Below, one piece after another: positions 1 to 64,000 of a DNA stretch of 64,000 bases. A program made the position numbers and the translations under genes. Position 1 is the first letter of the stretch. The number at the start of each line of letters is the position of its first letter. The notes under the pieces were generated by a model. The model was not told where the DNA came from. It searched no databases and saw only the letters and a program-made list of their open reading frames with translations. This stretch comes from Candidatus Paceibacter sp. GTDB taxonomy: Bacteria; Patescibacteriota; Minisyncoccia; UBA9983. The stretch lies in NCBI GenBank assembly GCA_013360865.1, contig JABWAS010000003.1, forward strand, positions 681 through 64,680, in the 5' to 3' direction.

Positions 1-726
1 GGCGTTAACCAAAATTATCACCGGACCGACCGGCCAGCCGAATATTCCGGCCAGCGCGACGCCCGAACCAGCCGTGACCGCGCCGGCAATCATCGCCGCG
101 TAAGAATATTGAAACATGCTCCGGCTGAAGTTTCTGGAAGCGGCGGCCGGAAGAATTATCAAGGCGCTGGTTAAAAGCGTTCCGGCAACCTTGACGCCGA
201 AGGCGATTATCAGGGCGATGGACAAGAGATAAATGAGATTATATTTCCAGATTTTCACCTTGCCGGCCAGCGCCAAATCCTCGGAAACGTAAGCCAGCAT
301 AAGTTTGGGATAAATTTTCCTGATAAGAAAGAAAACCAAAATCGCGACGACAACCGCCGATACCGCGTCAGCGGCGGATATTCTGGAAATGTCGCCGAAC
401 AAGGCATGGATCAATTCCTCGTCCGGAGTAATAAGATAACCGACGGCAAGACTTAACACAAATACCACGCCTACCAGAGTCTCCACCGCCAGTTTGGTTT
501 TAATCTCCAGCGCCCAAATAACAATCGTGCCGATTAAAAGAGAGGCCAGCGCCCCCAGCGACATATTTATGCCGTAAAGAAACGCCAGACCGACTCCGGG
601 CAAAGCCACGTGGCTAAGCACGTCTCCCGCCAGAACCATTTTCCTGGTGGCCATCAGCGAACCGATGTAACCGGCCGCCCCGCCAATAAAAACCGCCGTT
701 ATTAAACTTAAAAAATCAATGCTCAT
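1..726 (-). CDS. ABC-3 family metal (Zn/Mn) transporter permease, ZnuB/MntB-like; 3' part runs off the window
   Basis: Reverse-strand translation from the ATG at 724-726 is a polytopic membrane protein of the TroC/ZnuB type (…LIILPAAASRNFSRS…). Its start overlaps the stop of the upstream ATPase (CATGAGCATTGA), suggesting translational coupling. Confidence 0.65.
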   Translation of the reverse strand, partial: MSIDFLSLITAVFIGGAAGYIGSLMATRKMVLAGDVLSHVALPGVGLAFLYGINMSLGALASLLIGTIVIWALEIKTKLAVETLVGVVFVLSLAVGYLITPDEELIHALFGDISRISAADAVSAVVVAILVFFLIRKIYPKLMLAYVSEDLALAGKVKIWKYNLIYLLSIALIIAFGVKVAGTLLTSALIILPAAASRNFSRSMFQYSYAAMIAGAVTAGSGVALAGIFGWPVGPVIILVNA

Positions 727-1681
727 GGGTGTAAAAATTAACTTCCCCGCCGTAAAGCTTGTTCAGGCTGCTTGGCTCCAACGCCTGTTTGGGTTCGCCG
801 AAGCAGACCATTTCTTTGTTCAGACACAAAACTTTATTGGCGAACTTGTAAACCACGTTGAGGTCGTGCGTAACTAAAATAATGGATAAATTTCTTTCCT
901 TCTCCATCTGCCAGAGAAGATTGTAGACCGTCTCCTCGCCGCCAATGTCTATGCCCGATGTCGGCTCGTCAAAAAGAAGAACCTGCGGCTCGCCTATCAA
1001 TCCCCAGGCCACCAGAGTTCTCTGCAATTGGCCTGAAGAAATGTCGCTTATTCTTTTCTTTAAAAAATTTTTATCGACTAAACCAACTGACTGCAGCAAA
1101 GCGGCGGCCTGATCTTTTTTGGCTCCCTTTATTTTGAAGAATTCTTCAACACTCAAAGGCAAACCTTTCTCCGGCAGAATTTTTTGCGGGACGTAACTTA
1201 TTTTCAGGCCTGGCTCCCATTTTATTTGCCCGGCCACCTTTCCCGAACCGTCGGAGTAAGGGAGGACACCGAGAAGCGCTTTCAGTAAAACGCTTTTACC
1301 GGCGCCGTTTGGGCCGACGACGGCCAGGTTTTCGCCCTCTTTTAAATTAAAGCTCAAGTTCCCTATCACAATCTCGCCGCCAAAGCTCACGCTCAAATTA
1401 TTAACTTCCAAAATATTTTTCTTTTCAGCCGCTGTCGCGACAGGAAAAGATTCCGGCACGGTCGCCTTTTCTTCGGCTTTAACCGACGACTTGACTTCAG
1501 GTTCAGGCGCAATTACAGGCACGGGTTTTTGTTCATTTAACTGAACAGGAGCGGCAAAATTGTCGGCGCCCAGATGTCGCATTTTTTCTTCTTTACCTTT
1601 CAGAAGTTTGTCAAAATAATCGTTTGCCATTTCCCTGTCAAATAAAATTTTATTGATTATTGGTTGATAATTTTTTATCAA
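716..1681 (-). CDS. ABC transporter ATP-binding protein (ZnuC-like) with an ~95-aa low-complexity N-terminal extension
   Basis: Walker A GPNGAGKS, ABC signature SSGQLQR, Walker B LLFDEPT, H-loop. Confidence 0.8.
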   Translation of the reverse strand: MIKNYQPIINKILFDREMANDYFDKLLKGKEEKMRHLGADNFAAPVQLNEQKPVPVIAPEPEVKSSVKAEEKATVPESFPVATAAEKKNILEVNNLSVSFGGEIVIGNLSFNLKEGENLAVVGPNGAGKSVLLKALLGVLPYSDGSGKVAGQIKWEPGLKISYVPQKILPEKGLPLSVEEFFKIKGAKKDQAAALLQSVGLVDKNFLKKRISDISSGQLQRTLVAWGLIGEPQVLLFDEPTSGIDIGGEETVYNLLWQMEKERNLSIILVTHDLNVVYKFANKVLCLNKEMVCFGEPKQALEPSSLNKLYGGEVNFYTHEH

Positions 1682-1773
1682 TTAAAACAATTTAATTATA
1701 ACAATTTTAAAATATTAAAAAATAATCAAATTTTAACTTTTAATTCCTAAGAATTAAAAGTTATTTGACGGGG

Positions 1774-3156
1774 TCAAAACATCAAATCGTTGGCCTCTTT
1801 GCGGGGCGCGCCTTTCTCCATCTCAACTTTCAGCTCCGCTATCCTGTCCTGGATCATGGCCGCCTGATGATAATCATCGCGGCGCGCCGATTCGCGCATT
1901 CTTTCTTCCATCGCCTTTATCATCTCTTCGTACTCTTCCCTGCTCATGAAAAATTTTTCTTTCTCCTCCAGGCGCTGCCTTATCTCCTCGTTCTCGCCGC
2001 GCGAAAGCTCGTCCACCAAACCCGTCCTCTGCCAGGAGAAAGCGGTAAAAACTATGTTTTTATACAATTCCTCCGCCGTTTCTTTTTCTTCTTTTTTGGC
2101 CGCCTTGGAATTTTTTATTATTTCTTTTAAGTCGTGCGCGCCGCGCTCTATCCACTCCAGGCTCCACCACGGCCGGGCGGAAGACCACCAAAACTGGTCG
2201 GAGGCAAGCGTCTGGTCAAGATACTTTCTTATGACGGCGTCGTTTTTGTCCGCCGATTCCAGCGCCAAATTAAGAAGCCGCCATTGCCATTGCTGGATTT
2301 CATTGTCTCTGTTGTTCCAACGGAAGTAGGGCTGGCCGATTTTGAAGTCTCGCGGCACCGCCGCCCAAGTTGAAGGGCGCGGCTCAATCGTTTCTCTTTT
2401 CGTAAAATTGAGCAAAACTTCGCTTATCGTCAGCGGCTTTATTTTCTCTTCTTTCATCAGGTCAAAAAGAAGTCTCTCCAGCCCAGGCCGGTGGTGGCCG
2501 AAAATTTCTCCGTCCATGGCCGTAAGAGCGTAAGTGTTTTCTTCACCCGCCTCGCCTTCCAACGTCCGCAAAATGCCGGGCATTGAGCTTTCCGCCGAGG
2601 CGGACAAAATTTTAAAGCTCAACTTTCTCTGCCGGAAGAAAACGGCGAATCCGTCCAGTCCGTCAATTTCGTAAACAACGTCTTTATTCGCTTTCCGCCC
2701 GTCCGGAAACGCCATCTCGTCTATGATTATCCACTTGTAACCGAGTCTTTTGGCCACCTCCGCCACCTTTTTGGAGTAGGCCATTTCCGGCGGAAAGAAA
2801 CCCCCTTTCTTCCAATTCTTCCCGAAATGTTTATTTAATGTTTCCTCGTTTAAAATTATCTGCCGCTCTATTTCCTTCTCCGGCAGCAAGGGCAAGAAGG
2901 CGTGGTACTTGGCGCTGCCGACAAGCTCCACGTTTCCTTTTTCAACCAGTTCGCGGATTTGCTTTAAAATATCCTGCCGGCCGTTTTTCTCCAGCAGGTC
3001 GCACAAAACGCCGCTGATGTTGAGCGTCAGGCGACACCTCTCTATATCCAAAAGACCGGAAAAAATTCTGGCATACGCCTCGGAGGCTATCCTTTTTATT
3101 ATCTCCGGCTTCTGCACCGCCGGTTGGTATATGTGCAAAAAATTGGCCCAGTTCAT
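1774..3156 (-). CDS. Glycoside hydrolase family 57 enzyme with a C-terminal UVR (UvrB/UvrC-type) motif
   Basis: All four GH57 signature regions are present: HIYQP near the N-terminus, GNVELVGSAKYHAFLPLL, GFFPPEMAY (nucleophile Glu) and MDGEIFGHH (acid/base Asp). The C-terminus …DDYHQAAMIQDRIAELKVEM matches the UVR domain consensus. Confidence 0.7.
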   Translation of the reverse strand: MNWANFLHIYQPAVQKPEIIKRIASEAYARIFSGLLDIERCRLTLNISGVLCDLLEKNGRQDILKQIRELVEKGNVELVGSAKYHAFLPLLPEKEIERQIILNEETLNKHFGKNWKKGGFFPPEMAYSKKVAEVAKRLGYKWIIIDEMAFPDGRKANKDVVYEIDGLDGFAVFFRQRKLSFKILSASAESSMPGILRTLEGEAGEENTYALTAMDGEIFGHHRPGLERLLFDLMKEEKIKPLTISEVLLNFTKRETIEPRPSTWAAVPRDFKIGQPYFRWNNRDNEIQQWQWRLLNLALESADKNDAVIRKYLDQTLASDQFWWSSARPWWSLEWIERGAHDLKEIIKNSKAAKKEEKETAEELYKNIVFTAFSWQRTGLVDELSRGENEEIRQRLEEKEKFFMSREEYEEMIKAMEERMRESARRDDYHQAAMIQDRIAELKVEMEKGAPRKEANDLMF

Positions 3157-3170
3157 TTTTTAGAATCGGA

Positions 3171-4661
3171 TTAATTTTTTTGGCGATGGAAGCTTATCGC
3201 CTTCGCGAACAAACGGGCGTATTCCGCCGCCGACTTGTCCCAGGAAAAATCGGCGGACATGGCGTTCTTCTGGATTTTCTGCCAGATTTTTTGATGTTTA
3301 TGATTTTCAATAGCCCTGACCACCGCCCCGAAAAGGGAATAGCCGTTAAACTTTTCAAAGACGAAACCGGTTCCCTTTTTAGAAACGGGGTCGTAATCGG
3401 ACACGCTGTCGGCCAGACCGCCCGTCTTCCTCGCTATCGGAATGGCGCCGTATCTCATCGCTTCCATCTGGGTCAGGCCGCACGGCTCAAATTTGGAAGG
3501 AATGACGACGGCGTCGGCTCCGGCAAAAACCATCCTCGGCAAAACATTGTCAAAAGAAAGATGGGTGGCGACGTTGGGATAATTTTTTCCCAGCTCGGTG
3601 AAAAACGACAAATATTTTGAGTCGCCCGTTCCCACCACGACGAGCTGGAAATTAAAATTTTCCAAAAGCGGCGGCAAAGCTTCCATCAACAGGTCCACTC
3701 CTTTCTGTTCGGTGAGTCTGGACACCAAACCGAGGAGAAAAACATCATCCGGTTTATCCGGAAGGTTGAACTTGTGGCGCAGCGCGGTTTTGTTCTTGGC
3801 CCGCTCGCCCAGTTTTTTGGGGTTGTATTTGATCTCAACACTCGGGTCGGTTTCCGGATTATATGTTTCGTAATCTATCCCGTTGAGGATGCCGAACAGG
3901 CGAGACCTCCTTTCCTGCAGAAGCCCGTCCAGCAGTTCGCCATATTCCGGCGTGGTTATTTCCTTGGCGTAAGTGGGAGAAACGGTGTTGACCGCGTCGG
4001 CGTAAATTATCCCCCTTCTCATGGAATTTATTTTCAGCAGCCGCGGGTCCGTTATGTCCGGCACGGGCGAATGGCCGTCGTCGTAATCCATCTCGCTGAC
4101 GAAACGATGGTCAAACACACCCTGATAAGAAAGATTGTGAATGGAGAAAACCGTGGCGATATCTTTCAAAAATGGGTTGTCCTTGTATTTTGTTTTAAGG
4201 TAATTGGGAATGAGGCCGGTCTGCCAGTCGCAGGCCACGATAACGTCCGGCCGCCAGTCTTTGTAAAAACGGATGAACTCCAGCGCCCCCCGGCAAAGAA
4301 GCGCCCACCTGGCCGCGTCGTCGGCGTAGCCGTAAATGTTGGCTCTCTGTTCGTAATACTCCTGATTTTCCAGAAAATAAACGGGAACGGCGGCATTTTC
4401 CGAAGCGAAAGCTTTGACGTTGCATATTATCATTTCCGAATCGTTGTTGGGCACTTCCAGCCGCTCAAAAACCATCCGCGTCGGACAATTTGTCCGGTCT
4501 ATTGAACCGTAAAATGGAAGCATTACGCGCGCGTCGTGCCCCAACTTCGCCAGCGCTTTCGTTAAAGAATGGACGGCGCTGCCCAAACCTCCGGCCTTGG
4601 CGAACGGAGCCGCCTCGGAGGCGACGAAAAGAACTTTTAGCTTGCTGTCTTTTTTAAACAT
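3171..4661 (-). CDS. glgA: Glycogen/starch synthase (GT5)
   Basis: The N-terminus KVLFVASEAAPFAKAGGLGSAV is the GlgA ADP-glucose binding motif, and the GT-B C-terminal half follows. Confidence 0.85.
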   Translation of the reverse strand: MFKKDSKLKVLFVASEAAPFAKAGGLGSAVHSLTKALAKLGHDARVMLPFYGSIDRTNCPTRMVFERLEVPNNDSEMIICNVKAFASENAAVPVYFLENQEYYEQRANIYGYADDAARWALLCRGALEFIRFYKDWRPDVIVACDWQTGLIPNYLKTKYKDNPFLKDIATVFSIHNLSYQGVFDHRFVSEMDYDDGHSPVPDITDPRLLKINSMRRGIIYADAVNTVSPTYAKEITTPEYGELLDGLLQERRSRLFGILNGIDYETYNPETDPSVEIKYNPKKLGERAKNKTALRHKFNLPDKPDDVFLLGLVSRLTEQKGVDLLMEALPPLLENFNFQLVVVGTGDSKYLSFFTELGKNYPNVATHLSFDNVLPRMVFAGADAVVIPSKFEPCGLTQMEAMRYGAIPIARKTGGLADSVSDYDPVSKKGTGFVFEKFNGYSLFGAVVRAIENHKHQKIWQKIQKNAMSADFSWDKSAAEYARLFAKAISFHRQKN

Positions 4662-4754
4662 ATGGTTTCTATTATAGTTTTTTTAAAAAAATTGTCATTG
4701 TTTGCCGCGCCGCCAACCTTGCGGAAGTTTAAAAAATAAGTATAATTTAGATTA

Positions 4755-6209
4755 ATGACAGCTAAAAACCTAACATCCAGGCCGCCAGTAGTGGTGGTGA
4801 TGGGACATATTGACCACGGGAAATCAACCCTGCTTGATTACATCAGGAACGCCAATGTCACCGCCAAAGAGGCCGGCGGCATAACCCAGCACATCGGCGC
4901 TTATGAGGCTGAAGTTGAGAGCGGCGGAGAAAAAAGAAAAATAACTTTTCTGGACACTCCCGGGCACGAAGCTTTTTCTCAAATGAGAACGCGCGGAGCC
5001 AGAGTGGCCGACGTGGCCGTTTTGGTGGTAGCGGCGGACGACGGCGTCCAGCCGCAGACAATGGAGGCTTACGAAACTATAAAAAAATCCGGCCTGCCTT
5101 TCATCGTCGCCATCAATAAGATAGACAAACCCGGCGCCGAGCCGGAAAGAGTCAAAGCCCAGCTGGCCGAAAAAGAAATATTTTTGGAAGGCTACGGCGG
5201 CAACATCCCCTTCGCCAACATCTCCGCCAAAACCGGCCAGGGCGTGCCGGAACTTCTGGATTTGGTGCTGCTCCAGGCCGAGCTGGGAGATTTAAAAGCC
5301 GACCCCGAAGAGCCGGCCTCCGGCGTGATAATAGAATCAAAACTTGATCCAAAAAGAGGCATTTCTTCCACATTGCTTATAAGAAACGGCGCGATGAGAA
5401 AAGGGCAGTTCATCGTCGCCGGCCAGGTTTCCGCCCCTGTAAGAATTTTTGAGGACTTCAAAGGACGCCCGTTGCAGGAGGCGACTTTTTCCTCTCCCGT
5501 CAGAATCACCGGCTTCAGCGGACTGCCCGCCGTAGGCGACGAATTCAAAACTTTTGCCGGCAAAAAAGAAGCGGAGCAGTTTATGCTCCAGCTTAAAGAA
5601 AAAATAACCAAAAAATCTTTGCCGGAAAAATCCGCCGCGGCTCCGGAAATCAAAGACAAGGCGTATGTCCGGATGATAATCAAGACGGACACCGCCGGAT
5701 CACTGGAGGCGCTGGAGAAAGAACTGTTCAAACTCAAAGACGACGAGGTTGTCTTAACTATGCTCAAGGGCGGCGTTGGCAACATAAACGAAGATGACGC
5801 CAAATTCGCCTCAGCTTCCTCCGGCTCCGTGATTTTCGGTTTCAACACGGGAGTTGACGCCGCCGCCAAAGAAATAATCGAGCGTTACAAAACGCCGTTT
5901 TTCGTTTCGGACATAATTTACAAAATAAGCGACTGGCTCAAGGAGGAAATCGCCAGAAGAAAAGCGGAAATTCCAAGGGAGGAAATCATCGGCACGGCCA
6001 AAATACTAAAAACTTTCAGCCGTCAGAAAAACAAACAGGTCATCGGCGGAAAAGTTGTTTCCGGCAAAATGGTTGAGGGCAAAACCTTCAAAATCAAAAG
6101 GCGCGACGCCGAGATTGGCGAAGGACGAATTCGGCGCCATGACGGAAAACAAAATAGAAATCGTCCGCGACGACGAGATAGTGATTATAGGGAAATAAAA
6201 AGAGGCTGA
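4755..6209 (+). CDS. infB: Translation initiation factor IF-2, compact form lacking N-terminal domains; possible frameshift near the 3' end
   Basis: G1 GHIDHGKSTLLD, DTPGHEAF, NKID G4 motif, and the IF-2 domain II/C-terminal pattern. The last ~25 aa (RRHDGKQNRNRPRRRDSDYREIKRG) look out of frame; the +2 frame gives …EFGAMTENKIEIVRDDEIVIIGK, which is closer to the IF-2 C-terminus. Confidence 0.75.
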   Translation: MTAKNLTSRPPVVVVMGHIDHGKSTLLDYIRNANVTAKEAGGITQHIGAYEAEVESGGEKRKITFLDTPGHEAFSQMRTRGARVADVAVLVVAADDGVQPQTMEAYETIKKSGLPFIVAINKIDKPGAEPERVKAQLAEKEIFLEGYGGNIPFANISAKTGQGVPELLDLVLLQAELGDLKADPEEPASGVIIESKLDPKRGISSTLLIRNGAMRKGQFIVAGQVSAPVRIFEDFKGRPLQEATFSSPVRITGFSGLPAVGDEFKTFAGKKEAEQFMLQLKEKITKKSLPEKSAAAPEIKDKAYVRMIIKTDTAGSLEALEKELFKLKDDEVVLTMLKGGVGNINEDDAKFASASSGSVIFGFNTGVDAAAKEIIERYKTPFFVSDIIYKISDWLKEEIARRKAEIPREEIIGTAKILKTFSRQKNKQVIGGKVVSGKMVEGKTFKIKRRDAEIGEGRIRRHDGKQNRNRPRRRDSDYREIKRG

Positions 6210-6258
6210 TTTTAGACAGCCTCTTTTTATTTTCAAGAAAAGATATTACTGAACAAAC

Positions 6259-6804
6259 TTATCCTATTTTTCTAAAAACGGACATCAAGATTTGATCCAA
6301 ATATCTGCCGTTTTTGAATATTTGCCTTTTTCTGCAGCCCTCCACCTTAAAGCCACATCCTTTATAACACTTTATTGCTCTTTTGTTATTGGAAAGAACA
6401 GTTAGACACACTTTGCGCAAATTAAGGGTATTAAAGGCAAAGCCAATAAGCAGTGACACAGCTTCCGTTCCGAAACCCTTGCCCCAATAGCTTTTTTCGC
6501 CGATAGATATGCCAAGAGTGACCGTTCTGTCTTTCCAATTTATTCCATGAAGACCGGCTGTTCCAATCAGAGTTCTCTCAATAGTTTCAACGCCCAACAC
6601 AATATCGCTAGACTTCCGCTTGGAAAGATTTTCAATCCAGCATATTTCTTCGTCTTCATGCATTGGTAAATAAGCCGAAAGATATTGCGTTACTTCCGGA
6701 TCATTTATCCACCGCATTAATTTTCCGACATCGCTTTTTAACAACGGACGAAGATTAACCTTTTCGCCAGGCAAAAATACAACTTTTTCTTCACTGCCAT
6801 CCAT
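6259..6804 (-). CDS. GNAT family N-acetyltransferase (RimJ/RimL-like)
   Basis: GNAT motifs …LGISIGEKSYWGKGFGTEAV… and …KCYKGCGFKVEG; AT-rich relative to neighbours. Confidence 0.65.
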   Translation of the reverse strand: MDGSEEKVVFLPGEKVNLRPLLKSDVGKLMRWINDPEVTQYLSAYLPMHEDEEICWIENLSKRKSSDIVLGVETIERTLIGTAGLHGINWKDRTVTLGISIGEKSYWGKGFGTEAVSLLIGFAFNTLNLRKVCLTVLSNNKRAIKCYKGCGFKVEGCRKRQIFKNGRYLDQILMSVFRKIG

Positions 6805-7277
6805 AAGACTACTCCTTTCCTTAAAAATGTTTATAAAATTTTAAAAGTGCCATGCATTTGCCAAACAAAATCTCGGCTTTTGTTCAGCCGAGATTTTTCT
6901 AAAAAAGTCTACGTAAATTATTTTTTATAGAAAAATTATAGAATTATCACGGCTAAACAAAAACTTTTTATTCAGGCAAATACCGATAACCTCCAAATAT
7001 GGCATTCGGGCGGTTAAATTCTTATCTAGTTGATGATAATTGTTATTCATATTAACAACTTCAGTTAAGCATAGATTGAAATTATTGTAAAGATTAAATA
7101 TCGGCACCTATTTTGCCTATCGTTCAAATAGGTTCCGTTTTTATAAGCAACTACCCCCTAATTTTGCGATAGCGGGTATGCGTGAAGTTTATCTTACCTT
7201 CACGAATTTATAGTCTCTCTTGCCTCTTTTGGCGATGATGTATTTTCCGGACAGTAAATCTTTTTCGCCGAGAACGT

Positions 7278-7329
7278 AATTTAATTCGCTGACTTTTTCG
7301 CCGAATTTAATTCGCTGACTTTTTCGCCG
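7278..7329. repeat. Perfect 26-bp tandem duplication (aatttaattcgctgactttttcgccg x2) at the 3' end of tyrS
   Basis: Copy 1 is 7278-7303 and copy 2 is 7304-7329, with identical sequence. Confidence 0.9.
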
Positions 7330-8477
7330 TTTAGTTCTATGGCGTTGTTTTGAATATCTTCGCGCGCCTGGCGTTTGGAATCAACCACTTTTGCCACCAC
7401 CAAGAAATCGGCGATGTTGAGGCCTCCGCCGGCCAGCGGAAATTTTTCCAGTTTTACCACCGATGAGTCGGTAAAAATTTGTTCCAAGTCGTCTTCGCTC
7501 AAATCTTTTATTTTGCCGCCGAAAAGTTTTTCGGAAATTTTCACGGCGACGGCGCAAGCCTTTTCGCTGTGGACAAAAACCGTTACCTCTTTAGCCAGCG
7601 TTTTCTGCGCTTCTCTTTTCTCCGGTTCTGTTTTTGTTTTTTCTTCCAGCGCTTTTATTTCTTCCAGACTTAAGAATGTATAATATTTTAAAAGTTTAAC
7701 AACATCGGCGTCTGTAGTGTTGAGCCAAAATTGATAAAAATGATAAGGCGAGGTCATTTTCGCGTCCAACCAGACGGCGTTGCCTTCCGATTTGCCGAAC
7801 TTTTTTCCGGAAGCGTCCGTCACTAACGGCCAAGTCAGACCTAAAACCTCCTTGCCTTTTGTCTTTCTCACCAGCTCAATTCCAGCCGTGATATTCCCCC
7901 ACTGGTCGGAACCGGCGATTTGGAATCCGCAGCCGTATTTTTCATCAAGCTGCATAAAGTCATATGCTTGGATGAGAGAGTAGCTGAACTCGGCAAAAGA
8001 AATACCATACTCCAACCGATTTTTTACCGCTTCTTTGGCAAGCATCTCGCTGATAGTAAACTTCTTGCCGATGTCGCGGATGAAATTAATGAAAGAATAA
8101 TCTTTAAACCAGTCGTAATTGTTTACGAATATTGCCTGCTTTTTAAAGTCAAAAAAACGGCCAAGCTGGTTTTTCACTGATTGGGCGTTTTGCTCAACTT
8201 CCTCCTCGCTTTTTAGTTCCCTTTCCGCCATTTTCCCACTTGGGTCGCCAACAAGCCCGGTCGCGCCGCCGACAAGAATAATCGGCTTCAACCCGGCTTG
8301 TTCCAGTCTTTTGGCTGTTATTGTCACCAGCAAATTTCCGACCTGCAAGCTCTCTCCGCTTGGGTCAAAACCACAGTAAAAATTGTTGCCTTTTTTTGCC
8401 AAATACTCTTTTACTTTTTCTTCGTTGGAAACCTGGTAAATAAGCCCTCTCTGTTTTAATTCCTCAAATATGTCCAT
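7281..8477 (-). CDS. tyrS: Tyrosyl-tRNA synthetase, C-terminally truncated by a 26-bp tandem duplication
   Basis: Class I TyrRS pattern GFDPSGESLQVGNLL (HIGH position reads QVGN), KFGKS (KMSKS), and a C-terminal S4 domain. See the finding on the duplication. Confidence 0.85.
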   Translation of the reverse strand: MDIFEELKQRGLIYQVSNEEKVKEYLAKKGNNFYCGFDPSGESLQVGNLLVTITAKRLEQAGLKPIILVGGATGLVGDPSGKMAERELKSEEEVEQNAQSVKNQLGRFFDFKKQAIFVNNYDWFKDYSFINFIRDIGKKFTISEMLAKEAVKNRLEYGISFAEFSYSLIQAYDFMQLDEKYGCGFQIAGSDQWGNITAGIELVRKTKGKEVLGLTWPLVTDASGKKFGKSEGNAVWLDAKMTSPYHFYQFWLNTTDADVVKLLKYYTFLSLEEIKALEEKTKTEPEKREAQKTLAKEVTVFVHSEKACAVAVKISEKLFGGKIKDLSEDDLEQIFTDSSVVKLEKFPLAGGGLNIADFLVVAKVVDSKRQAREDIQNNAIELNGEKVSELNSAKKSAN

Positions 8478-8516
8478 AAATTGCTTTTAATTCTAGCAAA
8501 TACGGGCAAAAAAAAC

Positions 8517-8547
8517 AGGGGCTTAGTTTTAACTAAGCCCCTTTATA
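8517..8547 (-). terminator. Rho-independent terminator downstream of the minus-strand tRNA at 8552-8624
   Basis: Hairpin AGGGGCTTAGTT/AACTAAGCCCCT followed on the minus strand by a T8 run. Confidence 0.6.
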
Positions 8548-8551
8548 TTGA

Positions 8552-8624
8552 TCGGGGTGGCAGGACTTGAACCTGCGACCTCCGCATTGTGGGCGGCGCG
8601 CTTCCTAAGCTGCGCTACACCCCG
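8552..8624 (-). tRNA. tRNA, 73 nt, isotype unresolved (non-canonical anticodon arm)
   Basis: Canonical acceptor stem (CGGGGTG/CACCCCG plus A73), D-arm GCGC-AGCTTAGGAA-GCGC, and T-arm GCAGG-TTCAAGT-CCTGC. The only reasonable anticodon hairpin is CCGC-CCACAAT-GCGG, which has no U33 and reads ACA, or CAC if the loop is shifted. Confidence 0.55.
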
Positions 8625-8629
8625 GAGAA

Positions 8630-8815
8630 CTAAGCTCTAGTGTCCAGATCAGGGTTAATGTCATCAACCATAATCCAGTGTCCGGCATAACCTTTCCTGT
8701 ACCCTTTTTTAACCATCATTTTGTCTAAATCATCTTGGGTGCAGTTCCAGGTCGGACAAATCAGCGATGCAAAAATATTAACAAAAAAGCTTAAAATTTT
8801 TTCAATAAACTTCAT
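8630..8815 (-). CDS. Small hypothetical protein (61 aa) with hydrophobic N-terminus and CPTWNC motif
   Basis: Strong SD AAGGAGA 7 nt upstream of the ATG, and a TTGACT-N16-TACTAT promoter-like sequence upstream. It lies between tRNA genes. Confidence 0.35.
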   Translation of the reverse strand: MKFIEKILSFFVNIFASLICPTWNCTQDDLDKMMVKKGYRKGYAGHWIMVDDINPDLDTRA

Positions 8816-8909
8816 TTTATTCTCCTTATAAAAGTTTAGGAAAAATAAATGTCAAAAAACGATACGTTACATATAGTATCATTTTTGGTTAAAAAGTCAA
8901 ATTGGCTAC

Positions 8910-9007
8910 GCGGGTAAGGAGAATCGATCACAAATAATTTGCTTCGCAAATTTTCGCGACCCCACCTCGTTCCGCAAAGCGGAACTCCGGCCTTCGATTC
9001 TCTTACC
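8910..9007. repeat. tRNA-Gly 3'-end-derived inverted repeats (GCGGGTAAGGAGAATCGA … TCGATTCTCTTACC) enclosing ~65 nt of small hairpins, downstream of tRNA-Gly
   Basis: 8910-8927 repeats the first 18 nt of the tRNA-Gly gene's plus-strand footprint (9059-9076). 8994-9007 is its near reverse complement. Confidence 0.6.
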
Positions 9008-9057
9008 TGGCTATAAAAATATATTCGCAAACGCTTCGCGTTTTCTCATTATTTTTA

Positions 9058-9128
9058 TGCGGGTAAGGAGAATCGAACTCCTGTCTCATCCTTGGCAAGG
9101 ACGTGTTCTACCACTAAACCATACCCGC
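9058..9128 (-). tRNA. tRNA-Gly (GCC)
   Basis: GCGGGTA acceptor, anticodon stem-loop CGTCC-TTGCCAA-GGATG, T-loop TTCGATT, A73; CCA not encoded. Confidence 0.85.
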
Positions 9129-9211
9129 CTTCGCTACGCTTCGGCGGGCAGGCCCGCTTTGGCGCAGTTGCAATAAAATAAATTATATACGAATACTACA
9201 AAAAATAAAGG

Positions 9212-9294
9212 TGCTGGGGAGAGGACTTGAACCTCCACGGGGTTTCCCCCACCAGCTTCTAAGGCTGGCGTGTCTGCCATTCCACCACCCCAGC
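9212..9294 (-). tRNA. tRNA-Leu (TAG), type II with long variable arm
   Basis: Acceptor GCTGGGG, anticodon stem-loop CCAGC-CTTAGAA-GCTGG, variable arm TGGGGGAAACCCCGT, T-loop TTCAAGT. Confidence 0.85.
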
Positions 9295-9306
9295 AAATAA
9301 ATATTA

Positions 9307-9379
9307 TGCCCTGTGAGGGATTCGAACCCCCGACCATCTCCTTAAGAGGGAGTTGCTCTACCAACTGAGCTAACAGGGC
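9307..9379 (-). tRNA. tRNA-Lys (CTT)
   Basis: Acceptor GCCCTGT, D-arm GCTCAGTTGGTAGAGC, anticodon loop CTCTTAA, T-loop TTCGAAT. Confidence 0.8.
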
Positions 9380-9427
9380 AAAATCCGCTATTAGAATAGC
9401 GGATTTTGGTTTTTAATCAAGTAAAAT

Positions 9428-10387
9428 TTATTGCAGCTTCGCCGCTTTCCTCGGCGGGAACCTGTCCAGATCTATGGTGCGGGGAAAACAAGATCTGCCT
9501 TCCTCGTGAATCCAGTTTTGGTTTATACCCAGGCCATCAACGGCAATAGGTATTCTCTTTGGTCCGTTAATATTCTCGTCTTTGTTGGAAGTTTTAAATT
9601 CGGCGCAAAGTTCAAATGACAAATTGCCCGTCGTTCGGTACTCATAGGGCAGACCGGTTTCCGGATCATTGGGCGGGATAAAGCCAGTGATGTCGTTTTT
9701 CAACTCGTCCAGATTTTGGGGCAATCTTCCTTTCGTCTGCCAGTAATCAACAACCTGCCATTGGATATTGGAGAGGTCGTCTACCCTCCTTTGGTCAAAC
9801 TGCCTTAATCTCTCCGATTGGGGCAAGCCCACGGTGTAAAAACCGAAGATGACGGCGATGCCACCCAACGCGACCATTGTCCTGATAAGCGCCTTCATTT
9901 TGGGATTGGACGAAGGCGCGGTCTCTTTTCTCAAAATCCAGCCGTAATAAAAGAAGGCGGCGATGGCGATAACCAACACAGTCATAATTTTCAGAAGGAA
10001 GGGCATTGTCAGACTGCCGTTTAAAAATTGATAAACTACCGTGACGAAGTCGCCGGCCATGGTTATTATCGCCACAAAAAGAGTGAAGTACAGCAGCCAC
10101 TTTCTGATTTTAAGAGTCTTTTTTTCCGGATTAGCGGCAAGGTCTTTCTGGATAAATGACGATATCCATACGTAGAAAGGGAAAGCGATGGCCAGAACCG
10201 AAAGCGGCCACCTTAAGTTAGCCCTTATCCCTCCGGCGGTAATATGTCTCAACGGGTCGGGAAAATAAAAATCAACAAAGTTGAATACGACTATGCTGAA
10301 GAATACGACGCAGACGTAAAACGATATGATAGCCAAAAGGTTCAAGAACACGTCCTTCGGCCCTGTTTTTTTGATTTCTTCGTTCAT
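9428..10387 (-). CDS. Hypothetical polytopic membrane protein with a GspG/pseudopilin-like C-terminal periplasmic domain
   Basis: The likely true start is MNEEIKK at 10385-10387, because the longer ORF would overlap tRNA-Leu. Several TM helices, then …LPQNLDEL…DPETGLPYEYRT…. Confidence 0.55.
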   Translation of the reverse strand: MNEEIKKTGPKDVFLNLLAIISFYVCVVFFSIVVFNFVDFYFPDPLRHITAGGIRANLRWPLSVLAIAFPFYVWISSFIQKDLAANPEKKTLKIRKWLLYFTLFVAIITMAGDFVTVVYQFLNGSLTMPFLLKIMTVLVIAIAAFFYYGWILRKETAPSSNPKMKALIRTMVALGGIAVIFGFYTVGLPQSERLRQFDQRRVDDLSNIQWQVVDYWQTKGRLPQNLDELKNDITGFIPPNDPETGLPYEYRTTGNLSFELCAEFKTSNKDENINGPKRIPIAVDGLGINQNWIHEEGRSCFPRTIDLDRFPPRKAAKLQ

Positions 10388-10430
10388 AAAAATGATTATA
10401 GCATAATTTATAAAGTTCGTTCCGAACAAT

Positions 10431-10511
10431 TGCCGGTGGTGGGACTCGAACCCACATCCCTTTCGGGACACGATTTTAAGTCGTGCGTGTATACCATTCC
10501 ACCACACCGGC
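10431..10511 (-). tRNA. tRNA-Leu (TAA), type II
   Basis: Acceptor GCCGGTG, anticodon stem-loop CACGA-CTTAAAA-TCGTG, long variable arm, T-loop TTCGAGT. Confidence 0.85.
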
Positions 10512-10517
10512 ATCCAA

Positions 10518-10589
10518 AGGCGCGGGCGGGAATCGAACCCGCGTATGGCGGTTTTGCAGACCGCAGCGTTACCACTTCGCCACCGCGCC
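10518..10589 (-). tRNA. tRNA-Cys (GCA)
   Basis: Acceptor GGCGCGG, anticodon stem-loop GCGGT-CTGCAAA-ACCGC, T-loop TTCGATT, discriminator U73 (Cys identity). Confidence 0.85.
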
Positions 10590-10591
10590 GT

Positions 10592-10942
10592 TTACTTTAA
10601 AATATTTTCTATCTTTGTTTCCAGCTTCAATCCTTTGTCTATCTCAAAAGACACCTCCGGCAGGTTTTGCAGTCTTGTTTCCGCTTTCAGAAATTTTCTC
10701 AAATCTTTTCTTTTTCTGTTTAAAAGGTCAACAATTTCTTTTTCTTTCTTTTCCGGAAAAACGCTTATCAAAACCCGCACGTAGTCGGTGCTCGCGGACA
10801 AAATAACCTTGGTCGCCGTCACCAGCGCCTCCGGGTCCACTTCAAATCTTATAAAAGAGCCGGCCACCTCGCGCAGCAAAGACGCCAACCTCTTTTTTTT
10901 CTTTATTTTTGCGCTATCCATCACTGCTGTATTTTGCAACAT
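10592..10942 (-). CDS. rbfA: Ribosome-binding factor A
   Basis: The RbfA pattern …KRLASLLREVAGSFIRFEV…YVRVLISVFPE… is present, the size is ~110 aa, and the gene sits in an infB-region-like neighbourhood. Confidence 0.7.
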   Translation of the reverse strand: MLQNTAVMDSAKIKKKKRLASLLREVAGSFIRFEVDPEALVTATKVILSASTDYVRVLISVFPEKKEKEIVDLLNRKRKDLRKFLKAETRLQNLPEVSFEIDKGLKLETKIENILK

Positions 10943-10950
10943 TAAAAGCC

Positions 10951-12501
10951 TTATTTCAAGGCCAAGCTCTCCCCCCTCATTTCCGCCGGTTTTTCAATCC
11001 CCATTATCTCCAGAATTGTCGGGGCGATATCAGCCAGTTTACCCGTCCGCGAGGAGGGTTTACCCGCCGACACGGAGGGCTTGTCCGAGTTTTTAAGCTT
11101 TATATTTTTGGCGGCAATTATAAGCGGCACACGGCTTTCCGTGTGGGCCGTGTGCGGACTGCCGGTTTTATCGTCAAACATTTTTTCGGCGTTGCCGTGG
11201 TCGGCCGTCACAATCAAAACATATCCGAATTTTTTCACCGCTTCAAAAATCCGGCCGATGCTTCCATCCACTGCTTCAACCGCCCTGACAGTTGCTTCAA
11301 CCTTTCCGGAATGGCCCACCATGTCCAGATTGGCAAAGTTGGCCAGAATAAAATCATATTTGCCGCCGGCGGACTTTTCTACCACGGCGTCGGCGATTTC
11401 TTCGGCTTTCATCTCCGGCGCCAGGTCATGAGTGGCGACTTTGTTGGATGGGATAAGCAGACGGTCTTCGCCCGCGTACGGATATTCCCTGCCTCCGTTG
11501 AAAAAGTAAGTGGCATGGGCGAATTTTTCCGTCTCCGCAACATGAAACTGCTTCAGGTTGTTTTTGGATAAAACTTCCGCCAGATTTTCTTCAATCACTC
11601 CGCCGGAAAAAAGCGCCGTTTTAGCCATAGACGAATCATATTCGGTCATTGTCAGATAAGTGAAATCTTCGGCGTGGCATTCCTCGTTGAATTTTTGGGC
11701 CAGCTGTCTGGCCCGGTCGGAGCGGAAGTTGAAGAATATCATCACGTCATGGTCCATGATTTCGCAAGTTCTGCCAGCTGGCGTCGGGAAAACACACGGC
11801 TTGATAAATTCATCGGTTACGCCGGACTCATAATTCTTTCTTATGGCTTCCGCCGGGGAATCGTACTTTTCTCCTTCCCCTTTAGTTATGGCGTTAAAAG
11901 CGCATTGCGTCCTGTCCCAATTATTATCTCTGTCCATAGCGTAATAACGGCCGGAGAGCGAGGCCACGCAGGCCATGCCTGATTCTTTGCAAACTGACTC
12001 CAACTCGGCCACATATTTTTCGGCACTTTGCGGCGGAGTGTCCCGCCCGTCGGTAAAAGCGTGGATAAAAACTCTCGGCACTCCCGACTTTTTGGCCAAA
12101 TCAATCAAGGCGTAGAGATGTCTGATATGGGAATGCACCCCGCCCGGCGAAACAAGTCCCTTTATGTGAACAGTGGAATTAAATTTTTTCGCTTTCTCAA
12201 AAGCCGCGGCAAGAAGAGGATTTTTCTCCAGTATTTTTTCTTCAACCGCCTTGTTTATTTTTTCTAAGTCCTGATACACCACTCTGCCGGCTCCGATGTT
12301 CATGTGCCCCACTTCGCTGTTGCCCATCTGCCCTTCTGGCAAACCGACAGCCTTGCCCGACGCTTCCAGCTCGCAATGAGGAAAGTTGTTCCAAAGGTAA
12401 TTAAAGTTCGGCGTCTTGGCTTGGGCGATGGCGTTGTATTTTTTGTCATCCGACAATCCCCACCCGTCCAGAATCAAAAGAATTACTTTTTTGTGATTCA
12501 T
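10951..12501 (-). CDS. gpmI: 2,3-bisphosphoglycerate-independent phosphoglycerate mutase
   Basis: MNHKKVILLILDGWG, …NSEVGHMNIGAGR…, and the C-terminal metal-binding TADHGN. The start is placed at the internal Met that matches iPGM N-termini. Confidence 0.85.
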   Translation of the reverse strand: MNHKKVILLILDGWGLSDDKKYNAIAQAKTPNFNYLWNNFPHCELEASGKAVGLPEGQMGNSEVGHMNIGAGRVVYQDLEKINKAVEEKILEKNPLLAAAFEKAKKFNSTVHIKGLVSPGGVHSHIRHLYALIDLAKKSGVPRVFIHAFTDGRDTPPQSAEKYVAELESVCKESGMACVASLSGRYYAMDRDNNWDRTQCAFNAITKGEGEKYDSPAEAIRKNYESGVTDEFIKPCVFPTPAGRTCEIMDHDVMIFFNFRSDRARQLAQKFNEECHAEDFTYLTMTEYDSSMAKTALFSGGVIEENLAEVLSKNNLKQFHVAETEKFAHATYFFNGGREYPYAGEDRLLIPSNKVATHDLAPEMKAEEIADAVVEKSAGGKYDFILANFANLDMVGHSGKVEATVRAVEAVDGSIGRIFEAVKKFGYVLIVTADHGNAEKMFDDKTGSPHTAHTESRVPLIIAAKNIKLKNSDKPSVSAGKPSSRTGKLADIAPTILEIMGIEKPAEMRGESLALK

Positions 12502-12539
12502 TGGTTTAATTTTACTCAAAGTTAACAAAAGAAACTAGC

Positions 12540-12622
12540 ATCGTTTGCGACGCCTTTCGCAGCGCGACGGCGCGAGAAGAGCAAATTTTCAGCAGAAAAT
12601 TATGCGAGCCGAGCAAATGATG
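12540..12622. repeat. 83-bp element with 9-bp terminal inverted repeats, copy 1 (identical to 42515-42597), inserted in the centre of the eno terminator palindrome
   Basis: Exact 83/83 identity with copy 2. The ends ATCGTTTGC…GCAAATGAT are inverted. The flanks gaaactagc/gctagtttc form a split palindrome. Confidence 0.85.
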
Positions 12623-14044
<1,422 letters not shown>

Positions 14045-14096
14045 TTAACATCTTAATTTAAAGATTCCTGAATTTTTTTCTGAAAGGAGAAGAAAA

Positions 14097-15425
14097 ATGA
14101 GCATTTGGTGGAAGTTTTACCTGAAGAGAATTTTTCTGTTGGTTGCAAGTTTGGCTGTAATTGGTTTGATTACCCTGCTGGTTATGGGGGGTTTCTCAAA
14201 AATAGCGGATTACGCGTACCATCTCGTCGCCTGGATTTTGCAGCGGCTTACTGATCCAAATTGGAACTGGGACTGGAAACATTGGACAGTGTTTGGTTTA
14301 TCTTTGGGTATATTGTTGTTTGTTTATCTCCTTGCTTTTTTGCTGGGGCAAAGCAAAACAATAATTACAATGCCTAAGGAAGGAGAAATTGAGTTGGCGG
14401 TAAGAGGAGAAAGCTTCTTAAAAATCATACCCAATATAAAAGGGTATGGGACAAAAGAAGATGAAATAGAGGCGGACATAGGGGGCAAAATAATAAAAAT
14501 AAAAACACCCCAAATCTGTCCAACCGAAGAAGGAGGAAAACCGCCTAGAAAATTTCTCGGACTTGCGCTTGTAGGGCTGTTTATACCTTTTGATAAGATT
14601 CTTCGTTATGACTTTAGTTGGGATAAGGCCATCTCAAAAGCAACAGCCGATGAAGAAAAGAAAAAAGGCGCCAGCGTTGAGGAAACTTCTTTTGGCGACT
14701 TGTGGCTGTCCCACAGGACGGAAAAAGTGTCTTCTTTATATTTTAGGTACACTTACCCGATAATAGTAAGGAACATTGAACTTGCGGGCAGGTATCCTAT
14801 TGATATCTACTTTAACGTTACGGTTGAGGCGGTTTATCCCATCATCCCGGTGTTTTACCTTAAAGGTAGGTGGTTTACCGTGCTAAGTTCCAAGTTTGGA
14901 GGCGTAATAAGCGATCTTCTAAGGGGTAAGGAGCTGAAAACTTTTGAAGAAATGGAAAAAGAAGATTTCTTCAACGGAAAGGTTAAAGAAGAAAATAATA
15001 TTTTTCTCAAAGCAACGGGGATGAAAATATTCCATGCCGCTTACAGAGATTACCAACCGTCTGGAACTTTAGAAGAAAAAACAGCAGCTTCCGCGGAAAA
15101 AGTGGCCAAACTTAGAGCTGATGCTAGGAAACAAGAAGCAGAAGGAGAAGGAGCCGCGCTGGAACGGGAAGGCGTAGCAAAAGCAAAAAATCTTGAACGA
15201 CTACTTGAACAAGCCAGCAAACACCCTCTCGGTGGACAAATCCTGATAGAACAATTTCGAAAGGAAGGGTTGGAGGGTTTTAGCGGCAATTTCCTAAGTC
15301 TGGGTCAAGCTCAACCCGCCGCTCCCATGATCGGAGTAGACGCAGGCGGCACAGGCGGTAAAAACAAAAAAACAGGAAAAAAGAAGCAAGAACCAGAAGA
15401 ACCAAAAGAAGAAGAGGAAGAATAG
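14097..15425 (+). CDS. SPFH/band-7 (flotillin-like) membrane protein with a Glu/Lys-rich tail
   Basis: N-terminal TM helices. The C-terminal coiled coil …KLRADARKQEAEGEGAALEREGVAKAKNLERLLEQA… is typical of flotillin/YqiK. Confidence 0.45.
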   Translation: MSIWWKFYLKRIFLLVASLAVIGLITLLVMGGFSKIADYAYHLVAWILQRLTDPNWNWDWKHWTVFGLSLGILLFVYLLAFLLGQSKTIITMPKEGEIELAVRGESFLKIIPNIKGYGTKEDEIEADIGGKIIKIKTPQICPTEEGGKPPRKFLGLALVGLFIPFDKILRYDFSWDKAISKATADEEKKKGASVEETSFGDLWLSHRTEKVSSLYFRYTYPIIVRNIELAGRYPIDIYFNVTVEAVYPIIPVFYLKGRWFTVLSSKFGGVISDLLRGKELKTFEEMEKEDFFNGKVKEENNIFLKATGMKIFHAAYRDYQPSGTLEEKTAASAEKVAKLRADARKQEAEGEGAALEREGVAKAKNLERLLEQASKHPLGGQILIEQFRKEGLEGFSGNFLSLGQAQPAAPMIGVDAGGTGGKNKKTGKKKQEPEEPKEEEEE

Positions 15426-15441
15426 AAAGGAGGAATAACAA

Positions 15442-16287
15442 ATGGACAAAATGATATGGGGATTGGCAATAGTTTTTGGCGTAATCGCTTTTATTTCTTT
15501 TTTGCTGTGGCAAAAGTCAAGCGGCTACAAAATAAGCATGAAGGGGTATCTGCCCAAATACCCTGGGACATGGAAAATAATAGGGTTAATTTTCGCCGGT
15601 GGAGCGGCATATGGGATATATTTGATTGTTTGCAGTTATATCCCGCCCCAGAGCGAGCGGTTGTTTAAGCAGGTGGTTGAAAAACAAAAGGCGCAAGAAA
15701 TTGCGCCACTGCTTAAAGAGTTGCAGGATATCACAGAAGGAACAAGTACCGCTTCGGGCGTCGGAAAGGCGAAAGGGATTAAGGATGAAATTGAAGTCAT
15801 TGAGAAAAAGTACGACAAGATATTGGATCCGGAATCCGCAAAAGAAACTCCTCCTCCCCGTGTTTATGTGGAATGGGTTTTAGAGATTAAGGCGACCTCC
15901 GCCCTCATAGAAAGTTATGAGAGGCAAAAGCCATTAATTCAGAGGCCCGTGGCCTCAATAATATGGGACAAAAACAAAATGTCCCTAAAATACCTCGCGA
16001 AGAGCGACGGCAAGGAGCGAGAAATTATTCTGGAGAGGGATGTTCCGGAACAATTTTTTGCCGGGTATTATTGGAATAGCGATACCCGGAAAAATTCCGT
16101 CTTGTGGCTGAAAGAGCCCCAGGGCGGTGTCGCAAATAAATTTGAATCTTACGACCAGATAAAAAAAGAAAAGGTCGTAAGAGAAACGATTTTCACCGGT
16201 TGGATGTCAAAAAACAGCCGGGGCGATACGATGGATGCGGAAGTATCCATCATCAAGCAAACAACAACGGCAGCTAGCAAAAACTAG
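15442..16287 (+). CDS. Hypothetical membrane protein (2 N-terminal TM), probably co-transcribed with the SPFH gene
   Basis: It starts 17 nt after the SPFH stop and is followed by a terminator. Confidence 0.45.
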   Translation: MDKMIWGLAIVFGVIAFISFLLWQKSSGYKISMKGYLPKYPGTWKIIGLIFAGGAAYGIYLIVCSYIPPQSERLFKQVVEKQKAQEIAPLLKELQDITEGTSTASGVGKAKGIKDEIEVIEKKYDKILDPESAKETPPPRVYVEWVLEIKATSALIESYERQKPLIQRPVASIIWDKNKMSLKYLAKSDGKEREIILERDVPEQFFAGYYWNSDTRKNSVLWLKEPQGGVANKFESYDQIKKEKVVRETIFTGWMSKNSRGDTMDAEVSIIKQTTTAASKN

Positions 16288-16300
16288 CTGCCGCTTTTTT
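16269..16300 (+). terminator. Rho-independent terminator (GGCAGCTAG…CTAGCTGCC plus T6), shared by convergent genes
   Basis: A perfect 9-bp stem followed by TTTTTT. Confidence 0.7.
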
Positions 16301-16319
16301 ATGCCGATAATTCAGAAAT

Positions 16320-16790
16320 TTATTCTAAATCTATCCCCCCGCCCTTACTGCTCGCGTTTCCTCCCTGCAAAACGCTGTCATAAAGATACGGCACGTCCGG
16401 CGGGCTGTCGTCCAAGTCAAAAGTATTTACCAAAATATTAACTATCCCCCAGAAGCTTATCATTACGAACAGGCCAATGACGCCGAACGTCATCATTTTG
16501 CCCGCCTCTTTCCTTTTATCCTCGTCGCCGCCGGAAGTGATGTATTTTAAAATGCCGATAAGAAAATAAACGACGGCCAGGGCGACAATCAAAACAACGA
16601 CAATATCCAAAATGTCCAAAATTATGTAAAGCAAATCCCACAAACCTCCGCCGCCTCCTCTTCCGGTGTATCTTGTGCTTACATCAACGTCGTAATCTAT
16701 GAGGTTGTCCTGCGCCAAAGCAAAAACGGGCAGGAAGTAAACGACTACGGCTAATAATTTTTTAAGATAATTTTTTATTATTCTCCTCAT
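16320..16790 (-). CDS. Small secreted 2-TM protein, VirB2/TrbC-pilin-like, paralog 5 (156 aa)
   Basis: Signal peptide ending …VFALA-QD, then two hydrophobic helices separated by SGGDEDKRKEAG, with the conserved FGVIGLFVMISFWGIVNIL motif. Confidence 0.5.
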   Translation of the reverse strand: MRRIIKNYLKKLLAVVVYFLPVFALAQDNLIDYDVDVSTRYTGRGGGGGLWDLLYIILDILDIVVVLIVALAVVYFLIGILKYITSGGDEDKRKEAGKMMTFGVIGLFVMISFWGIVNILVNTFDLDDSPPDVPYLYDSVLQGGNASSKGGGIDLE

Positions 16791-16797
16791 AATACGG

Positions 16798-16844
16798 CAT
16801 CAAGGTTCCTACTTGATAGTTGCTATAAAGGAGGAACCTTGATG
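16798..16844. promoter_or_regulatory. Palindromic element CATCAAGGTTCCT…AGGAACCTTGATG, 10 nt upstream of the paralog-5 start
   Basis: 13-bp perfect inverted arms, related to the element at 17531-17577. Confidence 0.5.
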
Positions 16845-16866
16845 CAACCAGACATTCAGCCCAATC

Positions 16867-17130
16867 TTAATAAATTGATTCAATGTCCCACCAGAAATCA
16901 GACAAAATATTGATTATGCCGTAAGCGGAAATCATCACGAACATCCCGATCACTCCGTATATCATATGTCTCTTGCCCTTGCTTCTTACGTCCTCGTTTT
17001 CCGCGCCAAGAATATACTCTGTTATGCCGTAAATGAACATAACCGTAGCCACGGCAAACATAAAGCCGATTATCGGGTTTAGGATAAGGTGCTTTACGTT
17101 GTTTATCAGCTTTACGGTTTCAGCGCTCAT
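16867..17130 (-). CDS. Small 2-TM protein, VirB2/TrbC-pilin-like, paralog 4 (87 aa)
   Basis: Two hydrophobic helices separated by AENEDVRSKGKRH; conserved YGVIGMFVMISAYGIINIL. Confidence 0.45.
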   Translation of the reverse strand: MSAETVKLINNVKHLILNPIIGFMFAVATVMFIYGITEYILGAENEDVRSKGKRHMIYGVIGMFVMISAYGIINILSDFWWDIESIY

Positions 17131-17131
17131 T

Positions 17132-17476
17132 TTATATCTGTGGCAGAACGTCTATATCCGGCAAGTCGTTGTCCAGATTAAAAGTTCCTTCCAGAATATT
17201 GACCAATCCCCAGACACTGACCATCACGAACAAGCCGATGATGGCGTAGATGATGAGATTGTGGTAATTCTTCCTCTTTTCTTCGTCTTCTCCGGCTCTT
17301 ATGTAACCGATAATAGCTATCAACAAGATAATGACGGCGATAGCGATTATCAAAGGAACGATTTTGTTCAATATGTCGCCGGTAAGATCAATAAGATCGT
17401 CTAAGCTGGAAACGGCTCCGGCCGCCAAAGGAAGACCGAGCAGTCCGAAAGTTAAAACCTTTTTAACTAAATTCAT
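17132..17476 (-). CDS. Small secreted 2-TM protein, VirB2/TrbC-pilin-like, paralog 3 (114 aa)
   Basis: Signal peptide …LAAGA, loop AGEDEEKRKNY, conserved YAIIGLFVMVSVWGLVNIL. Confidence 0.5.
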   Translation of the reverse strand: MNLVKKVLTFGLLGLPLAAGAVSSLDDLIDLTGDILNKIVPLIIAIAVIILLIAIIGYIRAGEDEEKRKNYHNLIIYAIIGLFVMVSVWGLVNILEGTFNLDNDLPDIDVLPQI

Positions 17477-17494
17477 AAATTAATTTTTAAATAT

Positions 17495-17510
17495 TTTTGG
17501 TCGACCAAAA
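17495..17510. promoter_or_regulatory. 16-bp perfect palindrome TTTTGGTCGACCAAAA in the paralog-3 promoter region
   Basis: It lies between the big palindrome (17531-17577) and the start codon (17476). Confidence 0.4.
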
Positions 17511-17530
17511 TTTTCTAATAATAATTCTGA

Positions 17531-17577
17531 CATCAAGGTTTCTCCTTGATAGCTGCTATCAAGGAGAAACCTTGATG
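17531..17577. promoter_or_regulatory. 47-bp perfect palindrome CATCAAGGTTTCTCCTTGATAGC t GCTATCAAGGAGAAACCTTGATG upstream of paralog 3
   Basis: 23-bp arms with a nested inner palindrome CCTTGATAGCTGCTATCAAGG. Confidence 0.55.
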
Positions 17578-17617
17578 TTCTATAATAATAAACCATTATT
17601 TCAAAAACAGCTACAGT

Positions 17618-17995
17618 TCAAAGCGCCTTGACTGTGGATTGCAAAACTTCCGTTATGACCCAGGCTCCCACCAGTATACCTGTTCCTATTATCGCCCAAA
17701 GCAGACCTTTTTTGGCGTCGGTTAAGGCTTTCTCGTCGCCTCTGGCCATTACCATTCTTAATCCGGAATAAATTATAAACACTACCGCTATGGGTATGCC
17801 TATTTCTATGGCCAAAGTGGAGATTGTTTTAACTAAGTCGCTGAAAGAACTGGAAGTCAGCGGGTTGCAAAGAACGCTTGTTTCCGAACCGGAGTAGAAC
17901 TCGCAATCCGAGGAATTTTGGGCGCGGGCGGACAGAAAAAAATTAAAATAATTGAATGTCGCCGCTACGATTATGAATATTTTCTTTTTTAGCAT
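17618..17995 (-). CDS. Small secreted 2-TM protein, VirB2/TrbC-pilin-like, paralog 2 (125 aa)
   Basis: Signal peptide …LSARA-QN, a Cys pair in the mature N-terminus, loop ARGDEKALTDAKKG, second TM LLWAIIGTGILVGAWVITEVL. Confidence 0.45.
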   Translation of the reverse strand: MLKKKIFIIVAATFNYFNFFLSARAQNSSDCEFYSGSETSVLCNPLTSSSFSDLVKTISTLAIEIGIPIAVVFIIYSGLRMVMARGDEKALTDAKKGLLWAIIGTGILVGAWVITEVLQSTVKAL

Positions 17996-18025
17996 ATAAA
18001 GTTTGTTTTTAAATGTAATTTAGCT

Positions 18026-18451
18026 TTAATCGTCGCCTTCGCAACCGGGGAAGGCGTACCACGATTCGGAAAAATCTTTGTCCGCCAGAGCCCCCAAAAC
18101 AGTGTTTACCATAACCCACGCCGCGAAGGTTATAAAAAGACCGACCACGGCGGCCCAAACAGCGTTGGTGCCGGATGACTTTTTCTTCTCGTTGCCCCCG
18201 GAAGTTATAAGCATTATGCCACCATAAATAAGAATTATCGCGCCCAGCGGAGCGGCGATGGTGAACGCGGCGAAATTAACCACGTTGGAAACAAGTTCAA
18301 ATATGTCGCAGATCTTGCAATCAAGGCCGTCGCAGGGAATAATGTCCGATTTTTCCTGGGCGAAAGCGGGAACGCTTAAAAAGAGATTGGCCGCCATAAA
18401 AACCGTTCCGATTATCGCCGCTTTTAAAATTTTTGTTTTCCTTTTTATCAT
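18026..18451 (-). CDS. Small secreted 2-TM protein, VirB2/TrbC-pilin-like, paralog 1 (141 aa)
   Basis: Signal peptide …PAFA-QE, CDGLDCKIC, loop TSGGNEKKKSSG, second TM AVWAAVVGLFITFAAWVMVNTVL. Confidence 0.45.
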   Translation of the reverse strand: MIKRKTKILKAAIIGTVFMAANLFLSVPAFAQEKSDIIPCDGLDCKICDIFELVSNVVNFAAFTIAAPLGAIILIYGGIMLITSGGNEKKKSSGTNAVWAAVVGLFITFAAWVMVNTVLGALADKDFSESWYAFPGCEGDD

Positions 18452-18463
18452 TTTTTAGATTAG

Positions 18464-19783
18464 TTAAGGTTTCTTCAGCAGCTGGTCAATTTTTCTCTTT
18501 GCCGTCAGAACAGCTTCGGAAACGGTGGCCCGGCCCGAGGCCGCCGACTCCGCCATATCTTTGAAAACCAGATAGGTCGCCTGGGCGTCCGGGTCAATCC
18601 AGGCGCGGGTCATCACTGCCGCCTTGTTTATCAGGGAAAAGTAGGCGTCGGAGCTCCTTTCGGCCAAAACGTCTCTTCTGGGGGAAGCCAGTCCGGCGGC
18701 CTGGGAAAACCTCTTGGAATTCGCTCCGGAGGTCATAGTGGCGATGGCCGAGAAAGCAGCCTGCTTTTTCGGGGAATTTTTCAGAATCGCCAGTCCGTAA
18801 ATTCTGCCGAAATCCAGCTTACTCCTTGCGTCTTTAAGCTGCGGAACCTCGGCAATGTCAAAATCAAGATGGGGATTTTTGGCTCGAAGTCCCGGCGCTT
18901 CGCCGGCAAAGCCGAAATACATTGCCAATGATCCGCGGGCGAACATCGCGTCCGATTTGGGCAGAGCCTTGTTCCAGGAATAACTGTTTTTGGATGGATT
19001 GGAAAATTCATTGAAGAACCGTACCGAGGCTTCCGCCGGGCTCACTTGTTTTCCACCGCCATCCAACGCCGCTCTCAAGTTACCTCTTGAGTCAGCTTTT
19101 ACTATCGGCTCGCCCGCCTGCAGCATAAGCAGAGACATTATGTCCTTCGCATTGCGAACGTTAGTAAATTCTCCCAGCGCCGCGCCGGACACCTCCACGT
19201 TGCCGGCCTCGTTTTTCTCGGTAAAGATTCCGGAATATTGGGCGAACTCGTCCCAGTTTTTGGGCGGCTGGCTGATGCCGGCGGAAGAAAACATTTCTTT
19301 GTTCCAGTAAAGAATCATCGGGTCAACGAGAAACGGGACGGCCGTTATGCCGCCGCCGCTTTTATCCATATAAATTTCCGCGCCGTCAATGAAGTTGTCC
19401 AAAAAACTCCTTTCCGGATAATTGACGAACGGCACCGTGTAAATTCTTTCTTTGTTTTCCAGAACCATATCCTGGCTTACAATCCAGAAGTCCGGCCCGC
19501 GGCCGGAAGCCAGCGCTTCTATCGTTTCGCTTTCGTAGGTCGCCGGATTTTTTTCCTCGTATTTTATGTTGAAAAAATCTTTGTTTTCTTTGTTTATCGC
19601 CGAGACGACCGGCCAGATTTTTTCCTGGGGCAAAGTTCCCCACATCACCAGATTGGCGGCCGGGCCCCGCTTGTTTTTATTTTTGTAGCCGGGCAGGAAC
19701 CCGCCGAAGATCATCACTGCCAGAACCGCGCCTAAAATGAGGACGCCCGTGACCGCTATGGGGAAAAAGCTAATTTTTTTCAT
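18464..19783 (-). CDS. ABC transporter substrate-binding protein (family 1, sugar-type), membrane anchored, with no adjacent permease genes
   Basis: N-terminal TM anchor, then …ANLVMWGTLPQEK… with a MalE-like fold pattern. Confidence 0.65.
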   Translation of the reverse strand: MKKISFFPIAVTGVLILGAVLAVMIFGGFLPGYKNKNKRGPAANLVMWGTLPQEKIWPVVSAINKENKDFFNIKYEEKNPATYESETIEALASGRGPDFWIVSQDMVLENKERIYTVPFVNYPERSFLDNFIDGAEIYMDKSGGGITAVPFLVDPMILYWNKEMFSSAGISQPPKNWDEFAQYSGIFTEKNEAGNVEVSGAALGEFTNVRNAKDIMSLLMLQAGEPIVKADSRGNLRAALDGGGKQVSPAEASVRFFNEFSNPSKNSYSWNKALPKSDAMFARGSLAMYFGFAGEAPGLRAKNPHLDFDIAEVPQLKDARSKLDFGRIYGLAILKNSPKKQAAFSAIATMTSGANSKRFSQAAGLASPRRDVLAERSSDAYFSLINKAAVMTRAWIDPDAQATYLVFKDMAESAASGRATVSEAVLTAKRKIDQLLKKP

Positions 19784-19787
19784 CGCT

Positions 19788-20318
19788 TTATTGTTTTCTG
19801 AATATTAGCCCGTAATGATTGCTCCCGGCCGGAAATTCTCTTTCTTCCGTAAAACCTTCCTGGGTGAAAATTCTTTCCGCCTCTTTTTGCGCGACAACCG
19901 CCGAGGGCGCCGGGCCAAGCCCACCCGTTCCGGACTCGCTCCAGTCTATGACGGCGGCTCTGCCTCCGCTTTTCAAAACGCGGCTCGCTTCCCTGGCCAG
20001 GCCGATTTTATCCCGAAGCTGGAACAGAATGTTGGAAATGACGAGGAAATCAACGGCGCCGCTGGCCAGCCTTGATCCTTCCGGTCCTTCCAAATCGGCC
20101 CAGACTATTTCCACGTTTGTCAGGTTGTTTTTGCCCGCCTCCGTTTTAATTTTCTCCAAAAGATTTTTCTGGATGTCCACCGCGTAAACCGTTCCCGTGT
20201 TGCCGATTCTTCTGGCCGTTTCCAAAACGTAATGGCCGGAGCCGCTGCCGAAATCGGCCACCGTCATCCCCCGCCTCAACTCAAAATTTTTTATTATTTC
20301 CGAAGGATTGAGGAACAT
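19788..20318 (-). CDS. Class I SAM-dependent methyltransferase
   Basis: Motif I VADFGSGSGHY; motif II/III pattern. Confidence 0.7.
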   Translation of the reverse strand: MFLNPSEIIKNFELRRGMTVADFGSGSGHYVLETARRIGNTGTVYAVDIQKNLLEKIKTEAGKNNLTNVEIVWADLEGPEGSRLASGAVDFLVISNILFQLRDKIGLAREASRVLKSGGRAAVIDWSESGTGGLGPAPSAVVAQKEAERIFTQEGFTEEREFPAGSNHYGLIFRKQ

Positions 20319-20421
20319 AAAATTAGTTTAAAGTTTTTAAAGTTATAAAGTTCATAAAGTAAGTTTTTTATTTTTCAGATAATCCAAACTTTATAAACTT
20401 TCAACTTTACAAACTTTTAAC

Positions 20422-22872
20422 TTATAAGCATGTCATTGACGCGATGCTGTCGTCCGGCTTCATCCTCATTATTCTAACACCTTGCGTCTGCCTGCCCAGC
20501 ACCGGCACTTCCGCCAGCGAAGTCCTGATGACCTGCCCTTTCTGGGAAATGGCAATCATCTCTTCCACTTCGGGGCCGACGATTCTTGCCACCATCAATG
20601 GTCCGGTTTTGGGCGTCACCTTAAAGGTCTTGATGCCCGAGCCGCCCCTTTTCTGCAGCCGGTAATTTTTTATGCCGGTTTTTTTGCCGTAGCCGTTTTG
20701 CCCCATCGTCAAAAGATACTGGTCTTTCTTGCCGTCCGTGGCCACGTCGGCTCCGACAAGCTCGTCTTTTTCCGCCAGCTTGATGCCCCGCACGCCTCCG
20801 GCGGCCCGCCCCATTGCCCGGATATCGGATTCCTTAAACATTATAGACTGACCAAGTTTCGTGGCCAGAATCACATAATCGTTTTTGGAAACAAAATGGG
20901 TGAACTTCAGCTCGTCGTCTTTCTCCAACCGGATGGCGATGATGCCGTTGCGCCTCACGTCCTTGAAGCTTGAAGCGTCCACTTTTTTGACCGTGCCGTT
21001 TTTGGTGGCCATCACCAGGAAGTTCTGGGCTTCTTTGGCCGATTTGGGCGCCACCAAAACCGAGGTGACTTTTTCCTCGCCGGAAAGAGCCAGAAAGTTC
21101 ATAATTGATTTGCCTTTGGTGGCGCGCTTGCCTTCCGATAGTTCGTACATTTTTATCTGGTACACCTTGCCTTTGTCGGTGAAGAAAAGCAGGTCGTCAT
21201 GGGTGTTTGCGGTGACAAAAATATTCACAAAATCTTCTTCTTTTGTTTCAATATCGGCCACCCCCATGCCGCCTCTCTTTTGGGCGCGGTAAGCCTCTGG
21301 GTCCGTCCTTTTTACATAGCCGCCCTTGGTCAGCGTCATCACCTGGTCTTTTGATTCCACAAGATCTTCCTCCGACATCACTTTGGCGGCGCGGGACATG
21401 ACTTTCGTCCTTCTTTCGTCGGCGTATTTGTTTCTCACTTCCGTAAGCTCATCTCTGATGACCTTCATTATTTTCTTCGGGTCGGCCAAAAGAGAGCGCA
21501 AGTCTTTGATGAGTTTTTGCTTCTCCTTCAGCTCGTCTTCAATTTTCTGCCGCTCCAGATTGGCCAATGACTGCAGCTTCATCTCCAGAATGGCGTTGGC
21601 TTGTTTGTCGGAAAATTTGAACTTGGCCATCAACTGCTTCTGGGCGTCGTCCCTGTCTTTGGATGCCCGGATGGTTTTGATTATCGCGTCAATGTGGTCC
21701 AGCGCTTTCTTCAAACCTTCCAATATATGAGCGCGGTCCAACGCCCGGTTGAGGTCATACTGCGTTCTGCGGCGCACCACTACTTCGCGGTGATTAACGA
21801 AGTGCTGCAAAATTTCCTTCAAACGCAATACCTGCGGCTGGAGACCGTCCACCAAAGCGATCATGTTGAAGTGGAAAGTCTTTTCCAAATCGGTGTGTTT
21901 GTACAGATTGTTTAAAACATTCTGCGGATTGATGCCTGTTTTCAGGTCAATGACTATTCGCACTTTTTCTTCCCTGTCGGATTCGTCGCGGATGTCTCTT
22001 ATGCCTTCTATTTTTTTGTCCCGCACCAGGTCGGCCATCTTCATTATCATTTCCGATTTGTTAACCTGATACGGAATGGATGAGATTATTATCTGGAAAC
22101 CGCTTCTGTCCGACTCCACTATCTCCGCTTCGCCCCGGGTGACCACGCCGCCGCGGCCGGTGGCGTAAGCCTGCTGGATGTCTTTGGCGTTGAATATCAG
22201 ACCGCCGGTCGGAAAATCCGGCCCTTTGACGAATTGCATCAGGTCGTCCAAAGAAGCTTCCGGATTGTCTATAAGATGGTTAGTGGCGTCTATAACTTCC
22301 CCGAGGTTGTGCGGCGGGATACTGGTCGCCATACCCACGGCGATGCCGAAAGAGCCGTTAATTATAAGTTGAGGAACGGCGGCCGGAAGAACTGACGGCT
22401 CCATCAATCGGTTGTCGTAATTAGGCTTGAAGTCCACCGTTTCTTTTTGGATGTCTTCAAGCATCTGGCCGGCCACGGAAGTCATTCTGGCTTCGGTGTA
22501 CCTCATGGCCGCTGGCGAGTCGCCGTCTATGGAACCCCAGTTGCCCTGGCCGTCCACCAGCGGGTATCTCATCAAAAAGTCCTGGGCCATTCTGGCCATG
22601 GCGTCGTAAACGGGAATGTCGCCGTGGGGATGATATTTACCGAGCGTGTCGCCGACGATGGCCGCCGACTTCAAAAATTTAGCCGAGTGGCTCAAGCCGG
22701 CCTGATGCATGGTGTAAAGAATTTTCCGGTGCACCGGTTTGAGTCCGTCGCGTACGTCCGGCAAGGCGCGGGACACGATGACGGAAACGGCGTAGTCTAT
22801 GAAAGACTCCCGCATTTCCTGCGAGATGTCTCTTTTTACGACTCTTGTTTCTTTATTATTGTTGTTCTCCAT
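20422..22872 (-). CDS. gyrA: DNA gyrase subunit A
   Basis: …[29 protein letters not shown]…, the active-site region with the catalytic Tyr, and the C-terminal beta-pinwheel repeats. Confidence 0.9.
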
Positions 22873-23224
22873 TTATTTCTTCTTCTGCCGTCGCTTCTGT
22901 TTCCGTTATTTCCGCCTCGTTTGTTTCCGCTTCATCCAAACTTCCTGCCATATCGCTTAAACCGCCAGCCATTTGCGCCACCCCATCCTCAACCATCTCT
23001 TTAAATACGGCAAACGGCGACGATACGGCGGTTTCTTTTTTCAGGCTTTCTCCCGTCGTCAGCCTCAATGTGGAAACCCAGGCGGCTACTATAATAAACA
23101 TAATAACAAAAAGGCTGACAAAAACTATCCGCCGTTTTACATGGTCGGGCTTTTTCTGCATATTTTCTATTTTATCAATTAAAGACATCTCTTTAATAAA
23201 TCCGAATATCGAAATTCGAAACAA
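22856..23224 (-). CDS. Hypothetical single-TM protein with acidic C-terminus
   Basis: ORF with a TM helix [17 protein letters not shown]; overlaps the gyrA start by 17 nt. Confidence 0.35.
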
Positions 23225-23326
23225 TATCTAAATTCAAATATTTAAATCCTAAAAGTTTTGAATTTTGATTTTCCATCATTTTGAATTTGTTTCGAATTTC
23301 GTGCTTCGTGTTTCGTGTTTTAATTT

Positions 23327-23959
23327 CTATACCGCCGGCTCCAAAACCACGACTTCCGTCTTTTTGTCCGCCAAATCTTTTCTTTTAATGGTAAGCTTGT
23401 CAGCCGGTTTTACCCCTTCGCTGCCGAACTCTTTCAAAAACTGCTTCAGCTGAACTTCTTTATAATGCATCGGGATGACAATTTTCGGCTCAATGTGGGC
23501 GGCTATGCCAGCAGCTTTCTGCGGGTCCAACGCGCCGCTTCCTCCGATAGGCAGAAAAAGAATGTCCACTTCGCCGACATCGGCTTTGAGCTTCGGGTCA
23601 ATATCTTTTTCGCCAAAGGCGCCCAAGTGGCAGATATTGATATCTTCCAAAGATAGCGCGTAGACGGTGTTTATTTTCCCGCCGTTGGAACCGATACCTT
23701 TTATATGTATTCCTCTGGTTTCGTATTCGCCCTTGCCGTCTATAAGAAGAGTTTTGGCGGATTCGTCGCCTTTTTTGGCCAAATTTTCCCAGCCGTTGTA
23801 ATCCTTGTCGTTTTTGCTGACAAAAACCACATCGGCGCCAAAACGCGGCGATTTGTATTCCGATTCTTTGGCCGGCGGATTAAAAGCCAGCACAAAGTCA
23901 CCCGATTGAACCTTAAAGCACGCCGCGCCGTAATAAGTGATTACCATAAGTGATGACAT
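23327..23959 (-). CDS. MBL-fold metallo-hydrolase
   Basis: Beta-lactamase-fold pattern …VVFVSKNDKDYNGW…DILFLPIGGS…. Confidence 0.65.
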   Translation of the reverse strand: MSSLMVITYYGAACFKVQSGDFVLAFNPPAKESEYKSPRFGADVVFVSKNDKDYNGWENLAKKGDESAKTLLIDGKGEYETRGIHIKGIGSNGGKINTVYALSLEDINICHLGAFGEKDIDPKLKADVGEVDILFLPIGGSGALDPQKAAGIAAHIEPKIVIPMHYKEVQLKQFLKEFGSEGVKPADKLTIKRKDLADKKTEVVVLEPAV

Positions 23960-23960
23960 T

Positions 23961-24419
23961 TTAGCAAAATTTTAGAAAACGATATAGAGTTGACAAAGTA
24001 CCATAAATATTGTTATTCTGTGGAATTTTCACCCTTATAAATATCAATTTTAAAAAAAGGAGAGAACGCCGGATTAAGTTCTTTTTCTTGTAAAACTTGT
24101 ATATGGCGGTGGCGGAAACATCGGTATTGAATTTTCTTTTAATTAACATTCTCATTTTCTTCGGACCGTAATTCAATCTCAACTTTTGTTCACTGATAAA
24201 TATTTTCAATTCACCCTTGATTTTTGTCTCCGGACGTTCTTTCTTTGACGCGTATATTATTGAACCGCAATCAATGTTTTTCCATTTGTAATATGTTTTG
24301 CGAGAGATGAAATACAAACCGCACACTTCATCAACCGTTTTCCCCAATTTCTCGACCAAAAAATACCACTTTCTCCTGACTTTGGGCGCGTACGCCGCTG
24401 ACTGCTTTTTGTTGGCCAT
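23961..24419 (-). pseudogene. N-terminal HTH fragment of an IS481/IS3-type transposase-integrase (no DDE core present)
   Basis: …ISRKTYYKWKN… and …LRLNYGPKKMRMLIKRKFNTDVSATAIYKFYKKKNL… match the transposase N-terminal HTH plus integrase leader. The ORF then degenerates, and the region is AT-rich. Confidence 0.45.
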
Positions 24420-24616
24420 GTGATTAAATTGTTATCTGGTAAAGATGGTTAACCTTTGTCACCTCAATTTACCAGAAATGTCACCCCATATGGCTAACTG
24501 TACGAAAACTTGCAATATTTTTTATGTTATACTACTTTTATGTGCAAAACTTGCGCAAAACACAACCCGAAGAAAAAGGGTAAAAAGAAAAAGTAAATTA
24601 TTCAACCAATAAACTT

Positions 24617-25270
<654 letters not shown>

Positions 25271-25749
25271 CGGCGCGAAATTTTTTTCTAAAACGGGAAT
25301 ACTGATGGCCGTCGTCAGTTTCTTCGGTCTGCTGGACTCTTCTTACCTTGCCTCCAAACATTACTCCGGCACATTGCCACCCTGCGGCTTGTTCCAGGGC
25401 TGCGACGTGGTGACAACGAGCAAATTCGCCGAGATCGGCGGAGTTTCCGTGGCTTTACTCGGGGCGATATATTATCTTGTCGTCCTTCTGGTTTCCATAA
25501 TTTACCTGCAGACAAAAAATAAAAAAATTCTTTTCTTCCTCTCCTTATTCGTCCCCGTCGGGTTCGCGGCTTCGGCGTGGTTCTTTTTCGTGCAGGCCTT
25601 CGTTCTAAAATATTTCTGCGCTTACTGCCTGTTCTCCGCTTTCACCTCCACCACTCTTTTCGTCATAGGATTGGCGACATTTTTCCGACTCAAAAAAGAA
25701 ATTCACACCGGAGTATTGCAAGAAAATCCGGCAGGATTATAATGATTTT

Positions 25750-27489
25750 TTGTTTATTATGAACTCCGGCGCCGGTTTTGGGTTTCTTTTTGCCAATTTA
25801 AAAAGAAACTGGAAGTCAGGGATCACCGTTTCCCTCGTATCCATACCGCTTTCGGTTTCTTTGGCCGTGGCCGCCAATGCCACGCCGCTGATGGGCATCA
25901 TTACCGGCGTCTGGGCCGGATTGATTGCTTCGTTTTTCGGCGGCAGCAACTTCAACATTGTCGGGCCGACCGGCGCCCTGTCCGGGATTTTGGCGATGTT
26001 CGCCATCACCCACGGCGTCGGCGCTCTGCCGGCCTTGGCCGTGGCCAGCGGCGTTATAATCCTCGTCTCCTTCGCCCTGCATTTGGAAAAATACATCATT
26101 CTTATCCCCTCCAGCGTCATCCATGGGTTTACTTTGGGCGTAGCCTTTATCATCGGGCTCAACCAGCTCAACTACGCGCTCGGCCTGCAGGGACTTCCGG
26201 CGCACGAAAAGTTCATCAACAACGTGGCCGAATCATTAAGGCACATCGGCCGGTTTGACGTCTGGGCGTTGGCGCTTTTCGCCATAACTTTGTGCATCCT
26301 GTTCGTGTTTTTGAAACTTGTTCCCAAAATCCCCGGACCGATAATCGTGGCGCCGCTGGGAATATTTTTGGGTTACCTTTCCGAAAACGGAATGATAGAA
26401 GCGCAGTTCCAAACCCTGCACACGAAGTTCGGGGAGATCGGCTCGCAGATAGCGCAACTGCCGTCTTTCTCGTCGTTTTTCGGCAATTTTACGGATATGG
26501 GTTTGATAAAGGCCTCGTTGGCTATCGCCGTCGTGGCCATTCTGGAGACGCTCATCTCGGCCAAAATCGCCGACGGCATGACCAAAACAAAATCCAAGCC
26601 CCGCAAGGAAATGTTCGGTCTCGGTCTGGCCAACATCGCTTCCGGACTTTTCGGCGGCATACCGGCCACCGCCGCACTGGCCCGGACTTCGCTTAACGTG
26701 AAAAGCGGCGCGACTCACAAAATGTCGGCCACCATCAGCAGCATTATGATAGCCGCGATATCGCTGATGTTTCTCTCTTACTTCAAATATTTGCCCATGG
26801 CCGTGGTGGCTTCTATCCTGGTTTACGTGGCTTTCCGCATGGTGGAAGCGGAGCACTTCAAACACATTTACACCCACGACAAATCCGCCTTCGGCCTCAC
26901 TCTGGCCGTGGCCGGCATCACCGTCGCCCAGGACCCGATAATCGGCATTTTGGTCGGCTCGGTCATCGCCCTGCTTATTTTCGTCAACCAACTTTCCAAA
27001 GGACAGAGCGAAATAATCATCAACAAAGACAAAAAAATGATCGCCCGCATCCAGACGCTCAAATTCAACGAAATAGAAAAACATTCCGGAGACGTGGTGG
27101 TGTACAGAATGGCCGGCCAGATGAATTACATCAATTCCCAATCGCATTTGGACAATTTGAGCAAGATAAACGGAGCGCACACGGTCGTCCTTAATTTCAG
27201 AAACTTATTCCACATAGACTTGGACGGGCTGGACGCTCTGGAGGAAATAGTTTCTTCCAACGAGGCCAAAGGGAAAAAGGTGATGGTGACCAGCGCGGGG
27301 CCGTTTATTCTGCCGGCGCTGGAAAGAGAGCCCTGGTACCAAGGCTTGAAAAGCAAGGGTTTAATTTTCAACAGCACCACGGACGCTTTGGAATCGCTTG
27401 GTTTTAAACTGGACAAAAACGCGGGCAAAGACGGCAAAGGCGGGGCGCTATTGCAGGATTGCGTTCAGTGTGGTACAGTAGATAACTAG
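25750..27489 (+). CDS. SulP family anion transporter with C-terminal STAS domain
   Basis: …SLVSIPLSVSLAVAANATPLMGIITGVWAGLIASFFGGSNFNIVGPTGAL…, with a STAS-like C-terminus. Confidence 0.85.
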   Translation: MFIMNSGAGFGFLFANLKRNWKSGITVSLVSIPLSVSLAVAANATPLMGIITGVWAGLIASFFGGSNFNIVGPTGALSGILAMFAITHGVGALPALAVASGVIILVSFALHLEKYIILIPSSVIHGFTLGVAFIIGLNQLNYALGLQGLPAHEKFINNVAESLRHIGRFDVWALALFAITLCILFVFLKLVPKIPGPIIVAPLGIFLGYLSENGMIEAQFQTLHTKFGEIGSQIAQLPSFSSFFGNFTDMGLIKASLAIAVVAILETLISAKIADGMTKTKSKPRKEMFGLGLANIASGLFGGIPATAALARTSLNVKSGATHKMSATISSIMIAAISLMFLSYFKYLPMAVVASILVYVAFRMVEAEHFKHIYTHDKSAFGLTLAVAGITVAQDPIIGILVGSVIALLIFVNQLSKGQSEIIINKDKKMIARIQTLKFNEIEKHSGDVVVYRMAGQMNYINSQSHLDNLSKINGAHTVVLNFRNLFHIDLDGLDALEEIVSSNEAKGKKVMVTSAGPFILPALEREPWYQGLKSKGLIFNSTTDALESLGFKLDKNAGKDGKGGALLQDCVQCGTVDN

Positions 27490-27567
27490 AAACGTTTTCT
27501 TTTAAATAAAAAGCCGGAATGCCGGTTATATAAATATAAATATTTATTTTATAAGGAGAATTATTAT

Positions 27568-27789
27568 ATGAGTACAGTCGTCGTGGCAAAGAGAAAGAGG
27601 GGGACCAAAAGAACGCAAGAAATTATTTCAGTTGCTGCAATATATTGCACACACACCGGATTATTCTGTGCCACCCATGCCGGTTGCGTGTGGCTAAAAA
27701 GAAGCAAATCGCCCACTGATCTCTGTTTCACCCAGGAAAAAAACATGGAAGCGACGCAGATAAATGAGTACGAAACAATGCTTCGTTGA
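27568..27789 (+). CDS. Small Cys/Thr-rich protein (73 aa), standalone with its own SD and terminator
   Basis: SD AAGGAGAA 8 nt upstream. A basic N-terminus is followed by CTHTGLFCATHAGC…C, and a terminator hairpin follows. Confidence 0.4.
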   Translation: MSTVVVAKRKRGTKRTQEIISVAAIYCTHTGLFCATHAGCVWLKRSKSPTDLCFTQEKNMEATQINEYETMLR

Positions 27790-27827
27790 GCTAGCTATTT
27801 AATTTTTTATATTTTATCTCCTTAAAC

Positions 27828-27858
27828 AGCCCCGCCAGAGGTCGGGGCTTTGTTTTTT
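27828..27858 (+). terminator. Rho-independent terminator (AGCCCCG…CGGGGCT plus T-run)
   Basis: 7-bp GC stem followed by TTTGTTTTTT. Confidence 0.65.
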
Positions 27859-27894
27859 CATTTTAAAAGTCCCCTTTTGCTGTATAATAATTGG

Positions 27895-28440
27895 ATGGCG
27901 CTGATACAAAATATTGACCTCTGGGCGGCCGGTTACGCCGAATCAATACGGAGCGTTTTTTTGACTTCGTTTTTCAAGACTGTCACTTACTTAGGCGAGT
28001 GGTCTATTGTTCTGGCGGTAGCCATAATCGTCGCTTTAGTTTTGATTACCAAAGGGAAAAAGGTTTATGCCCTCACTCTGGCCTTGATAACATTTTTAAG
28101 TATCGGCTCCGTCTTTATTTTAAAATACGCTATTCAACGCCCACGGCCAATTGACGGCATTATTGACGAAACTTCATTTTCTTTCCCCAGTCTTCATGCC
28201 GTTCTTTCCGTAGCTTTTTATGGTCTGATAATTTATTTTTTGTGGGAAAGATTTAAAAGCCCGCGGTTCCGCTTTTTTAAAATATTATTCGGCCTTGTTT
28301 TGGTGTTGTTTATCGGCTTCAGCCGCGTTTATCTTGGCGTGCATTATTTGAGCGACGTGCTGGGCGGTTATCTTTTGGGGCTGTTCTGGCTGACGGCCGG
28401 AATTTACGCTTCTTTTAAAAGTGGCAAGGCGAGACCTTGA
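27895..28440 (+). CDS. PAP2-family phosphatase (undecaprenyl-diphosphatase-like)
   Basis: KYAIQRPRP, SFPSLHAV, SRVYLGVHYLSDV; the start is moved to the first ATG after the terminator. Confidence 0.7.
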   Translation: MALIQNIDLWAAGYAESIRSVFLTSFFKTVTYLGEWSIVLAVAIIVALVLITKGKKVYALTLALITFLSIGSVFILKYAIQRPRPIDGIIDETSFSFPSLHAVLSVAFYGLIIYFLWERFKSPRFRFFKILFGLVLVLFIGFSRVYLGVHYLSDVLGGYLLGLFWLTAGIYASFKSGKARP

Positions 28441-28471
28441 CATAAGTCATGTCAAGGTCTCGCCTTGCCAC
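28421..28471. repeat. 51-bp palindrome GTGGCAAGGCGAGACCTTGACAT aagtc ATGTCAAGGTCTCGCCTTGCCAC overlapping the PAP2 stop
   Basis: 23-bp perfect arms; it shares the GCGAGAC/GTCTCGC core with 44161-44204 and 51961-52007. Confidence 0.8.
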
Positions 28472-28492
28472 TTGCCAAAACCATAATCAACC

Positions 28493-30604
28493 ATGACTTT
28501 AAACTCCCCCTTTGAAGAAAATTTCCGCCTGACGGAAAGGCAAAAAGACGGCCTGGCCAAACTCGGGCTTAAGACCTCGCGCGATTTGCTTTTTTACTTC
28601 CCTTCCCGCTACGAACATTTTTCGGAAAGGAAAAATATCATTGATTTGGCGGAGGGCGACAAAACCACCGTCTTCGGCGAAGTGCTGGAAGCGGAAACTT
28701 CCAAAACCTGGCGCAAAAAAATGGCCATATCGGAAATAACCGTGGGCGACAACACCGGCCTGTTGAATGCCGTCTGGTTTCGCCAGCCCTACGTGGCCAA
28801 AATGCTTAAAATCGGCGACAAGGTGGCGCTTACCGGAAAAATTTCCATCGGCAAATCCGGCTTTTACGTCAGCAACCCGTCTTTTGAGAAAATAAGTTCT
28901 TACGAAGCGTTGGGCGAAGGTTCAATGATTCTGCCGATTTATCCGGAAACTGTCGGCATCACTTCACGATGGCTGCGCTTCGCCGTTGACCGTATTCTTA
29001 AAAAAGTCGGCCTGACGGAGCTGCAAGACCCACTGCCGGAAAAAGTTCTAGCCAAATATCATCTGCCCTCTCTCGCCTCTTCTCTTATCTACATTCACAA
29101 ACCGCAGAAAGAAAGCGACGCCCAAGCCGCCCGCAAAAGATTCGCTTTTGAAGAAATATTTTTCATCCAACTCGCCAGACTTAAACAACGCGCCGAAGTT
29201 GAGAAGAAACACTCTTACGCCGTCAAATGCGCGCCGGAAGAACTGGAAAATTTGTTTTCTCTTTTTCCTTTCCAGCTCACAAACTCGCAGGAAAATTCCA
29301 TCCGGGCGATAGCGGAAGACTTCCAAAAAAATCATCCGATGTCGCGTCTTTTGGAGGGCGACGTCGGTTCGGGCAAAACGGCCGTGGCAGTGGCCGCCAG
29401 TTTTATGGTTTTAAACAGCGGCCTGCAAACGGCCTATATGGCCCCGACAGAAATTCTGGCCGAACAGCACTTCAAATCTTTCATCGGCTATTTTTCCCAA
29501 CTCCGGCGGCCGGCAAAAATCGGACTTATCACATCCTCCGGCTGCAAAAAATTCCCCTCCAAGGTAAACGTCGGCCAACCGACGCCGATATCAAAAAGCC
29601 AGCTGCTTAAATGGGTGGAAAACGGAGAAATACCGATACTGATAGGCACTCACTCGCTGATTCAGGAAAGCGTGAGGTTTAAAAACCTGGCGCTGGCGAT
29701 AATAGACGAGCAGCACCGCTTCGGCACCGGCCAAAGAGCGCTTCTGGCCTCCCAAAAATCGGACAAAATTCCCCATCTTCTCTCCATGACCGCCACGCCC
29801 ATTCCCCGCACCCTGGCTTTGACCGCCTACGGCGACCTTGATTTGTCTTTGCTGGACGAGCTGCCGCAGGGGCGCAAAAAGATAATTACTCGCGCGATTT
29901 CGCCTAGTGGCAGAGATTCGGCTTACGAAGAAATAAGGAAAGAAATTTCCGCCGGACGGCAAGCGTTCGTTATCTGCCCAAGAATAGACGAGCCAGACGA
30001 AGAAAAAATAAACGCGCTTAACGTTAAAGCGGTAAAAGAGGAGGCCAAAAGACTGAAGAAAGAAATTTTCCCGGAATTTGAGGTCGGGATGCTGCACGGC
30101 AAAATGTTGCCGAAAGAAAAAGAAGAAGCGCTGAGCGATTTTAAAAAAGGAAAGACGAATATTCTGGTCGCCACCTCCGTGGTGGAAGTCGGCATAGACA
30201 TCCCCAACGCCACCATAATTTTAATAGAAGGGGCGGAAAGGTTCGGCCTCTCCCAGCTTCATCAGCTAAGGGGTCGGGTCGGACGGGGCGAGCACCAATC
30301 TTATTGCTATGTTTTCGCGGAATCAAAATCGCAGAAGACAATGGAAAGACTGAAGGCTTTTGTTGAAGGCAAAAATGGCTTTGAACTGGCCGAGTACGAT
30401 TTGCAGTTGCGCGGGGCCGGCGAGCTCGGCGGTGGCAAACAATGGGGCATATCCGATGTCGGTATGGAAGCTTTAAGAAATATCAAAATGGTGGAAGCGG
30501 CCCGGGAAGAATCGCAAAAAATAATCAAAGACGACCCGGAATTTAAAAAATATCCGTTAATCGCCGAACGGCTCAAAAACGGCAAAAAAATCCATTTTGA
30601 ATAA
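28493..30604 (+). CDS. recG: ATP-dependent DNA helicase RecG
   Basis: Wedge/OB N-terminal domain, Walker A DVGSGKTAVA, DEQHRFG, helicase motifs. Confidence 0.85.
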   Translation: MTLNSPFEENFRLTERQKDGLAKLGLKTSRDLLFYFPSRYEHFSERKNIIDLAEGDKTTVFGEVLEAETSKTWRKKMAISEITVGDNTGLLNAVWFRQPYVAKMLKIGDKVALTGKISIGKSGFYVSNPSFEKISSYEALGEGSMILPIYPETVGITSRWLRFAVDRILKKVGLTELQDPLPEKVLAKYHLPSLASSLIYIHKPQKESDAQAARKRFAFEEIFFIQLARLKQRAEVEKKHSYAVKCAPEELENLFSLFPFQLTNSQENSIRAIAEDFQKNHPMSRLLEGDVGSGKTAVAVAASFMVLNSGLQTAYMAPTEILAEQHFKSFIGYFSQLRRPAKIGLITSSGCKKFPSKVNVGQPTPISKSQLLKWVENGEIPILIGTHSLIQESVRFKNLALAIIDEQHRFGTGQRALLASQKSDKIPHLLSMTATPIPRTLALTAYGDLDLSLLDELPQGRKKIITRAISPSGRDSAYEEIRKEISAGRQAFVICPRIDEPDEEKINALNVKAVKEEAKRLKKEIFPEFEVGMLHGKMLPKEKEEALSDFKKGKTNILVATSVVEVGIDIPNATIILIEGAERFGLSQLHQLRGRVGRGEHQSYCYVFAESKSQKTMERLKAFVEGKNGFELAEYDLQLRGAGELGGGKQWGISDVGMEALRNIKMVEAAREESQKIIKDDPEFKKYPLIAERLKNGKKIHFE

Positions 30605-30668
30605 TTCTTAGTTGGACTCGGTTACAGATTTCTGCGATAGCGGGATTTTGTATCTGATGGTTAAGTTT

Positions 30669-30718
30669 AAAATCAAGGTTAAACCTTGAGATGCTTTTTA
30701 AGGTTTAACCTTGATTTT
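30669..30718 (+). terminator. Inverted repeat AAAATCAAGGTTAAACCT…AGGTTTAACCTTGATTTT plus T-run downstream of recG
   Basis: 18-bp arms, an A-run before and a T6 run after, so it may act in both directions. Confidence 0.55.
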
Positions 30719-30729
30719 TTCATTGGGCA

Positions 30730-30759
30730 TTGACAAATACTTACCTAAAATGGTATAAG
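30730..30759 (+). promoter_or_regulatory. Sigma70-like promoter (TTGACA-N18-TGgTATAAG) for the candidate ncRNA
   Basis: Consensus -35 and an extended -10; there is no ORF downstream. Confidence 0.5.
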
Positions 30760-30765
30760 GTAAAA

Positions 30766-31072
30766 AATACCTTAAAATAAGCGGACGGCGCAACATCTCC
30801 TCCCTGACGCCTGGTCAGCGCAGCGTCAGAATTCAAAACATATCTGTCGTTGTGCCGTTCGCTCAAAATAATCGGCAGGCGAAGGGTTCATAACCCGACT
30901 CGCTTGCCCGGCAAGAATAAGCGCTGGTGAATATACTAATACCGCAAAACCAATTCACCGCCGCGGCATCAACAAGCCGCGCAAGGTTCTTTTCTCCTTG
31001 TTTCTTTACTTGGCTTATTCTTGCCAAATTTTTAAACAAAACTCCAATTCGTTCGTTGGGGTTTTTATTTTT
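30766..31072 (+). ncRNA. Candidate ~300-nt structured RNA of unknown class
   Basis: It is promoter-driven, with a 14-bp helix (30781-30794 paired with 30849-30862) that contains two G-U pairs which would be A-C mismatches on the other strand. Several internal hairpins follow, and the 3' end is T-rich. Confidence 0.35.
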
Positions 31073-31083
31073 GAGATAAATAA

Positions 31084-31116
31084 ATGGGCGCACCAGGACT
31101 CGAATCCCGTAGAATT
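31084..31116 (-). repeat. Partial copy of the 3' end (T-arm plus acceptor) of tRNA-Ile, ~85 bp downstream of the intact gene
   Basis: …GGGATTCGAGTCCTGGTGCGCCCA resembles the tRNA-Ile 3' end GGTTCGAGTCCTAGTGCGCGCACCA; no 5' half is present. Confidence 0.5.
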
Positions 31117-31197
31117 GGCTTTGCAAACTCACGGGACAGGCCTAGGACCCCAGAGGTATATAAGATATAAAGTCGTCGCTCAAATCAAATGATTATG

Positions 31198-31273
31198 TGG
31201 TGCGCGCACTAGGACTCGAACCTAGGACCACCAAGGTATAAGCTTGGCGCTCTACCAACTGAGCTATGCGCGC
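31198..31273 (-). tRNA. tRNA-Ile with anticodon TAT (UAU); CCA encoded
   Basis: Acceptor GCGCGCA/TGCGCGC, D-arm GCTCAGTTGGTAGAGC, anticodon stem-loop CCAAG-CTTATAC-CTTGG, T-loop TTCGAGT, A73 plus CCA. Confidence 0.75.
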
Positions 31274-31330
31274 GCACCACACATCACTTGAATTTTCGCT
31301 AGACTTTATAAGCTCCGTGCTTGTGTGGAT

Positions 31331-33202
31331 TTATCCTATCTCCGCGTGGGTGTTTTCCAGAGTTTCTTTCTTCGGCCTGATTCCGTGCTTTGAGATTATA
31401 GCATTAAACTCGTCGCTTTCAATGGTCTCTTTTTCTATAAGAGTGCTGGCGATTTCTTCCAAAACAGCTTTGTGTTTGGACAAGACTTCTTTGGCCTCTT
31501 TGTGAGATTCGCTAATTATCTTCGTTATTTCCGCGTCAATTTCTTTAGCCACATCTTCGGAATAATTTTTTTCCGTGACAAATTCCTTGCCCAAAAACAC
31601 CGGTTCGCTTCGGCCGCCCCAAGCCACCGGCCCGATTTTGTCCGACATGCCGTAGCGCATCACCAAGGCTCTCGCGATTTCCGTGGCGTGTCGCAAGTCG
31701 TCGGCCGCGCCGGTCGTCAGGTCGTCAAATATCATTTTTTCCGCCGAGTATCCGCCCAGCGCCACCGCTATCTCGTCCGTAAAATGGGCCTTGGAGTAAA
31801 GATGCTTTTCCTCCAAAGGCAGTTTAAGAGTGTAACCGGCCGCTCTGCCGCGGGACACGACGGAAACTTTATGCACCGGGTCGGCGTGCTTGAGCACCGA
31901 CGAAACCAAGGCGTGGCCGGCTTCGTGGTAAGAAGCGATTTTCTTTTCCTCTCCGGTCAGGAGATGGCTTTTTCTTTCCGGTCCGAGCAGAACTTTTTCT
32001 ATGGAACGGATGAGGTCAAACTGGCCGATTTTCTTCCTTTCTTCGCGGGCGGCCAGAATCGCCGCCTCATTCATCAGGTTTTGCAAATCAGCGCCGGAGA
32101 AGCCGGGCGTTCTCTCCGCCACCAGTTCCAGATTCACGTCCTCGGCGAAGGGTTTGTTTCGGGAATGAATCGCCAATATTTCCTTTCTTTCCTTAATGTC
32201 CGGCAAATCAAGAACAACGCGCCGGTCAAATCTGCCCGGCCGCAACAACGCCGGATCCAGCACGTCTGGCCGATTGGTGGCCGCCATCACAATCACTTTT
32301 TCGTGGGGCTCAAAGCCGTCCATTTCCACCAGGATCTGATTGAGGGTTTGTTCCCTTTCGTCGTGGCCGCCACCCAAGCCCGCTCCGCGGTGCCTGCCCA
32401 CCGCGTCAATTTCGTCCACAAAGATTATCGCCGGAGCGGAACTTTTGGCCACTCGGAACAAATCCCTGACGCGGCTGGCCCCGACGCCAACAAACAGCTC
32501 CACGAACTCGGAGCCGGATACGTGGAAAAACGGGACATTGCTTTCTCCTGCCACCGCTCTGGCCAATAAAGTCTTGCCGCTACCGGGCGGTCCCATCAAG
32601 AGAACACCTTTAGGAATACGCGCGCCAATGTCCAGAAATTTTTTGGGGTTGCGCAAAAATTCAACTATTTCTTTCAACTCCTCCTTCACTTCGTGCGCTC
32701 CGGCCACGTCTTTAAACGTCACTTTTTCTTTTTTGTCGTCCGGCTCTATCACCCGCGCCTGCGTCTTGCCGAAAGAAAACGACTGCAGATTGGCGCTTTT
32801 GACCTGCCGGGCCGCCATCCAGAAAAAGAACACTATTATAAGTATCGGCAGAAGCAAAGGCAGAATGGTGCTCATCCACACCAAAAATCCGGATGGACTA
32901 CTTATGTCTATTTTTACCAAAGACAGCTGCTCTTTGGAAACGCCGTAGTTGGCCAGTGTTTCCGTCAGCGCCGTTTCCGTTTCTTTCTTGGATTCTATGA
33001 CTTTGCCGTCCTTCAGGGTCACTTCCAGATTATTGCCCTCAACTTTTATTTCCCGCACGTTGCCGGCGTTAATTTCGCCCACCAGCTGGGAAATGGGCGC
33101 CTGCTCTCTATCGGCAAACTGGCCGACGAGCAAAGAATAAAATCCCGCCATTACCATCAGGATAAGCAGGATTATTATGATGTTTTTGGAAAAAAGCTTC
33201 AT
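31331..33202 (-). CDS. ftsH: ATP-dependent zinc metalloprotease FtsH
   Basis: AAA+ [20 protein letters not shown], and the HEAGHAL zinc site. Confidence 0.9.
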
Positions 33203-33258
33203 GTTTTGATGTTTGGATTATACTATTAAAATCGCCAAAATCAACTTATAATAGGTTT

Positions 33259-33714
33259 ATGTCCGCGCTTTTGGAAAACAAGAAGGCTTATTTTGACTAT
33301 GAAATTATGGAAAAATTCCAGGCCGGTTTGGAGCTGCTTGGCTGGGAAGTTAAATCTTTAAGGAATAAACAAGGTTCGCTGGCCGGCTCCCGGGTGATAA
33401 TCCGGGGCGGCGAAGCGTTTTTAGTGGGAGCAAGCGTTTCTCCTTATCAGCCTAAAAACATCGCCAGCGGTTCCGCCAAAGCGGGAGAAGAAAACAGGAC
33501 AATAAAACTTCTGCTGACAAAAAAAGAGCTGAACTATCTGGCGGGCAAGGCGGAAGAAAAAGGGCTGACGCTCATCCCTCTTAAAATTTTTACTCTGGGC
33601 AAAAAATTGAAGCTGGAGCTCGCCCTCGTCCGCGGCAAGAAAAAATTTGAAAAACGGGAAAAAATCAAAAAAAGAGAAACGGAAAGAAATGTTAGGAGAT
33701 TGATGAAAGAGTAA
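33259..33714 (+). CDS. smpB: SsrA-binding protein
   Basis: …NKKAYFDYEI…, the KLLLTKKEL…KGLTLIPLK… pattern, and a basic C-terminal tail. Confidence 0.85.
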   Translation: MSALLENKKAYFDYEIMEKFQAGLELLGWEVKSLRNKQGSLAGSRVIIRGGEAFLVGASVSPYQPKNIASGSAKAGEENRTIKLLLTKKELNYLAGKAEEKGLTLIPLKIFTLGKKLKLELALVRGKKKFEKREKIKKRETERNVRRLMKE

Positions 33715-33723
33715 ATTGTTTCT

Positions 33724-34050
33724 TCAATTAAAAAGATCTTGTTTTATAAACGGTTTTAGGTCTGATTTAACGAGAATTCTTTGAGTGTCAGTTTTCTTAA
33801 TTAAAGACAATAATGGGGTTGTAGAATTATCTAGATTATTATCGTCTGTAATGGAAAAACCAACATATTCAATTTTCTCTTTATTTCTGTGGCGGACCCA
33901 GTCAATCGCTGGTATCAAATCCGAATCAGAACTAACAATAACAGCAGTATCGTATTGATTATCAACTGCTCCTACTATTAAGTCAGTAGCTAATTTAACG
34001 TCTATTCCCTTTTCTCGCAATCTCTCGAATTCGATTTTCTTAACACCCAT
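33724..34050 (-). CDS. NYN/LabA-like nuclease domain protein, apparently N-terminally truncated or using a non-ATG start
   Basis: …GIDVKLATDLIVGAVDNQYDTAVIVSSDSDLIPAI… is the NYN core. The in-frame upstream sequence …SPIIDNRVVDYKKLLS continues the domain but has no ATG, and a stop lies at 34147-34149. The region is AT-rich. Confidence 0.5.
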   Translation of the reverse strand: MGVKKIEFERLREKGIDVKLATDLIVGAVDNQYDTAVIVSSDSDLIPAIDWVRHRNKEKIEYVGFSITDDNNLDNSTTPLLSLIKKTDTQRILVKSDLKPFIKQDLFN

Positions 34051-34448
34051 ACTTAAAAGTTTTTTATAATCGACAACTCTGTTATCAATAATAGGACTTA
34101 CGCACTTTGGCAGAATTAAGCAAAATCCATGTGCTGAATAATGATTTTAAGCCATTAGTTGCTAAGTTTTTGCTAAAAAGTGCATTTTGCGTAAGTCCTA
34201 ATAATAATTACTTTTTGTCAGACGTCAAGATAATAAAAATTTACCTGTGAAAATGCAAATCTATTGACTATAAAAAAATAAACTATAAGCTAACGGTGGG
34301 GTTTGAGAAAGATTTGGAGCCAATCGGGCAACTCACCTTGCGGATAACAAAATGAGTCTAGTAACACTTCATTTATGGGGTTAAATTACCAGGGTTATAG
34401 AGAGGTCAAGTTAAAGATTGCTTGTGACTTATCTTCTGATCTACCCTA

Positions 34449-34484
34449 GCCCGACAATATTTATTGTCGGGCTATTTTATTTAT
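34449..34484 (+). terminator. Rho-independent terminator (AGCCCGACAATA…TATTGTCGGGCT plus T-run)
   Basis: 12-bp stem followed by ATTTTATTT. Confidence 0.6.
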
Positions 34485-34497
34485 AATATCAAAAAAT

Positions 34498-34527
34498 TTG
34501 ACAATCAGTCTTATTTTATAGTATTAT
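34498..34527 (+). promoter_or_regulatory. Sigma70 promoter (TTGACA-N18-TATTAT) for ssrA
   Basis: Consensus hexamers sit ~10 nt upstream of the GGGG 5' end of tmRNA. Confidence 0.65.
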
Positions 34528-34536
34528 GTTTTCGTA

Positions 34537-34886
34537 GGGGATGATCGGCCTGGACAAAGAGTACGTTTAAATCACGCAAGCCGAGTGTTCTAAAAACTCG
34601 TAAAACTTTCAGAAATCTAATTAAGCGTCAAAAACTTATTTAGCCAACCGGCGTTAGCTTACGCTTAACCCGGCGTTCCCCCGGCCCACTTCCGATAAGC
34701 CGGACGGAATGTCATTTATCGGGATAGGAAAATTTCCGCCTCAAAAATTTTCCGAAAAATTAGAGGCTCTGGATTCGGAGATTTTGATTGTTTAATACCC
34801 CGTTTCCGAAACGAACAAACAACCTAAGCTTGTAGAACTGATTTAAAACAGCTTTTTGCACGGCGGTTCGATTCCGCCCATCTCCA
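34537..34886 (+). ncRNA. ssrA: tmRNA (transfer-messenger RNA)
   Basis: The 5' end GGGGATGATCGGCCTGGAC pairs with the 3' CATCTCC-A. The T-arm is GGCGG-TTCGATT-CCGCC. It is ~350 nt and adjacent to smpB. A candidate tag frame ends …QPALAYA followed by TAA. Confidence 0.7.
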
Positions 34887-34996
34887 TAAATAAAATGCTC
34901 CAGCTTGCCTAGGGCCATTTTTATTTATGAGCACGATGAAACGGAATCGAACGGACTGACTAAATGTCAGTCCGCGGAATTTTCCATAAGAAAATT

Positions 34997-35012
34997 GATT
35001 CCGCCCATCTCC
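34997..35012 (+). repeat. Second copy of the tmRNA 3' end (GATTCCGCCCATCTCC), 111 bp downstream of the first
   Basis: Exact 16-mer identity with 34870-34885. Confidence 0.7.
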
Positions 35013-35064
35013 GTCTATAACCAAAATGTTGTTATGCCACGATTAGTCATGCTACAATTTTTAT

Positions 35065-35643
35065 ATGAATAAACTAATTATTGGAATTATTATTATTATC
35101 GCCGTTGTCATCGGTGGTTATTTTCTTATTAATCCTCGCCCTGCCGAAAAAGAAGAGCAATCTAACGCGTTAGATTATAAAAACGCTAGTTATGTCATTG
35201 ACGGGAAAACCATCCAACTTCGTGATGGTATCGCTATTACGGAAGCAATTCCGGGCTCCGCGTCTAAAATCACGACTCGCCACTTCGGCAACGAACTAAA
35301 AACGGATCTTGACGGCGATGGACTAGAAGACATCGCGTTTATTCTCACGCAAGACAGAGGAGGCTCCGGCACGTTCTACTATGCCGTGGCCGCTCTAAAT
35401 ACTGCCCAAGGGTATATCGGCTCCGATGGATATCTGCTCGGAGATCGTATCGCGCCACAGAGCACAACGATTAGCCCGAATCCTCGCCATAAATATGTTG
35501 TTGTCTTTAACTACGCAGACAGAAAAGAAGGCGAGCCGATGACCAAACCGCCGTCTGTCGGCAAAAGCGTATATCTAAAGATAAATCCCGCCACAACGCA
35601 GTGGGGTATTGTAGTTCCGGACTTTGAAGGAGAATCGCGATAA
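35065..35643 (+). CDS. Hypothetical membrane-anchored/secreted protein
   Basis: N-terminal TM helix IIGIIIIIAVVIGGYFLI, then a soluble domain with a DLDGDGLED Ca-binding-like motif. Confidence 0.45.
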   Translation: MNKLIIGIIIIIAVVIGGYFLINPRPAEKEEQSNALDYKNASYVIDGKTIQLRDGIAITEAIPGSASKITTRHFGNELKTDLDGDGLEDIAFILTQDRGGSGTFYYAVAALNTAQGYIGSDGYLLGDRIAPQSTTISPNPRHKYVVVFNYADRKEGEPMTKPPSVGKSVYLKINPATTQWGIVVPDFEGESR

Positions 35644-35671
35644 AAATCTTGCCATCTCCCTAATCGGTTTT

Positions 35672-36379
35672 TTATTTATCACTGTTCTGTATTTCCTCTT
35701 TAATCCTCTCTTCTAGTTTGTCCTCGTGGTCTCTATAATAATCCTCCACCAGAGTGGCGCTTTTATGCGCCTCGGAATATTTTTTGCCAAGCGACATTAA
35801 AAACCTTTCGCGCAACTCATGCAGAATGATAAACTTTCTTTCTTCCGGCGAAAGCACCTCGTCTATCCAAATCTCGTTTTTAGGAATAAAAGAATAAACT
35901 TTGTCATGACCGCCCTCCGCGTATTCAACCAGAAAAAAATCCCTAACCAGTTTACCGTCAACAAGCCAGATTTTAATTTTTTCCCCGCTCTCTTCTAAAA
36001 TTTTCTTTCTCACTGTTTCCAGTAATTCCTTCCTGTTTTTGGGCGCTCTGAAGTGGTTTTTATTATTCTCCGCCTCTCTTTCTTTTTTCTCAAAAAAGTC
36101 GGCTTTCTTCACGGCTTCGTCATAACCTTCCCCGACTTTTATCAAGCCCATTTCCACAAACATATGGTTTATGAAAAATTTTCTTTCCTCCGGATTGGTT
36201 TCCTCGTCAATCCACAACTCGCGCTTCGGAACAAAACTGTGGTTATAATGATGATCGTACTCGACAAAATTTTCGTTTATAACTTTCCTCACGTACTGCC
36301 CGTCCACCAACCACACGTTATAATCTCTTATTTTTTCTATCTTCTTTACGTAAATATTTTTATCTTTAGCGCCGGACAT
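35672..36379 (-). CDS. Hypothetical protein made of two tandem copies of an ~90-aa domain (WLVDG…VR…IPK.EIWIDE..PEERKF)
   Basis: Residues ~20-95 and ~135-220 align clearly with each other. Confidence 0.5.
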   Translation of the reverse strand: MSGAKDKNIYVKKIEKIRDYNVWLVDGQYVRKVINENFVEYDHHYNHSFVPKRELWIDEETNPEERKFFINHMFVEMGLIKVGEGYDEAVKKADFFEKKEREAENNKNHFRAPKNRKELLETVRKKILEESGEKIKIWLVDGKLVRDFFLVEYAEGGHDKVYSFIPKNEIWIDEVLSPEERKFIILHELRERFLMSLGKKYSEAHKSATLVEDYYRDHEDKLEERIKEEIQNSDK

Positions 36380-36397
36380 TTTATTATAGAATCGTTG

Positions 36398-38791
36398 TTA
36401 TTTCCCCAGCTCTAATAAAATCACGCTGTAAGGACTCATTTCCAGAGTTGTTTTAAACGTTCCGTCTTTGCTTACTTCTATTTTTGTTTCTCTTTTTGAA
36501 CCCTCCAAAGAAACACGGGGGTTGTTGTTTATTTTATTTATAAATTCCGATATTTCCGGCCTGGCGCCAACGGAAAAACCGGAACGGTTGCCGTAGTAGA
36601 AAAGAGAGTCTCGAGTTTTGCTATATATACCAACGACATCCGAAATTACTTTATCTCCGACGTCGGCGCAATTCAGGCCGGCCGGAGCGCATAATCTTTT
36701 TATCTGGTCTTTAAGGCAAGATTTTTTGTCAGCCTGGCCGGCGCACAACCGCGCCGCTTTTTCAATAGTATTTATCTGATTTTCCGCGTAAAAATTTCTT
36801 AAATAATTTCTGACTTCAGCCAAGGCGGCTGCCTGAGAATCCTGATTCGCCTTCCGGACGGCCAATTCTATTTCCCCGCTTAATCCACATTCGGCGTTGC
36901 CCTTAGCCGGTTCTGTCTTTTTGTTATAGCGGCAGGCGTTGGAATTATCTTTGTCTATGACATGCGCGGTCATTCTGGCGCTTCCGGAAAAAGGAATGTT
37001 CTCAATTTCCAGCGAAACTTCTTTTTTGTTTTCCGTAGAGCCGAACAGTTCGTAAAACTTCGCCTTGTTTATCTCCGGAACGAAATAGGACAGCAAAACC
37101 CGAACCTTCTCGCCATCTCTTGTTTTTGAAGCCAGCGCGCTTATCGAATCATCGCTTTTCGCCGCGTTCAGGAGAAACGGTGTTTGATTTTCAGCTTTTC
37201 CGCCAAGCAAGGACATCATTCTCATCGCGTTATAAACCGGCTTTATCACTCCGTCGCGGCTTATGGCTCCAGGGTCCCCGGCGAATAATTCGCTATTCTG
37301 GAAGTCGTTGAAATGGAAAAAGGTCTGGCGGTCAATGCTGCCAATCATATTTTCCAAGGCATAAACATAATAAGAAGCGGTAAACTCCGTCTCGTGTTCC
37401 AGCGGCTTTTGCAGACCGGGGTCGTAATTGAACTCATCCAGTATCAAGGGCGTGTTTTGGTCAAAACCGCTTTCATCAAGCCAATCTTTAAGCGACTGGC
37501 TTATTTCAATAATCTCGTTTTTACTTCCGCGAAAATCATTCCAGCCGACGTACATATGCCACGTCACAAAACTCACCCTCAAATCTTCTTTGTCGGCGTA
37601 TTTCAGAAAATCTTTAACGACATCGTGATTCCACACCGACGAGCCCGGCCCGCCTATCTTAACCTGAGGATCGGCTTTAACGGCTCCGTTAAAGCTGTAT
37701 TTGTACAAACGCAAATACTCTTCTTCCGTCGCCGTCCAGAAGTCGTCGTTTTTAAAAACATAGTTTTGGTCGGCCTCGTTCCAAACTTCGTAAAGCAAGT
37801 CAATTCCCAATTCATTTTTGTAATGTCTGACTACGCCTTCAACCAAATTCGCCCATTCATTATAATCGCGCGGAGGAGCAATGCCCCAGTTTTCAGAACA
37901 TTCATAATTGCTACCGTTTTTCTCGCATTTGCTGCTTAAAAACTTAGGCATGCCGTATATGGTAAAAATCACGTCGGCGCCAGCCTTTTTATAAGAAAGG
38001 ATTGTCTCGTCAATATTTTTAAGTTTCAAAAAATAATCATCAAAATTTTCCGCTTCTTCGGAAACATAAGACCTTAAAACCAAACCTGTTCTGTACAACC
38101 CAGGATTATTCTCCGCGTGGAATTTGTTTCTGTAATAAGGCTGGAGATAAGTCGGACCCCATTGGGAAACATCCATTCCGGCTCTTAACACTTCCGGAAA
38201 TTCGGCTTCGCTAAGGTAATCAACGGCCACGGCGGAAGGTGCGGGCGTGCCCTCTTTAATCGCTTCAAGAAACATGGCTACTATCTTCGTGAAATTCCCC
38301 TTTTGTTCTTCGGGAAGAGCAGCCAGTATTTTGTTTATAATCTGGCGGTGAATTACTAATTTTTCCAGAAGAGCTTTTTTTATTTCCGCCGCTTCTTTTT
38401 CGTTTTTAGTGTTTTTTATGTAACCGGCGACAAATTCAGCCAGTTTTTGGTATTTTCCGACCAATAATTCCAGGCGCTGGAGCTTGTCTGCGGTAATTAG
38501 CTTTTCCATTTCGGCCAACCTTTCTTCGCCGTAATTTATTTTTTTGATAAACCTTTTTGATTTGCTGAAAGTAAATAATAGATTTATCTTTTCTGAATAA
38601 TTGTCAAAGAAATAAAATAAATCGCCAGGAACAAAACCTGCCTTTATTGTTTCCATTGAGGAAGCGGGATAATTTGGCGCCGCGTCCACATTACCCGCTT
38701 TAAACCAAAAACTGGAAACCAAAAAAATTAACAACATAAACAATGGCAATATTCCGCCCAAAATTGATTTTTTAAAAAATTTTTTAAACAT
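36398..38791 (-). CDS. Large secreted glycoside hydrolase (TIM-barrel GH5/GH39-like core)
   Basis: Signal peptide and an N-terminal coiled region. The central region …LLYEVWNEADQ… with the GGPGS… pattern is typical of clan GH-A enzymes. Confidence 0.45.
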   Translation of the reverse strand: MFKKFFKKSILGGILPLFMLLIFLVSSFWFKAGNVDAAPNYPASSMETIKAGFVPGDLFYFFDNYSEKINLLFTFSKSKRFIKKINYGEERLAEMEKLITADKLQRLELLVGKYQKLAEFVAGYIKNTKNEKEAAEIKKALLEKLVIHRQIINKILAALPEEQKGNFTKIVAMFLEAIKEGTPAPSAVAVDYLSEAEFPEVLRAGMDVSQWGPTYLQPYYRNKFHAENNPGLYRTGLVLRSYVSEEAENFDDYFLKLKNIDETILSYKKAGADVIFTIYGMPKFLSSKCEKNGSNYECSENWGIAPPRDYNEWANLVEGVVRHYKNELGIDLLYEVWNEADQNYVFKNDDFWTATEEEYLRLYKYSFNGAVKADPQVKIGGPGSSVWNHDVVKDFLKYADKEDLRVSFVTWHMYVGWNDFRGSKNEIIEISQSLKDWLDESGFDQNTPLILDEFNYDPGLQKPLEHETEFTASYYVYALENMIGSIDRQTFFHFNDFQNSELFAGDPGAISRDGVIKPVYNAMRMMSLLGGKAENQTPFLLNAAKSDDSISALASKTRDGEKVRVLLSYFVPEINKAKFYELFGSTENKKEVSLEIENIPFSGSARMTAHVIDKDNSNACRYNKKTEPAKGNAECGLSGEIELAVRKANQDSQAAALAEVRNYLRNFYAENQINTIEKAARLCAGQADKKSCLKDQIKRLCAPAGLNCADVGDKVISDVVGIYSKTRDSLFYYGNRSGFSVGARPEISEFINKINNNPRVSLEGSKRETKIEVSKDGTFKTTLEMSPYSVILLELGK

Positions 38792-38896
38792 AAGTTAAAC
38801 TGATAAACAGTCTATTAATGTTTAATTAAGTTTAACACAAAAACACTCTAATTAAACATTGCCTCGATATTTCAATAATGATAACATCTTAACGAA

Positions 38897-39934
38897 ATGT
38901 TAAGCAAAATTTCAAGGAAGCAATACATTCTGCTTGTTGTTTCCTTTCTGGCTATTTTAGCCGAAAGCGGATATTTAGCCTTAAATTTTTTCCGGAATTA
39001 CGAGCTTGAAAAAGCGCTGCTTAAAACCGAGGTAGAAGATGCCCAAAACGCGCTGGCTCTGCAATCTCAAACAATAAACAACCTGATAAAAGAGCTGGAA
39101 AACATAAGAAAAGAATCCGTCAGCAACACCGAAGGTATAAGAAGAAACCTCGCCGAAGAAGCCAGAAAAAGAGAGGAGGCCGCCAGAAAACTGGAAGAAA
39201 AAATAACCCAGGCGGAAACGCGGACGCTGACAGCCCAGCAGCAGCTCCAGGCCAGAGAAGAATCAACCAACCGCAAAATTTCCGCGCTGGAAGAAAAAGT
39301 TTCCAAAAATACTTCTTACGATCTTGCTTCCATAATCTCCCAATGGCAGCCGATTATATCCATCGTCCGGTGCGATTTCCGCTACTCCGACACCGGCCGC
39401 CTTTATTACCAGACCAGCGGCTCTGGCATCGCCATCAAGTTTGACGACGCGCCCATATCCATTCTTACCAATAAGCACGTGGTGACCGACGACAACAGTT
39501 TCGGCGCCACCTCCTGCTCGGCGTCCTTTTCCGACAAGAGCGCCGTGACCGTTTCTTCCGGAGACATCAGAGTTTCCTCCAAGGGCTACGATCTAGGCTA
39601 TGTTTACATAAATAATCCGGACAGCCGCCTAAGAAGCATCACTTCCCAATTCCCCTCTTTCTGCCCCGCCAAGCCCGCTTTGGGCGATGAGATTGTGGTG
39701 CTCGGCTACCCGGTAACCGGCTCCAAAGACGGCGCCACCGCCACCGAAGGCATCATCTCCGGATTTGACGGAAAATATTTCATCACTTCGGCCAAAGTTG
39801 AGCAGGGCAATTCCGGCGGCGCGGCCATTTTGCTTAAAGACAACTGCCTGCTGGGTATCCCCACTTTCGTCCGGCTGGGCAAAGCCGAATCGCTGGCCCG
39901 AATTTTGGACATCTGGACGACGATAGAAAAATAA
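38897..39934 (+). CDS. Trypsin-like serine protease with N-terminal TM and coiled coil
   Basis: The catalytic-triad context …TNKHVV…D…GNSGGAAIL, with an S1-family fold pattern. Confidence 0.65.
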   Translation: MLSKISRKQYILLVVSFLAILAESGYLALNFFRNYELEKALLKTEVEDAQNALALQSQTINNLIKELENIRKESVSNTEGIRRNLAEEARKREEAARKLEEKITQAETRTLTAQQQLQAREESTNRKISALEEKVSKNTSYDLASIISQWQPIISIVRCDFRYSDTGRLYYQTSGSGIAIKFDDAPISILTNKHVVTDDNSFGATSCSASFSDKSAVTVSSGDIRVSSKGYDLGYVYINNPDSRLRSITSQFPSFCPAKPALGDEIVVLGYPVTGSKDGATATEGIISGFDGKYFITSAKVEQGNSGGAAILLKDNCLLGIPTFVRLGKAESLARILDIWTTIEK

Positions 39935-40007
39935 CAAGGGCCTCTTTACAAACACTTAAATTTTTATTAGAATTGTTTCATAACCCTGCGGAGTCAGGGT
40001 ATATTTT

Positions 40008-41795
40008 ATGGAAATCAGAAATATAGCCATTATCGCCCACGTTGACCACGGCAAAACGACGCTGACCGACGCTATTATGAAGCAGTCCGGCGTAGGCGCC
40101 GAGGGTGTAAGCATGGACAGCAACGCTCTGGAACAGGAGCGCGGCATTACCATTTACGCCAAAAACACTTCCATCTCATATAAAGGAACGAAAATAAACA
40201 TCGTGGACACGCCCGGCCACGCCGACTTTGGATCCGAAGTGGAGCGGGTTTTGCGCGCCATTGATTCGGTTATTTTGGTGGTGGACGCCCAGGAAGGTCC
40301 GATGCCGCAAACCAGATTTGTTCTCAAGAAATCCCTGGAACTTGGCTTGAAGCCGATAGTGGTCATCAACAAAATAGACAAACCGGCCGCCGACCCGCAC
40401 AAGACGCACGAGCTGGTGCTGGAGCTTTTTATGGAGCTGGGCGCCAACGACCAGCAGCTGGACTTCCCCGTGGTTTACGCCATCGGCCGCGAGGGCGTGG
40501 CCAAACTTGACCTTAAAGACGAATCAAAAGATTTGTCTCCCCTTCTGGACACCGTTTTGGCCAAAGTCAAACCGGCCAACGCCAACGCTTCGTCCCAATT
40601 TGCCATGCAGCCGTTCAACCTCGGCTACGACAACTTTCTGGGCCGAATGGCCATCGGCCGGGTGCACGGCGGAACGATAAAAACCGGCGCCAACGTTTTC
40701 GTCAAAAAGCCGTCCGGCGAAACCCGTTCCGGAAAAATCACCAAAATTTTCACCTTTGAAGGTACGCAAAGAAAAGAGGCCGCTCAAGCCGAAGCCGGAG
40801 ACATCGTAATGATGGCCGGCCTGCCGGACATTTACATCGGAGAAACTATTTGCGAATCGGCCGAACTGCAACCGCTTCCGGCCATCAACGTGGACGAGCC
40901 GACCATATCACTTAATTTTCTGGTCAACGATTCGCCGCTGGCCGGACGCGACGGCAAATTCGTCACCTCCAGGCAGATAAGAGAACGGCTGGAAAAAGAG
41001 CTGGAGATAAACGTCGGCCTTCGGGTTGATTTTTCTTCCGGAGATTTCTTCAAAGTTTACGGACGGGGCGAACTGCACATCGCCGTCTTGCTGGAGAATA
41101 TGCGCCGCGAAGGATTTGAACTGCAGGTTTCCCAGCCGCAAGTCATCATTAAAGAAGAAAATGGCGAAAAATTGGAACCCTACGAAGAAGTCACCATAGA
41201 TTTGCCGGAAACAATGTCCGGCCAGGTGATAGAGACGATGGGCAAAAGAAAAGGCATCCTTTCCAACATGAAGCAAGAGCACGGCCTGATGCGCCTCGTC
41301 TTTGACGCGCCGACGCGCGGGCTCTTGGGCTATCGCAACCAGTTTATGATAGACACCCGCGGCGAAGGCATTATGTGCAGCCGGTTCGTCGGATTTAAAC
41401 CCCACGCCGGAGAGATAAGAAAAAGAGACGTCGGATCCATGACCTCCATGGCCTCGGGCAAGGTCGCCGCTTTTGCTTTGGACAATCTCCAGCAGAGAGG
41501 CATTCTTTACGTCGGCCCGGGGACGGAAGTATATGAAGGTATGATAGTTGGCAACACCTCCAAAGGCGACGAGTTGGCCGTCAATCCGGTCAAAGGCAAG
41601 CAGCTCACCAACGTGCGCATGGGCGGCCAAGCCGACGAGAAAATAATTCTCGCTCCACCGCTGGAAGTTTCTCTGGAACGCGGACTGGAGATAATGAACG
41701 AAGACGAATATCTGGAAATCACGCCCAAAAACATCCGCCTGCGCAAGCAGTATCTCAAAGAAAGCGAACGCAAAAACGCGAAGCGGGATAAATAA
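40008..41795 (+). CDS. typA: Translational GTPase TypA/BipA
   Basis: NIAIIAHVDHGKTTLTDAIMKQSG, DTPGHADF, NKIDKP, and the BipA-specific C-terminal domain. Confidence 0.9.
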   Translation: MEIRNIAIIAHVDHGKTTLTDAIMKQSGVGAEGVSMDSNALEQERGITIYAKNTSISYKGTKINIVDTPGHADFGSEVERVLRAIDSVILVVDAQEGPMPQTRFVLKKSLELGLKPIVVINKIDKPAADPHKTHELVLELFMELGANDQQLDFPVVYAIGREGVAKLDLKDESKDLSPLLDTVLAKVKPANANASSQFAMQPFNLGYDNFLGRMAIGRVHGGTIKTGANVFVKKPSGETRSGKITKIFTFEGTQRKEAAQAEAGDIVMMAGLPDIYIGETICESAELQPLPAINVDEPTISLNFLVNDSPLAGRDGKFVTSRQIRERLEKELEINVGLRVDFSSGDFFKVYGRGELHIAVLLENMRREGFELQVSQPQVIIKEENGEKLEPYEEVTIDLPETMSGQVIETMGKRKGILSNMKQEHGLMRLVFDAPTRGLLGYRNQFMIDTRGEGIMCSRFVGFKPHAGEIRKRDVGSMTSMASGKVAAFALDNLQQRGILYVGPGTEVYEGMIVGNTSKGDELAVNPVKGKQLTNVRMGGQADEKIILAPPLEVSLERGLEIMNEDEYLEITPKNIRLRKQYLKESERKNAKRDK

Positions 41796-41815
41796 AATGC
41801 TATACTAACTGATGT

Positions 41816-42493
41816 ATGGCGACTTACAAAACCAAGCTCATCAAAAAAGAGGAAGTGGCGGAGGGAACGATGTCTTTTTATTTTGAAAAGCCGGAGAAGT
41901 TCAAGTTTATCGCCGGGCAGTATCTGGAATTCAGCCATATCAAACCGGCGGAGACGGACAGCGAGGGCAACAACCGCTTTTTCTCCATCGCCAGCGCGCC
42001 GTATGAAAACAATATAATGATAGCCACCCGCATGAGAGACACGGCGTTTAAGCGGGTGCTCAAAAATCTGCCCATTGGTTCGGAAATAATAATAAACGGT
42101 CCGCACGGATTTTTTTACCTCCATAAAGACGCCTCCCGACCGGCCGTTTTCCTCATTGGCGGCATTGGCATCACGCCGGTTTCCAGTATTCTAAAAAACG
42201 CCGTCAAGGAAAGACTGCCCCATAAATTGTTTTTGTTTTACTCCAACAAGCGGCCGGAGGACACGGCTTTTCTTAGAGAATTACAAAATCTGGAAAAAGA
42301 AAATCCAGCCTTTAAACTTGTCGCCACCATGACAGATCTGGAAAAGTCGGCGCAAAAATGGCAGGGAGAAACCGGATTTATAAACGTGGAAATGATAAGA
42401 AAATATGTAGGCGATTTAAATTTGATGAAACTTCTGGAAGAAAACGGGGTTAAGAAAAAAGATATGGTGTCGGAAGAATTTGCGGGATACTAG
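41816..42493 (+). CDS. FNR-like FAD/NAD(P)-binding oxidoreductase
   Basis: RFFSIAS FAD-binding motif and the GGIGITP NAD-binding motif. Confidence 0.65.
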   Translation: MATYKTKLIKKEEVAEGTMSFYFEKPEKFKFIAGQYLEFSHIKPAETDSEGNNRFFSIASAPYENNIMIATRMRDTAFKRVLKNLPIGSEIIINGPHGFFYLHKDASRPAVFLIGGIGITPVSSILKNAVKERLPHKLFLFYSNKRPEDTAFLRELQNLEKENPAFKLVATMTDLEKSAQKWQGETGFINVEMIRKYVGDLNLMKLLEENGVKKKDMVSEEFAGY

Positions 42494-42514
42494 CTCATGT
42501 CGCGGGGAATTAAT

Positions 42515-42597
42515 ATCGTTTGCGACGCCTTTCGCAGCGCGACGGCGCGAGAAGAGCAAATTTTCAGCAGAAAATTATGCGAGCCGAGCAAATGATG
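42515..42597. repeat. 83-bp element with terminal inverted repeats, copy 2 (identical to 12540-12622), inserted in the centre of a terminator palindrome
   Basis: The flanks GTCGCGGGGAATTAA / TTAATTCCTCGCGAC form a split hairpin, followed by T6. Confidence 0.85.
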
Positions 42598-42669
42598 TTA
42601 ATTCCTCGCGACAAGTTTTTTGCGCTTTTGTTCGCTTTTACTTTTATTAAAACTTAGTATAATAAACAT

Positions 42670-42921
42670 ATGTTCGACAAACTAAAACAACTCAATGAAT
42701 TGCGGAAAATGAAGAACGCCATCCAGGCGGAGACGGTCACGGCTGAGAGAAACGGGGTTAAAATAACAATAAACGGCAGCTTCAACGTGGAAGACCTTTC
42801 CGTTTCACCGGAGGCCAAACAAGGCTCCGGACTGGAGAAAGATTTGCGCGCCTGCTTCAACGACGCGGTGGGCAAAATCCAAGCAACATTGGCGCAGAAA
42901 TTTTCCTCAATGATGCAGTAG
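42670..42921 (+). CDS. YbaB/EbfC-family nucleoid-associated protein
   Basis: …QLNELRKMKNAIQAETVTAERNGVKITINGSFNVEDLSV… fits the YbaB fold pattern. Confidence 0.6.
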   Translation: MFDKLKQLNELRKMKNAIQAETVTAERNGVKITINGSFNVEDLSVSPEAKQGSGLEKDLRACFNDAVGKIQATLAQKFSSMMQ

Positions 42922-43061
42922 CGCCAAGCCAATAAGAAAAAAACAAATGTTCTACCTGCTAATATATTCCCTGCTTCAGACGATAGGATTCTTCATTTTA
43001 GTCGTGGCGGCCATCGCCTTGCTGACGATAATATTGCTTTCCGTTTCCCGCCGGTTATATT

Positions 43062-44150
43062 GTGGTGCTTGTCGGGGTTTTCCTCCTGTTCTTCTCCACG
43101 CAAGAAGCGCCCCGCCAGCTTAAATTTCCCCTGATGCTTAAAACTTTCGGCCCGGCCGGCGGCCCCGAGTTGCCGATTAAAAGCGTCTTTACCTTTCTTA
43201 AAAATATAAATAATTTTGAGCGGGTGGATATCGCCCGCGACCCGGCCGACATCCCGCCGCCGATAAACAGAAAAGAACCAACGGAAGTCAAAGTGGAAAT
43301 TGAAACCAAAGAAGTCATCGCAGAAATAGCGCCGGGAGTGTATTTCAATTACTGGACTTTCGGCGGGCAGGTGCCCGGGCCGTTTGTCCGCGTCCGCGAA
43401 GGCGACACCGTGGCTTTGACTTTAAAGAACAACCCCTCCAGCCTTCATCACCACAGCATCGACCTGCACGCCGTCAACGGGCCGGGCGGCGGAGCAACGG
43501 TCACTATGGTCGCCCCGGGCGAATCTAAAACGTTCAGATTCAAAGCGCTGAATCCCGGACTTTACGTTTACCACTGCGCTTACCCCAACGTCGGCACCCA
43601 CATGGCGCACGGAATGTATGGGATGATTTTGGTGGAACCGAAAGAAGGCTTGCCTCCGGTGGACAAGGAATTCTACGTAATGCAGGGCGAGTTTTACAGC
43701 GCCGGACGGCTCGGTAAAAAAGGATTGCAGGTTTTTGACGCCGGAAAGATGGTGGACAACCATCCGGAATACATAGTTTTTAACGGCAAAACGAAATCAA
43801 TCAACGGCAACATCAAAGCCAACGTCGGCGAGAAAATAAGATTTTTTGTCGGCAACGGCGGCGTCAACCTCATCTCCTCTTTTCATTTAATCGGCGAAAT
43901 TTTTGATAAAGTTTATCCGGAAGGAGCCGTCGGTTCAGAACCGTTCGCCAACGTGCAGACTACGGCCGTTCCCGCCGGAGGCGCAACTATTGCCGAGTTC
44001 AAACTTGATTATCCGGGCAAATACATCCTGGTTGACCACGCTTTGGCCAGATTGGACAAAGGCGCCTGGGGCGTGATGGAAGCGTCGGGCGAAGCAAACA
44101 AAGAAATTTTTGACGGGGAAATGGGCAACCTTGAAGAAAGCGGGCATTAA
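43062..44150 (+). CDS. nirK: Copper-containing nitrite reductase; the N-terminus is uncertain (GTG start or frameshift)
   Basis: DPADIPPPI…, the type-2 Cu site HHHSIDLHA, and the type-1 Cu site YVYHCAYPNVGTHMAHGMYGM (Cys, His, Met ligands). Confidence 0.8.
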   Translation: MVLVGVFLLFFSTQEAPRQLKFPLMLKTFGPAGGPELPIKSVFTFLKNINNFERVDIARDPADIPPPINRKEPTEVKVEIETKEVIAEIAPGVYFNYWTFGGQVPGPFVRVREGDTVALTLKNNPSSLHHHSIDLHAVNGPGGGATVTMVAPGESKTFRFKALNPGLYVYHCAYPNVGTHMAHGMYGMILVEPKEGLPPVDKEFYVMQGEFYSAGRLGKKGLQVFDAGKMVDNHPEYIVFNGKTKSINGNIKANVGEKIRFFVGNGGVNLISSFHLIGEIFDKVYPEGAVGSEPFANVQTTAVPAGGATIAEFKLDYPGKYILVDHALARLDKGAWGVMEASGEANKEIFDGEMGNLEESGH

Positions 44151-44160
44151 ACTTGGAAGA

Positions 44161-44204
44161 AACTTGGAAGCGAGACTTCCGATTGGAAGTCTCGCTTCCA
44201 AGTT
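44161..44204. repeat. Palindrome AACTTGGAAGCGAGACTTCC gatt GGAAGTCTCGCTTCCAAGTT immediately after the nirK stop
   Basis: 20-bp arms with the GCGAGAC/GTCTCGC core. Confidence 0.75.
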
Positions 44205-44216
44205 TAAATCTCGTAA

Positions 44217-44254
44217 ATAAAACCCAGCCACGAATATGGCTGGGTTTTATTTTG
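44217..44254. terminator. Bidirectional rho-independent terminator (AACCCAGCC…GGCTGGGTT, A-run before and T-run after)
   Basis: It lies between the convergent nirK and RRM-protein genes. Confidence 0.7.
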
Positions 44255-44260
44255 AGGAGA

Positions 44261-44584
44261 TTAGTAAGCGTTGTCGGATCTGTATCCTCTGCCGCCTCTG
44301 TCGCCAAATGACCTTCTCGGTCTGGCGCTTCCCTCTTCCTTCGGCTTGGCGATGTTGACTATCAACGTTCTGCCGCCGAAATCCTTCTCGTTGAACAATT
44401 CAATGGCCTTGTTGGCCTCTTCGGCCGTAGCCATTTCCACGAATCCGAATCCTCTTGACCTGTTGGTCATTTTGTCCATTATAACGCTGGCGGAAACGAC
44501 GTTTCCGGCTCCGGCGAAATAATCTTTGAGTTCCTGGTCGGTGGTCGCGTAAGGAAGGCCTCCCACGTACAATTTAGTACTCAC
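44261..44584 (-). CDS. RRM-domain RNA-binding protein with a Gly/Arg-rich tail
   Basis: RNP-2 KLYVGGL and RNP-1 RGFGFVEM. Confidence 0.8.
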   Translation of the reverse strand: MSTKLYVGGLPYATTDQELKDYFAGAGNVVSASVIMDKMTNRSRGFGFVEMATAEEANKAIELFNEKDFGGRTLIVNIAKPKEEGSARPRRSFGDRGGRGYRSDNAY

Positions 44585-44821
44585 TTGATTGCATTTATAC
44601 TATACTTATAAAAATCTGCGGTAAGACCTTTGTCGCGAACTTGTCCGCTCGAGGCGGAAATAACGAACACCGACAGACAAAAACCAGTATAGCACAACAT
44701 CGCACGGTTGCCAAGTCCCATTTAAAAACATATAATAAGGGCGTGGTGAAAGCAGAATAAAAGGCGATAATTATCAATAAGCCTTGTTGTCGTCAGGCAG
44801 ACGCCAAGGCGCGAAAAATAA

Positions 44822-45604
44822 ATGGACAAAAAAATAAAAAACTATTTGGGCATCAGCGCGATAGTGGCCATGGTCATAGCGGCCGTTTCCACCCTCGTCT
44901 TCGCCAACATATATTCCAAATCCATACAGCCTTCTTCTTACCGCAGCTTCTCCGTTTCCGCCGAAGACAAGGCGACGGCCGTTCCGGACGTGGCCCAGTT
45001 TTCCTTTAGCGTGATATCGCAGGGAGGCAAAGACATCGCGACTTTGCAAAAAGAAAACTCGGAGAAAACCAACCGGGCCATCGGCGTGGCCAAAGCCAGC
45101 GGCGTGGAAGATAAGGACATCAAGACCGCCGTTTACAACGTGGAGCCGAGATATCAGTTCTTTACCTGCCCCAACGGCAGGAACAACAAGACAGCCGAAC
45201 CGTGTCCTCCGCCGGAAATCGTCGGATACACGGTGACACAGAGCGTTTCCGTCAAAGTAAGAAATTTTGAGAAGACAAGCGAAATTCTTTCAGGAATTAT
45301 CCAAAGCGGAGTCAATTCCGTTTCCCAGCTTTCCTTTACCATAGACGATCCGGCAGTTCTGGAAAATCAGGCCCGCGGCGGCGCCATCGCTAAAGCCATT
45401 GCCAAAGCGGAAAGCATGGCCGAAGCCGGAAACTTCAAACTCGGGCGGCTTCTTTCCATCAGCGAGGGTGGATTCATTCCCAGATTTGGCTTTGAGAAAG
45501 CGGCTTTCGGCATGGGCGGAGACACTGATTCAAATCCTCCGCAAATAGAACCAGGCTCGCAGGAAATTACCGTCAACGTTGTCCTGACTTACGAGATAAG
45601 ATAA
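44822..45604 (+). CDS. SIMPL-domain (DUF541) periplasmic protein
   Basis: N-terminal TM, then the SIMPL-like pattern …GYTVTQSVSVKVRNFEKTSEILS…. Confidence 0.6.
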   Translation: MDKKIKNYLGISAIVAMVIAAVSTLVFANIYSKSIQPSSYRSFSVSAEDKATAVPDVAQFSFSVISQGGKDIATLQKENSEKTNRAIGVAKASGVEDKDIKTAVYNVEPRYQFFTCPNGRNNKTAEPCPPPEIVGYTVTQSVSVKVRNFEKTSEILSGIIQSGVNSVSQLSFTIDDPAVLENQARGGAIAKAIAKAESMAEAGNFKLGRLLSISEGGFIPRFGFEKAAFGMGGDTDSNPPQIEPGSQEITVNVVLTYEIR

Positions 45605-45664
45605 TAAAACAAAAAAACAACTCCGCTTAACGGGGTTGTTTTTTTGTTTACTGTTTGACATCAG

Positions 45665-46081
45665 CTACTTCTTGCTTTCTCTGATTTTAATCCTTACTTT
45701 CTTTTCCGCTTTTTCTTCGGCTTTTGGCATCACGATTTTCAGCACGCCCTTTTCATAAGACGCTTCTACTTTGTCTTCTTTAACGGCAACGGGCAGTCTG
45801 ACCACTCGATCAAAAGAACCCGTTCTTATTTCCTTCCGCCAATAATCTTTGCCTTTCTCTTCTTTCTTTTCTTCCGTATGGCCGCTTATCTCCAAAACGT
45901 CGTTGCGGACGGAAATTTCCACCTTGCTCGGGTCAATACCCGGCAGACTAACCTCCGCCACCACATCTTTCTCCGTCTCGTAAACATCCATTGACGGCCG
46001 CCCTCCGCCGACAAGAGGGGCGAAAAATTCGTCATCAAAAAAGCGGTCCATATCAAACGGCTTCCATGGTATTATCGCCAT
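45665..46081 (-). CDS. Hsp20/alpha-crystallin small heat-shock protein
   Basis: ACD pattern …DVYETEKDVVAEVSLPGIDPSKVEISVRNDVLEISG…GVLKIVMPK. Confidence 0.8.
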   Translation of the reverse strand: MAIIPWKPFDMDRFFDDEFFAPLVGGGRPSMDVYETEKDVVAEVSLPGIDPSKVEISVRNDVLEISGHTEEKKEEKGKDYWRKEIRTGSFDRVVRLPVAVKEDKVEASYEKGVLKIVMPKAEEKAEKKVRIKIRESKK

Positions 46082-46141
46082 ATTTTTATGATAAATTAAG
46101 GTTTATAATAAAAAGCGACCTTTTTGTAATATAATAAAACT

Positions 46142-46360
46142 ATGAAAATTTCTGTCAAAGTCAAACCCCGGGCCAAAAAAGAGTCCGTGGAAAAAATAAG
46201 CGAAACGGAATTCGTGGTTTCCGTCAAAGAACCGCCCGTTGACGGCCGCGCCAACTGGGCCGTCTGCCGCGCGCTGGGCGATTACTTCGGCGTCTCCCCC
46301 TCCCGCGTCAGCATCCTTTCCGGCCAATCCGGGAAAAATAAGGTGGTGGAGATAAAGTAA
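46142..46360 (+). CDS. DUF167/YggU-family protein
   Basis: …VKVKPRAKK…PVDGRANWAVCRALGDYFGVSPSRVSILSGQSGKNKVVEI. Confidence 0.6.
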   Translation: MKISVKVKPRAKKESVEKISETEFVVSVKEPPVDGRANWAVCRALGDYFGVSPSRVSILSGQSGKNKVVEIK

Positions 46361-46392
46361 GTTATTTCAAAACGGCAATCAGCGCGGGAATA

Positions 46393-48237
46393 ATGTTTGA
46401 GGATTTAAGAAATGGTATAATTATTAAGATGAATAAAAATACTAAATTTATCTTTGGTTTTTTAATTTTTTTCTCTTTAATTTTTTCTTTTAATTCGGCC
46501 GAAGCAGGTTTTTTTGATTGGTTTTCCCGATTCTTCGGCAAGAACGATAAAAGTGCTAAAGAAGAAGTTGTTTTGCCCAAATATTATCGCCTCGACGTTT
46601 CTAGTGTTGGCTCCGGAACGGTGATAATTAACGAAGGAAAAATGAGTTGCGGCAAAGAATGCAGAAAAATATTCCCCGAAAAAATGATAATCGAATTAAC
46701 CGCCAAACCGGACATCAATTATTTTTTCAAAAACTGGTCTGGCTGCGATTCGCCTCTTAACGAAACCTGCGAAATTGAGATGAATAAAAGCAAATACGTG
46801 ATAGCCAATTTTTCCAAAAAGAAAAACGTCGTAAGCTCATGGCAATCAAACAGTTCTAAAATCACATCCTCTTCGTTTTCGCAAAAAAGTTCAAGCGAAT
46901 CATCTGCCGCTTCTTCAAAAACATCTAGTTCTAAAATCTACTATTCAAGTAAAAGCAGTAGCTCTTTTTACAATAAGCAAATACAAAATTCCAGCGAAGC
47001 GGCCAGGCCAGTTTTTATAAAGTCAAGCAGCCCAAGCTCAAGCAGTAGTAATTTATTTCCTGTTTCCTCATCTGGAACTAAGGATACAAAAACGGGACAG
47101 TGTTCAAGTATTTTTAGTAATGGGTCTACTGACAGGAAAATCAATATATATTTTTACGAAAACGGTTTCAATCAAAAGATAAATACTTACGACACTTATG
47201 TTGAGAAAGTTATTGCCGCAACCTTTAGTGGCAGTTTTGGCGGTGATAATTTCCCCGGCGTTGAACCTTTTAAAACACTTAGGAACGAGTTTAATGTTTT
47301 TTCTTACAAAGATGAAGCTAATCTCAGTGATGGTAGTTGTTGGCCGCCGTCGCAGAGTTGTAACTCCTCAACAATAAGATTGGAACTGTCTGCTAAATGC
47401 GCTGGTTTTGTGCCAACACCTGATTTTCTAAGCAATAATGGTAATTATAATATAATTGTTGTCCCATTTGATGGCGCAAGAACAGGAACCAGTAGAGCTG
47501 TAAAACGACTGGATTCAAAAACTATCAGGATAGGTTCCAGTGATATTATTTACCACAATGTTAATGATATAAAATCGGAAATGACATCTATTGTGCACGA
47601 ATTTGGACACATTATCGGTTTATTCGATGAAGAATACTCATACTATGATCCCTATTTAGGAGCAGCCACCATGTATCCTAACGTTGACAGCGCTTCTTGT
47701 ACCAAATGGTGCGGTGGCGTTGATAAACAATCTTCTTGTTATGAACGTTACTCCGGATGGGTTGATTGTTTTAAGGAAAAATTTGTAAATAATGGCGCGG
47801 AGATTAAGTCTATTTTAGAGGTAAATAATTTAAATTATACTGCGCCTGATTTTAGTTGGTGGGGCACTTGTTTTGATATAAAACACATTAATATCTGCGG
47901 GGGAAAAATAAAAGAAATTGTAGAGAAAAAAATTAATCCTGCCGCCTATGGCCTAAATCAATCACCCGATCCCGACTGGGTTTCAAATTGGGAATATTGC
48001 AAGAATCAATTTACTGATGTTTGGGGCAGTAGCGCCTGCAATCTTGGTTTGAACTGCGGTGAAAACGGATGTTACGCCGGACAGTCACTTTCAAAATTTA
48101 CACCGTCGCCTGAAAATAGTTATCTTATGGGAAATAACTATGGCTTACAATCCAAGTTTAACAAGCATGATGAGGATATTTTAAGATATAACATCCTTAA
48201 CAAAGTAAGATATATTGATGTAGAGAATCCTGAATAA
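46393..48237 (+). CDS. Secreted Ser-rich, Cys-rich zinc metalloprotease (HEXXH), low-GC
   Basis: Signal peptide (the likely start is MNKNTKF at 46429), a ~90-aa Ser-rich linker, and HEFGHIIGLFDEEY. Its GC content is visibly lower than its neighbours. Confidence 0.5.
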   Translation: MFEDLRNGIIIKMNKNTKFIFGFLIFFSLIFSFNSAEAGFFDWFSRFFGKNDKSAKEEVVLPKYYRLDVSSVGSGTVIINEGKMSCGKECRKIFPEKMIIELTAKPDINYFFKNWSGCDSPLNETCEIEMNKSKYVIANFSKKKNVVSSWQSNSSKITSSSFSQKSSSESSAASSKTSSSKIYYSSKSSSSFYNKQIQNSSEAARPVFIKSSSPSSSSSNLFPVSSSGTKDTKTGQCSSIFSNGSTDRKINIYFYENGFNQKINTYDTYVEKVIAATFSGSFGGDNFPGVEPFKTLRNEFNVFSYKDEANLSDGSCWPPSQSCNSSTIRLELSAKCAGFVPTPDFLSNNGNYNIIVVPFDGARTGTSRAVKRLDSKTIRIGSSDIIYHNVNDIKSEMTSIVHEFGHIIGLFDEEYSYYDPYLGAATMYPNVDSASCTKWCGGVDKQSSCYERYSGWVDCFKEKFVNNGAEIKSILEVNNLNYTAPDFSWWGTCFDIKHINICGGKIKEIVEKKINPAAYGLNQSPDPDWVSNWEYCKNQFTDVWGSSACNLGLNCGENGCYAGQSLSKFTPSPENSYLMGNNYGLQSKFNKHDEDILRYNILNKVRYIDVENPE

Positions 48238-48272
48238 ATAAAACCAAGTGATTGTAAATATTCAAGCCGTTT

Positions 48273-49211
48273 TTATTTTAAGCTAAAAACGGCAATCAGG
48301 TTGGAAACGTGCACGAATTTGATGACCCGCAAAATATAAAATAAAGCCTTTAATCTGCCGCCTTTGAAGCCGTTTATTTTGTATCCCAACGACTCGTTTA
48401 TTATCCCCGCCTGCTTCGGCAATAAATCTTTTTTGAAACGCGAAACCATACGGACGTATTCTTTCAAAAAAACGCCTAGTTTTTCCGAATAGGTTTCGTC
48501 TTTAAAAATTTTTATTTTATCTTCCAGTTTGCTTTTTTCTATCCTATCAAGATATATCAGCACCGCGTCAACGTCGTAGAGAACCGCCTTGATGGCGTAT
48601 TTGACTCCCTTTTTCCACAAAACCGGAAACGGCCACATTATTAAGGAAACAATGGAAAAATATTGCGGGATCAGTATTCCTTTTAACTTTTCCCAACCCG
48701 TGCCTTGGACTTTTATTTCTCTGGTAATGTCCCTGCCCCAATAAACTTTTCCGTCCCGTTTGAAGTTCAAGAAAACGGAGTATTGCGAAGCGAAAAGATT
48801 GGCTCCTAGAGCGACACCCTTTTTAAGCACCTTGCCGTTTACCCAGTCCAAGTCGTTTGGCCCGTAAACGAAAAGCGGCGCGAACAGCGGCGTTTTGGAT
48901 TCTATTGATTTAAAAACTTTTTCCACGCCGGTTTTGGCCTCTTTGGCGCACACTTTTTGAAACTCGGTGCCGTATTTCTCGTCCAGTTTCCAAAAAATTT
49001 CGGTGGCGTAATTTTTTATTTCTTCCACATTTCCGTCGGATTTTGTCTGAATGAGCAGGTCAATATCGGAAGCGCCTTTTACAAACTCCCCTCTGGCCGC
49101 TGAGCCGTAAAGGATAATGAAGTCAATATCATCGTTAAACTTCCGCCCAACATTATCGGATAATTCCCGGACGAAATTATCAATTAAAATCTGATCTTGT
49201 TGATTGAACAT
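48273..49211 (-). CDS. Pol-beta-superfamily nucleotidyltransferase domain protein
   Basis: ILYGSAARGEFVKGASDIDLLI (the GS…G…DxD NTase motif). Confidence 0.5.
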   Translation of the reverse strand: MFNQQDQILIDNFVRELSDNVGRKFNDDIDFIILYGSAARGEFVKGASDIDLLIQTKSDGNVEEIKNYATEIFWKLDEKYGTEFQKVCAKEAKTGVEKVFKSIESKTPLFAPLFVYGPNDLDWVNGKVLKKGVALGANLFASQYSVFLNFKRDGKVYWGRDITREIKVQGTGWEKLKGILIPQYFSIVSLIMWPFPVLWKKGVKYAIKAVLYDVDAVLIYLDRIEKSKLEDKIKIFKDETYSEKLGVFLKEYVRMVSRFKKDLLPKQAGIINESLGYKINGFKGGRLKALFYILRVIKFVHVSNLIAVFSLK

Positions 49212-49221
49212 CTTTATAATA

Positions 49222-50382
49222 TTAAACTTTCTTATACTCTTTCTCCACTTTTTCCAACGCCGATTTTTTGCCAGAGTTTATGGCTTCTCTGATTTTGGCA
49301 AACAAAGTTTTGTAGAAATATATGTTGTGCAAGGTGGCTAGGCGTTGGGCTTCGGGTTTGTTTTCCTTGAACAGCCGGTTTAAGTCTTTGCGCTTTATGC
49401 CTCCGGCGCACATTTGGCAAAGGCAACTTCTTTCTATAACTTTTTTATCTTTGGCAAACACGCCTCTTTTAATATCAAGCCGGCCATCGCGACTGAAGAC
49501 GCAGCCATGCCGCGCTTCACGGGTAGGTATGACGCAATCAAAAGTGTCTATGCCGTTTTTGACGCCGATAAAAATATCTTTTACCCGGCCAATACCCAGA
49601 AGATGTCTCGGCCTGTCTTCCGGCAATCCGCTTAAAGACCATCCTATAACCTTGCCCATCTGCTTTTCGCCGAAGGAGCCGCCGATACCGAAACCGTCAA
49701 AAGGCAATGAGCCGATGGCTTTGGAACTTTCCTTTCTTAAATCTTCAAAAACGCCGCCCTGCACTATGCCAAACAAGAGTTGCTCTTTGCCTCTTTTGAC
49801 CTTGAGACATTTTTTAGCCCAGTCATGAGTCCTTTTTAGCGCCCTTTTATTGTATTCGTAATCGTGCAAAGGAGAGGTGCACTCGTCAAAAGCGAAAATT
49901 ATGTCGGCGCCGATGTCTTTTTGCAGCGAGATTGATTTGGCCGGAGTCAGCTCGTATTTTTTGCCGTCGTAATTGAAAACAACGCCATTATTTGTAATCC
50001 TAACGGGATTTTTAGTACTATTGACGTTCGATGTCGATAGTGAATTTTCTGAATTTACTTTGCCGATTTTGTGGACTTTCCCCCAGCCGAGGCTGAATAC
50101 CTGGAAGCCGCCGCTGTCGGTCATAATCGGATTCTTCGCGCCGAACATTTTACGCAATCCTCCGGCTTTTTTTATCTCCTTCCATTTGCCGGTGACAAAA
50201 AGATGAAAAGTGTTGGATATGGTCAGCTCCGGCGAAGCGGCCAGATAATCTTTTTTATCCAAGGCTTTTATCACGCCGTGAGTGGCCACGAAAGCGAAGT
50301 TGGGAGTTTCTATATCACCGTGAGCGGTTTTTATTACACCAGTCCTAACTCTCCCTATTTTGTTTTTTATGGAAAAAGACAC
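49222..50382 (-). CDS. tgt: Queuine tRNA-ribosyltransferase (tRNA-guanine transglycosylase)
   Basis: …TPNFAFVATHGVIKAL…, MTDSGGFQVFSL, and the zinc site CLCQMCAGG…H. Confidence 0.8.
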   Translation of the reverse strand: MSFSIKNKIGRVRTGVIKTAHGDIETPNFAFVATHGVIKALDKKDYLAASPELTISNTFHLFVTGKWKEIKKAGGLRKMFGAKNPIMTDSGGFQVFSLGWGKVHKIGKVNSENSLSTSNVNSTKNPVRITNNGVVFNYDGKKYELTPAKSISLQKDIGADIIFAFDECTSPLHDYEYNKRALKRTHDWAKKCLKVKRGKEQLLFGIVQGGVFEDLRKESSKAIGSLPFDGFGIGGSFGEKQMGKVIGWSLSGLPEDRPRHLLGIGRVKDIFIGVKNGIDTFDCVIPTREARHGCVFSRDGRLDIKRGVFAKDKKVIERSCLCQMCAGGIKRKDLNRLFKENKPEAQRLATLHNIYFYKTLFAKIREAINSGKKSALEKVEKEYKKV

Positions 50383-50384
50383 AA

Positions 50385-51548
50385 CTAGTAGCTCTTAAGT
50401 CTGTTCGCCTTCTCGTGCGTCCTGATTTTTTCCAAAGCTTTGGCTTCTATCTGCCTGATACGCTCTCGGGTTACGCCGAACTCCTTGCCCACCTCTTCAA
50501 GCGTATGGATGATGCCGTCGCCCAATCCGAAACGCATCTTCAAAATCTTCTGTTCCTTGGGCGAAAGGTCCTTCAAAATTTCTTCAAACTGGTCGGCCAG
50601 AATACCCTGGGCGGTCTGCTGGTCGGAAGACAGAATTTTGTCGTCTTTGAGGAAGTCGCCAAGTGTGGATTCCTCGTCGTCGCCCACCGGAGCCTCAAAG
50701 GAAACTGTGCTTTGGTCTATTTTCTGGATGTGGTGGATTTTCTCCACGTCCATGTTCATCTCCGCCGCTATTTCTTCCGGCAAAGGCTCTCTGCCCAAAT
50801 CCTGCGACAACCGCCTCAACACCTGTTTGTATTTGGAAATTGTTTCCATCATGTGCACTGGAATCCTGATGGTTCTGGCCTGGTCGGCGATGGCCCTGGT
50901 GATGGCCTGGCGGATCCACCAGGTGGCGTAGGTGGAGAATTTGTAGCCCTTTCTCCAGTTGAACTTTTCCACCGCGCGGAATAAGCCGAAATTGCCCTCC
51001 TGAATGAGGTCCAAAATGGACAAGTCCGGACTACGCCCGACGTATTTTTTGGCGATAGAAACGACAAGCCTCAAGTTGGCTTTGATGAGAATGCTTTTGG
51101 CCTCTTCGTCTCCCTCCTCTATCCTTCTGGCCAGTTCCCTTTCTTTGGCCGCGTCAATAAGCGGTATCTTGCCGATTTCGCGCAAATACATCTGCACCGC
51201 GTCCACCGACTCCTTGTCCAGATACATATCCAGCTTTTTATCCTGCTCTGCCTCCGATTCTATCAGGTCTTTGTTTTCAATAACGTCCACGCCCGATTCC
51301 TGGAAGGTGTCGTACAAGCTGTCCAAAAGGCCGATGTCTTCTTCTATGGACGGAAACTCCTTCAGTATTTCCGTGAAAGTAACGAAGCCCCTCATTTTTC
51401 CTTTTCTTAAGAGGGTTTCTGTTTTAATTTTGATTTCCTCGGCTTTGGAAATTTTTTTAACCTTCGGCATGGCGGTTTTCTTCGCCTCTTTCTTGGGCTT
51501 GGCTGCCGCTTTGGAAACACTTTTCGTTTTTTTGTTTTTGGCGCTCAT
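50385..51548 (-). CDS. rpoD: RNA polymerase sigma factor RpoD (sigma70)
   Basis: Region 2.4 [28 protein letters not shown], region 4 HTH; a basic N-terminal tail. Confidence 0.9.
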
Positions 51549-51558
51549 ATTATTTTTA

Positions 51559-53244
51559 TTATTTAAAATTATTTAACTTTTTAGTAAGAGTATGAAAATC
51601 ATTTAAGCAGCTTTCCAGTTCCTTTTCCGCGCTTTCCGCTTTTTCCGTTTCCAGTTTTCTTATCCGTCGCGTTATCTCTTCCAGTTCGTTTTTTAATTTT
51701 TCTTTGGATAACTCTTTTTCCATTTTCTCCATCTCCTCCTTCAGCGTCTCGGAACCGTCAAAATAAATTTCCGCTTCCGTTATTATTTTATTTATATCAT
51801 TATCTTGCAATTTGTCAACGTAGTCTTTTATCCGTTCCAGAACTTGTCCGGCCGCGCTTTTTATTTCCGGATTTCGCGATTCTTTTTGCCACAGGGCCAG
51901 CCCGGCCAGCCGGTTGGAAAGAAATTCCAGGCGGGTTTTGGGCGCGAAGCTTTTTTGGCGCACTGTCAAGGTCTCGCCTTGACTGTCAAGGCGAGACCTT
52001 GACAGTGGTTCTAGTTTTACTTTCTTCAACTCCTGCCAGACCGGTTCTTCGGATATGCCGAATTTGTCGGCTATTTTTTTGACCACCTGCGCTTTCTCAA
52101 TCTCGCTGGGCAACCCGGCTATCAAAGGCAGGATTTTACCTTCCACCGATTTGCGGTCGCCCGCCGCCTCCAGCAGAAAGTCAAAAATATTCCGGGCGCT
52201 TTCCACCGCCGCCAGCCAGCTTTCCGGGTCTTCCAAAACGGCGTCCGCCGGATCTTTGCCGGAAGGGATGACGGCCGCCCTCACCTCCAAACCTTCCGCC
52301 AAGGCCATGGATATGCTTCTTTGCGCCGCGCTGATTCCGGCCCGGTCGCTGTCAAAAGCCATTATTATTTTGTCGGCCAGTCTTTTTATAAGGTTGAGGT
52401 GAAACGAAGTTAAAGCCGTTCCGGAAACAGCCACCGTGTTTGACACCCCGGCCTGACGCGACATTATCGCGTCCATCTGCCCTTCCACCAAAACGCAGGA
52501 GTTCGTTTTGCGGATTTCCCCTTTGGCTTTGTCAAAAGCGTAAAGAAGGCGGGACTTGTCGTACAAAACCGTCTGCGGCGTGTTGACGTATTTGCCTTCA
52601 TTGCCGGCCTGTTCGCCAAAAATTCTGCCGCTGAAGCCGACAACCTGGCCGGAAGAATTGGCCAGCGGAAACATTATCCGGCTCCGGAAGCGGTCGTAAT
52701 AACCCTTGGACGACTTTATGACCATTCCCGCTTTTTCCATTTCCGCGTCAGCATAGCCTTTTTTCTTCAAAAAATCATAGAGATTCCTCCAGCCTTCCGG
52801 AGCGAAGCCTATGCCGAAAGCTTTGGCCATTTCCCCTTTCACGCCTCGTTTTTTAAGGTAATCTATGACCGCGGAATTTTTCCTCAATTCGTTTTCGTAA
52901 AATATCGCGGCGCTTTGCGTCAGATGGAGCAGTTTCGTCCGTTCGTTTTTCTGCCCAATGTTTATTTTCTCCACCCGCACTCCGGCCCGGTCGGCCAAAA
53001 TTTTCAGCGCTTCCACGAAATCAATCCCTTCCATCTCCATCACGAAACTGAACATATCTCCGCCTTTGGAACAGCCGAAGCAATGCCAGCTTTCCCTGGC
53101 GGGAGAAACGAAAAACGAGGGCGTTTTTTCCGCGTGGAACGGGCAGCAGGCTTTGTAAGACGAGCCCGCTTTAGTGAGTTTGACGTAGCTCTGAACCACG
53201 TCAACTATGCCGAGGCGGGATTTAATTTGCTCAACGGTAGACAT
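51559..53244 (-). CDS. dnaG: DNA primase
   Basis: Zinc ribbon [15 protein letters not shown]…[11 protein letters not shown] and a TOPRIM domain; it contains an in-frame palindromic insert at 51961-52007. Confidence 0.9.
51961..52007. repeat. 47-bp palindrome CACTGTCAAGGTCTCGCCTTGAC t GTCAAGGCGAGACCTTGACAGTG in-frame inside dnaG (encodes [16 protein letters not shown])
   Basis: 23-bp perfect arms; the same core as the palindrome at 28421-28471. Confidence 0.8.
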
Positions 53245-53307
53245 AAATTAGGGACTAGGAATTAGCCACTAGCCATTAGTTTAGCACCTAGCTAATTTTA
53301 CTAATAA

Positions 53308-56940
<3,633 letters not shown>

Positions 56941-56967
56941 AGATTTTTAAATTTAATTTGAATAATT

Positions 56968-58392
56968 TTATTTGACTTCGCCGTCTTTCTTCAGATAAAT
57001 GTCCAGCGCCAGACCTCTTAACTCGCTTAGCAAAACGTTAAACGACGCCGGCAGGTTGGGACTCTTGAACTTCTCTCCTTTGATAATGGAATTGTAAGCC
57101 GCCGCCCTGCCCGCGATGTCGTCTGATTTGATGGTCAATATTTCCTGCAGAGTGTGAGACGCGCCGTATCCTTCCAGCGCCCACACCTCCATTTCTCCGA
57201 ATCTCTGGCCTCCGCCCTGGGCCTTGCCGCCGAGTGGCTGCTGGGTGATAAGCGAGTAAGGGCCGATGGACCTCATGTGAATCTTGTCTTCCACCATATG
57301 ATCCAGCTTCATCATGTAAATCTGACCAACGGTCACCTTCTGGTCAAAAGATTCTCCGGTCCTGCCGTCGTAAAGTTTGAACTTGCCGTCTTCCGGATAG
57401 CCGGCCTTCTTGAGTTCTTCTTTTATTTCCTCCTCGGTCGCGCCGTTGAATCCCGGGGTTATGGCATGATAGCCGAGTTTTTCCGCCGCCATGCCAAGAT
57501 GAGTTTCCAAAATCTGGCCGATGTTCATACGGGAAGCAACGCCCAGCGGGTTGAGAATAATATCCACCGGCGTGCCGTCTTCCATGTAAGGCATGTCTTC
57601 CACCGGCAATATTCTGGAGATGACTCCTTTGTTGCCGTGCCGGCCGGCCAGCTTGTCTCCCACGGAAATTTTGCGCAGGCTGGCGATTTCCACGGAAACC
57701 TGTTTGATGATTCCCGGTTCCAGTTTGTCGCCCATATCGCGCGAGAAAACTTTGATGCCGATGACCCGGCCTTTCTTGCCGTGGTCAAGCCGCAGCGAGG
57801 TGTCTTTAACGTCTCTCGCCCTCTCGCCGAAAATTGAGCGCAAAAGCCTCTCTTCCGGCGTGAGTTCCACTTCTCCTTTGGGAGAAATTTTTCCGACCAA
57901 AATGTCGTCGGCCCGGACTTCCGCGCCGATGCGCACGATGCCGTCCTCGTCCAGATCTTTGAGCTTTTCTTCGCCGACGTTGGGTATGTCGTAAGTGGTC
58001 ATTTCCGGCCCGAGCTTGGTGTCTCTGACGTTGATGGAAAATTCTTCCACGTGAATTGAGGAAAATTTGTCCTCCCGGACCATTCTTTCGGAAAGAATGA
58101 TGGCGTCTTCAAAGTTGGAACCCTTCCAGGACAGGAAGGCCACCAGCGCGTTCTGCCCCATGGCCATCCGGCCGCGGTCGCTGGAGTAGTTGTCGGCCAA
58201 AACGTCGCCCTTTTTCACCTCGTCGCCCACGTTGACCGACGGGCGGTGATGAATCGCCGTCAGCGCGTTGGAGCGCAGGAAAGTCGCCAGAGCGTATTCT
58301 CTTTTTTTCTTCGGCCCTTCTTTTATTATTATTTTTGAAGCGTCAACGTAATCAACCGCGGCAGGCTCTGTCTTCCATGCCCGTGCCGACAA
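56968..58392 (-). CDS. rpoB: RNA polymerase subunit beta, C-terminal portion (out of frame with the N-terminal portion)
   Basis: …[12 protein letters not shown]…, [15 protein letters not shown], …MEVWALEAYGA…; the ORF track begins it at a TTG. Confidence 0.85.
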
Positions 58393-60103
58393 GCGGCGCT
58401 TCGGGTTTGATGCAGGGCACTCCCTGCTTCTGCATGTTGGAACCCATCAGGGCTCTGGTGGCGTCGTCGTGTTCAAGGAAAGGAATCATGCTCGTGGCGA
58501 CGCTATAGGCCTGATTGGGAGCCACGTCCATATAGTGAACGTCGTATTTGCTGACAAGGCCGGGCTGGGACATTATCCTCGCTCCCACTTCGTCGTTAAG
58601 AATTTCCCCCGTCTTCTCGTCGTATTTCACTTCGGCGTGGGCGATGTTGTATTTGGCTTCGTCCAAAGCGTTCAGATAAACAATCTCTTTGGTGACTTTG
58701 CCGTTTTCCACTTTCCGGTACGGAGTTTCCAGAATTCCGAACTCGTTGAGCCGGGCATGCACGGACAAATGAACCACCAGACCGATGTTCGGACCTTCCG
58801 GCGTCTGAATCGGGCAGATTCTTCCATAATGGGAAGAGTGCACGTCGCGGACTTCAAATCCGGCCCTCTCCCTGTTGAGGCCGCCGGGCCCGAGGGCGGA
58901 CAATCTCCGCAGGTGCTCAAGTTCGTCCAGCGTGTTCTTCTGGCTCATGAACTGGGAAAGCTGGTTGGTGGTGAAGAAGTCCCTGACCGCCGTCATAAAA
59001 GGCCGGTTGTTGACTATCTGCAAAGGCATAAGCGTCGCGGGGTCGGCGGTGGACATCCTGTCCTGGATGTTCCTCTTCATTTTGGCCATGTTGGCCCGCA
59101 GTCTTTGCTGGAGCAGTTCTCCCACTCCCCTTATTCTTCTGTTGCCAAGGTTGTCTATGTCGTCCGGCTGGGCCAGGGGGTTGTTGTTGAGTCCGATTAT
59201 TTTTTTGATGATGCCAATAAGGTCGTCTTTGGTTATCGTTCTCGGCTCTTTTTTGATGTTGTCCACCGGTTTGCCCAGGCGGTTGTTGAGCTTATATCTT
59301 CCGGTCAGGGAAAGGTCGTATCTTTCAGAGTCAAAAATGGCGTCAATGTAGTTTTTGCTGTTCTCAAAGCCGAGCATGTCTATCGGCTCGCCCGGTCTCA
59401 ATCTCCGGTAAAGCTCTATGTACGCCTCCTCAATGGTTTTAGCAAGATCTTTTTCCAGAGTTTTCTTGATGTACTGGATTTTGCCGGTGTCCGCTTCGGA
59501 AAAAGCTTTCTCAATTTCGGCGGCGGTCTTCATTCCGAATATTTTTAAAATAGAGGTGACGGGGATTTTTCTTTTGTTGTCTATGCGCGCGTAGATAACT
59601 CCGTCCGGTTCCGTCTCCAGCTCAATCCAGATTCCGCGCGACGGTATTATTTTTGAACCGAAATATTTCTTGCCCTTGGTGACGCTGGCGGTAAACTGCG
59701 CGCCAAAAGAACGGGCCAGCTGCGGCACGATGACCCTTTCCACGCCGTTTATGATAAAAGTTCCCCGCCTTGTCATTATGGGGAAATCGGCCAGAAATAT
59801 CTCCTGTTCTTTGGCCTGTCCTATTTCTTTATTGGTGAGTTTTAATTTTATCTTCAGCGGAGCCTCCAGGGTGAGATTGCGGGCGCGGGCCGTCATCTCG
59901 TCAACCTTGGGCTCCTCCAGAACGTAGCCGGAGAATTCCAGGATGAATTTTTTCTGCGAATAGTCTTGGATCGGAAAGAATTCCTGAAACAATTCCTTCA
60001 AACCTTCGGTTATAATCCATTGAAAAGAGTCCGTGTGCACTTTTGCCAGATGGGGCATCGGCAAAATCGACTCTTTGAACTTGGAAAAATATTTCTTCTT
60101 CAT
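58352..60103 (-). CDS. rpoB: RNA polymerase subunit beta, N-terminal portion, ending …[15 protein letters not shown]
   Basis: Conserved beta N-terminal regions through the fork loop; it overlaps the C-terminal ORF by 41 nt in a different frame. Confidence 0.85.
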
Positions 60104-60465
60104 TAATTATTTTTTAATTATTTAAAATTTATAATTTTATTAATTTTAAAAACAAAAATATTTTGAAATAAACGCGAAATCGCTGAAGAAAAACCCGTCT
60201 GGGCGCTTGCCCCGTACCACGCCTCTAAGGCTGTGGTTTTTGCTTCATGCTTGTAATTTCAAAGCGTTCACCCCACTTTCGCCGGCGTGCTTTTCGCGTG
60301 GTATGGGGTAAAAGGCAAAAAAATAACAAAAATCCTCAAATTCGGATCCTTTGATAAAAATTTATTGTATTGCCTTAATAATATACTTTATTTTTTATCT
60401 GTCAACTCCACACATTCTTAAAAATTTCAACCTGTGGATAAGTAACCCAAAAAACCGACATCCGA

Positions 60466-60520
60466 TGTCTGAGAATTTTTGACATCGGATGTCGGTTTTA
60501 ATCCCGTCTGTTGTTGGTTG
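60466..60520. promoter_or_regulatory. Doubled palindrome CCGACATCCGATGTC…GACATCGGATGTCGG, flanked by an A-run and a T-run, in the rpoB/GT2 divergent region
   Basis: 15-bp inverted arms, each arm itself palindromic (GACATCSGATGTC). Confidence 0.45.
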
Positions 60521-60626
60521 CAAAAAGGCCACTCCCGGTGTGTAAGCGTAGAAAAAGTCTCGCATATTCTTATGTTTATAATTTCAACTACTTGTTTTAT
60601 TAATAATCAATACCTATAATCTAAAA

Positions 60627-61520
60627 GTGGAAAAATCCAATTCTAATCATTATAAATTCTCAATAATCTTACCCGCGTATAACGAAGAAAAGGCCATAGG
60701 AAAAGTCATAGACGATGTAAGGATATCTTTAGATAACTCAAAATACAGAAATTCCTACGAGATTTTAGTTGTAGATGATTGTTCCTCAGACAAAACCGCT
60801 GAAATCGCGACTTCAAAAAATGTAGAGGTTATCAGAAGAAAAATTAACGGCGGAAGCGGCGCTTCCAGAAAAACGGGCATATTGGCAGCCAAAGGCGAAG
60901 TTATAGTAATGCTGGACGCTGATGATACTTATACTGCCAGCGACATCCCCGTGATGTTTGATTATTTCCCCGACTACGATCAGGTTAACGGGGCAAGAGA
61001 TTCCGAACAGGGCACCCTAAAATTTTTAAGATTGCCAATGAAACTGATCCTGCGCAAATTGGCTTCTTATCTAAGCAGGACTAAAATTCCCGATCTCAAC
61101 ACAGGGCTTAAAGCTTTTAAAAAGGAAATAATGCTTAAATATCTGTGGGTTATTCCTGACGGATTCAGCTGTGTAACGACAATGACACTGGCTTTTCTAT
61201 GCAACGGACACAAGGTCAAGTATATTCCCACAAAATACAAAAAAAGGCTCGGAAATTCAAAGTTTCATCCAATTAAAGATACTTCCAAGTATCTGCAAAC
61301 CATAATCAGAATAATTCTTTATTTTAATCCTTTGAAAATATTTTCATCTTTAAGTTTTATTTTGTTCGTTTCAGCCATTGTTGTTTTTTTATACAGTTAT
61401 TTTTTCAGAGAAAAAATACTGGATATTACCATTTTGATTCTGCTAATCACGGCGATTCAGGTTCTTGGAATGGGAATGATCGCCGAATTGATAGTAAAAA
61501 GTAAAAACGCCAACAACTGA
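60627..61520 (+). CDS. Family 2 glycosyltransferase (polyprenol-phosphate sugar synthase-like) with C-terminal TM helices
   Basis: FSIILPAYNEE, VVDDCSSDKT, and the DAD motif. Confidence 0.75.
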   Translation: MEKSNSNHYKFSIILPAYNEEKAIGKVIDDVRISLDNSKYRNSYEILVVDDCSSDKTAEIATSKNVEVIRRKINGGSGASRKTGILAAKGEVIVMLDADDTYTASDIPVMFDYFPDYDQVNGARDSEQGTLKFLRLPMKLILRKLASYLSRTKIPDLNTGLKAFKKEIMLKYLWVIPDGFSCVTTMTLAFLCNGHKVKYIPTKYKKRLGNSKFHPIKDTSKYLQTIIRIILYFNPLKIFSSLSFILFVSAIVVFLYSYFFREKILDITILILLITAIQVLGMGMIAELIVKSKNANN

Positions 61521-61528
61521 ACAAAAAT

Positions 61529-62941
61529 ATGAAGATTGTTTTAATCAACCCGCCCTCTTTTAACACAATAACGTCTTGTTTGCCAAAAACTCTTGACGAA
61601 GGGCGCGGCTTTACCCCGCCGCTAGGCATAATGTACATAGCGGCCCAGATAGAAAAAGAGACAAATCATCAAGTGGAAATACTGGATGCCCAAGTTGATG
61701 AGCTTACTTACGAACAACTAAAAACAGAGATTCAAAAAAGAAAACCGGATGCCGTCGGGATAACCGCGATGACATTTACGCTTATCGATGTCATAAAAAC
61801 CGCAAAGATAGTAAAAGAAATAGACAGCAGTATAAAGATTATTATTGGCGGACCGCATGTTATCATATACCCGGAAGAAACCGCCGGTATCAAGGAGGTT
61901 GATTTCGTAATCATCGGCGAAGCGGAGCCCGTAATAAAACCTTTGTTGGACAACATAAACGATCCGGACAAGCTGGAAAAAGTGAAGGGTTTGGTATTCC
62001 GAAAAAATGACAAGATAATAAACACCGGCCGAAGCGAGCTCATTAAAAATATTGACGACTTGCCGTTTCCGGCCAGACACCTTACCAATTACAAGAAATA
62101 TTATTGGGCGCTTTCTCCCTATAGGCCTATAACCACCATGTTTACAAGCCGCGGATGCCCGTATCAATGTTTATTCTGCGACAGGCCTAATCTGGGGAAA
62201 AATTTTCGCCCCGCTTCCGCGAAAAGAGTCGTGGACGAGATGGAAGAATGCCAAAAAATGGGGATCCAAGAAATATTCGTTTACGATGACACATTTGGAG
62301 TGGACAGGCGGAGAGTTCTGGATATTTGCGACGGCCTTATAAAAAGAAACATCAAAATCGCGTGGAATATCAGGACAAGGGTGAACACCGTGGACGCGGA
62401 AGTTTTGTCCGCGCTGAAAAAGGCCGGCTGCCAAAGAATACACTACGGCGTGGAAGCAGGCACTCAAAAAATATTAAACGTTCTTAGAAAAGGAATAACT
62501 TTGGAGATGGTTGAGAAGGCTTTTAAACTCACAAGGAAAGCTGGGATACAAACCGCCGGCTACTTTATGATCGGCTCTCCCACAGAAACAGAAGAAGATA
62601 TTCTCAAGACAATAAAGTTTATGAATAAACTAAAGGCCGACTACATGCACATAACTATCGTTACACCCTACCCCGCCACCGGACTATACGCAATGGCTTT
62701 AAAAGAAAAAGTGATAGATAAGGATTACTGGCTGGAATTCGCCAAAAATCCGACAGAAGGTTTCGTGCCAAAAATTTGGGAGAAAGAAATTCCGCGTGAA
62801 AAATTATTTTATTTAATGAAAAAGGCCTATCGATCATTCTATCTTCGCCCGTCATTTGTGTTTAATAAAATAATCAGATTGAAGTCTGGAGAAGAATTTT
62901 TAAGGAAGGCTAAGGCGGCGGTAAAATTACTTAAAATATAA
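61529..62941 (+). CDS. B12-binding-domain radical SAM protein
   Basis: An N-terminal cobalamin-binding Rossmann domain (…VGITAMT…) followed by CPYQCLFCD (CxxxCxxC). Confidence 0.8.
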   Translation: MKIVLINPPSFNTITSCLPKTLDEGRGFTPPLGIMYIAAQIEKETNHQVEILDAQVDELTYEQLKTEIQKRKPDAVGITAMTFTLIDVIKTAKIVKEIDSSIKIIIGGPHVIIYPEETAGIKEVDFVIIGEAEPVIKPLLDNINDPDKLEKVKGLVFRKNDKIINTGRSELIKNIDDLPFPARHLTNYKKYYWALSPYRPITTMFTSRGCPYQCLFCDRPNLGKNFRPASAKRVVDEMEECQKMGIQEIFVYDDTFGVDRRRVLDICDGLIKRNIKIAWNIRTRVNTVDAEVLSALKKAGCQRIHYGVEAGTQKILNVLRKGITLEMVEKAFKLTRKAGIQTAGYFMIGSPTETEEDILKTIKFMNKLKADYMHITIVTPYPATGLYAMALKEKVIDKDYWLEFAKNPTEGFVPKIWEKEIPREKLFYLMKKAYRSFYLRPSFVFNKIIRLKSGEEFLRKAKAAVKLLKI

Positions 62942-62953
62942 TTCCATCGTAAA

Positions 62954-63589
62954 ATGAAAATACCAAAAAAGCAAAATATCCAACAAACAAATCCGGAAGA
63001 CCCGACAAAAAGATATTATCAGCCGATATTGCGCCATTTTTATCTAAAAAGACTTAAGATGGCGTTAAGTTGCCTTCCCGACAAGGAAAAATATGGCGCA
63101 ATTCTTGATATAGGCTACGGGGGAGGCATTTTCTTTCCCGAACTTTATCGACGCTGCGAAAAATTATATGGAATAGACACCTTCGGGGAAGACGGTAAAA
63201 CCAAAGTAAGAAACATGATGGCCAAGGAAAAAATCAACGCCGAAATTATTACAGGCAATATGACAAAAACACCGTTCCCCGACGATTTTTTTAACGCCGT
63301 TTTTTGCATTAGCGCCTTGGAGCACCTGGAACCCGATGAACTAGAAAGGGCAATACTTGAAATTAAAAGAATCACCAAAGACAACGGTTTGATTATATTA
63401 GGCTTTCCTTCCGGCAGAAAATTAATGCAAGCTTACTGCATGCTTGTCCAAAGAAATTTACGTTTTGACTTCCACCGGTCAAGCCATGAATTAATTATAA
63501 AAAACGCAAACAACCACTTAAAAATTGAGGAGGTTAAAAGTTTTTTCAAATTTATTCCAATTTATTACGTTTTAAAATGCAGAAAATAA
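62954..63589 (+). CDS. Class I SAM-dependent methyltransferase
   Basis: ILDIGYGGGIF motif I. Confidence 0.65.
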   Translation: MKIPKKQNIQQTNPEDPTKRYYQPILRHFYLKRLKMALSCLPDKEKYGAILDIGYGGGIFFPELYRRCEKLYGIDTFGEDGKTKVRNMMAKEKINAEIITGNMTKTPFPDDFFNAVFCISALEHLEPDELERAILEIKRITKDNGLIILGFPSGRKLMQAYCMLVQRNLRFDFHRSSHELIIKNANNHLKIEEVKSFFKFIPIYYVLKCRK

Positions 63590-63597
63590 AATAATTC

Positions 63598-64000
63598 ATG
63601 AAAGTTCTCTTAATTAATCCGCCATATACCAACTTTGAAGGAATGAAAAAATCCGCCGGCAATACTATGCCCCTTAATCTGGCTTATCTGGCCTCTTACC
63701 TCTTAAGTAAGATAACCTGCGAGATTAAGATTATAGACTGTGAAACAGAGGGTATGGGCTATAAAGAAATAGAAGAAACCGCCGTCCAGTACAGACCCGA
63801 TGTCGTTGGTATAACAACGCTTACTCCGCCAATGAAACATGTGGTGCAAATAACCAGAATAATTAAAAACACAAATCCTGATTGCCTTGTTGTTTTGGGC
63901 GGAGTGCATCCAACCGCTTTTCCAGAGAAAACAATGGAAGAAAGCGGGGCCGATTTTGCCGTAATCGGCGAAGGAGAAATAACATTTTACGAAATAACAA
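63598..64000 (+). CDS. Second B12-binding radical SAM protein (N-terminal part; runs off the window)
   Basis: MKVLLINPPY…, …VGITTLTPP…, …GGVHPTAFPE… is the cobalamin-binding domain of the same family as 61529-62941. Confidence 0.65.
   Translation, partial: MKVLLINPPYTNFEGMKKSAGNTMPLNLAYLASYLLSKITCEIKIIDCETEGMGYKEIEETAVQYRPDVVGITTLTPPMKHVVQITRIIKNTNPDCLVVLGGVHPTAFPEKTMEESGADFAVIGEGEITFYEIT

Follow-up and report, generated by a model that had tools for sequence, protein, structure and literature searches.

A structured repeat unit at the tips of gene-end hairpins in Parcubacteria/Paceibacteria-type CPR bacteria

Known hairpin repeats and the two copies in the window

Correia/NEMIS, ERIC, RUP and the Rickettsia palindromic elements are multi-copy, non-coding and geneless sequences of ~80–150 bp that form long hairpins at gene boundaries, and those of Rickettsia sometimes run into coding ends. 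The hairpin-tip family described here, two copies of which lie in the window (the whole 64,000-nucleotide stretch of DNA that we analysed), is likewise small, non-coding, multi-copy, geneless, foldable into a long hairpin and situated at gene boundaries, where it sometimes runs into coding ends. It differs from such bacterial MITEs and structured repeats in that it has no direct target-site duplication, that the apical three-way junction and not the termini is conserved, that the basal stem is locus-specific, and that the interior shows RNA-like covariation over a class-level clade.

REP/REPIN sequences, which are mobilised in trans by a single-copy gene (RAYT, an IS200-like Y1) with strand-specific activity on folded single strands, share with the family gene-end hairpin repeats, tens of copies or more per genome and a compensatory evolution of the stem. 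Conservation is distributed the other way round, however: in a REPIN it lies in the arms (REP), with a free loop, and in the hairpin-tip family in the loop domain, with free arms. We found no RAYT in the sequences examined. IS1397/ISKpn1, IS110/IS1111-type elements and group IIC introns are also aimed at hairpin or palindromic DNA at gene ends, but they are kilobase-sized, carry their own enzyme or ribozyme and either produce a 3–4-bp target-site duplication or insert after the stem; the unit studied here is 82 nt long, has no coding capacity and occupies the exact symmetry centre. The intervening sequences of rRNA (helix-25/45 IVS) come close in another respect, as there too an extra stem-loop replaces a helix tip, with a long duplex suited to RNase III and a sporadic occurrence, but they are found only in rRNA helices and as sense RNA, whereas the hairpin-tip family lies between protein or tRNA genes in either orientation. 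Intrinsic (Rho-independent) terminators share the position of the hairpin directly after a stop codon, as well as the U/A tracts seen at the window copies and in about one third of the family. The stems of the hairpin-tip family, in contrast, are 20–47 bp long, carry a 60-nt structured cap, lack a U-tract in two thirds of cases and mostly run antisense to the gene upstream. Interspersed repeats that are small and structured are known as a kind, but we know of none in which the apex is conserved, the ends are free, and both a target-site duplication and a linked enzyme are missing.

The initial annotation had described an 83-bp element in two identical copies. The comparison bore this out, as the copies (Table 1) are 100% identical over 83 nt, with 0 nt of identity beyond either end. 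We found no third copy in the window: the 44-nt core, allowed ≤3 mismatches, matched only these two sites (0 matches expected by chance), the covariance model R2, run over the 64 kb with filters off, returned only the same two, and model R1 with default filters gave no extras. The outer-arm sequences were not found elsewhere in the window either. That the repeated unit is discrete is further supported by a second genome, which has an identical segment with the same 82-nt boundaries as the window, recurring at two of its sites.

Table 1. Position and properties of the two copies, their structural parts and their outer arms
Feature	Position	Strand	Remarks
Copy 1 of the 83-nt unit	12540..12622	+	three-way-junction head and 9-bp inner stem; 71 bits against R2
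Copy 2 of the 83-nt unit	42515..42597	+	identical to copy 1; 72.5 bits against R2
Copy 1 left outer arm, AGAAACTAGC	12530..12539	+	pairs with 12623–12631; inverted repeat I17 and fold
Copy 1 right outer arm, CTAGTTTCT	12623..12631	+	minus strand is the last two eno codons and the TAG stop
Copy 2 left outer arm, TGTCGCGGGGAATTAAT	42498..42514	+	inverted repeat I5 and fold
Copy 2 right outer arm, TTAATTCCTCGCGACA	42598..42613	+	followed by AG, then T6 at 42616–42621; inverted-repeat search
P3, AU-rich hairpin GCAAATTTTC-AGCA-GAAAATT(A)TGC with bulged A	12581..12605 (copy 2: 42556–42580)	+	family signature
P2a, GC hairpin GCGC-GACG-GCGC	12562..12573 (copy 2: 42537–42548)	+	95% paired, 3–4 pair types per position in 60 sequences
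P2 helix	12555..12579 (12555–12558 with 12576–12579)	+	encloses the 3×2 internal loop GCA/GA and P2a
Tandem G·A internal loop (G10 A11 against G72 A73 at 12611–12612) and short helix G13–C70, C14–G69	12549..12553	+	

In both copies the flanks prolong the terminal stem. The inverted-repeat search paired 12530–12548 with 12613–12631 (19 nt, 95%) and 42498–42523 with 42588–42613 (26 nt, 88%), in agreement with the inverted repeats first reported around each copy. The complete hairpins fold at −46 kcal/mol (copy 1) and −54.8 kcal/mol (copy 2), with z-scores of −6.3 against shuffled sequence. The 9-bp terminal inverted repeat had been described correctly, including its single G–T position. Of the two internal hairpins proposed at the same time, AATTTTC-AGCA-GAAAATT stood and turned out to be the most conserved part of the family. 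The other, TTTGC…GCAAA, is unsupported because GCAAA (positions 42–46 of the unit) belongs to the AU hairpin; the second real one is the GC hairpin P2a.

Copy 1 lies between eno (12623–14026) and gpmI, both on the minus strand, and the eno stop codon (12623–12625) falls within its right arm and abuts the 83-nt unit. Copy 2 has plus-strand neighbours on both sides, an FNR-like gene and ybaB. Since both copies are on the + strand and the flanking genes are on opposite strands, the element has opposite orientations to local transcription at the two sites. The T-run said to follow each palindrome is a clean T6 at copy 2, but at copy 1 the U-rich tract (TTTTGTT) is on the minus strand, which is the eno sense strand.

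Distribution, fold and neighbourhood of the family

A pattern made from the two termini of the unit was scanned against viral contigs, GTDB species representatives and metagenome contigs. It had no match in the first two sets and matched 11 metagenome contigs, mostly from groundwater, in which the 82-nt unit occurs without indels at eight independent genomic sites. At all eight, inverted (not direct) repeats reach right up to the unit, and the proposed insertion at a hairpin centre holds in the sense that the unit occupies the exact centre of its inverted-repeat flanks at 8/8 independent sites of the subfamily. The copies differ in a compensatory manner: pair 14–69 changes from C–G to U–A, and pair 30–50 (in A1) is G–C, U–A or A–U.

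The second pattern, the invariant AU hairpin (P3), yielded at least 120 stretches when scanned in GTDB genomes. Among the matches listed, P3 was exact in at least 116 loci of Patescibacteria MAGs, labelled Paceibacteria, Nomura-, Kaiser-, Lipton-, Wildermuth-, Adler-, Zambryskii-bacteria and similar. The search for further copies that the initial annotation had recommended led well beyond the window, and the 83-bp repeat is no MITE private to one lineage. Two scans of viral contigs turned up no viral or plasmid copies. We also noted, in the Clostridia MAG CALXUX01 (L060, L072, L099) and hence outside CPR, three copies of an unrelated long-hairpin repeat with a P3-like GCAAATTTTC-GCCCKA-GAAAATTATGC; it has ~30-nt inverted-repeat flanks and no GC hairpin.

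All members have a three-way-junction head of ~60 nt on a long stem (P1), the sequence of which is specific to the locus or lineage and which has a median of ~23 and a maximum of 47 matched bp. In 60 class-1 members, P2 is a 3–4-bp helix with a 3×2 internal loop, GCA opposite GA (84% paired), and P2a is a 4-bp GC helix with the loop GACG, GGCG or GUCG (95% paired, three or four pair types everywhere). P3 is a stem of 10 bp that contains a single bulged A and is capped by an AGCA loop. Lineages other than that of the window have unrelated sequence in place of its 'terminal inverted repeat' and keep the interior. In a second architecture, class 2, an additional helix surrounds P3 of the same head; copies of this class occur in tRNA arrays, on the tRNA strand.

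Support for this fold comes from alignment A3, which contains 60 diverse class-1 members and in which P3 is invariant by construction. Its P2a pair types are CG in 27 sequences, GC in 27, AU in 2 and UA in 1, with similar spreads at other positions, and pair 22–44 of P2 is GC in 30, UA in 16, AU in 5 and CG in 3. The covariation score was 0.266 compared with 0.121 in shuffles (reached by 0/500) and lay above every slid-register control. The P3 stem, for its part, covaries in variant copies found later by the covariance model. Judging from these substitutions, the fold is kept by compensatory change, and the small structured RNA module that had initially been offered as an alternative is the description that fits best, given the strong covariation of the internal fold across diverse members.

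In Rfam 15, copy 1 had no relevant match at E up to 10, and class-1 and class-2 examples had none at E up to 1; a scan of the window at gathering thresholds returned only the tmRNA and tRNAs. Patterns for the hammerhead, the K-turn and group II domain 5 were inspected by eye and none of them fit. No description of the hairpin-tip family was found in the searchable literature, the P3 sequence included. Apparently undescribed so far, this is a real and widespread family of structured repeats in Parcubacteria/Paceibacteria-type CPR bacteria, and its covariation support exceeds that of many curated RNA motifs.

To compare the two arms, we aligned the left one to the reverse complement of the right one with a scoring that treats all mismatches alike. 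On the + strand, the arm mismatches were G·T in 119 cases and A·C in 41 (~3:1, p = 5e-10), and the excess of G·T holds in every orientation of the neighbouring genes. The ratio of G·T to A·C is 40:6 and 49:12 in the first ~20 bp of the stem and 21:17 beyond, and G·A/A·G mismatches (tandem sheared pairs) cluster family-wide in its first 10 bp. As the wobble bias is confined to the vicinity of the head, the selected object is the + strand folded on itself, comprising the head and about two helical turns. The + strand as written is the one that folds and is under selection, and the wobble and G·A signatures point to RNA as the selected molecule, folded ssDNA being the less likely candidate.

The covariance model detected 16 additional copies in 730 kb of fetched loci, which, with the two in the 64 kb of the window, leads to an estimate of ~20–30 copies per Mb. 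CPR/Patescibacteria genomes are tiny and tightly packed, and carriers are estimated to hold tens of copies of this one folded element. Outside the invariant hairpin, 9 of 19 within-genome pairs are at least 85% identical, while identity between genomes has a median of 59% and a 95th percentile of 72%. The family consists of a discrete ~82-nt unit, the copies of which are near-identical at different sites of one genome but diverge from one genome to another. Same-species short-read (Logan) contigs all stop ~30 nt into the element, as expected of a repeat. One 1304-nt contig (L006) is a chimera in which the left flank of an ftsE/ftsX site and a right flank like that of L003 are joined through an identical element; the contig may have been misassembled at the repeat, or two copies may really have recombined.

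Between co-directional genes, 24 class-1 copies are antisense (−,−) and 10 are sense (+,+), i.e., 70% are antisense (p = 0.024). With this orientation, and with unrelated housekeeping genes as neighbours, a cis-regulatory RNA (riboswitch, leader or 3′-UTR) was rejected. At one orthologous junction (SLT gene, element, prfB) the orientation is flipped between L046/L059 and L117. A rule based on the replication strand was discarded as well, since same-contig pairs share orientation in 8 cases and oppose it in 7. Back-to-back pairs of opposite orientation, with cores ~20–70 nt apart, were seen at L015 (887–1069), L076 (179–369), L116 (2577–2800) and L091 (1409–1611), three of them divergent and one convergent. 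Some junctions are occupied in divergent genomes, namely the ftsZ 3′ end in L010, L011 and L036 and also the region upstream of prfB.

An all-against-all clustering of 607 neighbouring ORFs revealed no recurrent linked gene, only housekeeping families; the neighbours include RF-2, TrxB, LepA, FtsZ, NusG, FtsEX, DprA, the CCA enzyme, YidC and similar proteins. The reported lack of a linked transposase extends from the window to the other loci. Among the ORFs in the 64 kb of the window, nothing beyond a weak HTH protein (23961–24419) was noted; transposases, integrases, reverse transcriptases and Y1 (TnpA/RAYT) genes are all absent there, and neither a transposase nor a reverse transcriptase was found near the copies across ~120 loci. 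No IS with the element's ends was present in the window or the loci, and a Xer-like recombinase lies near only 4 of the loci. No protein gene travels with the unit.

Flanking arms and candidate explanations

Comparison with relatives bears on the gain of the window copies. In four relatives with 79–83% identical enolase, eno and gpmI overlap by 11–31 nt or are 2 nt apart, whereas the window junction has ~150 extra nt and a different enolase C-terminus. In relatives of the FNR-like gene, the next gene starts 12 nt after the stop. The orthologous eno–gpmI and FNR junctions of the relatives have no hairpin. Present here and absent there, the element has been gained in the window lineage, and as an insertion it has separated tightly coupled genes. 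Intact empty palindromes had been expected at orthologous sites; their absence, together with the overlap of eno and gpmI, speaks against a pre-existing hairpin, but this is suggestive and not decisive, because relatives with ~80% amino-acid identity are too distant to serve as true empty sites. At the distance of the nearest element-free relatives (~80% identical enolase), the exact pre-insertion sequence is not readable. Among same-species contigs no empty site was found: all carry the element or break in it. Taken together, the orthologous junctions indicate that the unit can be present or absent at a given site, in both orientations, and that it can split formerly overlapping genes and rewrite gene ends.

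The FNR-like oxidoreductase next to copy 2 (41816–42493, plus strand, 225 aa) itself lacks 15 residues, PVYYMSGPPQMVAAM, found in all 240-aa homologues and kept in same-species Logan contigs (P0121); the shorter form in the window may stem from the assembly or from the in-frame loss of a conserved motif.

The flanking arms could have originated in two ways. The unit may enter the symmetry centre of pre-existing palindromes, often terminators, in which case the empty sites would have been the perfect palindromes AGAAACTAG|CTAGTTTCT (eno–gpmI) and GGAATTAA|TTAATTCC (FNR-like–ybaB). Tracts of terminator polarity accompany 30/93 host hairpins (reverse polarity, 11/93); A/U tracts of this polarity occur at both window copies (at copy 1 loosely and on the minus strand) and at L010 and L011. 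Many perfect palindromes without a core are found at gene ends in this genome, and relatives have ordinary terminators ~10 nt after trxB. The tracts in about one third of hairpins and the trxB terminators of relatives favour pre-existing hairpins. As a general rule, however, the 'terminator hairpin' of the initial annotation is not supported, since only that third has a U-tract of terminator polarity.

Alternatively, fold-back or template-switch copying may have created the arms, or preserved their perfect match, once the unit had been inserted. At both L010 and L011, the left arm is the native trxB end, and relatives terminate at the same residue; the left arms of the two loci differ at four positions, and 4/4 differences recur, mirrored, in the right arms. 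The presence of native coding ends within arms, together with these mirrored changes, favours manufacture or correction after insertion. Two further points were counted for this view: the missing hairpin at the orthologous eno–gpmI and FNR junctions, and the 13–40-nt direct repeats of the adjacent gene's 3′ or 5′ end that flank class-2 copies and adjoin many tRNAs (Leu, Arg, Trp, Ile, Lys, Val) as well as protein genes. Quasi-palindrome correction through intra-strand template switching is an established mutational process, and it would explain why arms are perfect beyond the ~20 bp that show selection. Pre-existing terminator palindromes and a self-built stem are both plausible sources of the arms.

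Three class-2 loci illustrate the direct repeats. At L124 (P3 at 5301–5325, minus strand), the element lies between two directly repeated 40-nt copies of a pilB/gspE-like CDS 3′ end, which differ at three positions, all synonymous, TAA versus TAG included. At L104 and L129, the 5′ part of the downstream tRNA (Leu and Glu, respectively) is duplicated, with a truncated fragment upstream and the intact tRNA downstream of the element. An integrase-type islet (attL/attR) was considered and rejected: the direct repeats lie beside many different tRNAs, CDS ends and tRNA 5′ ends, and the Xer-like recombinase is near 4 loci only.

On balance, we lean towards regarding the family as a non-autonomous, structure-dependent, non-coding mobile element of CPR bacteria. 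Its anatomy, as read from the aligned loci, comprises a ~60-nt head on a helical neck, of which ~20 bp are under selection, and below it locus-specific inverted repeats at a gene boundary. A trans-acting activity would recognise this structure and copy the unit from a folded single strand (RNA or ssDNA) to new sites, where it would occupy the symmetry centre of a palindrome or other hairpin-forming DNA next to a gene end. Template switching within the hairpin would then keep the surrounding palindrome perfect or extend it. After insertion, the element might be mostly a tolerated selfish passenger; on + strand transcripts it would confer a highly stable helix with a cap, a possible reason for the shortage of sense copies. 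If the element is mobile, it represents a repeat class with an unusual logic, one that also explains where short-read assemblies break.

Several observations fit this mobile-element reading less well. No transposition intermediate, enzyme or true empty site in a close strain was seen, and gene conversion could give within-genome identity without new insertions. The identity of P3 throughout a clade of class rank and the recurrence of the element at particular junctions of divergent genomes suit a host-useful RNA kept in place equally well or better, and the evidence on the origin of the arms points both ways, as described above. A more specific version is, in our opinion, rather doubtful: a conserved host factor, or one that is unlinked, would read the head as a folded single strand and set it at the symmetry centre of hairpin DNA, and the element would then build or extend its own stem from the neighbouring gene end by fold-back or template-switch copying, so that duplications would be inverted in class 1 and direct in class 2. 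Such a 'hairpin-tip' element, protein-less, self-templating and restricted to CPR bacteria, would be a novel type of mobile, structured nucleic acid.

The strongest alternative, which we consider unlikely but which carries real weight, is a multi-copy RNA module that functions for the host and is kept uniform within a genome by gene conversion, its head being a cap that binds protein on long hairpins at 3′ ends or between genes (such as a signal for RNase III or processing, a stabiliser of mRNA 3′ ends or an insulator of transcription). The head is indeed highly conserved and covarying, the stem carries, over its first 20 bp or about two helical turns, the G·U and tandem G·A signatures typical of RNA, and class-2 copies, lying on the tRNA strand in tRNA arrays, are very probably transcribed. 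The junctions shared by divergent genomes and the terminator-polarity tracts of about one third of host hairpins are also in keeping with such a role. A cis-acting RNA should be sense, yet 70% of class-1 copies between co-directional genes are antisense, one orthologous junction shows the flip of orientation, and the adjacent inverted pairs are too close for promoters of their own. The splitting of overlapping genes and the altered enolase C-terminus look like damage and not design, and the same sharp 82-nt boundaries in two genomes fit a copied unit better than conversion tracts. If the RNA is functional, it would belong to an unknown RNA–protein system conserved across a class of uncultivated bacteria. 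The covariance model and the set of loci are ready for metatranscriptomic and population-genomic tests.

The initial annotation had likened the unit to IS200/IS605-type elements or MITEs. According to this explanation, a MITE or IS200/IS605-type derivative is cut and pasted by a transposase into the loops of pre-existing intrinsic terminators. Like a MITE, the unit is small (82–83 nt), non-coding, multi-copy (20–30 per Mb) and absent from relatives' junctions, and it is discrete, has 9-bp terminal inverted repeats and is central in palindromes at 8/8 sites. The U/A tracts of terminator polarity at both window copies and at L010/L011, the many core-less palindromes at gene ends of this genome and the relatives' terminators just after trxB would suit insertion into terminators. 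However, the 9-bp ATCGTTTGC/GCAAATGAT pair is found only in the window's subfamily, and the loss of the terminal repeat in other lineages with a conserved interior is the opposite of what is seen in MITEs. The flanks are inverted (CAAT/ATTG at L003, ATAAT/GTTAT at L005), which means that there is no target-site duplication; models with a 2-bp TA or a 4-bp YTAR duplication fit some sites by palindromy and fail at these two. IS200/IS605 requires a constant 4–5-nt target beside one end (compare also PATE and REPIN), but the left flanks end in TAAT, CAAT, TAAC or TAGC and are symmetric, and no Y1 gene is present in the window. Given also that none of the ~120 copies has a transposase nearby, that two thirds of host hairpins are without terminator tracts and that the relatives' orthologous junctions have no hairpin, we find this explanation improbable, and membership in either of these element types was not upheld. 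Integron attC sites (RYYYAAC/GTTRRRY boxes) were rejected too: the centre is conserved and the outer stem variable, and AAC/GTT-like flanks occur only in the window's subfamily.

Least probable of all is an RNA-mediated, SINE-like or guide-directed element, in which the + strand RNA would be mobile, arms complementary to the adjacent gene end would guide or prime the process, and the flanking gene ends would be copied on insertion as inverted or direct duplications. The wobble bias of RNA type specific to one strand, the variable length of the gene-end duplications (13–40 nt, unlike the fixed target-site duplications of transposases), the left arms complementary to the upstream tRNA or CDS 3′ end, and the duplicated CDS end of L124 that departs from the original only at synonymous sites speak for it, but no reverse transcriptase lies near any copy, viral or plasmid copies were not found, the duplicated tRNA ends match the gene rather than a mature tRNA with its CCA tail (L106), and group II introns were absent from the 95 complete Patescibacteria genomes of one survey (PMC13011429).

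Other features of the window

The window contains a second repeat family, TCAAGG-N5-CCTTGA, which is REPIN-like and forms inverted doublets and 19–25-bp perfect palindromes at gene ends. It was found at 16797–16845, 17530–17578, 28419–28473, 30669–30718 and 51961–52007, and also at 44160–44205; in total, there are 10 such hairpins against 0.14 expected by chance. The same palindrome, ATGTCAAGGTCTCGCCTTGACAT, is inserted in the 3′ end of eno in one relative (L147), where it is translated in the enolase tail.

At 34081–34211, ~330 nt upstream of the tmRNA gene (34537–34889), a 24-nt inverted repeat (83% complementary) surrounds 83 nt of unrelated sequence, which is not a member of the hairpin-tip family. 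Positions 7278–7329, between an ORF at 6259–6804 and the start of a minus-strand ORF at 7281–8477, are a perfect tandem duplication of the 26-nt unit AATTTAATTCGCTGACTTTTTCGCCG. Finally, the segment 56968–60103 (minus strand), rpoB-like by its N-terminal sequence, is split into two overlapping ORFs of 583 and 474 aa, which may reflect a frameshift, a split gene or an assembly error.

Follow-up and report, generated by a model that had tools for sequence, protein, structure and literature searches.

A fixed-order array of VirB2-like pilin genes behind a solute-binding protein gene in Paceibacteria

The pilin array and its probable operon

The window analysed here, a 64,000-nt stretch of a Candidatus Paceibacter sp. 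contig, contains five adjoining minus-strand genes for small pilin-like proteins, all of them found exactly where an earlier sequence-only reading of this DNA had placed them. Paralog 1 (p141; 18026-18451, 141 aa) combines a signal peptide with a Cys-rich N-tail (C40, C45, C48), a helical hairpin and a C-tail carrying C138, and paralog 2 (p125; 17618-17995, 125 aa) has a signal peptide, a Cys pair in its N-tail (C31, C43) and a helical hairpin. Paralog 3 (p114; 17132-17476, 114 aa) follows a conserved internal gap of ~100 nt, and paralog 4 (p87; 16867-17130, 87 aa), short and devoid of a signal peptide, starts 1 nt past it. The last gene, paralog 5 (p156; 16320-16790, 156 aa), whose product has a long C-tail and an N-tail rich in Gly, is a p114-type duplicate specific to its lineage: p156 and p114 are ~46-48% identical, and the best cross-genome matches of p156 occupy the p114 position in other arrays. 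Pairwise identity among the five paralogs is 20-46% in BLASTP, with E-values from 2e-5 to 3e-28, so their similarity reflects real homology and not chance.

Hydropathy profiles assign to p141, p125, p114 and p156 an N-terminal hydrophobic segment followed by two further hydrophobic helices, and to p87 the two helices only. Signal peptides were called heuristically, from hydropathy and AxA motifs under the -3/-1 rule, and the likely cleavage sites (marked by a slash) are AFA/Q in p141, ARA/Q in p125, AGA/V in p114 and ALA/Q in p156. The claim of an N-terminal signal peptide in every protein except the shortest is borne out by these heuristic calls, which are of the Sec type in four of the five proteins and absent from p87, and the charged loops quoted for the array are likewise all present. 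The motif described for the second helix is complete in p114, p87 and p156 and only loosely kept in p141 and p125; the Cys pair said to occur often is found in p141 (four Cys) and p125 (two Cys), just two of the five proteins. Almost every cysteine of the array falls in one of the variable N- or C-terminal tails. The layout of a VirB2-type pilin, with a Sec leader, two hydrophobic helices and a short charged loop, is present in four of the five.

Upstream of the array, its stop codon separated by 12 nt from the first pilin gene, lies a minus-strand gene (18464..19783) for a membrane-anchored solute-binding protein (SBP) of 439 aa and of MalE-like oligosaccharide type. The protein matches Pfam SBP_bac_8 (1e-21, 78.4 bits) and SBP_bac_1 (5e-20, 73.2 bits), and its AlphaFold2 model (pLDDT 89) predicts a TM helix at residues 6-27, a disordered linker and then the SBP fold, for which the best Foldseek matches are manno-, malto- and sophoro-oligosaccharide SBPs (5ci5, 4r9g, 2zyo; E 1e-21 to 1e-23). 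The profile match and the modelled two-lobe sugar-SBP fold together point to a CUT1-type (MalE-like) oligosaccharide SBP; no partner ABC permease or ATPase was found beside its gene. A class I SAM-dependent methyltransferase of 176 aa (19788..20318, minus strand; Pfam Methyltransf_31/11/25) is encoded 4 nt from the SBP gene and probably shares its transcription unit.

The gaps from the SBP gene through p156 measure 12, 30, 141, 1 and 76 nt. Together with a terminator-like hairpin after p156 and the recurrence of SBP and then pilin genes in 77/80 orthologous loci, this spacing indicates that the pilin genes very probably form one operon with the SBP gene upstream of them, and its tightness implies co-expression of the paralogs. 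The terminator-like hairpin (16266..16295), between the convergent p156 and 281-aa genes, is bidirectional and probably closes the operon. Read from either strand, its stem measures 10-13 bp and includes 7 G-C pairs; on the plus strand a clear run of T follows it, and on the minus strand a tail (GTTGTTTGCT) that is T-rich but weaker. Within the 141-nt gap that precedes p114 lies a palindrome with perfect 24-bp arms (17530..17578), composed of two CAAGG-N5-CCTTG units and predicted to form a very stable RNA hairpin (the folding energy of the gap is -46.6 kcal/mol), and a degenerate second copy (16797..16845), with arms 91% complementary, occupies the 76-nt gap before p156. The window has 7 occurrences of the palindrome motif where 0.03 would be expected; the only Rfam matches in the operon, to miRNA-hairpin models, fall on the palindrome and are spurious. 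Across arrays the internal gap itself is conserved, with 60 nt or more preceding the p114 position in 51/67 cases, but a stable hairpin within it is present in only 15/60.

Convergent to the array on the plus strand (14097..16287) are the genes for two proteins without a Pfam match, an SPFH-like membrane protein of 442 aa and a protein of 281 aa with a single TM helix. For the former the earlier label of SPFH thus lacks a direct profile match, and stands indirectly, through the resemblance of the protein (E=8e-11) to a Band_7-positive ortholog in locus L010. A VirB1-like identity for the 281-aa protein, whose position in L010 is held by an SLT protein, was rejected, the two showing no similarity (E=3). 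Homologs of the 442-aa and 281-aa proteins occur in 20/80 and 1/80 orthologous loci, respectively; between strains the 442-aa gene is 92-98% identical (L001, L003), and the 281-aa gene is 77-89% identical to divergent copies (L001, L002). Varying as they do between strains and species, the two genes probably lie outside the pilin system.

Family membership and fold

By profile comparison, the five genes are members of PF18895, the VirB2-like T4SS_pilin family of Patescibacteria. All five proteins exceed its gathering cutoff of 26.6 bits (whole-protein score), with 32.0 (p141), 44.4 (p125), 48.2 (p114), 36.5 (p87) and 42.6 bits (p156); public records of the array proteins are already annotated with PF18895, and "pilin" is the NCBI name for their relatives. 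The 27.9-bit cutoff of PF04956 (TrbC/VirB2) is reached by none of the five: p141 (22.8 bits, E=1e-4, profile positions 4-97 of 98) and p125 (20.3 bits, full-length alignment) score below threshold, their resemblance to this family being remote similarity only, and p114, p87 and p156 have no match. The assignment to T4SS pilins of the TrbC/VirB2 type made beforehand is upheld through PF18895, with PF04956 contributing sub-threshold matches of p141 and p125 only. The best NCBIfam match for all five proteins is NF045849 (Mbov_0395 family pilin-like conjugal transfer protein), for which p114 scores 42.7 bits, above the cutoff of 40, and p141, p125, p87 and p156 score 19-30 bits, below it; 52/55 family members match this model at E≤1e-3.

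An AlphaFold2 model of p114 (pLDDT 82.7) predicts helices at residues 2-21, 25-60 and 65-98 and a helix-loop-helix hairpin. Fold searches with this hairpin are non-diagnostic, its fold not being specific to pilins, and in a profile search against PDB sequences the TraM pilin of pKM101 came no closer than E=0.41. Membership in a different known family, such as holins or bacteriocin-immunity proteins, had been named beforehand as an outcome that would speak against a pilin identity. No holin, bacteriocin-immunity, Flp or type IV pilin family of Pfam is matched at E≤1, nor any PHROGs phage family at E≤0.01.

Tandem arrays of divergent VirB2-like pilins have already been published for Patescibacteria (McLean 2020; PMC12102498; PMC7427843; PMC10633639), and the view that multi-copy arrays are typical of CPR bacteria agrees with this literature (PMC12102498, PMC7427843, PMC10633639). 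One survey among these lists 441 arrays of 2–11 genes in 383 assemblies, most abundant in Microgenomatia and Saccharimonadia, with a mean mutual identity of 25% and a maximum of 54% (Quiñonero-Coronel 2025; PMC12102498). Its definition of an array, namely at least two PF18895/PF04956 genes in tandem or with one non-pilin gene between them and low mutual identity, applies to the five adjoining genes described here (PMC12102498). The homologous pilin array of S. epibionticum is part of the T4SS cluster there and essential (Wang 2023; PMC10633639), and in Paceibacterales T4SS pilins belong to the genes of unknown function with the highest expression (PMC10936435). Given a Pfam model, NCBI names and published arrays, the locus does not qualify as the undescribed surface or attachment system it had been taken for.

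Conservation across Paceibacteria and the search for T4SS genes

A scan of a genome collection with an SBP alignment yielded 80 orthologous loci from other Paceibacteria species. In 77 of these, 4–7 pilin genes come immediately after the SBP gene, at a median SBP-to-pilin gap of 10 nt, and in the other three the contig ends within 600 nt. The SBP, earlier described as an orphan, is hence no chance neighbour: in the Paceibacteria lineage it is conserved as the partner upstream of the array. The methyltransferase gene directly precedes the SBP gene in 73/80 loci, and gyrA and the methyltransferase are as syntenic with the array as the SBP is, so that synteny alone is no proof of functional coupling between SBP and pilins.

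When pilins are compared across loci, 346/363 are closer to a protein of another genome than to their own paralogs, the matrix of positions is diagonal, and both orthogroups and their order are kept down to 35-52% SBP identity. Judged from these sequence comparisons, the paralogs are ancient, distinct orthogroups in fixed order and not a fast-diversifying cassette. The best matches of p141 and p125 are paralogs 1 and 2 of locus L008 (51% identity, with all four Cys conserved, and 52% identity, respectively), and p114 and p87, at 63% and 68% identity to L008, represent the two best-conserved orthogroups. Arrays end in a pilin equivalent to p87, with only two hydrophobic segments, in 57/68 cases, and three such segments are present in 79-96% of the non-terminal pilins of these 68 arrays. 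Identity among orthologs is 0.09-0.33 in the exposed tails against 0.37-0.66 in the hairpin, so the contrast between conserved hairpin and diverged tails that had been noticed within the array extends to orthologs. Between strains, p156 varies, an indel included, and p141 differs by 27 synonymous and 5 non-synonymous changes, which argues for purifying selection on p141; positive selection on this gene was rejected, the changes being mostly synonymous. An ongoing diversification of a surface filament subunit, as previously suggested, is at odds with these synonymous changes and with the ancient, fixed-order orthogroups. We found no mention of fixed-order orthogroups or of the link to an SBP in the searchable literature on such arrays; what is new here, on the evidence of gene order and sequence, is that the Paceibacteria array follows an SBP gene (77/80 loci), that its copies are old and that their order is fixed.

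No VirB4, VirD4, VirB6 or VirB11 was detected by Pfam among ~48 ORFs of the window, the scan covering all non-overlapping ORFs from 138 aa upwards and leaving out nine ORFs of 73-133 aa; the previous statement that the window holds no VirB4, VirB6 or VirD4 gene is in line with this. VirB4, VirD4 and VirB6 were likewise not found in the 10 kb past the right end of the window or in ±10 kb around the 80 orthologous loci, and linkage of the array to T4SS assembly genes (VirB4, VirB6, VirB3 and others) was not seen in a window that spans 16 kb on one side and 46 kb on the other. A search beyond both window ends recovered just short contigs or polysaccharide-synthesis genes. These absences from the window, its right-hand extension and the 80 loci count against a T4SS-dependent filament, as do the TraM match at E=0.41 and the sub-threshold PF04956 scores; we also know of no T4SS pilus ever seen in any Patescibacterium. 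VirB4 itself is present in 2,417 of 3,035 Patescibacteria genomes (PMC12102498), and the virB4 of Paceibacteria has been placed near dnaA/dnaN in the literature. Starting from the GyrB fragment with which L010 ends, a scan of metagenomes recovered neither VirB4 nor dnaA nor a pilin in the vicinity of gyrB in close relatives.

Interpretation and biological meaning

We consider it rather probable that several distinct hairpin subunits, exported by Sec, are assembled together into a single surface filament or conduit that depends on a T4SS. Once exported and freed of its leader, each subunit would reside in the membrane with its two termini facing outwards and its charged loop on the inner side, and its tails would be disulfide-bonded by the DsbA/VKOR pair encoded in the window 6 kb from the array; this topology is proposed from the presence of these two genes and from the placement of Cys across the family, 295/391 in tails and 2 in the loop. 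Distinct subunits are suggested by the 346/363 cross-genome best matches and by the short leaderless subunit that ends 57/68 arrays, and co-assembly by natural fusions in which 2-17 hairpin modules stand behind a single signal peptide, fusions that by themselves indicate only that hairpin modules act side by side. Extraction and co-assembly might be carried out by an MPF-FATA-like T4SS, encoded near dnaA in most Patescibacteria, whose VirB4 clade derives from the MPF-FATA-type class. The product would be one heteromeric surface filament or conduit for host-cell contact, organised, by analogy, like major and minor pilus subunits, and the distal pair of p114 and p87 types, best conserved and set behind the ~100-nt gap, may be its separately transcribed major component.

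A T4SS-independent membrane module, in which the 2-TM proteins and the co-transcribed SBP would make up a platform, channel or sensor receiving the oligosaccharide-loaded SBP with no pilus involved, would account for the SBP-pilin adjacency in 77/80 loci at a median gap of 10 nt, for the absence of any T4SS gene within ±10 kb of any of the 80 loci and for an SBP without adjoining ABC permease or ATPase. It would also accommodate a hairpin fold that is not specific to pilins and fusions of up to 17 hairpins, which fit a membrane bundle as well. Nonetheless, we regard this reading as unlikely. The proteins are homologous in sequence to conjugation pilin-like families, the homologous arrays of Saccharibacteria lie inside an essential T4SS cluster where no SBP is reported (PMC10633639), the adjacency may be historical given the equal synteny of gyrA and the methyltransferase, and no known transporter is built in this manner. 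The remaining small-protein interpretations, soluble Sec-secreted effectors exported via a T4SS, akin to the "Sec secreted array" read by analogy with the ptx/ptl locus (PMC7427843), or an unrelated small-TM family of the holin or bacteriocin-immunity kind, draw on the signal peptides of four of the five proteins and on the small tandem genes. Both are very improbable and already largely refuted, since two long hydrophobic helices in each mature protein make it membrane-integral instead of soluble, the searches of PHROGs (E≤0.01) and of Pfam holin, immunity, Flp and type IV pilin models (E≤1) came back empty, and the locus is core chromosome without phage or bacteriocin genes.

That the paralogs are interchangeable alternative major pilins, serving antigenic or host-range variation, has been suggested for Patescibacteria pilin arrays (PMC12102498). 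Tails far less conserved than the hairpin, differences in p141 and p156 between otherwise identical strains and the status of p156 as a recent duplicate all conform to such a role. We find this unlikely, however, for the orthogroups stay in fixed order down to 35-52% SBP identity, the subunit types are structurally distinct (a leaderless terminal and a Cys-rich first subunit), the changes in p141 point to purifying selection and the tight operon spacing to co-expression. Old and distinct subunits in fixed order, the leaderless one last and the Cys-rich one first, with an SBP before them and virB4 never adjoining, argue for a heteromeric structure over antigenic variation. Antigenic or host-range variation has also been proposed for the VirB2 paralogs of Bartonella and Anaplasma. 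The tandem paralogs of Bartonella and Anaplasma phagocytophilum are likewise multi-copy and proposed to diversify an exposed surface, but they are recent, similar copies in or beside the virB operons of diderm pathogens, whereas the Paceibacteria copies are ancient and non-interchangeable.

Among known systems, the closest parallels are the arrays of S. epibionticum ML1 (SEML1_0006-0019), N. lyticus TM7x and other Patescibacteria (PMC12102498), which share PF18895, a chromosomal CPR setting, a tandem of 4-7 divergent paralogs at ~25% mutual identity, and a signal peptide with a hairpin; unlike them, the Paceibacteria array lies away from the T4SS cluster, in a conserved gyrA-methyltransferase-SBP-pilin block. 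The TrbC/VirB2/TraA pilins (PF04956; T-pilus, RP4, F, pKM101) have in common with the array a long leader, two helices, a charged loop and small size. In contrast to these pilins, the array comprises five different subunits instead of one, with no adjoining virB genes and in a monoderm host; its proteins bear no sign of cyclisation or acetylation, and it is known from genes, with no pilus observed. The Mycoplasma ICE protein Mbov_0395/MMCAP2_0565 (NF045849) shows a family resemblance and belongs to a monoderm (MPF-FATA-type) conjugation system, but it is a single gene on a mobile element with relaxase and coupling protein, and the array consists of several chromosomal paralogs with N- and C-tails and no mobile-element genes. 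The likeness to the GspG-K or PilA with PilV/W/X/FimU operons, in which distinct ancient subunits in fixed order build one fibre, is by analogy only: fold and machinery are unrelated, with a class III signal peptide, a prepilin peptidase and N-methylation, and no N_methyl or type IV pilin Pfam match was obtained for the array proteins.

The role of T4SSs in Patescibacteria has been called "completely unknown" (PMC11665869), and what an essential T4SS and its pilin arrays do is an open question of the biology of this group, which the present locus sharpens without adding a new kind of system. A bolder reading, to which we give little credence, is that the Paceibacteria pilins have been uncoupled from the T4SS cluster and form with the SBP a dedicated, fixed module of four to seven non-interchangeable subunits and a glycan-binding partner. 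The SBP might then act as an adhesin or receptor-recognition element standing in for VirB5, or the hairpins as a T4SS-independent conduit for host glycans captured by the SBP. To our knowledge, monoderm T4SSs are otherwise without an adhesin or receptor-recognition element such as VirB5. More generally, the match to the pilin-like protein of a Mycoplasma ICE bears on whether the pilins came together with the monoderm-type T4SS, and the SBP and the p114/p87-type pair provide concrete experimental targets in the now-cultivable Paceibacterales.

Family and architecture of the five pilins

The five minus-strand genes that a sequence-only reading placed at 16320-18451 lie exactly there and are named here, in array order, by the length of their products: p141 (18026-18451), p125 (17618-17995), p114 (17132-17476), p87 (16867-17130) and p156 (16320-16790). 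They are separated by 30, 141, 1 and 76 nt, and p141 starts 12 nt past the stop codon of the gene for a 439-aa membrane-anchored solute-binding protein (SBP; 18464-19783, minus strand). Hydropathy reveals an N-terminal hydrophobic segment and two further helices in p141, p125, p114 and p156, and just the two helices, without that segment, in p87. Together with candidate signal-peptidase sites from a heuristic prediction (AFA↓Q, ARA↓Q, AGA↓V and ALA↓Q), this agrees, in four of the five proteins, with the signal peptide claimed for all but the shortest. The charged loops of that reading (GGNEKKK, GDEKAL, GEDEEKRK, ENEDVRSKGKR and GGDEDKRK) are present. So is its second-helix motif, but the motif is complete only in p114, p87 and p156, which form a closer subgroup among paralogs sharing 20-46% identity (BLASTP E-values of 2e-5 to 3e-28). 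Cysteines, described as often paired, occur in only two of the five.

All five proteins score above the gathering cutoff of Pfam family PF18895, T4SS_pilin (32-48 bits vs 26.6), and their proposed membership in a T4SS-pilin family is on these scores correct; the assignment is one of sequence profiles. p141 and p125 align full-length with TrbC/VirB2 (PF04956), at scores below threshold. In NCBIfam, each of the five scores best against NF045849, the Mbov_0395 family of pilin-like conjugal transfer proteins from Mycoplasma ICEs, whose cutoff is passed by p114 and which 52 of 55 relatives match. By this match, monoderm MPF-FATA elements seem to have a VirB2-like component after all. The AlphaFold2 model of p114 (pLDDT 82.7) predicts a leader helix and, behind it, a long hairpin of the helix-loop-helix type, a fold compatible with VirB2 and not in itself proof of membership.

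The family is very large: an exhaustive profile search retrieved 49,913 cluster representatives at E≤1e-3 and still 9,424 when the threshold was tightened to E≤1e-10. Among the matches are proteins (P0241, P0250, P0252 and P0293) in which a single N-terminal signal peptide precedes tandem PF18895 hairpin modules, numbering 2, 3, 6 or as many as 17, the longest protein reaching 1775 aa. Internal start or leader sequences are absent from the three inspected (2, 3 and 6 modules), and these poly-pilins hence look like true fusions, not read-through. As Rosetta-stone-type evidence, they suggest that hairpin modules work next to one another within a single assembly.

The SBP-pilin locus across Paceibacteria

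Homologs on long contigs share a block consisting of gyrA, a methyltransferase gene (19788-20318, minus strand, in the window), the SBP gene and then 4-5 pilin genes, past which lie opposite-strand genes, including one for a Band_7/SPFH protein. A species-representative genome collection scanned with an alignment of SBP orthologs yielded at least 448 relatives. The best 80 loci, at 35-52% identity and drawn from many lineages of Paceibacteria, were kept and searched with a local HMM built from the pilins. Among these best 80, same-strand pilins lie directly 3' of the SBP gene in 77, and in the other three the contig ends within 600 nt. A median of 10 nt separates the SBP gene from the pilins, and the methyltransferase and gyrA lie upstream in 73 and 71 loci, respectively; downstream neighbours are poorly conserved. 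Where the downstream sequence extends for 4 kb or more (53 loci), arrays comprise four (5 loci), five (24), six (17) or seven (6) pilins, with a single pilin in one locus. The block varies in L009 (5144-5611), L045 (7583-8053) and L081 (807-1852), where gyrA and the methyltransferase have one more, solitary pilin between them or two opposite-strand pilins lie upstream of the SBP gene, and in one species (L010, 10643-11578, minus strand) an SLT lytic transglycosylase with a VirB1-like domain lies directly 3' of the array.

The SBP matches SBP_bac_8 and SBP_bac_1 in Pfam and resembles sugar-binding SBPs of the PDB in sequence. Its AlphaFold2 model (pLDDT 89, pTM 0.85) places a two-lobe SBP fold behind an N-terminal TM helix (residues 6-27) and a disordered linker, with mannooligosaccharide, maltodextrin and sophorooligosaccharide binding proteins as top Foldseek matches (E-values of 1e-21 to 1e-23), and many of its aromatic residues are invariant over 48 homologs. 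No ABC permease or ATPase of matching type is found near it.

Intergenic gaps in the arrays all measure 3-13 nt but for a single gap of about 100 nt that precedes the penultimate pilin; it is at least 60 nt long in 51 of 67 arrays and has its counterpart in the 141 nt before p114. Within the 141-nt gap (folding energy, -46.6 kcal/mol) lies a palindrome whose 24-bp arms pair perfectly (17530-17578), and a degenerate copy occupies the gap before p156 (16797-16845). A strong hairpin is found there in only 15 of 60 other arrays, and thus the conserved feature is the gap, not the hairpin. The palindrome unit, CAAGG-N5-CCTTG, has seven exact matches in the window (vs 0.03 expected), some at unrelated places; it usually occurs as two adjacent units with complementary centres. 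Two such elements lie in the larger pilin-array gaps and one inside the dnaG coding sequence, those outside the array being at 28419-28473, 30669-30718 and 51961-52007. They could serve as a REP-like element, as an operator or as an mRNA hairpin. The operon probably ends at a bidirectional terminator-like hairpin (16266-16295, both strands).

Ancestry and variation of the paralogs

In 68 arrays, 346 of 363 pilins score better against a pilin of another genome than against paralogs of their own array, and the matrix of query position against best-match position is strongly diagonal. Window paralogs 1-5 find their best matches in paralogs 1-5 of the orthologous locus L008 (51-68% identity). An exception is p156, whose best cross-genome matches are p114-type genes, making it a lineage-specific duplicate. 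Within orthogroups, identity is 0.37-0.66 in the hairpin, 0.09-0.32 in the mature N-tail and 0.10-0.33 in the C-tail, bearing out the reading of a conserved hairpin with variable tails. In 57 of the 68 arrays the terminal pilin has just two hydrophobic segments, and hence no leader, whereas 79-96% of non-terminal pilins have three.

Of 391 cysteines in these pilins, 295 are in the N- or C-tails and only two in the inter-helix loop. Pilins at the first position usually have an N-tail pair, or three cysteines there plus one in the C-tail as does p141, whose ortholog keeps all four; this arrangement would allow an N-tail/C-tail disulfide. The distribution fits a topology that leaves both termini outside the membrane, where disulfides would be formed by the DsbA-like thioredoxin and VKOR encoded 6 kb away (24617-25742, plus strand).

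For all the variability of their tails, the copies do not make up a rapidly evolving cassette. Between strains of this species (L001-L006), gyrA, the methyltransferase, SBP, p125, p114, p87 and enolase show about 100% identity. By contrast, in the comparison of 14097-18451 and 25750-27489, p141 is 91% identical (27 synonymous and 5 non-synonymous codon differences), p156 94-97% (a few substitutions and one indel) and SulP 96%, and of the convergent neighbours at 14097-16287 (plus strand), the single-TM 281-aa gene is 77-89% identical and the SPFH-like 442-aa gene 92-98% or not detected. The strains thus form a mosaic, one that resembles the outcome of local recombination, with imports into genes for surface proteins.

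Genomic setting and possible role

The window is core chromosome, with genes for ABC-3, GH57, starch synthase, IF-2, TyrRS, RbfA, iPGM, enolase, GyrA, DsbA/VKOR, SulP, RecG, FtsH, SmpB, BipA, TGT, RpoD, DnaG, RpoB/C and the CPR-typical DUF5671 and DUF5667, seven tRNAs and one tmRNA. The latter (34537-34889, plus strand; 129.8 bits against Rfam RF00023) occupies a gap free of genes, some 800 nt away from smpB (33259-33714), and ARAGORN makes no prediction there. A GNAT acetyltransferase gene between those of TyrRS and IF-2 (6259-6804, minus strand) is missing there in sibling strains L173 and L174. rpoB (56968-60103) appears as two overlapping ORFs (58352-60103 and 56968-58392); in strain L012 it is a single 1057-aa gene, relative to which the window is 38 nt shorter and otherwise 100% identical, and the split is probably an assembly artefact. 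The pilins also occur in public MAG GCA_023150695.1 (contig JAKLKK010000001.1, 'Candidatus Pacebacteria bacterium'; p114 is L6Q29_00500) and in many sequencing runs, with the PF18895 annotation already attached, and an SBP identical to that of the window is labelled Candidatus Paceibacter sp.

The system had been put forward as undescribed, but such arrays are published (McLean et al., Wang et al., Quiñonero-Coronel et al. 2025) and their kind is known, named and recently reviewed. A PF18895 and PF04956 search of 3,035 genomes (Quiñonero-Coronel et al. 2025; PMC12102498) reported 2,417 VirB4-bearing assemblies, 1,948 of them with VirB2-like pilins (near virB4 in 1,135), and 441 arrays of 2-11 genes (mean identity 25%, maximum 54%), with Paceibacteria T4SS genes near dnaA/dnaN. 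T4SS pilin genes are among the top-expressed genes of unknown function in Paceibacterales enrichments (PMC10936435), and the function of the T4SS has been called 'completely unknown' (PMC11665869). Our literature search found no paper tying an SBP to these arrays. We know of no such pilus having been seen in any Patescibacterium.

As the sequence-only reading held, no VirB4-, VirD4-, VirB6- or VirB11-like gene occurs among the approximately 48 window ORFs scanned with Pfam, which include every non-overlapping ORF of at least 138 aa. In the 80 loci, all Walker-A ORFs of at least 500 aa are housekeeping genes (ABC, SMC, FtsK or FtsH), so that in this lineage the array sits away from T4SS genes. 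That the array is instead a T4SS-independent membrane module associated with the SBP seems improbable to us. A variation cassette is disfavoured by the positional orthology of the paralogs, which are ancient and ordered. Secreted effectors or unrelated small-TM families are essentially excluded: none of the five proteins matches a holin, immunity, Flp or type IV pilin model in Pfam at E≤1, and PHROGs gives no match at E≤0.01, leaving absent the holin or bacteriocin-immunity match that could have overturned the pilin reading.

The locus encodes, very probably in one operon behind an oligosaccharide-binding protein, five PF18895 hairpin proteins, four with leaders, that are ancient, distinct paralogs with Cys-bearing tails predicted to face outwards. 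In the best-supported reading, which draws on their families and the literature, the pilins would be exported by Sec, cleaved of their leaders and inserted into the membrane, whence a putative T4SS encoded elsewhere would extract and co-assemble them into a heteromeric filament or conduit for host contact. More speculatively, the p114/p87-type pair might be the major component, transcribed separately, and the SBP might supply glycan recognition. The new comparative details are modest, namely a conserved SBP-pilin operon, its separation from virB4 and orthogroups in fixed order, and they are worth targeted follow-up. The NF045849 match, in turn, bears on the question raised in PMC12102498 of whether or not these pilins were co-opted from diderm systems.

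Follow-up and report, generated by a model that had tools for sequence, protein, structure and literature searches.

Two long palindromes, E2 and E5, lie within an array of pilin-like genes in a 64-kb stretch of a Paceibacterota metagenome-assembled genome (64,000 nt; here termed the window). We consider it likely that both belong to a dispersed family of REP-type repeats, which a RAYT-like enzyme has probably spread, and that in the pilin operon they are probably near-neutral passengers. A sequence-only reading of the same DNA had taken them for operators of a dimeric or tetrameric regulator of the pilin-like genes, possibly serving phase control, and had named a genome-wide REP-like family as the alternative. 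The alternative is the account supported here, in part by the finding, in related genomes, of a RAYT-like gene that is itself flanked by such hairpins.

The array consists of five tandem small genes on the minus strand (16320-16790, 16867-17130, 17132-17476, 17618-17995, and 18026-18451), all of which match the Pfam family PF18895, T4SS_pilin (E = 1e-7 to 1e-12). As a whole (16320-18451) it forms the context of the repeats and is outside the repeat element proper. E2 and E5 occupy the two widest intergenic gaps of this operon and bracket its two middle genes. E2 (17530-17578; no strand is assigned to any of the elements) is a perfect REP doublet, REPIN-like in form, with 24-nt arms around a single central nucleotide. 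The perfect palindrome and half-sites described previously at 17531-17577 were confirmed; the palindrome extends one base further on each side, and each arm is itself a hairpin of the form ATCAAGG-N5-CCTTGAT. The two hairpins, ATCAAGG-TTTCT-CCTTGAT (17532-17550) and ATCAAGG-AGAAA-CCTTGAT (17558-17576), are in inverted orientation. On the minus strand, E2 begins 39 nt past the stop of the pilin gene at 17618-17995 and ends 53 nt ahead of the start of the gene at 17132-17476. E5 (16797-16845) has the 13-bp perfect outer arms noted earlier at 16798-16844, and the site proved to be a full-length homologue of E2, identical to it at 42 of 49 positions (86%). Among the differences, two pairs are compensated (positions 1/49 and 12/38) and a further three changes break pairs; the loops, TTCCT and AGGAA, have retained their complementarity. 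E5 lies 21 nt past the stop of the pilin gene at 16867-17130 and 6 nt ahead of the start of the gene at 16320-16790. It is a decaying copy, with uncompensated mutations as expected of a copy that is not essential.

Read as operators, the four TCAAGG/CCTTGA half-sites would bind a dimeric or tetrameric transcription factor that controls the pilin-like genes. The half-sites are spaced 11 bp centre to centre, which suits a helix-turn-helix dimer, and both E2 and E5 are indeed placed upstream of pilin-like genes. Each is equally downstream of another pilin gene, however, and E5 has half-site mutations that are uncompensated. A search for a co-occurring HTH regulator had been suggested as well; among the neighbours of the array that were scanned with Pfam, none has an HTH or any other domain for binding DNA. 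These neighbours were, on one side, a binding-protein gene (18464-19783) and, on the other, two ORFs that matched nothing (14097-15425 and 15442-16287). A promoter consensus scan of positions 16000 to 18700 gave sites no commoner than in shuffled sequence, with none beside E2 or E5. The separate 16-bp palindrome TTTTGGTCGACCAAAA (17495-17510) is present as described but unremarkable, since perfect palindromes of 16 bp number 4 in the window, where 1.6 would be expected (maximum 6); as an operator it was rejected, being at chance level and having a motif that occurs nowhere else in the window.

E2 and E5 belong to a set of seven nested palindromes with complementary loops in the window, all of them inverted doublets, five of which are extragenic. 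A PAP2-family ORF (27850-28440) takes its final codons and its TGA stop from E1 (28419-28473), which has the hairpins CAAGG-CGAGA-CCTTG and CAAGG-TCTCG-CCTTG in perfect 25-nt arms; from the end of E1 it is 19 nt to the start of recG (28493). E7 (30669-30718; TCAAGG-TTAAA-CCTTGA and AAGG-TTTAA-CCTTGA) is located 3' of recG between A-run and T-run flanks; this repeat had also been pointed out before, and its 19-nt arms are perfect. E3 (51961-52007; GTCAAGG-TCTCG-CCTTGAC and GTCAAGG-CGAGA-CCTTGAC, perfect 23-nt arms) is inserted in frame in dnaG (51559-53244, minus strand), where it encodes 15 residues in the linker preceding the C-terminal domain. E4 (44160-44205) is a variant doublet, GGAAG-CGAGA-CTTCC and TTGGAAG-TCTCG-CTTCCAA, with AAG/CTT loop closure and A/T-run flanks, which sits between the end of an ORF (43062-44150) and a classical terminator (44215-44252). 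E8 (60451-60499) is a nested palindrome built from a second type of hairpin, CGACATC-C/G-GATGTCG, with A-run and T-run flanks and divergent genes on either side; we tentatively regard it as a second REP type.

The common unit is a hairpin of 15 to 25 bp, consisting of a perfect stem of 5 to 10 bp that ends in AGG, a 5-nt loop, and CCT followed by the remaining stem; the consensus in the window is mostly (T/G)CAAGG-N5-CCTTG(A/C). Two inverted units form a nested palindrome of 33 to 55 bp, that is, a REP doublet or minimal REPIN. Copies in the window vary considerably in loop and flanks, and their palindrome extents are not multiples of 3. A strain-level contig covering the next ~10 kb to the right contained no doublet. 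The motif AAGG-N5-CCTT occurs 10 times in the window, compared with 1.4 expected (maximum of 6 in 300 simulations), and CATCAAGGTT with at most one mismatch 12 times, compared with 3.9 expected. A search of the whole window with Rfam at the gathering threshold returned tRNAs and tmRNA only, with no match to the palindromes.

Inverted pairing of short units is also a feature of DNA uptake sequences. Those of Neisseria and Haemophilus are often arranged as inverted pairs, after genes and inside genome maintenance genes, and a dependence on taking up DNA has been proposed for CPR bacteria. The arrangement of the units as inverted pairs, and the copies in or next to dnaG and recG, would fit paired uptake signals. 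The conserved core is just 5 to 6 nt, however, and variable loops and flanks leave no long specific signal; CAAGG and CCTTG occur 66 and 76 times, respectively, in the 64 kb, close to the random expectation of 62, with no enrichment outside the doublets. Uptake would also leave the association with an HUH transposase-like gene, described below, unexplained, and we regard this explanation as extremely unlikely.

A more serious competitor is that the palindromes are nonmobile host RNA elements that evolved in place. They would be stem-loops between cistrons that tune the relative expression of the pilin paralogues, for example by terminating transcription in both directions, by offering RNase III sites, or by stabilizing mRNA. 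The predicted RNA hairpins are very stable (E2, -37.2 kcal/mol, z = -10.9; E5, -28.1 kcal/mol, z = -6.2), most copies in the window follow ORFs, and the A-run and T-run flanks of E7, E4, and E8 resemble those of bidirectional terminators; REPs are known to act in these ways (Di Nocera 2013, PMC3733652). Neither E2 nor E5, however, has a U-tract on the sense (minus) strand, and the single terminator-like prediction, for E2, falls on the plus (antisense) strand. Ordinary terminators of a different design are present in the window (at 6191, 8515, 9379, 44215, and 45607). Host RNA elements would also be hard to reconcile with in-frame copies in essential genes, where termination would be harmful, and would leave unexplained the fixed AGG-N5-CCT core shared with the hairpins that flank the transposase-like gene. 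An origin as host RNA elements is, in our view, unlikely. Since such activity is compatible with a secondary role of an inserted REP, it competes with the REP account on origin only.

Perfect palindromes are a known class of artefact in metagenome assemblies, and fold-back chimeras created during assembly or amplification were therefore considered. Eight contigs are identical over the E2 region, and the seven that extend to the E5 region are identical over it too; they are drawn from separate assemblies (one NCBI assembly and seven sequencing-run assemblies). E8 is likewise identical in a strain contig (L215). The elements are internal to long contigs, the dnaG reading frame is preserved across E3, and compensated variants occur in other species, so that the probability of an artefact is close to nil. 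All strain-level contigs spanning E2, E5, or E8 are identical there and include no pair of empty and filled sites between close strains; they are therefore silent on covariation and on presence or absence.

A pattern scan of species-representative genomes identified at least 120 loci, 55 of those listed carrying CPR labels. Loop 2 was the reverse complement of loop 1 in 82 of the 134 matches listed, where chance would give 1 in 1,024, and in 48 of the 60 matches within the CPR-labelled loci listed. Loop sequences vary freely between copies while remaining complementary to each other, a pattern that indicates a hairpin or a duplication in inverted orientation and not two independent operators. 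The distance between hairpins differs among copies (2 to 19 nt), which leaves no fixed geometry for a tetramer. In the CPR loci, 29 of 48 sampled copies are in frame inside ORFs of housekeeping genes; hosts confirmed by Pfam include LepA, BipA, RsmA, MurB, PrmC, Aminotran_5, a P-type ATPase, and HhH-GPD. Elements of the same type thus occur inside dnaG, over the stop codon of the PAP2 ORF, after recG, and within many CPR housekeeping ORFs. The motif is found inside coding regions and without promoter association, the distribution that the sequence-only reading had said would count against operators. The operator explanation is largely refuted by this distribution, and we now consider it very unlikely; a family that is dispersed and, in related CPR genomes, flanks a transposase-like gene and is often in frame in essential genes does not represent pilin-specific regulatory sites.

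The linker position in dnaG that is occupied by E3 has four doublet types across lineages. The window and two further loci (L129 and L130) have the CAAGG type, with compensated differences; L212 has a GGAAG type related to E4, L213 has a GGCGG type, and L214 has none. Identical copies recur within single loci (L006, L007, L020, L043, and L213), and the E8 core CGACATCGGATGTCG is found twice in L213. Taken from sequence comparison, the variation at the dnaG site and the identical copies within loci look like signs of mobility or turnover.

Among the motif-selected loci listed, a gene with similarity to Y1_Tnp was present in 13 (14 matches), mostly no more than ~100 bp away from the element. Identical doublets border this gene on either side in L007 and L043, and such repeats flank a RAYT-like gene in L070, L086, and others as well. 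A second sample comprised 80 loci chosen by protein similarity alone. In these, AAGG-N5-CCTT occurs within 160 bp upstream of the RAYT-like gene in 33 of 79 cases and downstream in 28 of 73, compared with a background of 0.011 per stretch of equal size. Hairpins with a 5-nt loop are closed by AGG/CCT in 116 of 143 cases close to the RAYT-like gene but in only 19 of 118 elsewhere in the same loci; AAG-closed hairpins of the E4 type account for 7 of the 143 (for example, in L168). The downstream hairpin usually begins at the stop codon of the RAYT-like gene. Other variants seen in the window recur beside RAYT-like genes: the 7-bp stem of E2 in L142, L157, and L204, the TTAAA/TTTAA loops of E7 in L133, L137, L153, L166, and L174, and GACAT-type hairpins like those of E8 in L045, L176, and L200. 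The tetranucleotides GTAG/CTAC were absent from 105 of 115 RAYT-proximal hairpins, including 4 nt on either side, and no conserved flanking tetranucleotide was found. Pilin genes were seen near RAYT-like genes in three cases (L007, L043, and L133), too few to be meaningful.

The RAYT-like protein, of about 220 to 240 residues, contains the conserved motifs YHxYNRG, NHFH (the HUH motif), YFN..G.LFQG.YK, and YIHxNP, and matches Pfam Y1_Tnp. Its sole meaningful NCBIfam match is NF047646, REP-associated tyrosine transposase, with scores of 38 to 50 bits, which are under the 80-bit cut-off. A search of the PDB with the single sequence returned nothing, and a profile search gave weak matches only. 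An AlphaFold model (mean pLDDT of 87.5) identified 4er8, E. coli TnpA-REP bound to a REP hairpin, as the best fold match in the PDB (E = 3.9e-5; target-normalized TM score of 0.71), with the TnpA structures of IS608, ISDra2, and IS200 as second-tier matches. A homologue search returned at least 8,000 candidates, every one at E ≤ 1e-10. The gene is absent from the 64-kb window, by tblastn and by an HMM search at maximum sensitivity, and from the ~10 kb further right covered by a strain-level contig; to the left, coverage consisted of one 4.3-kb strain contig. Because such hairpins flank the Y1/HUH gene in related CPR genomes, and the modelled fold matches TnpA-REP, we interpret the window elements as probable REP doublets (REPIN-like) of a RAYT-like system.

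By analogy with REP/RAYT and IS200/IS605, which have been characterized, the RAYT-like enzyme would act on single-stranded DNA, where it would bind the hairpin and cut and rejoin the DNA adjacent to it. Cutting and rejoining could then move or copy doublets to new sites, a transposition step that we infer from homology. Survival would be limited to copies that land between genes or that keep the reading frame within a tolerant loop of a protein. If cotranscribed with the pilin operon, E2 and E5 would yield very stable RNA hairpins lacking a U-tract, and these might reduce read-through or keep 3' exonucleases off the mRNA upstream, as REPs do elsewhere. Any such effect on pilin expression would arise incidentally from insertion and would not make the repeats a control device specific to the pilins.

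Many RAYT-like genes also contain a hairpin of their own. In 24 of the 80 genes an internal, in-frame hairpin is present, with a stem type that matches the REPs flanking the same gene; in 21 of these 24 it is fixed 22 to 32 codons ahead of the HUH motif, and it covaries with the flanks from locus to locus. These internal hairpins, together with the varying doublet types at the dnaG linker position, led us to a more tentative proposal, namely, that REP copies in Patescibacteria are heritable "slots" that are overwritten time and again to match the current specificity of the RAYT. We think this possible, though rather doubtful. Some slots may have been co-opted, for example to let the RAYT gene regulate itself or to serve as structured elements within essential genes. 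If the proposal is true, this RAYT-like system would rank as a major source, hitherto undescribed, of the peptide insertions in CPR housekeeping proteins, and it would exemplify concerted evolution of a domesticated transposase and its sites. As a weaker corollary, E2 and E5 could mediate excision, inversion, or exchange of the two-gene pilin-like cassette that they bracket.

These results remove a tempting regulatory interpretation of the pilin-like array and give a single cause for at least seven long palindromes in the window. Few known genomes are as small and as streamlined as those of the CPR/Patescibacteria, which nevertheless appear to keep a widespread REP/RAYT-type system. It is possibly undescribed; we found no published description of such a system in CPR in a literature coverage that was incomplete. 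Since the repeats are often in frame in essential genes, they would add lineage-specific insertions to CPR proteins, which matter for alignment, phylogeny, and structure prediction. The AGG-N5-CCT hairpin also provides a simple, testable recognition motif for a divergent RAYT (for example, as single-stranded TACAAGGTCCAACCTTGTA) and a marker for finding further elements.

The closest known counterparts are the REP/BIME repeats and the RAYT (TnpA-REP, "REPtron") of Enterobacteria and Pseudomonas. Hairpin units are short in both systems, at 15 to 25 bp here and about 20 to 40 bp in the classical repeats; they are dispersed, in the present case across the 64 kb of the window, and are often paired as inverted doublets. 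Each system includes a single Y1/HUH transposase-like gene with such repeats on its flanks, as seen here in related CPR genomes; the CPR protein has the HUH and Tyr motifs and a predicted fold closest to that in 4er8. REPs can supply stop codons and lie inside genes (PMC3733652), and the CPR copies do so too. The differences are nevertheless substantial. The CPR hairpins do not have the unpaired GTAG or CGTC tag that is a hallmark of classical REPs; their stems are perfect, and the 5-nt loop is closed by AGG/CCT. The protein is longer (about 220 to 240 residues, compared with 165 in the 4er8 chain) and falls below the NCBIfam RAYT cut-off, and the Patescibacteria that host the system have very small genomes. 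The sampled CPR copies are mostly intragenic (29 of 48), whereas classical REPs are predominantly extragenic, and many CPR RAYT-like genes have an internal cognate hairpin.

A REPIN consists of two inverted REP units and a short spacer, which together form one long hairpin, presumed to be the mobilized unit (Bertels and Rainey 2011, PMC3116915). E2 has exactly this architecture on a small scale, although the window doublets are diverse and Pseudomonas REPIN populations are near-identical. Pseudomonas REPINs are also well above 33 to 55 bp in size. Rickettsia palindromic elements (RPE) are similar in being in-frame palindromic inserts that add peptides to conserved proteins in a reduced genome, a type of insertion seen here in the DnaG of the window and in CPR LepA, BipA, RsmA, MurB, and others. 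RPE-1 is considerably longer than 33 to 55 bp, and the CPR doublets, unlike RPEs, come with an associated RAYT-like gene. The ends of IS200/IS605 elements and of PATEs, their miniature derivatives, resemble the CPR repeats in having subterminal hairpins that are recognized on single-stranded DNA by a Y1/HUH TnpA. The two ends of an IS200/IS605 element differ from each other, both being imperfect hairpins that have defined tetranucleotides for cleavage, whereas the flanks of the CPR gene have the same type of perfect hairpin on both sides, and the fold closest to that predicted for its product is TnpA-REP rather than an IS TnpA.

Two long palindromes lie within an array of five small pilin-like ORFs (16320-18451, minus strand), all of which gave a Pfam T4SS_pilin match. 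One had been described in the sequence-only reading as a perfect palindrome at 17531-17577; this was confirmed, and its actual extent is 17530-17578 (E2), with arms of 24 nt separated by one central base. The other, for which 13-bp perfect outer arms had been claimed at 16798-16844, does carry those arms and is a full-length homologue of E2 (E5, 16797-16845), identical at 42 of 49 aligned positions. In this shared design each arm makes a hairpin of its own, ATCAAGG-N5-CCTTGAT, and the whole forms two inverted hairpins with reverse-complementary loops. E5 differs from E2 by two compensated pairs (positions 1/49 and 12/38) and by three changes that break pairs in E5; the uncompensated changes are consistent with a copy under weak constraint. 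Folding of the sense-strand RNA gave −37.2 kcal/mol (z = −10.9) for E2 and −28.1 kcal/mol (z = −6.2) for E5. Assembly artefact was ruled out as the source of the palindromes, because contigs from separate assemblies agree: eight are identical over the E2 region, and the seven extending as far as E5 are identical there.

E2 is placed 39 nt past one pilin-like stop codon and 53 nt ahead of the next start, and E5 is 21 nt past a stop and 6 nt ahead of a start; both are therefore intercistronic in a same-strand array. The proposed position directly upstream of pilin-like units holds in that each palindrome precedes a gene, but each lies equally downstream of another. A promoter scan called no sigma-70-like promoter adjoining E2 or E5, and neither is followed by a T-run on the sense strand. 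Together they enclose just two of the five pilin-like genes (16867-17130 and 17132-17476), an arrangement resembling a cassette with a near-identical palindrome at each end; strain-level contigs spanning both showed no rearranged version of this two-gene segment. The separate 16-bp palindrome reported at 17495-17510, TTTTGGTCGACCAAAA, is present but unexceptional: perfect 16-bp palindromes number four in the window, versus 1.6 expected, and the motif does not recur there. It contains the only GTCGAC (SalI site) in the 64-kb window, at 17500-17505; roughly a dozen would be expected at 46% G+C, a scarcity that could reflect restriction-site avoidance.

E2 and E5 belong to a dispersed family of inverted hairpin doublets, which is unrelated to pilins. 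A search of the window for long inverted repeats (arm length ≥14 nt, no more than one mismatch, no motif preset) returned 13, five of them ordinary terminators with an A-run, stem, and T-run and six of them nested palindromes like E2; E5, below the search threshold, is the seventh. E1 (28419-28473; CAAGG-CGAGA-CCTTG ... CAAGG-TCTCG-CCTTG) provides the final codons of a PAP2 ORF together with its TGA stop and ends 19 nt short of recG, and E7 (30669-30718) lies downstream of recG. E4 (44160-44205) has the stem variant GGAAG/CTTCC with the same CGAGA/TCTCG loops as E1, E8 (60451-60499) has a stem of the GACATC type, and E3 (51961-52007) lies in frame within dnaG, where it encodes 15 residues. The core AAGG-N5-CCTT occurs 10 times in the window, versus 1.4 expected, and 9 of the 10 are within the doublets. 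RNA genes of the window comprise a tmRNA (34537-34889), a six-tRNA cluster (8552-10589), and one more tRNA (31201-31273).

Species-representative genomes were scanned for CAAGG-N5-CCTTG-N(0-20)-CAAGG-N5-CCTTG, which gave at least 120 loci. Among the loci listed, 55 carried CPR names (Saccharibacteria, Paceibacterota, Nomura-, Kaiser-, Vogel-, Doudna-, Curtiss-, Gottesman-, and Campbellbacteria), and loop 2 was the exact reverse complement of loop 1 in 82 of 134 matches, or 48 of 60 within CPR-labelled loci, against a chance of 1/1024. Also among the matches listed, 29 of these 48 loop-complementary CPR copies sit in frame inside ORFs; the ORF calls behind this count are crude, with 14 hosts confirmed by Pfam besides two RAYT-like genes themselves. 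The confirmed hosts are TatD, a family 4 glycosyltransferase, a type IV pilin, a Laminin_G protein, LepA, BipA, RsmA, MurB, PrmC, two class V aminotransferases, a P-type ATPase, an HhH-GPD glycosylase, and a phosphoribosyltransferase-domain protein. Each of the three reading frames is represented among the intragenic copies, which encode peptides such as QGxxL, KxSPC, and SRxNL. The preferred interpretation of the sequence-only reading, that the palindromes are operators for pilin-like genes, is largely refuted by these copies in frame inside CPR ORFs, a distribution that the reading itself had named as counting against it. In one Saccharibacteria locus (L020, 4645-4678 and 7321-7354), the same doublet occurs in two paralogous Laminin_G-domain genes near the ORF 5′ end, just ahead of a hydrophobic segment, and may lie in a 5′ leader rather than in protein. 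Some non-CPR genomes have many CAAGG-N5-CCTTG doublets, with a stem extension particular to each genome (TGTTCAAGGCTAAGCCTTGAACA and GTGACAAGGGCGGCCCTTGTCAC, for instance): the Omnitrophota MAG KR13_S3.mb.80 (loci L003, L012, L021, L032, L037, and L111), Amycolatopsis xylanica (L025-L113), and a Planctomycetales MAG (L044, L057, L097, and L119). A further Omnitrophota locus, L063, also has a RAYT-like gene, and the AGG-N5-CCT hairpin type may extend beyond CPR.

Occupancy at orthologous sites is patchy and variant, as is seen in dnaG. Four DnaG orthologues of only ∼63% identity (P0002, P0003, P0006, and P0008) share a 10-residue segment at the same linker position as E3, and two of similar or higher identity (P0007 and P0013) do not have it. 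The loci L129 (10351-10397) and L130 (7765-7813) carry perfect palindromes at this site, with 23- to 24-nt arms and compensated changes relative to the window copy: the window's CACTGT/ACAGTG outer stem corresponds to CAATGG/CCATTG in L129, and the loops TCTCG/CGAGA become TTTCG/CGAAA in L130. Different doublet types are found in L212 (10851-10899; ACTTGGAAG-TTCGG-CTTCCAAGT ...) and L213 (11261-11307; CGTGGCGG-TTTAA-CCGCCACG ...), and L214 has no doublet there. Across lineages, one linker position holds four different doublet types, and in one lineage it is empty; the site has therefore been recurrently occupied, or a resident copy replaced. The pattern suggests either that doublets are re-inserted or replaced at an existing site in a targeted way, or that this one linker is very permissive. 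L129, L130, L212, and L213 share with the window the gene order rpoB-rpoC-dnaG-rpoD (about 60103 down to 50385, minus strand), and the short L214 contig has rpoC-dnaG-rpoD. L214 does carry a 51-bp perfect CAAGG-type doublet at 7367-7417, within a tRNA-guanine transglycosylase (TGT) gene.

A RAYT-like Y1/HUH gene in related genomes has hairpins of the same type on both sides. The doublet host ORF in locus L008 encodes a Y1_Tnp (IS200-like) protein by Pfam, and tblastn with this protein gave 14 matches in 13 other motif-selected loci, usually less than ∼100 bp from the doublet; identical doublets stand at both ends of the RAYT-like gene in L007 and L043. To remove motif-based ascertainment, 80 metagenome loci (L132-L211) were fetched by protein similarity alone. 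Nearly every RAYT-like gene in them is closely preceded by one hairpin and has a second at the stop codon or overlapping it; the median start of the downstream hairpin is −0.5 nt relative to the stop-codon end. AAGG-N5-CCTT was found within 160 bp upstream in 33 of 79 and downstream in 28 of 73, against a background of 0.011 per same-size window (17 in 297 kb). Among hairpins with a 5-nt loop and a stem of at least 6, AGG/CCT closure was seen in 116 of 143 adjoining RAYT-like genes versus 19 of 118 elsewhere in the same loci. The stem of E2, ATCAAGG/CCTTGAT, flanks RAYT-like genes in L142, L157, and L204, E1/E3-like stems (ATGTCAAGG/CCTTGACAT) do so in L145, L173, and L194, and E4-like and E8-like stems are likewise found beside such genes. 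The alternative of the sequence-only reading, a REP-like family, is supported by the dispersed doublets in the window and CPR and by these flanking hairpins. Neither the window nor the 10 kb adjoining it on the right yielded a RAYT-like gene.

The Paceibacterota contig L043 has two different RAYT-like genes (1058-1783 and 4752-5477), each with its own flanking hairpin type (ATATCAAGG-TCGGT-CCTTGATAT for one, CTGTAGGAGTC...GACTTCTACAG for the other). Twenty-four of the 80 genes (for example, L136, L137, L142, L146, and L150) have an AGG-N5-CCT hairpin inside the coding sequence, in frame, whose stem type matches that of the REPs flanking the same gene; it co-varies with the flanks between loci and lies 22 to 32 codons ahead of the HUH motif in 21 of the 24. 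At this position the consensus of 36 database homologues reads QGxxL, and the predicted structure has its lowest-confidence block (residues 51-60, mean pLDDT 66). T4SS pilin-like genes occur within a few kilobases of RAYT-like genes in L007 (4033-4722), L043 (1895-2083), and L133 (3126-3616), probably by coincidence, since CPR genomes carry many.

The RAYT-like protein has the conserved motifs YHxYNRG, (L)MPNHFHLL (the HUH motif), YFNxxxxRxGxLFQGxYK, and YIHxNP. Its sole meaningful NCBIfam match was NF047646, REP-associated tyrosine transposase, at 38 to 50 bits, under the 80-bit equivalog cutoff, and PDB sequence searches were weak. An AlphaFold model (mean pLDDT 87.5, pTM 0.87) gave as its best PDB fold match 4er8, E. 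coli TnpA-REP bound to a REP hairpin (E = 3.9e-5, target-normalized TM 0.71), followed by the IS608, ISDra2, and IS200 TnpA structures. The family is very large, with at least 8000 candidate homologues, every one at E ≤ 1e-10; among the matches listed, those named by their source are mostly just "transposase" in Patescibacteria, Paceibacterota, or Minisyncoccia. REP/RAYT and IS200/IS605 systems have been characterized, reportedly also by Ton-Hoang and Messing in 2012. By comparison with such systems (Bertels and Rainey 2011, PMC3116915; Di Nocera 2013, PMC3733652), the RAYT-like enzyme would recognize the hairpin on single-stranded DNA and would cut and join beside it, so that doublets spread. 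E2 and E5 would be passengers in the pilin operon, where they may incidentally stabilize or attenuate the transcript.

A literature search of incomplete coverage found no description of REP elements or of a RAYT link in Patescibacteria; one preprint places a REP-associated tyrosine transposase beside rbcL in a Pacearchaeales archaeon and calls its Minisyncoccia (CPR) locus transposase-free. In other phyla, REPs have already been reported inside genes, as providers of stop codons, and with a bias to replication and repair genes (PMC3733652). The doublets and the RAYT-like gene would work like a REP/REPIN-RAYT system, of which they are only partial members: the CPR hairpins are without a GTAG or CGTC tag and share AGG-N5-CCT as a distinct core, the protein scores under the curated RAYT threshold and is larger, and most sampled copies are intragenic. 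In their in-frame placement, the CPR doublets parallel the Rickettsia palindromic elements.

Follow-up and report, generated by a model that had tools for sequence, protein, structure and literature searches.

The stretch of 64,000 nucleotides analysed here (the window) contains some 50 genes, all of them housekeeping, and seven related palindromic elements, at a density of about 1 per 9 kb. Each consists of a short hairpin unit, usually CAAGG-N3-5-CCTTG, and a second, inverted copy of it; the two together make the entire element, 35-55 bp long, one long and usually perfect palindrome. The stem of the unit has 5-10 bp, CAAGG...CCTTG being the commonest, its centre comprises 3-5 nt, and each window element folds into a single long hairpin (z -9 to -14). 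Three perfect palindromes (C, E and F below) had been pointed out in the initial annotation of this DNA; they are present, far beyond chance, and each is slightly longer than reported, with arms of 25, 21 and 23 nt. The count of three members has to be raised by four, however (A, B, D and G).

Palindrome C (28419-28473) reads AAGTGG-CAAGG-CGAGA-CCTTG-ACAT aagtc ATGT-CAAGG-TCTCG-CCTTG-CCACTT, with perfect 25-nt arms, a 5-nt loop and the inner dyad CAAGG-N5-CCTTG; the energy of its DNA fold is -32.7 kcal/mol (z -14.4). As proposed initially for positions 28421-28471, it overlaps the end of a PAP2-family gene (27850-28440, forward strand) and takes in its last seven codons and its stop, a TGA inside CCTTGA; it finishes 20 nt 5' of the recG start. 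Palindrome E (44160-44205), AAACTT-GGAAG-CGAGA-CTTCC gatt GGAAG-TCTCG-CTTCC-AAGTTT, has perfect 21-nt arms and a 4-nt loop. It lies 3' of a nirK-like multicopper oxidase gene (43062-44150, forward strand) and begins 9-10 nt past its stop codon (TAA 44148-44150), not 1 nt as first described; on its other side stands a canonical bidirectional intrinsic terminator (44215-44252), composed of an A-run, a GC hairpin and a T-run, which is mentioned for contrast and does not belong to the family. The centre of E is that of C and F, while the stem differs on both sides; this stem, ACTTGGAAG/CTTCCAAGT, is a word of the dnaG-linker palindromes in two other loci, L123 and L212. Palindrome F (51961-52007), with perfect 23-nt arms and a 1-nt loop, is located, as previously stated, inside dnaG (DNA primase; 51559-53244, reverse strand), a real gene with the Pfam domains Zn_ribbon_DnaG, DNAG_N, Toprim and DnaB_bind. 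It is open in one of three frames only, in either orientation, and is read in frame as a 15-residue peptide within the linker after the DnaB-binding region. The window DnaG matches a protein of a Ca. Paceibacterota MAG at 100%, and the exact protein, palindrome peptide included, is found on 15 contigs.

The four additional members extend the range of types. Palindrome B (17530-17578), ACATCAAGG-TTTCT-CCTTGATAGC t GCTATCAAGG-AGAAA-CCTTGATGT, has perfect 24-nt arms and a 7-bp inner stem, and lies 40 nt 3' of a T4SS-pilin gene (z -12.4); A (16797-16845) is its decaying paralogue, with 23-nt arms containing two transversion mismatches, and adjoins another T4SS-pilin gene. Palindrome D (30669-30718), AAAATCAAGG-TTAAA-CCTT ... 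AAGG-TTTAA-CCTTGATTTT, with perfect 19-nt arms and a 12-nt loop, sits between recG and tRNA/ftsH and has terminator-like A4/T4 flanks. Such flanks are also found in palindrome G (60451-60499), AAAACCGACATCCGATGTC ... GACATCGGATGTCGGTTTT, a member of the GACATC family with perfect 19-nt arms in the spacer between the divergent rpoB and glycosyltransferase genes. Four independent assemblies, made from different sequencing runs, agree exactly on the sequence of G. Moreover, tgt contains a decayed simple palindrome (50019-50039; TATCGACAT cga ACGTCAATA on the gene strand), the positional homologue of intact, extended and doubled palindromes in relatives.

Perfect hairpins with arms of at least 15 nt number nine in the window, compared with none in 30 dinucleotide shuffles, and in six of these nine the arms are themselves palindromic (about 7.5% expected). 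The pattern CAAGG-N5-CCTTG, with one mismatch at most, occurs 11 times where 2.1 are expected, and 10 of the 11 matches are paired. The lone unpaired match lies within a tRNA gene, at 31232. The word CAAGG is also mildly over-represented in the window beyond the elements (z 3.5). On the other hand, the GCGAGAC core by which the family was originally defined is not enriched (9 occurrences against 5.2 expected, six of them in the three palindromes) and is merely one among dozens of interchangeable centres. What holds of the proposed common motif is the palindromic make-up of each single arm, CAAGG-N5-CCTTG in C and F and GGAAG-CGAGA-CTTCC in E; the GGTCTC/GAGACC sequence is present, as noted before, in two of the three, namely C and F. 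By centre, the window elements fall into subfamilies (CGAGA three times, TTTCT/TTCCT twice, and the GACATC type) which recur in sister genomes, and the 18-mer CAAGGCGAGACCTTGACA is common to C and the dnaG copy F, two unrelated loci. An Rfam search matched no family at any element, a further ~10 kb of the source genome beyond the window edges held no further member, and the Mini-III RNase site (ACCU/AGGU) was not enriched in the stems (39/78 against 44% expected).

The distribution of the elements was followed in 120 genome loci, a sample picked by the CAAGG word and with gene context taken from a crude ORF caller. It yielded 141 pattern matches, 77 of which have exactly complementary centres (chance about 1/1024). 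Among named CPR MAGs, 47 of 65 matches are true palindromes, with 28 different centre pairs, as against 1 of 33 in other named taxa. The scan gave 78 distinct elements, all of them inverted doublets; the first and last bases of the centre pair in 56 of them (25% expected), the inner stem continues outward in 63, and the spacing between the two dyads ranges from 2 to 19 nt and more. The inner dyad is thus real, and more than a common word. In a palindrome-blind control, 875 kb from metagenome DnaG loci, no nested palindrome was found among the matches listed, which were mostly distant relatives (31-54% identity). In these sequence comparisons the nested architecture, with its dozens of centres, is spread over many Patescibacteria classes and is almost absent elsewhere. 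High-copy REPIN-like families with the CAAGG word were seen in an Omnitrophota MAG, in a low-GC MAG labelled Gammaproteobacteria and in Amycolatopsis xylanica. A phage origin was discarded, with just 3 matches among 2.9 million viral contigs.

Several sequence families recur at unrelated loci and in different Patescibacteria genera, the same sequences extending over 17-37 nt. The G family is also present in locus L211, in rpoD and tgt, and at the peptide level fits the P0038 dnaG linker, while CAAGGACTACCCTTGG occurs once in L121 and twice in L212. Contrary to the possibility of only three copies without relation in other genomes, relatives bear palindromes at the same positions. The dnaG linker is the best example: at least 32 of 120 homologues have palindrome-compatible peptides (arms of at least 22 nt), against 1 of 120 when shuffled, nearly all at relative position 0.73-0.75, the site of palindrome F, and these linker palindromes in relatives have been confirmed at the DNA level. 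At least five unrelated types occupy this site, patchily on the tree, and the type differs even between genes that are 94-96% identical; in the pair L210/L211, identity at four-fold sites is 0.89 outside the dnaG linker and 0.42 within it. At a given site, therefore, palindrome replacement is much faster than host-gene evolution. Some types persist, however: in L122 and L123 identity is 0.39 at four-fold sites and 0.78 in the dnaG linker, that is, beyond neutral saturation, and the window and L121 have 37 identical nucleotides in common at 64% protein identity. This persistence could also be due to selection.

The arms change together. Type T2, with TTCGG/CCGAA, and T2', with TTTAG/CTAAA, are both perfect, which represents a concerted arm change, and paired changes are also seen in the outer arms when the window is compared with L121. 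At the single tgt site, decayed, simple, extended and doubled palindromes are found across relatives, so that a simple palindrome can grow in place into a doubled one; L122, in turn, contains a half-decayed doublet. Long repeats are perfect in 100 cases and imperfect in 32, and the mismatches, oriented by the sense strand, comprise 11 G.T, 10 A.C and 18 transversions; no G.U bias exists, and the constraint is therefore on DNA. No target-site duplication was found at the BipA, dnaG, tgt or nirK sites, the tandem AACTTGGAAG located 5' of E being a repeated part of the arm and not a duplicated flank. A 38-nt difference at rpoB, considered as a palindrome excision, turned out to be a plain deletion between CGCG direct repeats.

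As regards genes, 40 of 84 elements lie within long ORFs, and all ten host ORFs checked by Pfam are genuine genes. The reading frame is always kept, with in-frame read-through in linkers of DnaG, BipA and Tgt; in BipA a clean net insertion of 12 aa coincides with a 48-nt palindrome. Among the intergenic members that follow a gene, 16 of 31 begin 4-13 nt past the stop codon, and further cases at 8-10 nt occur in L121, L212 and L213. The gene-end location originally ascribed to the family is thus right for about half of the intergenic members, and fails for the remainder and for those inside genes. Palindromes also cluster around the 3' end of dnaG and the 5' end of rpoD (L210, 4491-4537; L211, 3341-3387), and position is kept at two places, the dnaG linker and the region that follows the PG-binding gene 5' of rpoB.

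Several known systems share part of these properties. REPINs are REP doublets that form hairpins and are mobilised by RAYT transposases (Bertels & Rainey 2011, PMC3116915; PMC5581495), the REP unit having a conserved GTAG or CGTC tetranucleotide at one end (PMC3733652). Like them, the present elements consist of two inverted small palindromic units with a short spacer, joined in one larger hairpin, and exist as several multi-copy families in which doublets are better preserved than singlets and which outlive single copies. The REP/BIME-like family first suggested is thus sustained as to copy number, subfamilies and REPIN architecture, and departs from that model in other respects: direct reading of the seven window elements reveals neither GTAG nor CGTC at the unit ends, and about half of the elements are translated inside genes, unlike the extragenic REPINs. 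In addition, they are shorter, their arms are almost always perfect, and their centres are hypervariable, yet a 5-nt stem word is common to the whole phylum. A REPIN-RAYT system has a RAYT (Y1 HUH transposase) gene in the genome, mostly with the repeats beside it; in answer to the proposal that such a gene be sought, no RAYT, Y1_Tnp or other transposase was found in the 64-kb window or among the called genes of the flanks (~10 kb), out of a genome of roughly 1 Mb, and no candidate nuclease was found in the window. Rickettsia palindromic elements (RPEs), known from the Rickettsia lineage, are ~100-150 bp long and encode a conserved family-specific peptide (reviewed in PMC10969869). The resemblance lies in the several families, in the reduced and host-dependent bacterium that carries the palindromic repeats, and in their in-frame insertion into genes unrelated to one another, housekeeping ones included, whose products thereby gain a peptide; the elements described here differ in being perfect nested palindromes of 35-55 bp, encoding 12-17 residues, in a Ca. 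Paceibacterota host. Furthermore, one site is here repeatedly re-occupied by different types, a behaviour for which we know of no report in RPEs.

Quasipalindrome correction by template switching during replication is established in E. coli genetics, and it fits the perfect arms, the paired two-arm changes and the extension of arms into the flanks, all three of which are seen here. It is, however, a mutational process and not an element family, and it fails on the dispersed 17-37 nt identity and on the CAAGG preference. MITEs have terminal inverted repeats and a target-site duplication, whereas here the whole element is an inverted repeat and no flank is duplicated. Inverted repeats placed shortly after genes are a feature that the elements have in common with intrinsic terminators, where a transcription unit ends in a GC-rich hairpin and a directly adjoining T-run, and with paired DNA uptake sequences. 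Uptake sequences (DUS/USS) are fixed 9-12-mers that occur in strong excess throughout the genome, about once per kb; GCGAGAC was rejected as an uptake or recognition word in view of its count in the window and of the far sparser elements. TIGR-Tas systems form tandem arrays with box C/D-like motifs and an adjoining Tas gene (PMC12045711). That assignment was likewise rejected, the elements being solitary and dispersed and the window devoid of tandem arrays and of Nop/Tas-like genes. In the literature, the TIGR-Tas paper, which deals with an unrelated architecture, is the only one linking Patescibacteria with palindromes; REPIN/RAYT and Patescibacteria are not co-mentioned, CPR go unmentioned in the published RAYT survey, and nothing relevant on CPR palindromes or inverted repeats was found. 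The nested-palindrome class of these ultra-small genomes has apparently not been described before.

The elements could be selected RNA structures, the ~20-25 bp perfect mRNA hairpin serving as a 3'-end stabiliser or as an RNase III-type processing site that uncouples operon genes such as dnaG and rpoD. A stabiliser hairpin would sit as near to the stop codon as the terminating ribosome permits, which agrees with the post-stop positions; the clustering in dnaG and rpoD, the positions kept in the dnaG linker and 5' of rpoB, the conservation of type T2 above four-fold sites and arm lengths grouped near two helical turns point the same way. Nevertheless, we regard this explanation as rather unlikely: G.U-compatible mismatches are not in excess, the arms are Watson-Crick perfect beyond mere pairing, near-identical genes freely swap centres and whole types, half of the members lie within ORFs of unrelated genes, a simple long hairpin gives the nested inner dyad no role, divergent 5' spacers are also occupied (palindrome G) and Rfam gives no match. 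Terminators or attenuators of an unusual type, without a T-run, are highly improbable. Many members do lie at gene 3' ends, and the A4/T4 flanks of D and G, which may double as terminators, have counterparts in the scan (e.g. L105, L117 and L056). However, C, E and F have no T-run, as was already noted for the three initial palindromes and as is true of most members; about half of the elements are inside ORFs of essential genes, in which a terminator would kill the cell, and these genomes abound in canonical A/T-flanked terminators that are distinct from the elements. Moreover, E is additional to a canonical terminator, which stands alone, with no counterpart of E, in the syntenic nirK-RRM spacer of L212; the elements are not needed for termination.

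Recognition or cleavage of the elements by a conserved dimeric protein, a sequence-specific DNA binder or nuclease, would explain why one stem word, with dozens of centres, is found across many Patescibacteria classes, and the excess of CAAGG beyond the elements is in accordance with this. The 5-5-5 dyad CAAGG-N5-CCTTG, with half-sites one helical turn apart, has a geometry typical of helix-turn-helix dimers. The reading as a protein or nuclease target, which had been raised at the outset, retains some probability on account of the CAAGG/CCTTG preference. It is improbable, however, since a protein site would not demand exactly complementary centres or flanks, as found in the scan (77/141); the spacing between dyads varies, other stem words (GGAAG, CTTGGAAG, GACATC and TGGCGGTT) fill the same architecture and sites, and coding linkers of unrelated genes are an odd place for an operator. 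Such a target alone does not account for the perfect outer complementarity. Finally, multiple-displacement amplification and some assemblers can yield perfect palindromes as chimeric fold-backs; this origin is effectively refuted by the identity of G in four assemblies, the exact DnaG on 15 contigs, the always in-frame intragenic copies and the filling of the same sites in many independently assembled relatives.

In their behaviour the elements resemble small DNA repeats that are mobile or renew themselves, and not gene terminators. With moderate confidence, we favour their interpretation as short interspersed nested-palindrome DNA repeats, similar to REPINs and RPEs, which would be kept and spread by hairpin-templated DNA processes, the mobilising factor being only postulated. 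They would act as DNA, not RNA, folding back when single-stranded in replication or repair. One arm would then be copied from the other by intramolecular template switching, so that the arms stay identical, lengthen and sometimes duplicate the unit in inverted orientation. Families would spread and be exchanged by copying between loci with common stem words or, alternatively, through a putative hairpin-specific enzyme of RAYT/HUH type, and copies would persist where harm is least, mRNA effects such as a 3' hairpin beside the stop codon being secondary. The placement of about half of the intergenic copies 4-13 nt past the stop could nonetheless reflect a role at the RNA level. Passive template switching does not explain the phylum-wide preference for CAAGG/CCTTG, which hints at a sequence-specific factor. 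A bolder proposal, which we consider quite unlikely, is a putative dedicated Patescibacteria system writing and replacing nested-palindrome cassettes at fixed sites, linkers of the essential DnaG, BipA, Tgt and RpoD included, by means of a hairpin- or cruciform-specific enzyme recognising CWWGG-type stems ("palindrome homing"); candidate enzymes would be a RAYT-like HUH nuclease or a structure-specific nuclease/ligase. Such a system would maintain the repeat population while continually rewriting short protein segments and 3' ends.

Patescibacteria (CPR) represent a large part of bacterial diversity, and their tiny genomes are thought to be poor in repetitive or selfish DNA. If the interpretation as REPIN- and RPE-like DNA repeats is right, they harbour an overlooked, phylum-wide class of interspersed repeats, made of perfect nested palindromes, tolerated in essential genes and swapped like cassettes at fixed sites between near-identical strains. 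For annotation, it follows that short palindrome-encoded linker peptides are no lineage-specific protein features; for strain typing, the dnaG linker offers a hypervariable marker; and the findings bear on genome stability, that is, on the survival of long perfect palindromes in Patescibacteria. Saccharibacteria have recently become genetically tractable (PMC10633639), and the question is therefore open to experiment. If confirmed, the preferred interpretation would add a new superphylum to the known range of REPIN and RPE biology, and perhaps a new mobilising enzyme as well.

Three long palindromes are present in the window where the initial annotation had placed them, at the end of the PAP2 gene (site 1), after nirK (site 2) and within dnaG (site 3), although each runs slightly beyond the limits first drawn. 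Site 1 (28419-28473) has perfect arms of 25 nt and a 5-nt loop, site 2 (44160-44205) arms of 21 nt and a 4-nt loop, and site 3 (51961-52007) arms of 23 nt and a 1-nt loop. Nine perfect hairpins in the window have arms of 15 nt or more, versus none in 30 dinucleotide-preserving shuffles. Site 1 does overlap the end of the PAP2 gene, the TGA stop lying within CCTTGA, while site 2, reported as 1 nt after the nirK stop, actually starts 9-10 nt past the stop of this nirK-like gene; as described, it precedes the true terminator, a separate canonical one at 44215-44252. The dnaG hosting site 3 is indeed a real DNA primase gene, in which the palindrome is translated in frame (15 residues) within the linker after the DnaB-binding region; in either orientation, only one of the three frames is open. 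The region 41816-44584 comprises the nirK-like multicopper oxidase gene, its NAD-binding oxidoreductase partner and a convergent gene for an RRM-domain protein, a neighbourhood conserved in L212 (L-numbers denote genome loci of Patescibacteria relatives).

The GCGAGAC 7-mer, proposed as the shared core, is not enriched in the window (nine found versus 5.2 expected), six of the nine occurrences falling in the three palindromes. What the elements have in common is the make-up of their arms, each a small palindrome in its own right, so that two inverted copies of a hairpin unit form one long, nested palindrome. The unit of sites 1 and 3 is CAAGG-CGAGA-CCTTG, and that of site 2, GGAAG-CGAGA-CTTCC, keeps the centre with the stem altered on both sides. 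A search for this architecture yielded four further window members: element B (17530-17578, centre TTTCT/AGAAA), its decaying paralogue A (16797-16845), element D (30669-30718, centre TTAAA/TTTAA, A4/T4 flanks) and element G (60451-60499, stem GACATC). Moreover, the window contains 11 copies of CAAGG-N5-CCTTG with no more than one mismatch (2.1 expected), of which ten are paired and the eleventh lies in a tRNA gene. Self-palindromic arms are found in six of the nine long perfect hairpins, versus about 7.5% of random window 25-mers. As single strands, all window elements fold as one long hairpin (z -9 to -14). The inner hairpin is itself genuinely constrained: among 78 distinct true elements, the terminal bases of the 5-nt centre pair with each other in 56 (25% expected), and in 63 one or more further covarying pairs prolong the stem outward. 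Inner stems are thus 6-10 bp long, with loops of 3-5 nt, and units are mostly separated by 2-19 nt.

Elements A and B flank a gap of about 830 nt between the first and second of three tandem T4SS-pilin (PF18895) paralogues (16320-18451, minus strand), a trio typical of the Paceibacterota/Patescibacteria group. A second, unrelated repeat (12530-12631 and 42498-42613) has an 84-nt core 100% identical at both places. Each copy lies between complementary arms peculiar to its locus, as though it had entered a local palindrome at its middle. The fold of this repeat shows a long closing stem (z about -5); the repeat has no Rfam match and is absent from all 216 other loci compared. Upstream of gyrA (20422-22872, minus strand) lies an AT-rich imperfect inverted repeat (23198-23313; arms of 36 nt, 78% complementary, GAAAT/TCGAA-like words). 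The cluster at 33259-34889, of ordinary arrangement, contains smpB (33259-33714), a truncated NYN-domain ORF and tmRNA (34537-34889), and tRNA genes are found at 8552-10589 and 31201-31273.

The window DnaG has a 100% identical counterpart in a MAG of Candidatus Paceibacterota (Patescibacteria/CPR). The window agrees at about 99.7% with contig JAKLKK010000001.1 of GCA_023150695.1 and at 100% with several Logan contigs, and its genes are housekeeping ones. One genome per species of bacteria and archaea was scanned for two CAAGG-N5-CCTTG units at most 30 nt apart, with unconstrained centres; at least 120 loci (141 matches) were listed, their selection by the CAAGG word making stem-word frequencies and taxon shares indicative only, with taxon labels as given in the records. 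Centres are exactly reverse-complementary in 77 of the 141 matches listed (chance about 1 in 1024), most of these being long perfect palindromes. Named Patescibacteria MAGs account for 60 of 120 loci listed, across many classes (Saccharibacteria, Paceibacterota, Nomura-, Kaiser-, Doudna-, Curtiss-, Gottesman-, Vogel- and Campbellbacteria), and 47 of their 65 matches listed qualify as true nested palindromes, which among them use 28 different centre pairs. A single high-copy CAAGG-word family occurs in a few other genomes (an Omnitrophota MAG, a low-GC MAG labelled Gammaproteobacteria and Amycolatopsis xylanica); these look like a classical REPIN family that happens to share the word. Among the remaining named taxa, one of 33 matches listed is a true nested palindrome, and viral contigs gave three matches to the pattern. 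In a palindrome-blind control, 875 kb around DnaG genes of mixed taxa, none of 16 long perfect hairpins was nested. Several families are common to multiple genera, and unrelated loci carry identical sequences of 17-37 nt.

Regarding gene context, assigned with a simple ORF caller, the initial placement at gene ends holds for part of the elements: 16 of the 31 intergenic members that follow a gene begin 4-13 nt past its stop codon, and sister loci carry further palindromes 8-10 nt past stops, but long ORFs contain 40 of the 84 nested palindromes by this crude criterion. All ten palindrome-bearing ORFs checked in other classes are conserved genes, including BipA, P-type ATPase, MurB, two class-V aminotransferases and two orthologous glycosyltransferases that carry one and the same palindrome at matching relative positions. 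L050 encodes a BipA whose linker between the GTPase domain and domain 2 is 12 residues longer than in two other BipA proteins; there, conserved anchors frame a perfect 48-nt palindrome.

The dnaG linker shows at least five unrelated palindrome types, patchily distributed on the DnaG tree, with different types in genes 94-96% identical outside the linker. L121 (DnaG 64% identical) carries a perfect palindrome at the window's position, with the same inner 37 nt and two paired changes in the outer arm, L123 (62%) a different nested palindrome, ACTTGGAAG-TTCGG-CTTCCAAGT in two inverted copies, with the stem used at site 2, and L122 the first unit alone. Between the same anchors, the DNA of four more relatives shows nested palindromes (types T2', T3 and T5) and a simple, decaying one (T4). 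By an exact dynamic program, asking whether a perfect palindrome could encode a given peptide, 32 of 120 DnaG homologues contain a compatible peptide with arms of 22 nt or more, nearly all at relative position 0.73-0.75, versus one of 120 shuffled proteins. L210 and L211 share 0.89 identity at four-fold sites outside the linker versus 0.42 within it, so the cassette was replaced, while the linkers of L122 and L123 are 0.78 identical despite saturated four-fold sites (0.39), so that a type can also persist or re-home. The nearest relatives, proteins P0007 and P0013, have the KVKLEP anchor in common with the window and a shorter linker without palindrome. Copies turn over fast at fixed permissive sites. 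A tentative second hotspot, in a variable loop of the primase catalytic core (0.37-0.38; P0057, P0060, P0091, P0098, P0112, P0116), involves palindrome-compatible peptides with arms of 17-22 nt, its status following from the noise level of 16-19-nt arms; P0116 (at 0.37) and P0061 (at 0.85) contain the near-identical peptide PTYDVG(E/G)TDIVSQ.

Another conserved position follows the PG-binding gene that precedes rpoB, 8-10 nt past its stop, and is occupied by CAAGGACTACCCTT... in L121 and L212 and by CCCTCCTCGACATC g GATGTCGAGGAGGG in L213. The sequence of element G, located in the rpoB/glycosyltransferase spacer, AACCGACATC-C-GATGTCGGTT, recurs in L211 at the rpoD 5' end and inside tgt, and at the peptide level fits the P0038 dnaG linker, KPTSDV...NRHPMS being two reading frames of the element G sequence. 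The window rpoB itself (minus strand) is split into ORFs of 583 and 474 aa (56968-58392 and 58352-60103); 38 nt (ccgtcttcctcgcagatgacaagtcttcccacgtcgcg) present in four other same-species assemblies are missing at 58352-58392, and in one of these assemblies, GCA_023150695.1, rpoB is a single 1057-aa gene. Two CGCG direct repeats flank the deletion, which probably reflects an artefact of assembly or else a minority variant. Since even the closest relatives compared at the DNA level are distant (64% DnaG identity), site 2 is the one window copy with a clean empty-site comparison: the syntenic nirK-RRM spacer of L212 holds the canonical terminator alone, and the palindrome is thus an extra, unneeded for termination. 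At one position in tgt, the four genomes line up as a series: a decayed palindrome in the window (50019-50039), arms of 9 nt in L213 and of 14 nt in L212, and in L211 a nested, doubled palindrome with arms of 21 nt. Lengthening and doubling thus happen in place, turning simple palindromes into nested ones. A simple palindrome family, ACTTGGACATT c AATGTCCAAGT, joins the stem words CTTGG and GACAT of nested families and occurs in differing contexts in four sister genomes (L122 14694-14718, L123 16412-16438, L211 5211-5233, L213 13698-13728).

A selected RNA helix is expected to tolerate G.U and not A.C. Among the long non-terminator inverted repeats of the compared loci (100 perfect, 32 imperfect), sense-oriented mismatches comprise 11 G.T, 10 A.C and 18 transversions, without G.U-compatible bias, and changes in centre and outer arm occur in both arms at once, which points to a DNA-level process copying one arm from the other. 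Hairpin-templated copying (template switching) would maintain the perfect arms and double the units, and spread between loci may involve ectopic copying where stem words are shared, or a putative hairpin-specific enzyme; neither a transposase nor a RAYT gene is encoded within the 64-kb window. The phylum-wide CAAGG/CCTTG preference, the repeated re-occupation of the same sites and the closeness of many copies to stop codons go beyond this scheme and may reflect a function at the RNA level or a protein that recognises a specific sequence. Outside the elements, CAAGG/CCTTG is mildly over-represented (125 versus 91, z 3.5).

Terminators, uptake sequences, MITEs and TIGR arrays were each rejected, a defining feature being missing. 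The evidence best fits interspersed repeats forming a class of nested palindromes, REPIN-like and, inside genes, resembling Rickettsia palindromic elements (RPEs). REPINs share the doublet-hairpin design, the multiple families and the better preservation of doublets (PMC3116915); they are extragenic, whereas the present elements often lie inside ORFs, and they differ in their GTAG/CGTC tag (PMC3733652) and their tie to RAYT (PMC5581495). RPEs likewise insert in frame in unrelated genes, but are about 150 bp long and confined to Rickettsia (PMC10969869). Searches of 8 million papers and preprints yielded no description of such repeats in Patescibacteria; they are rated as a variant of REPIN/RPE-type repeats, new in Patescibacteria by this literature search.
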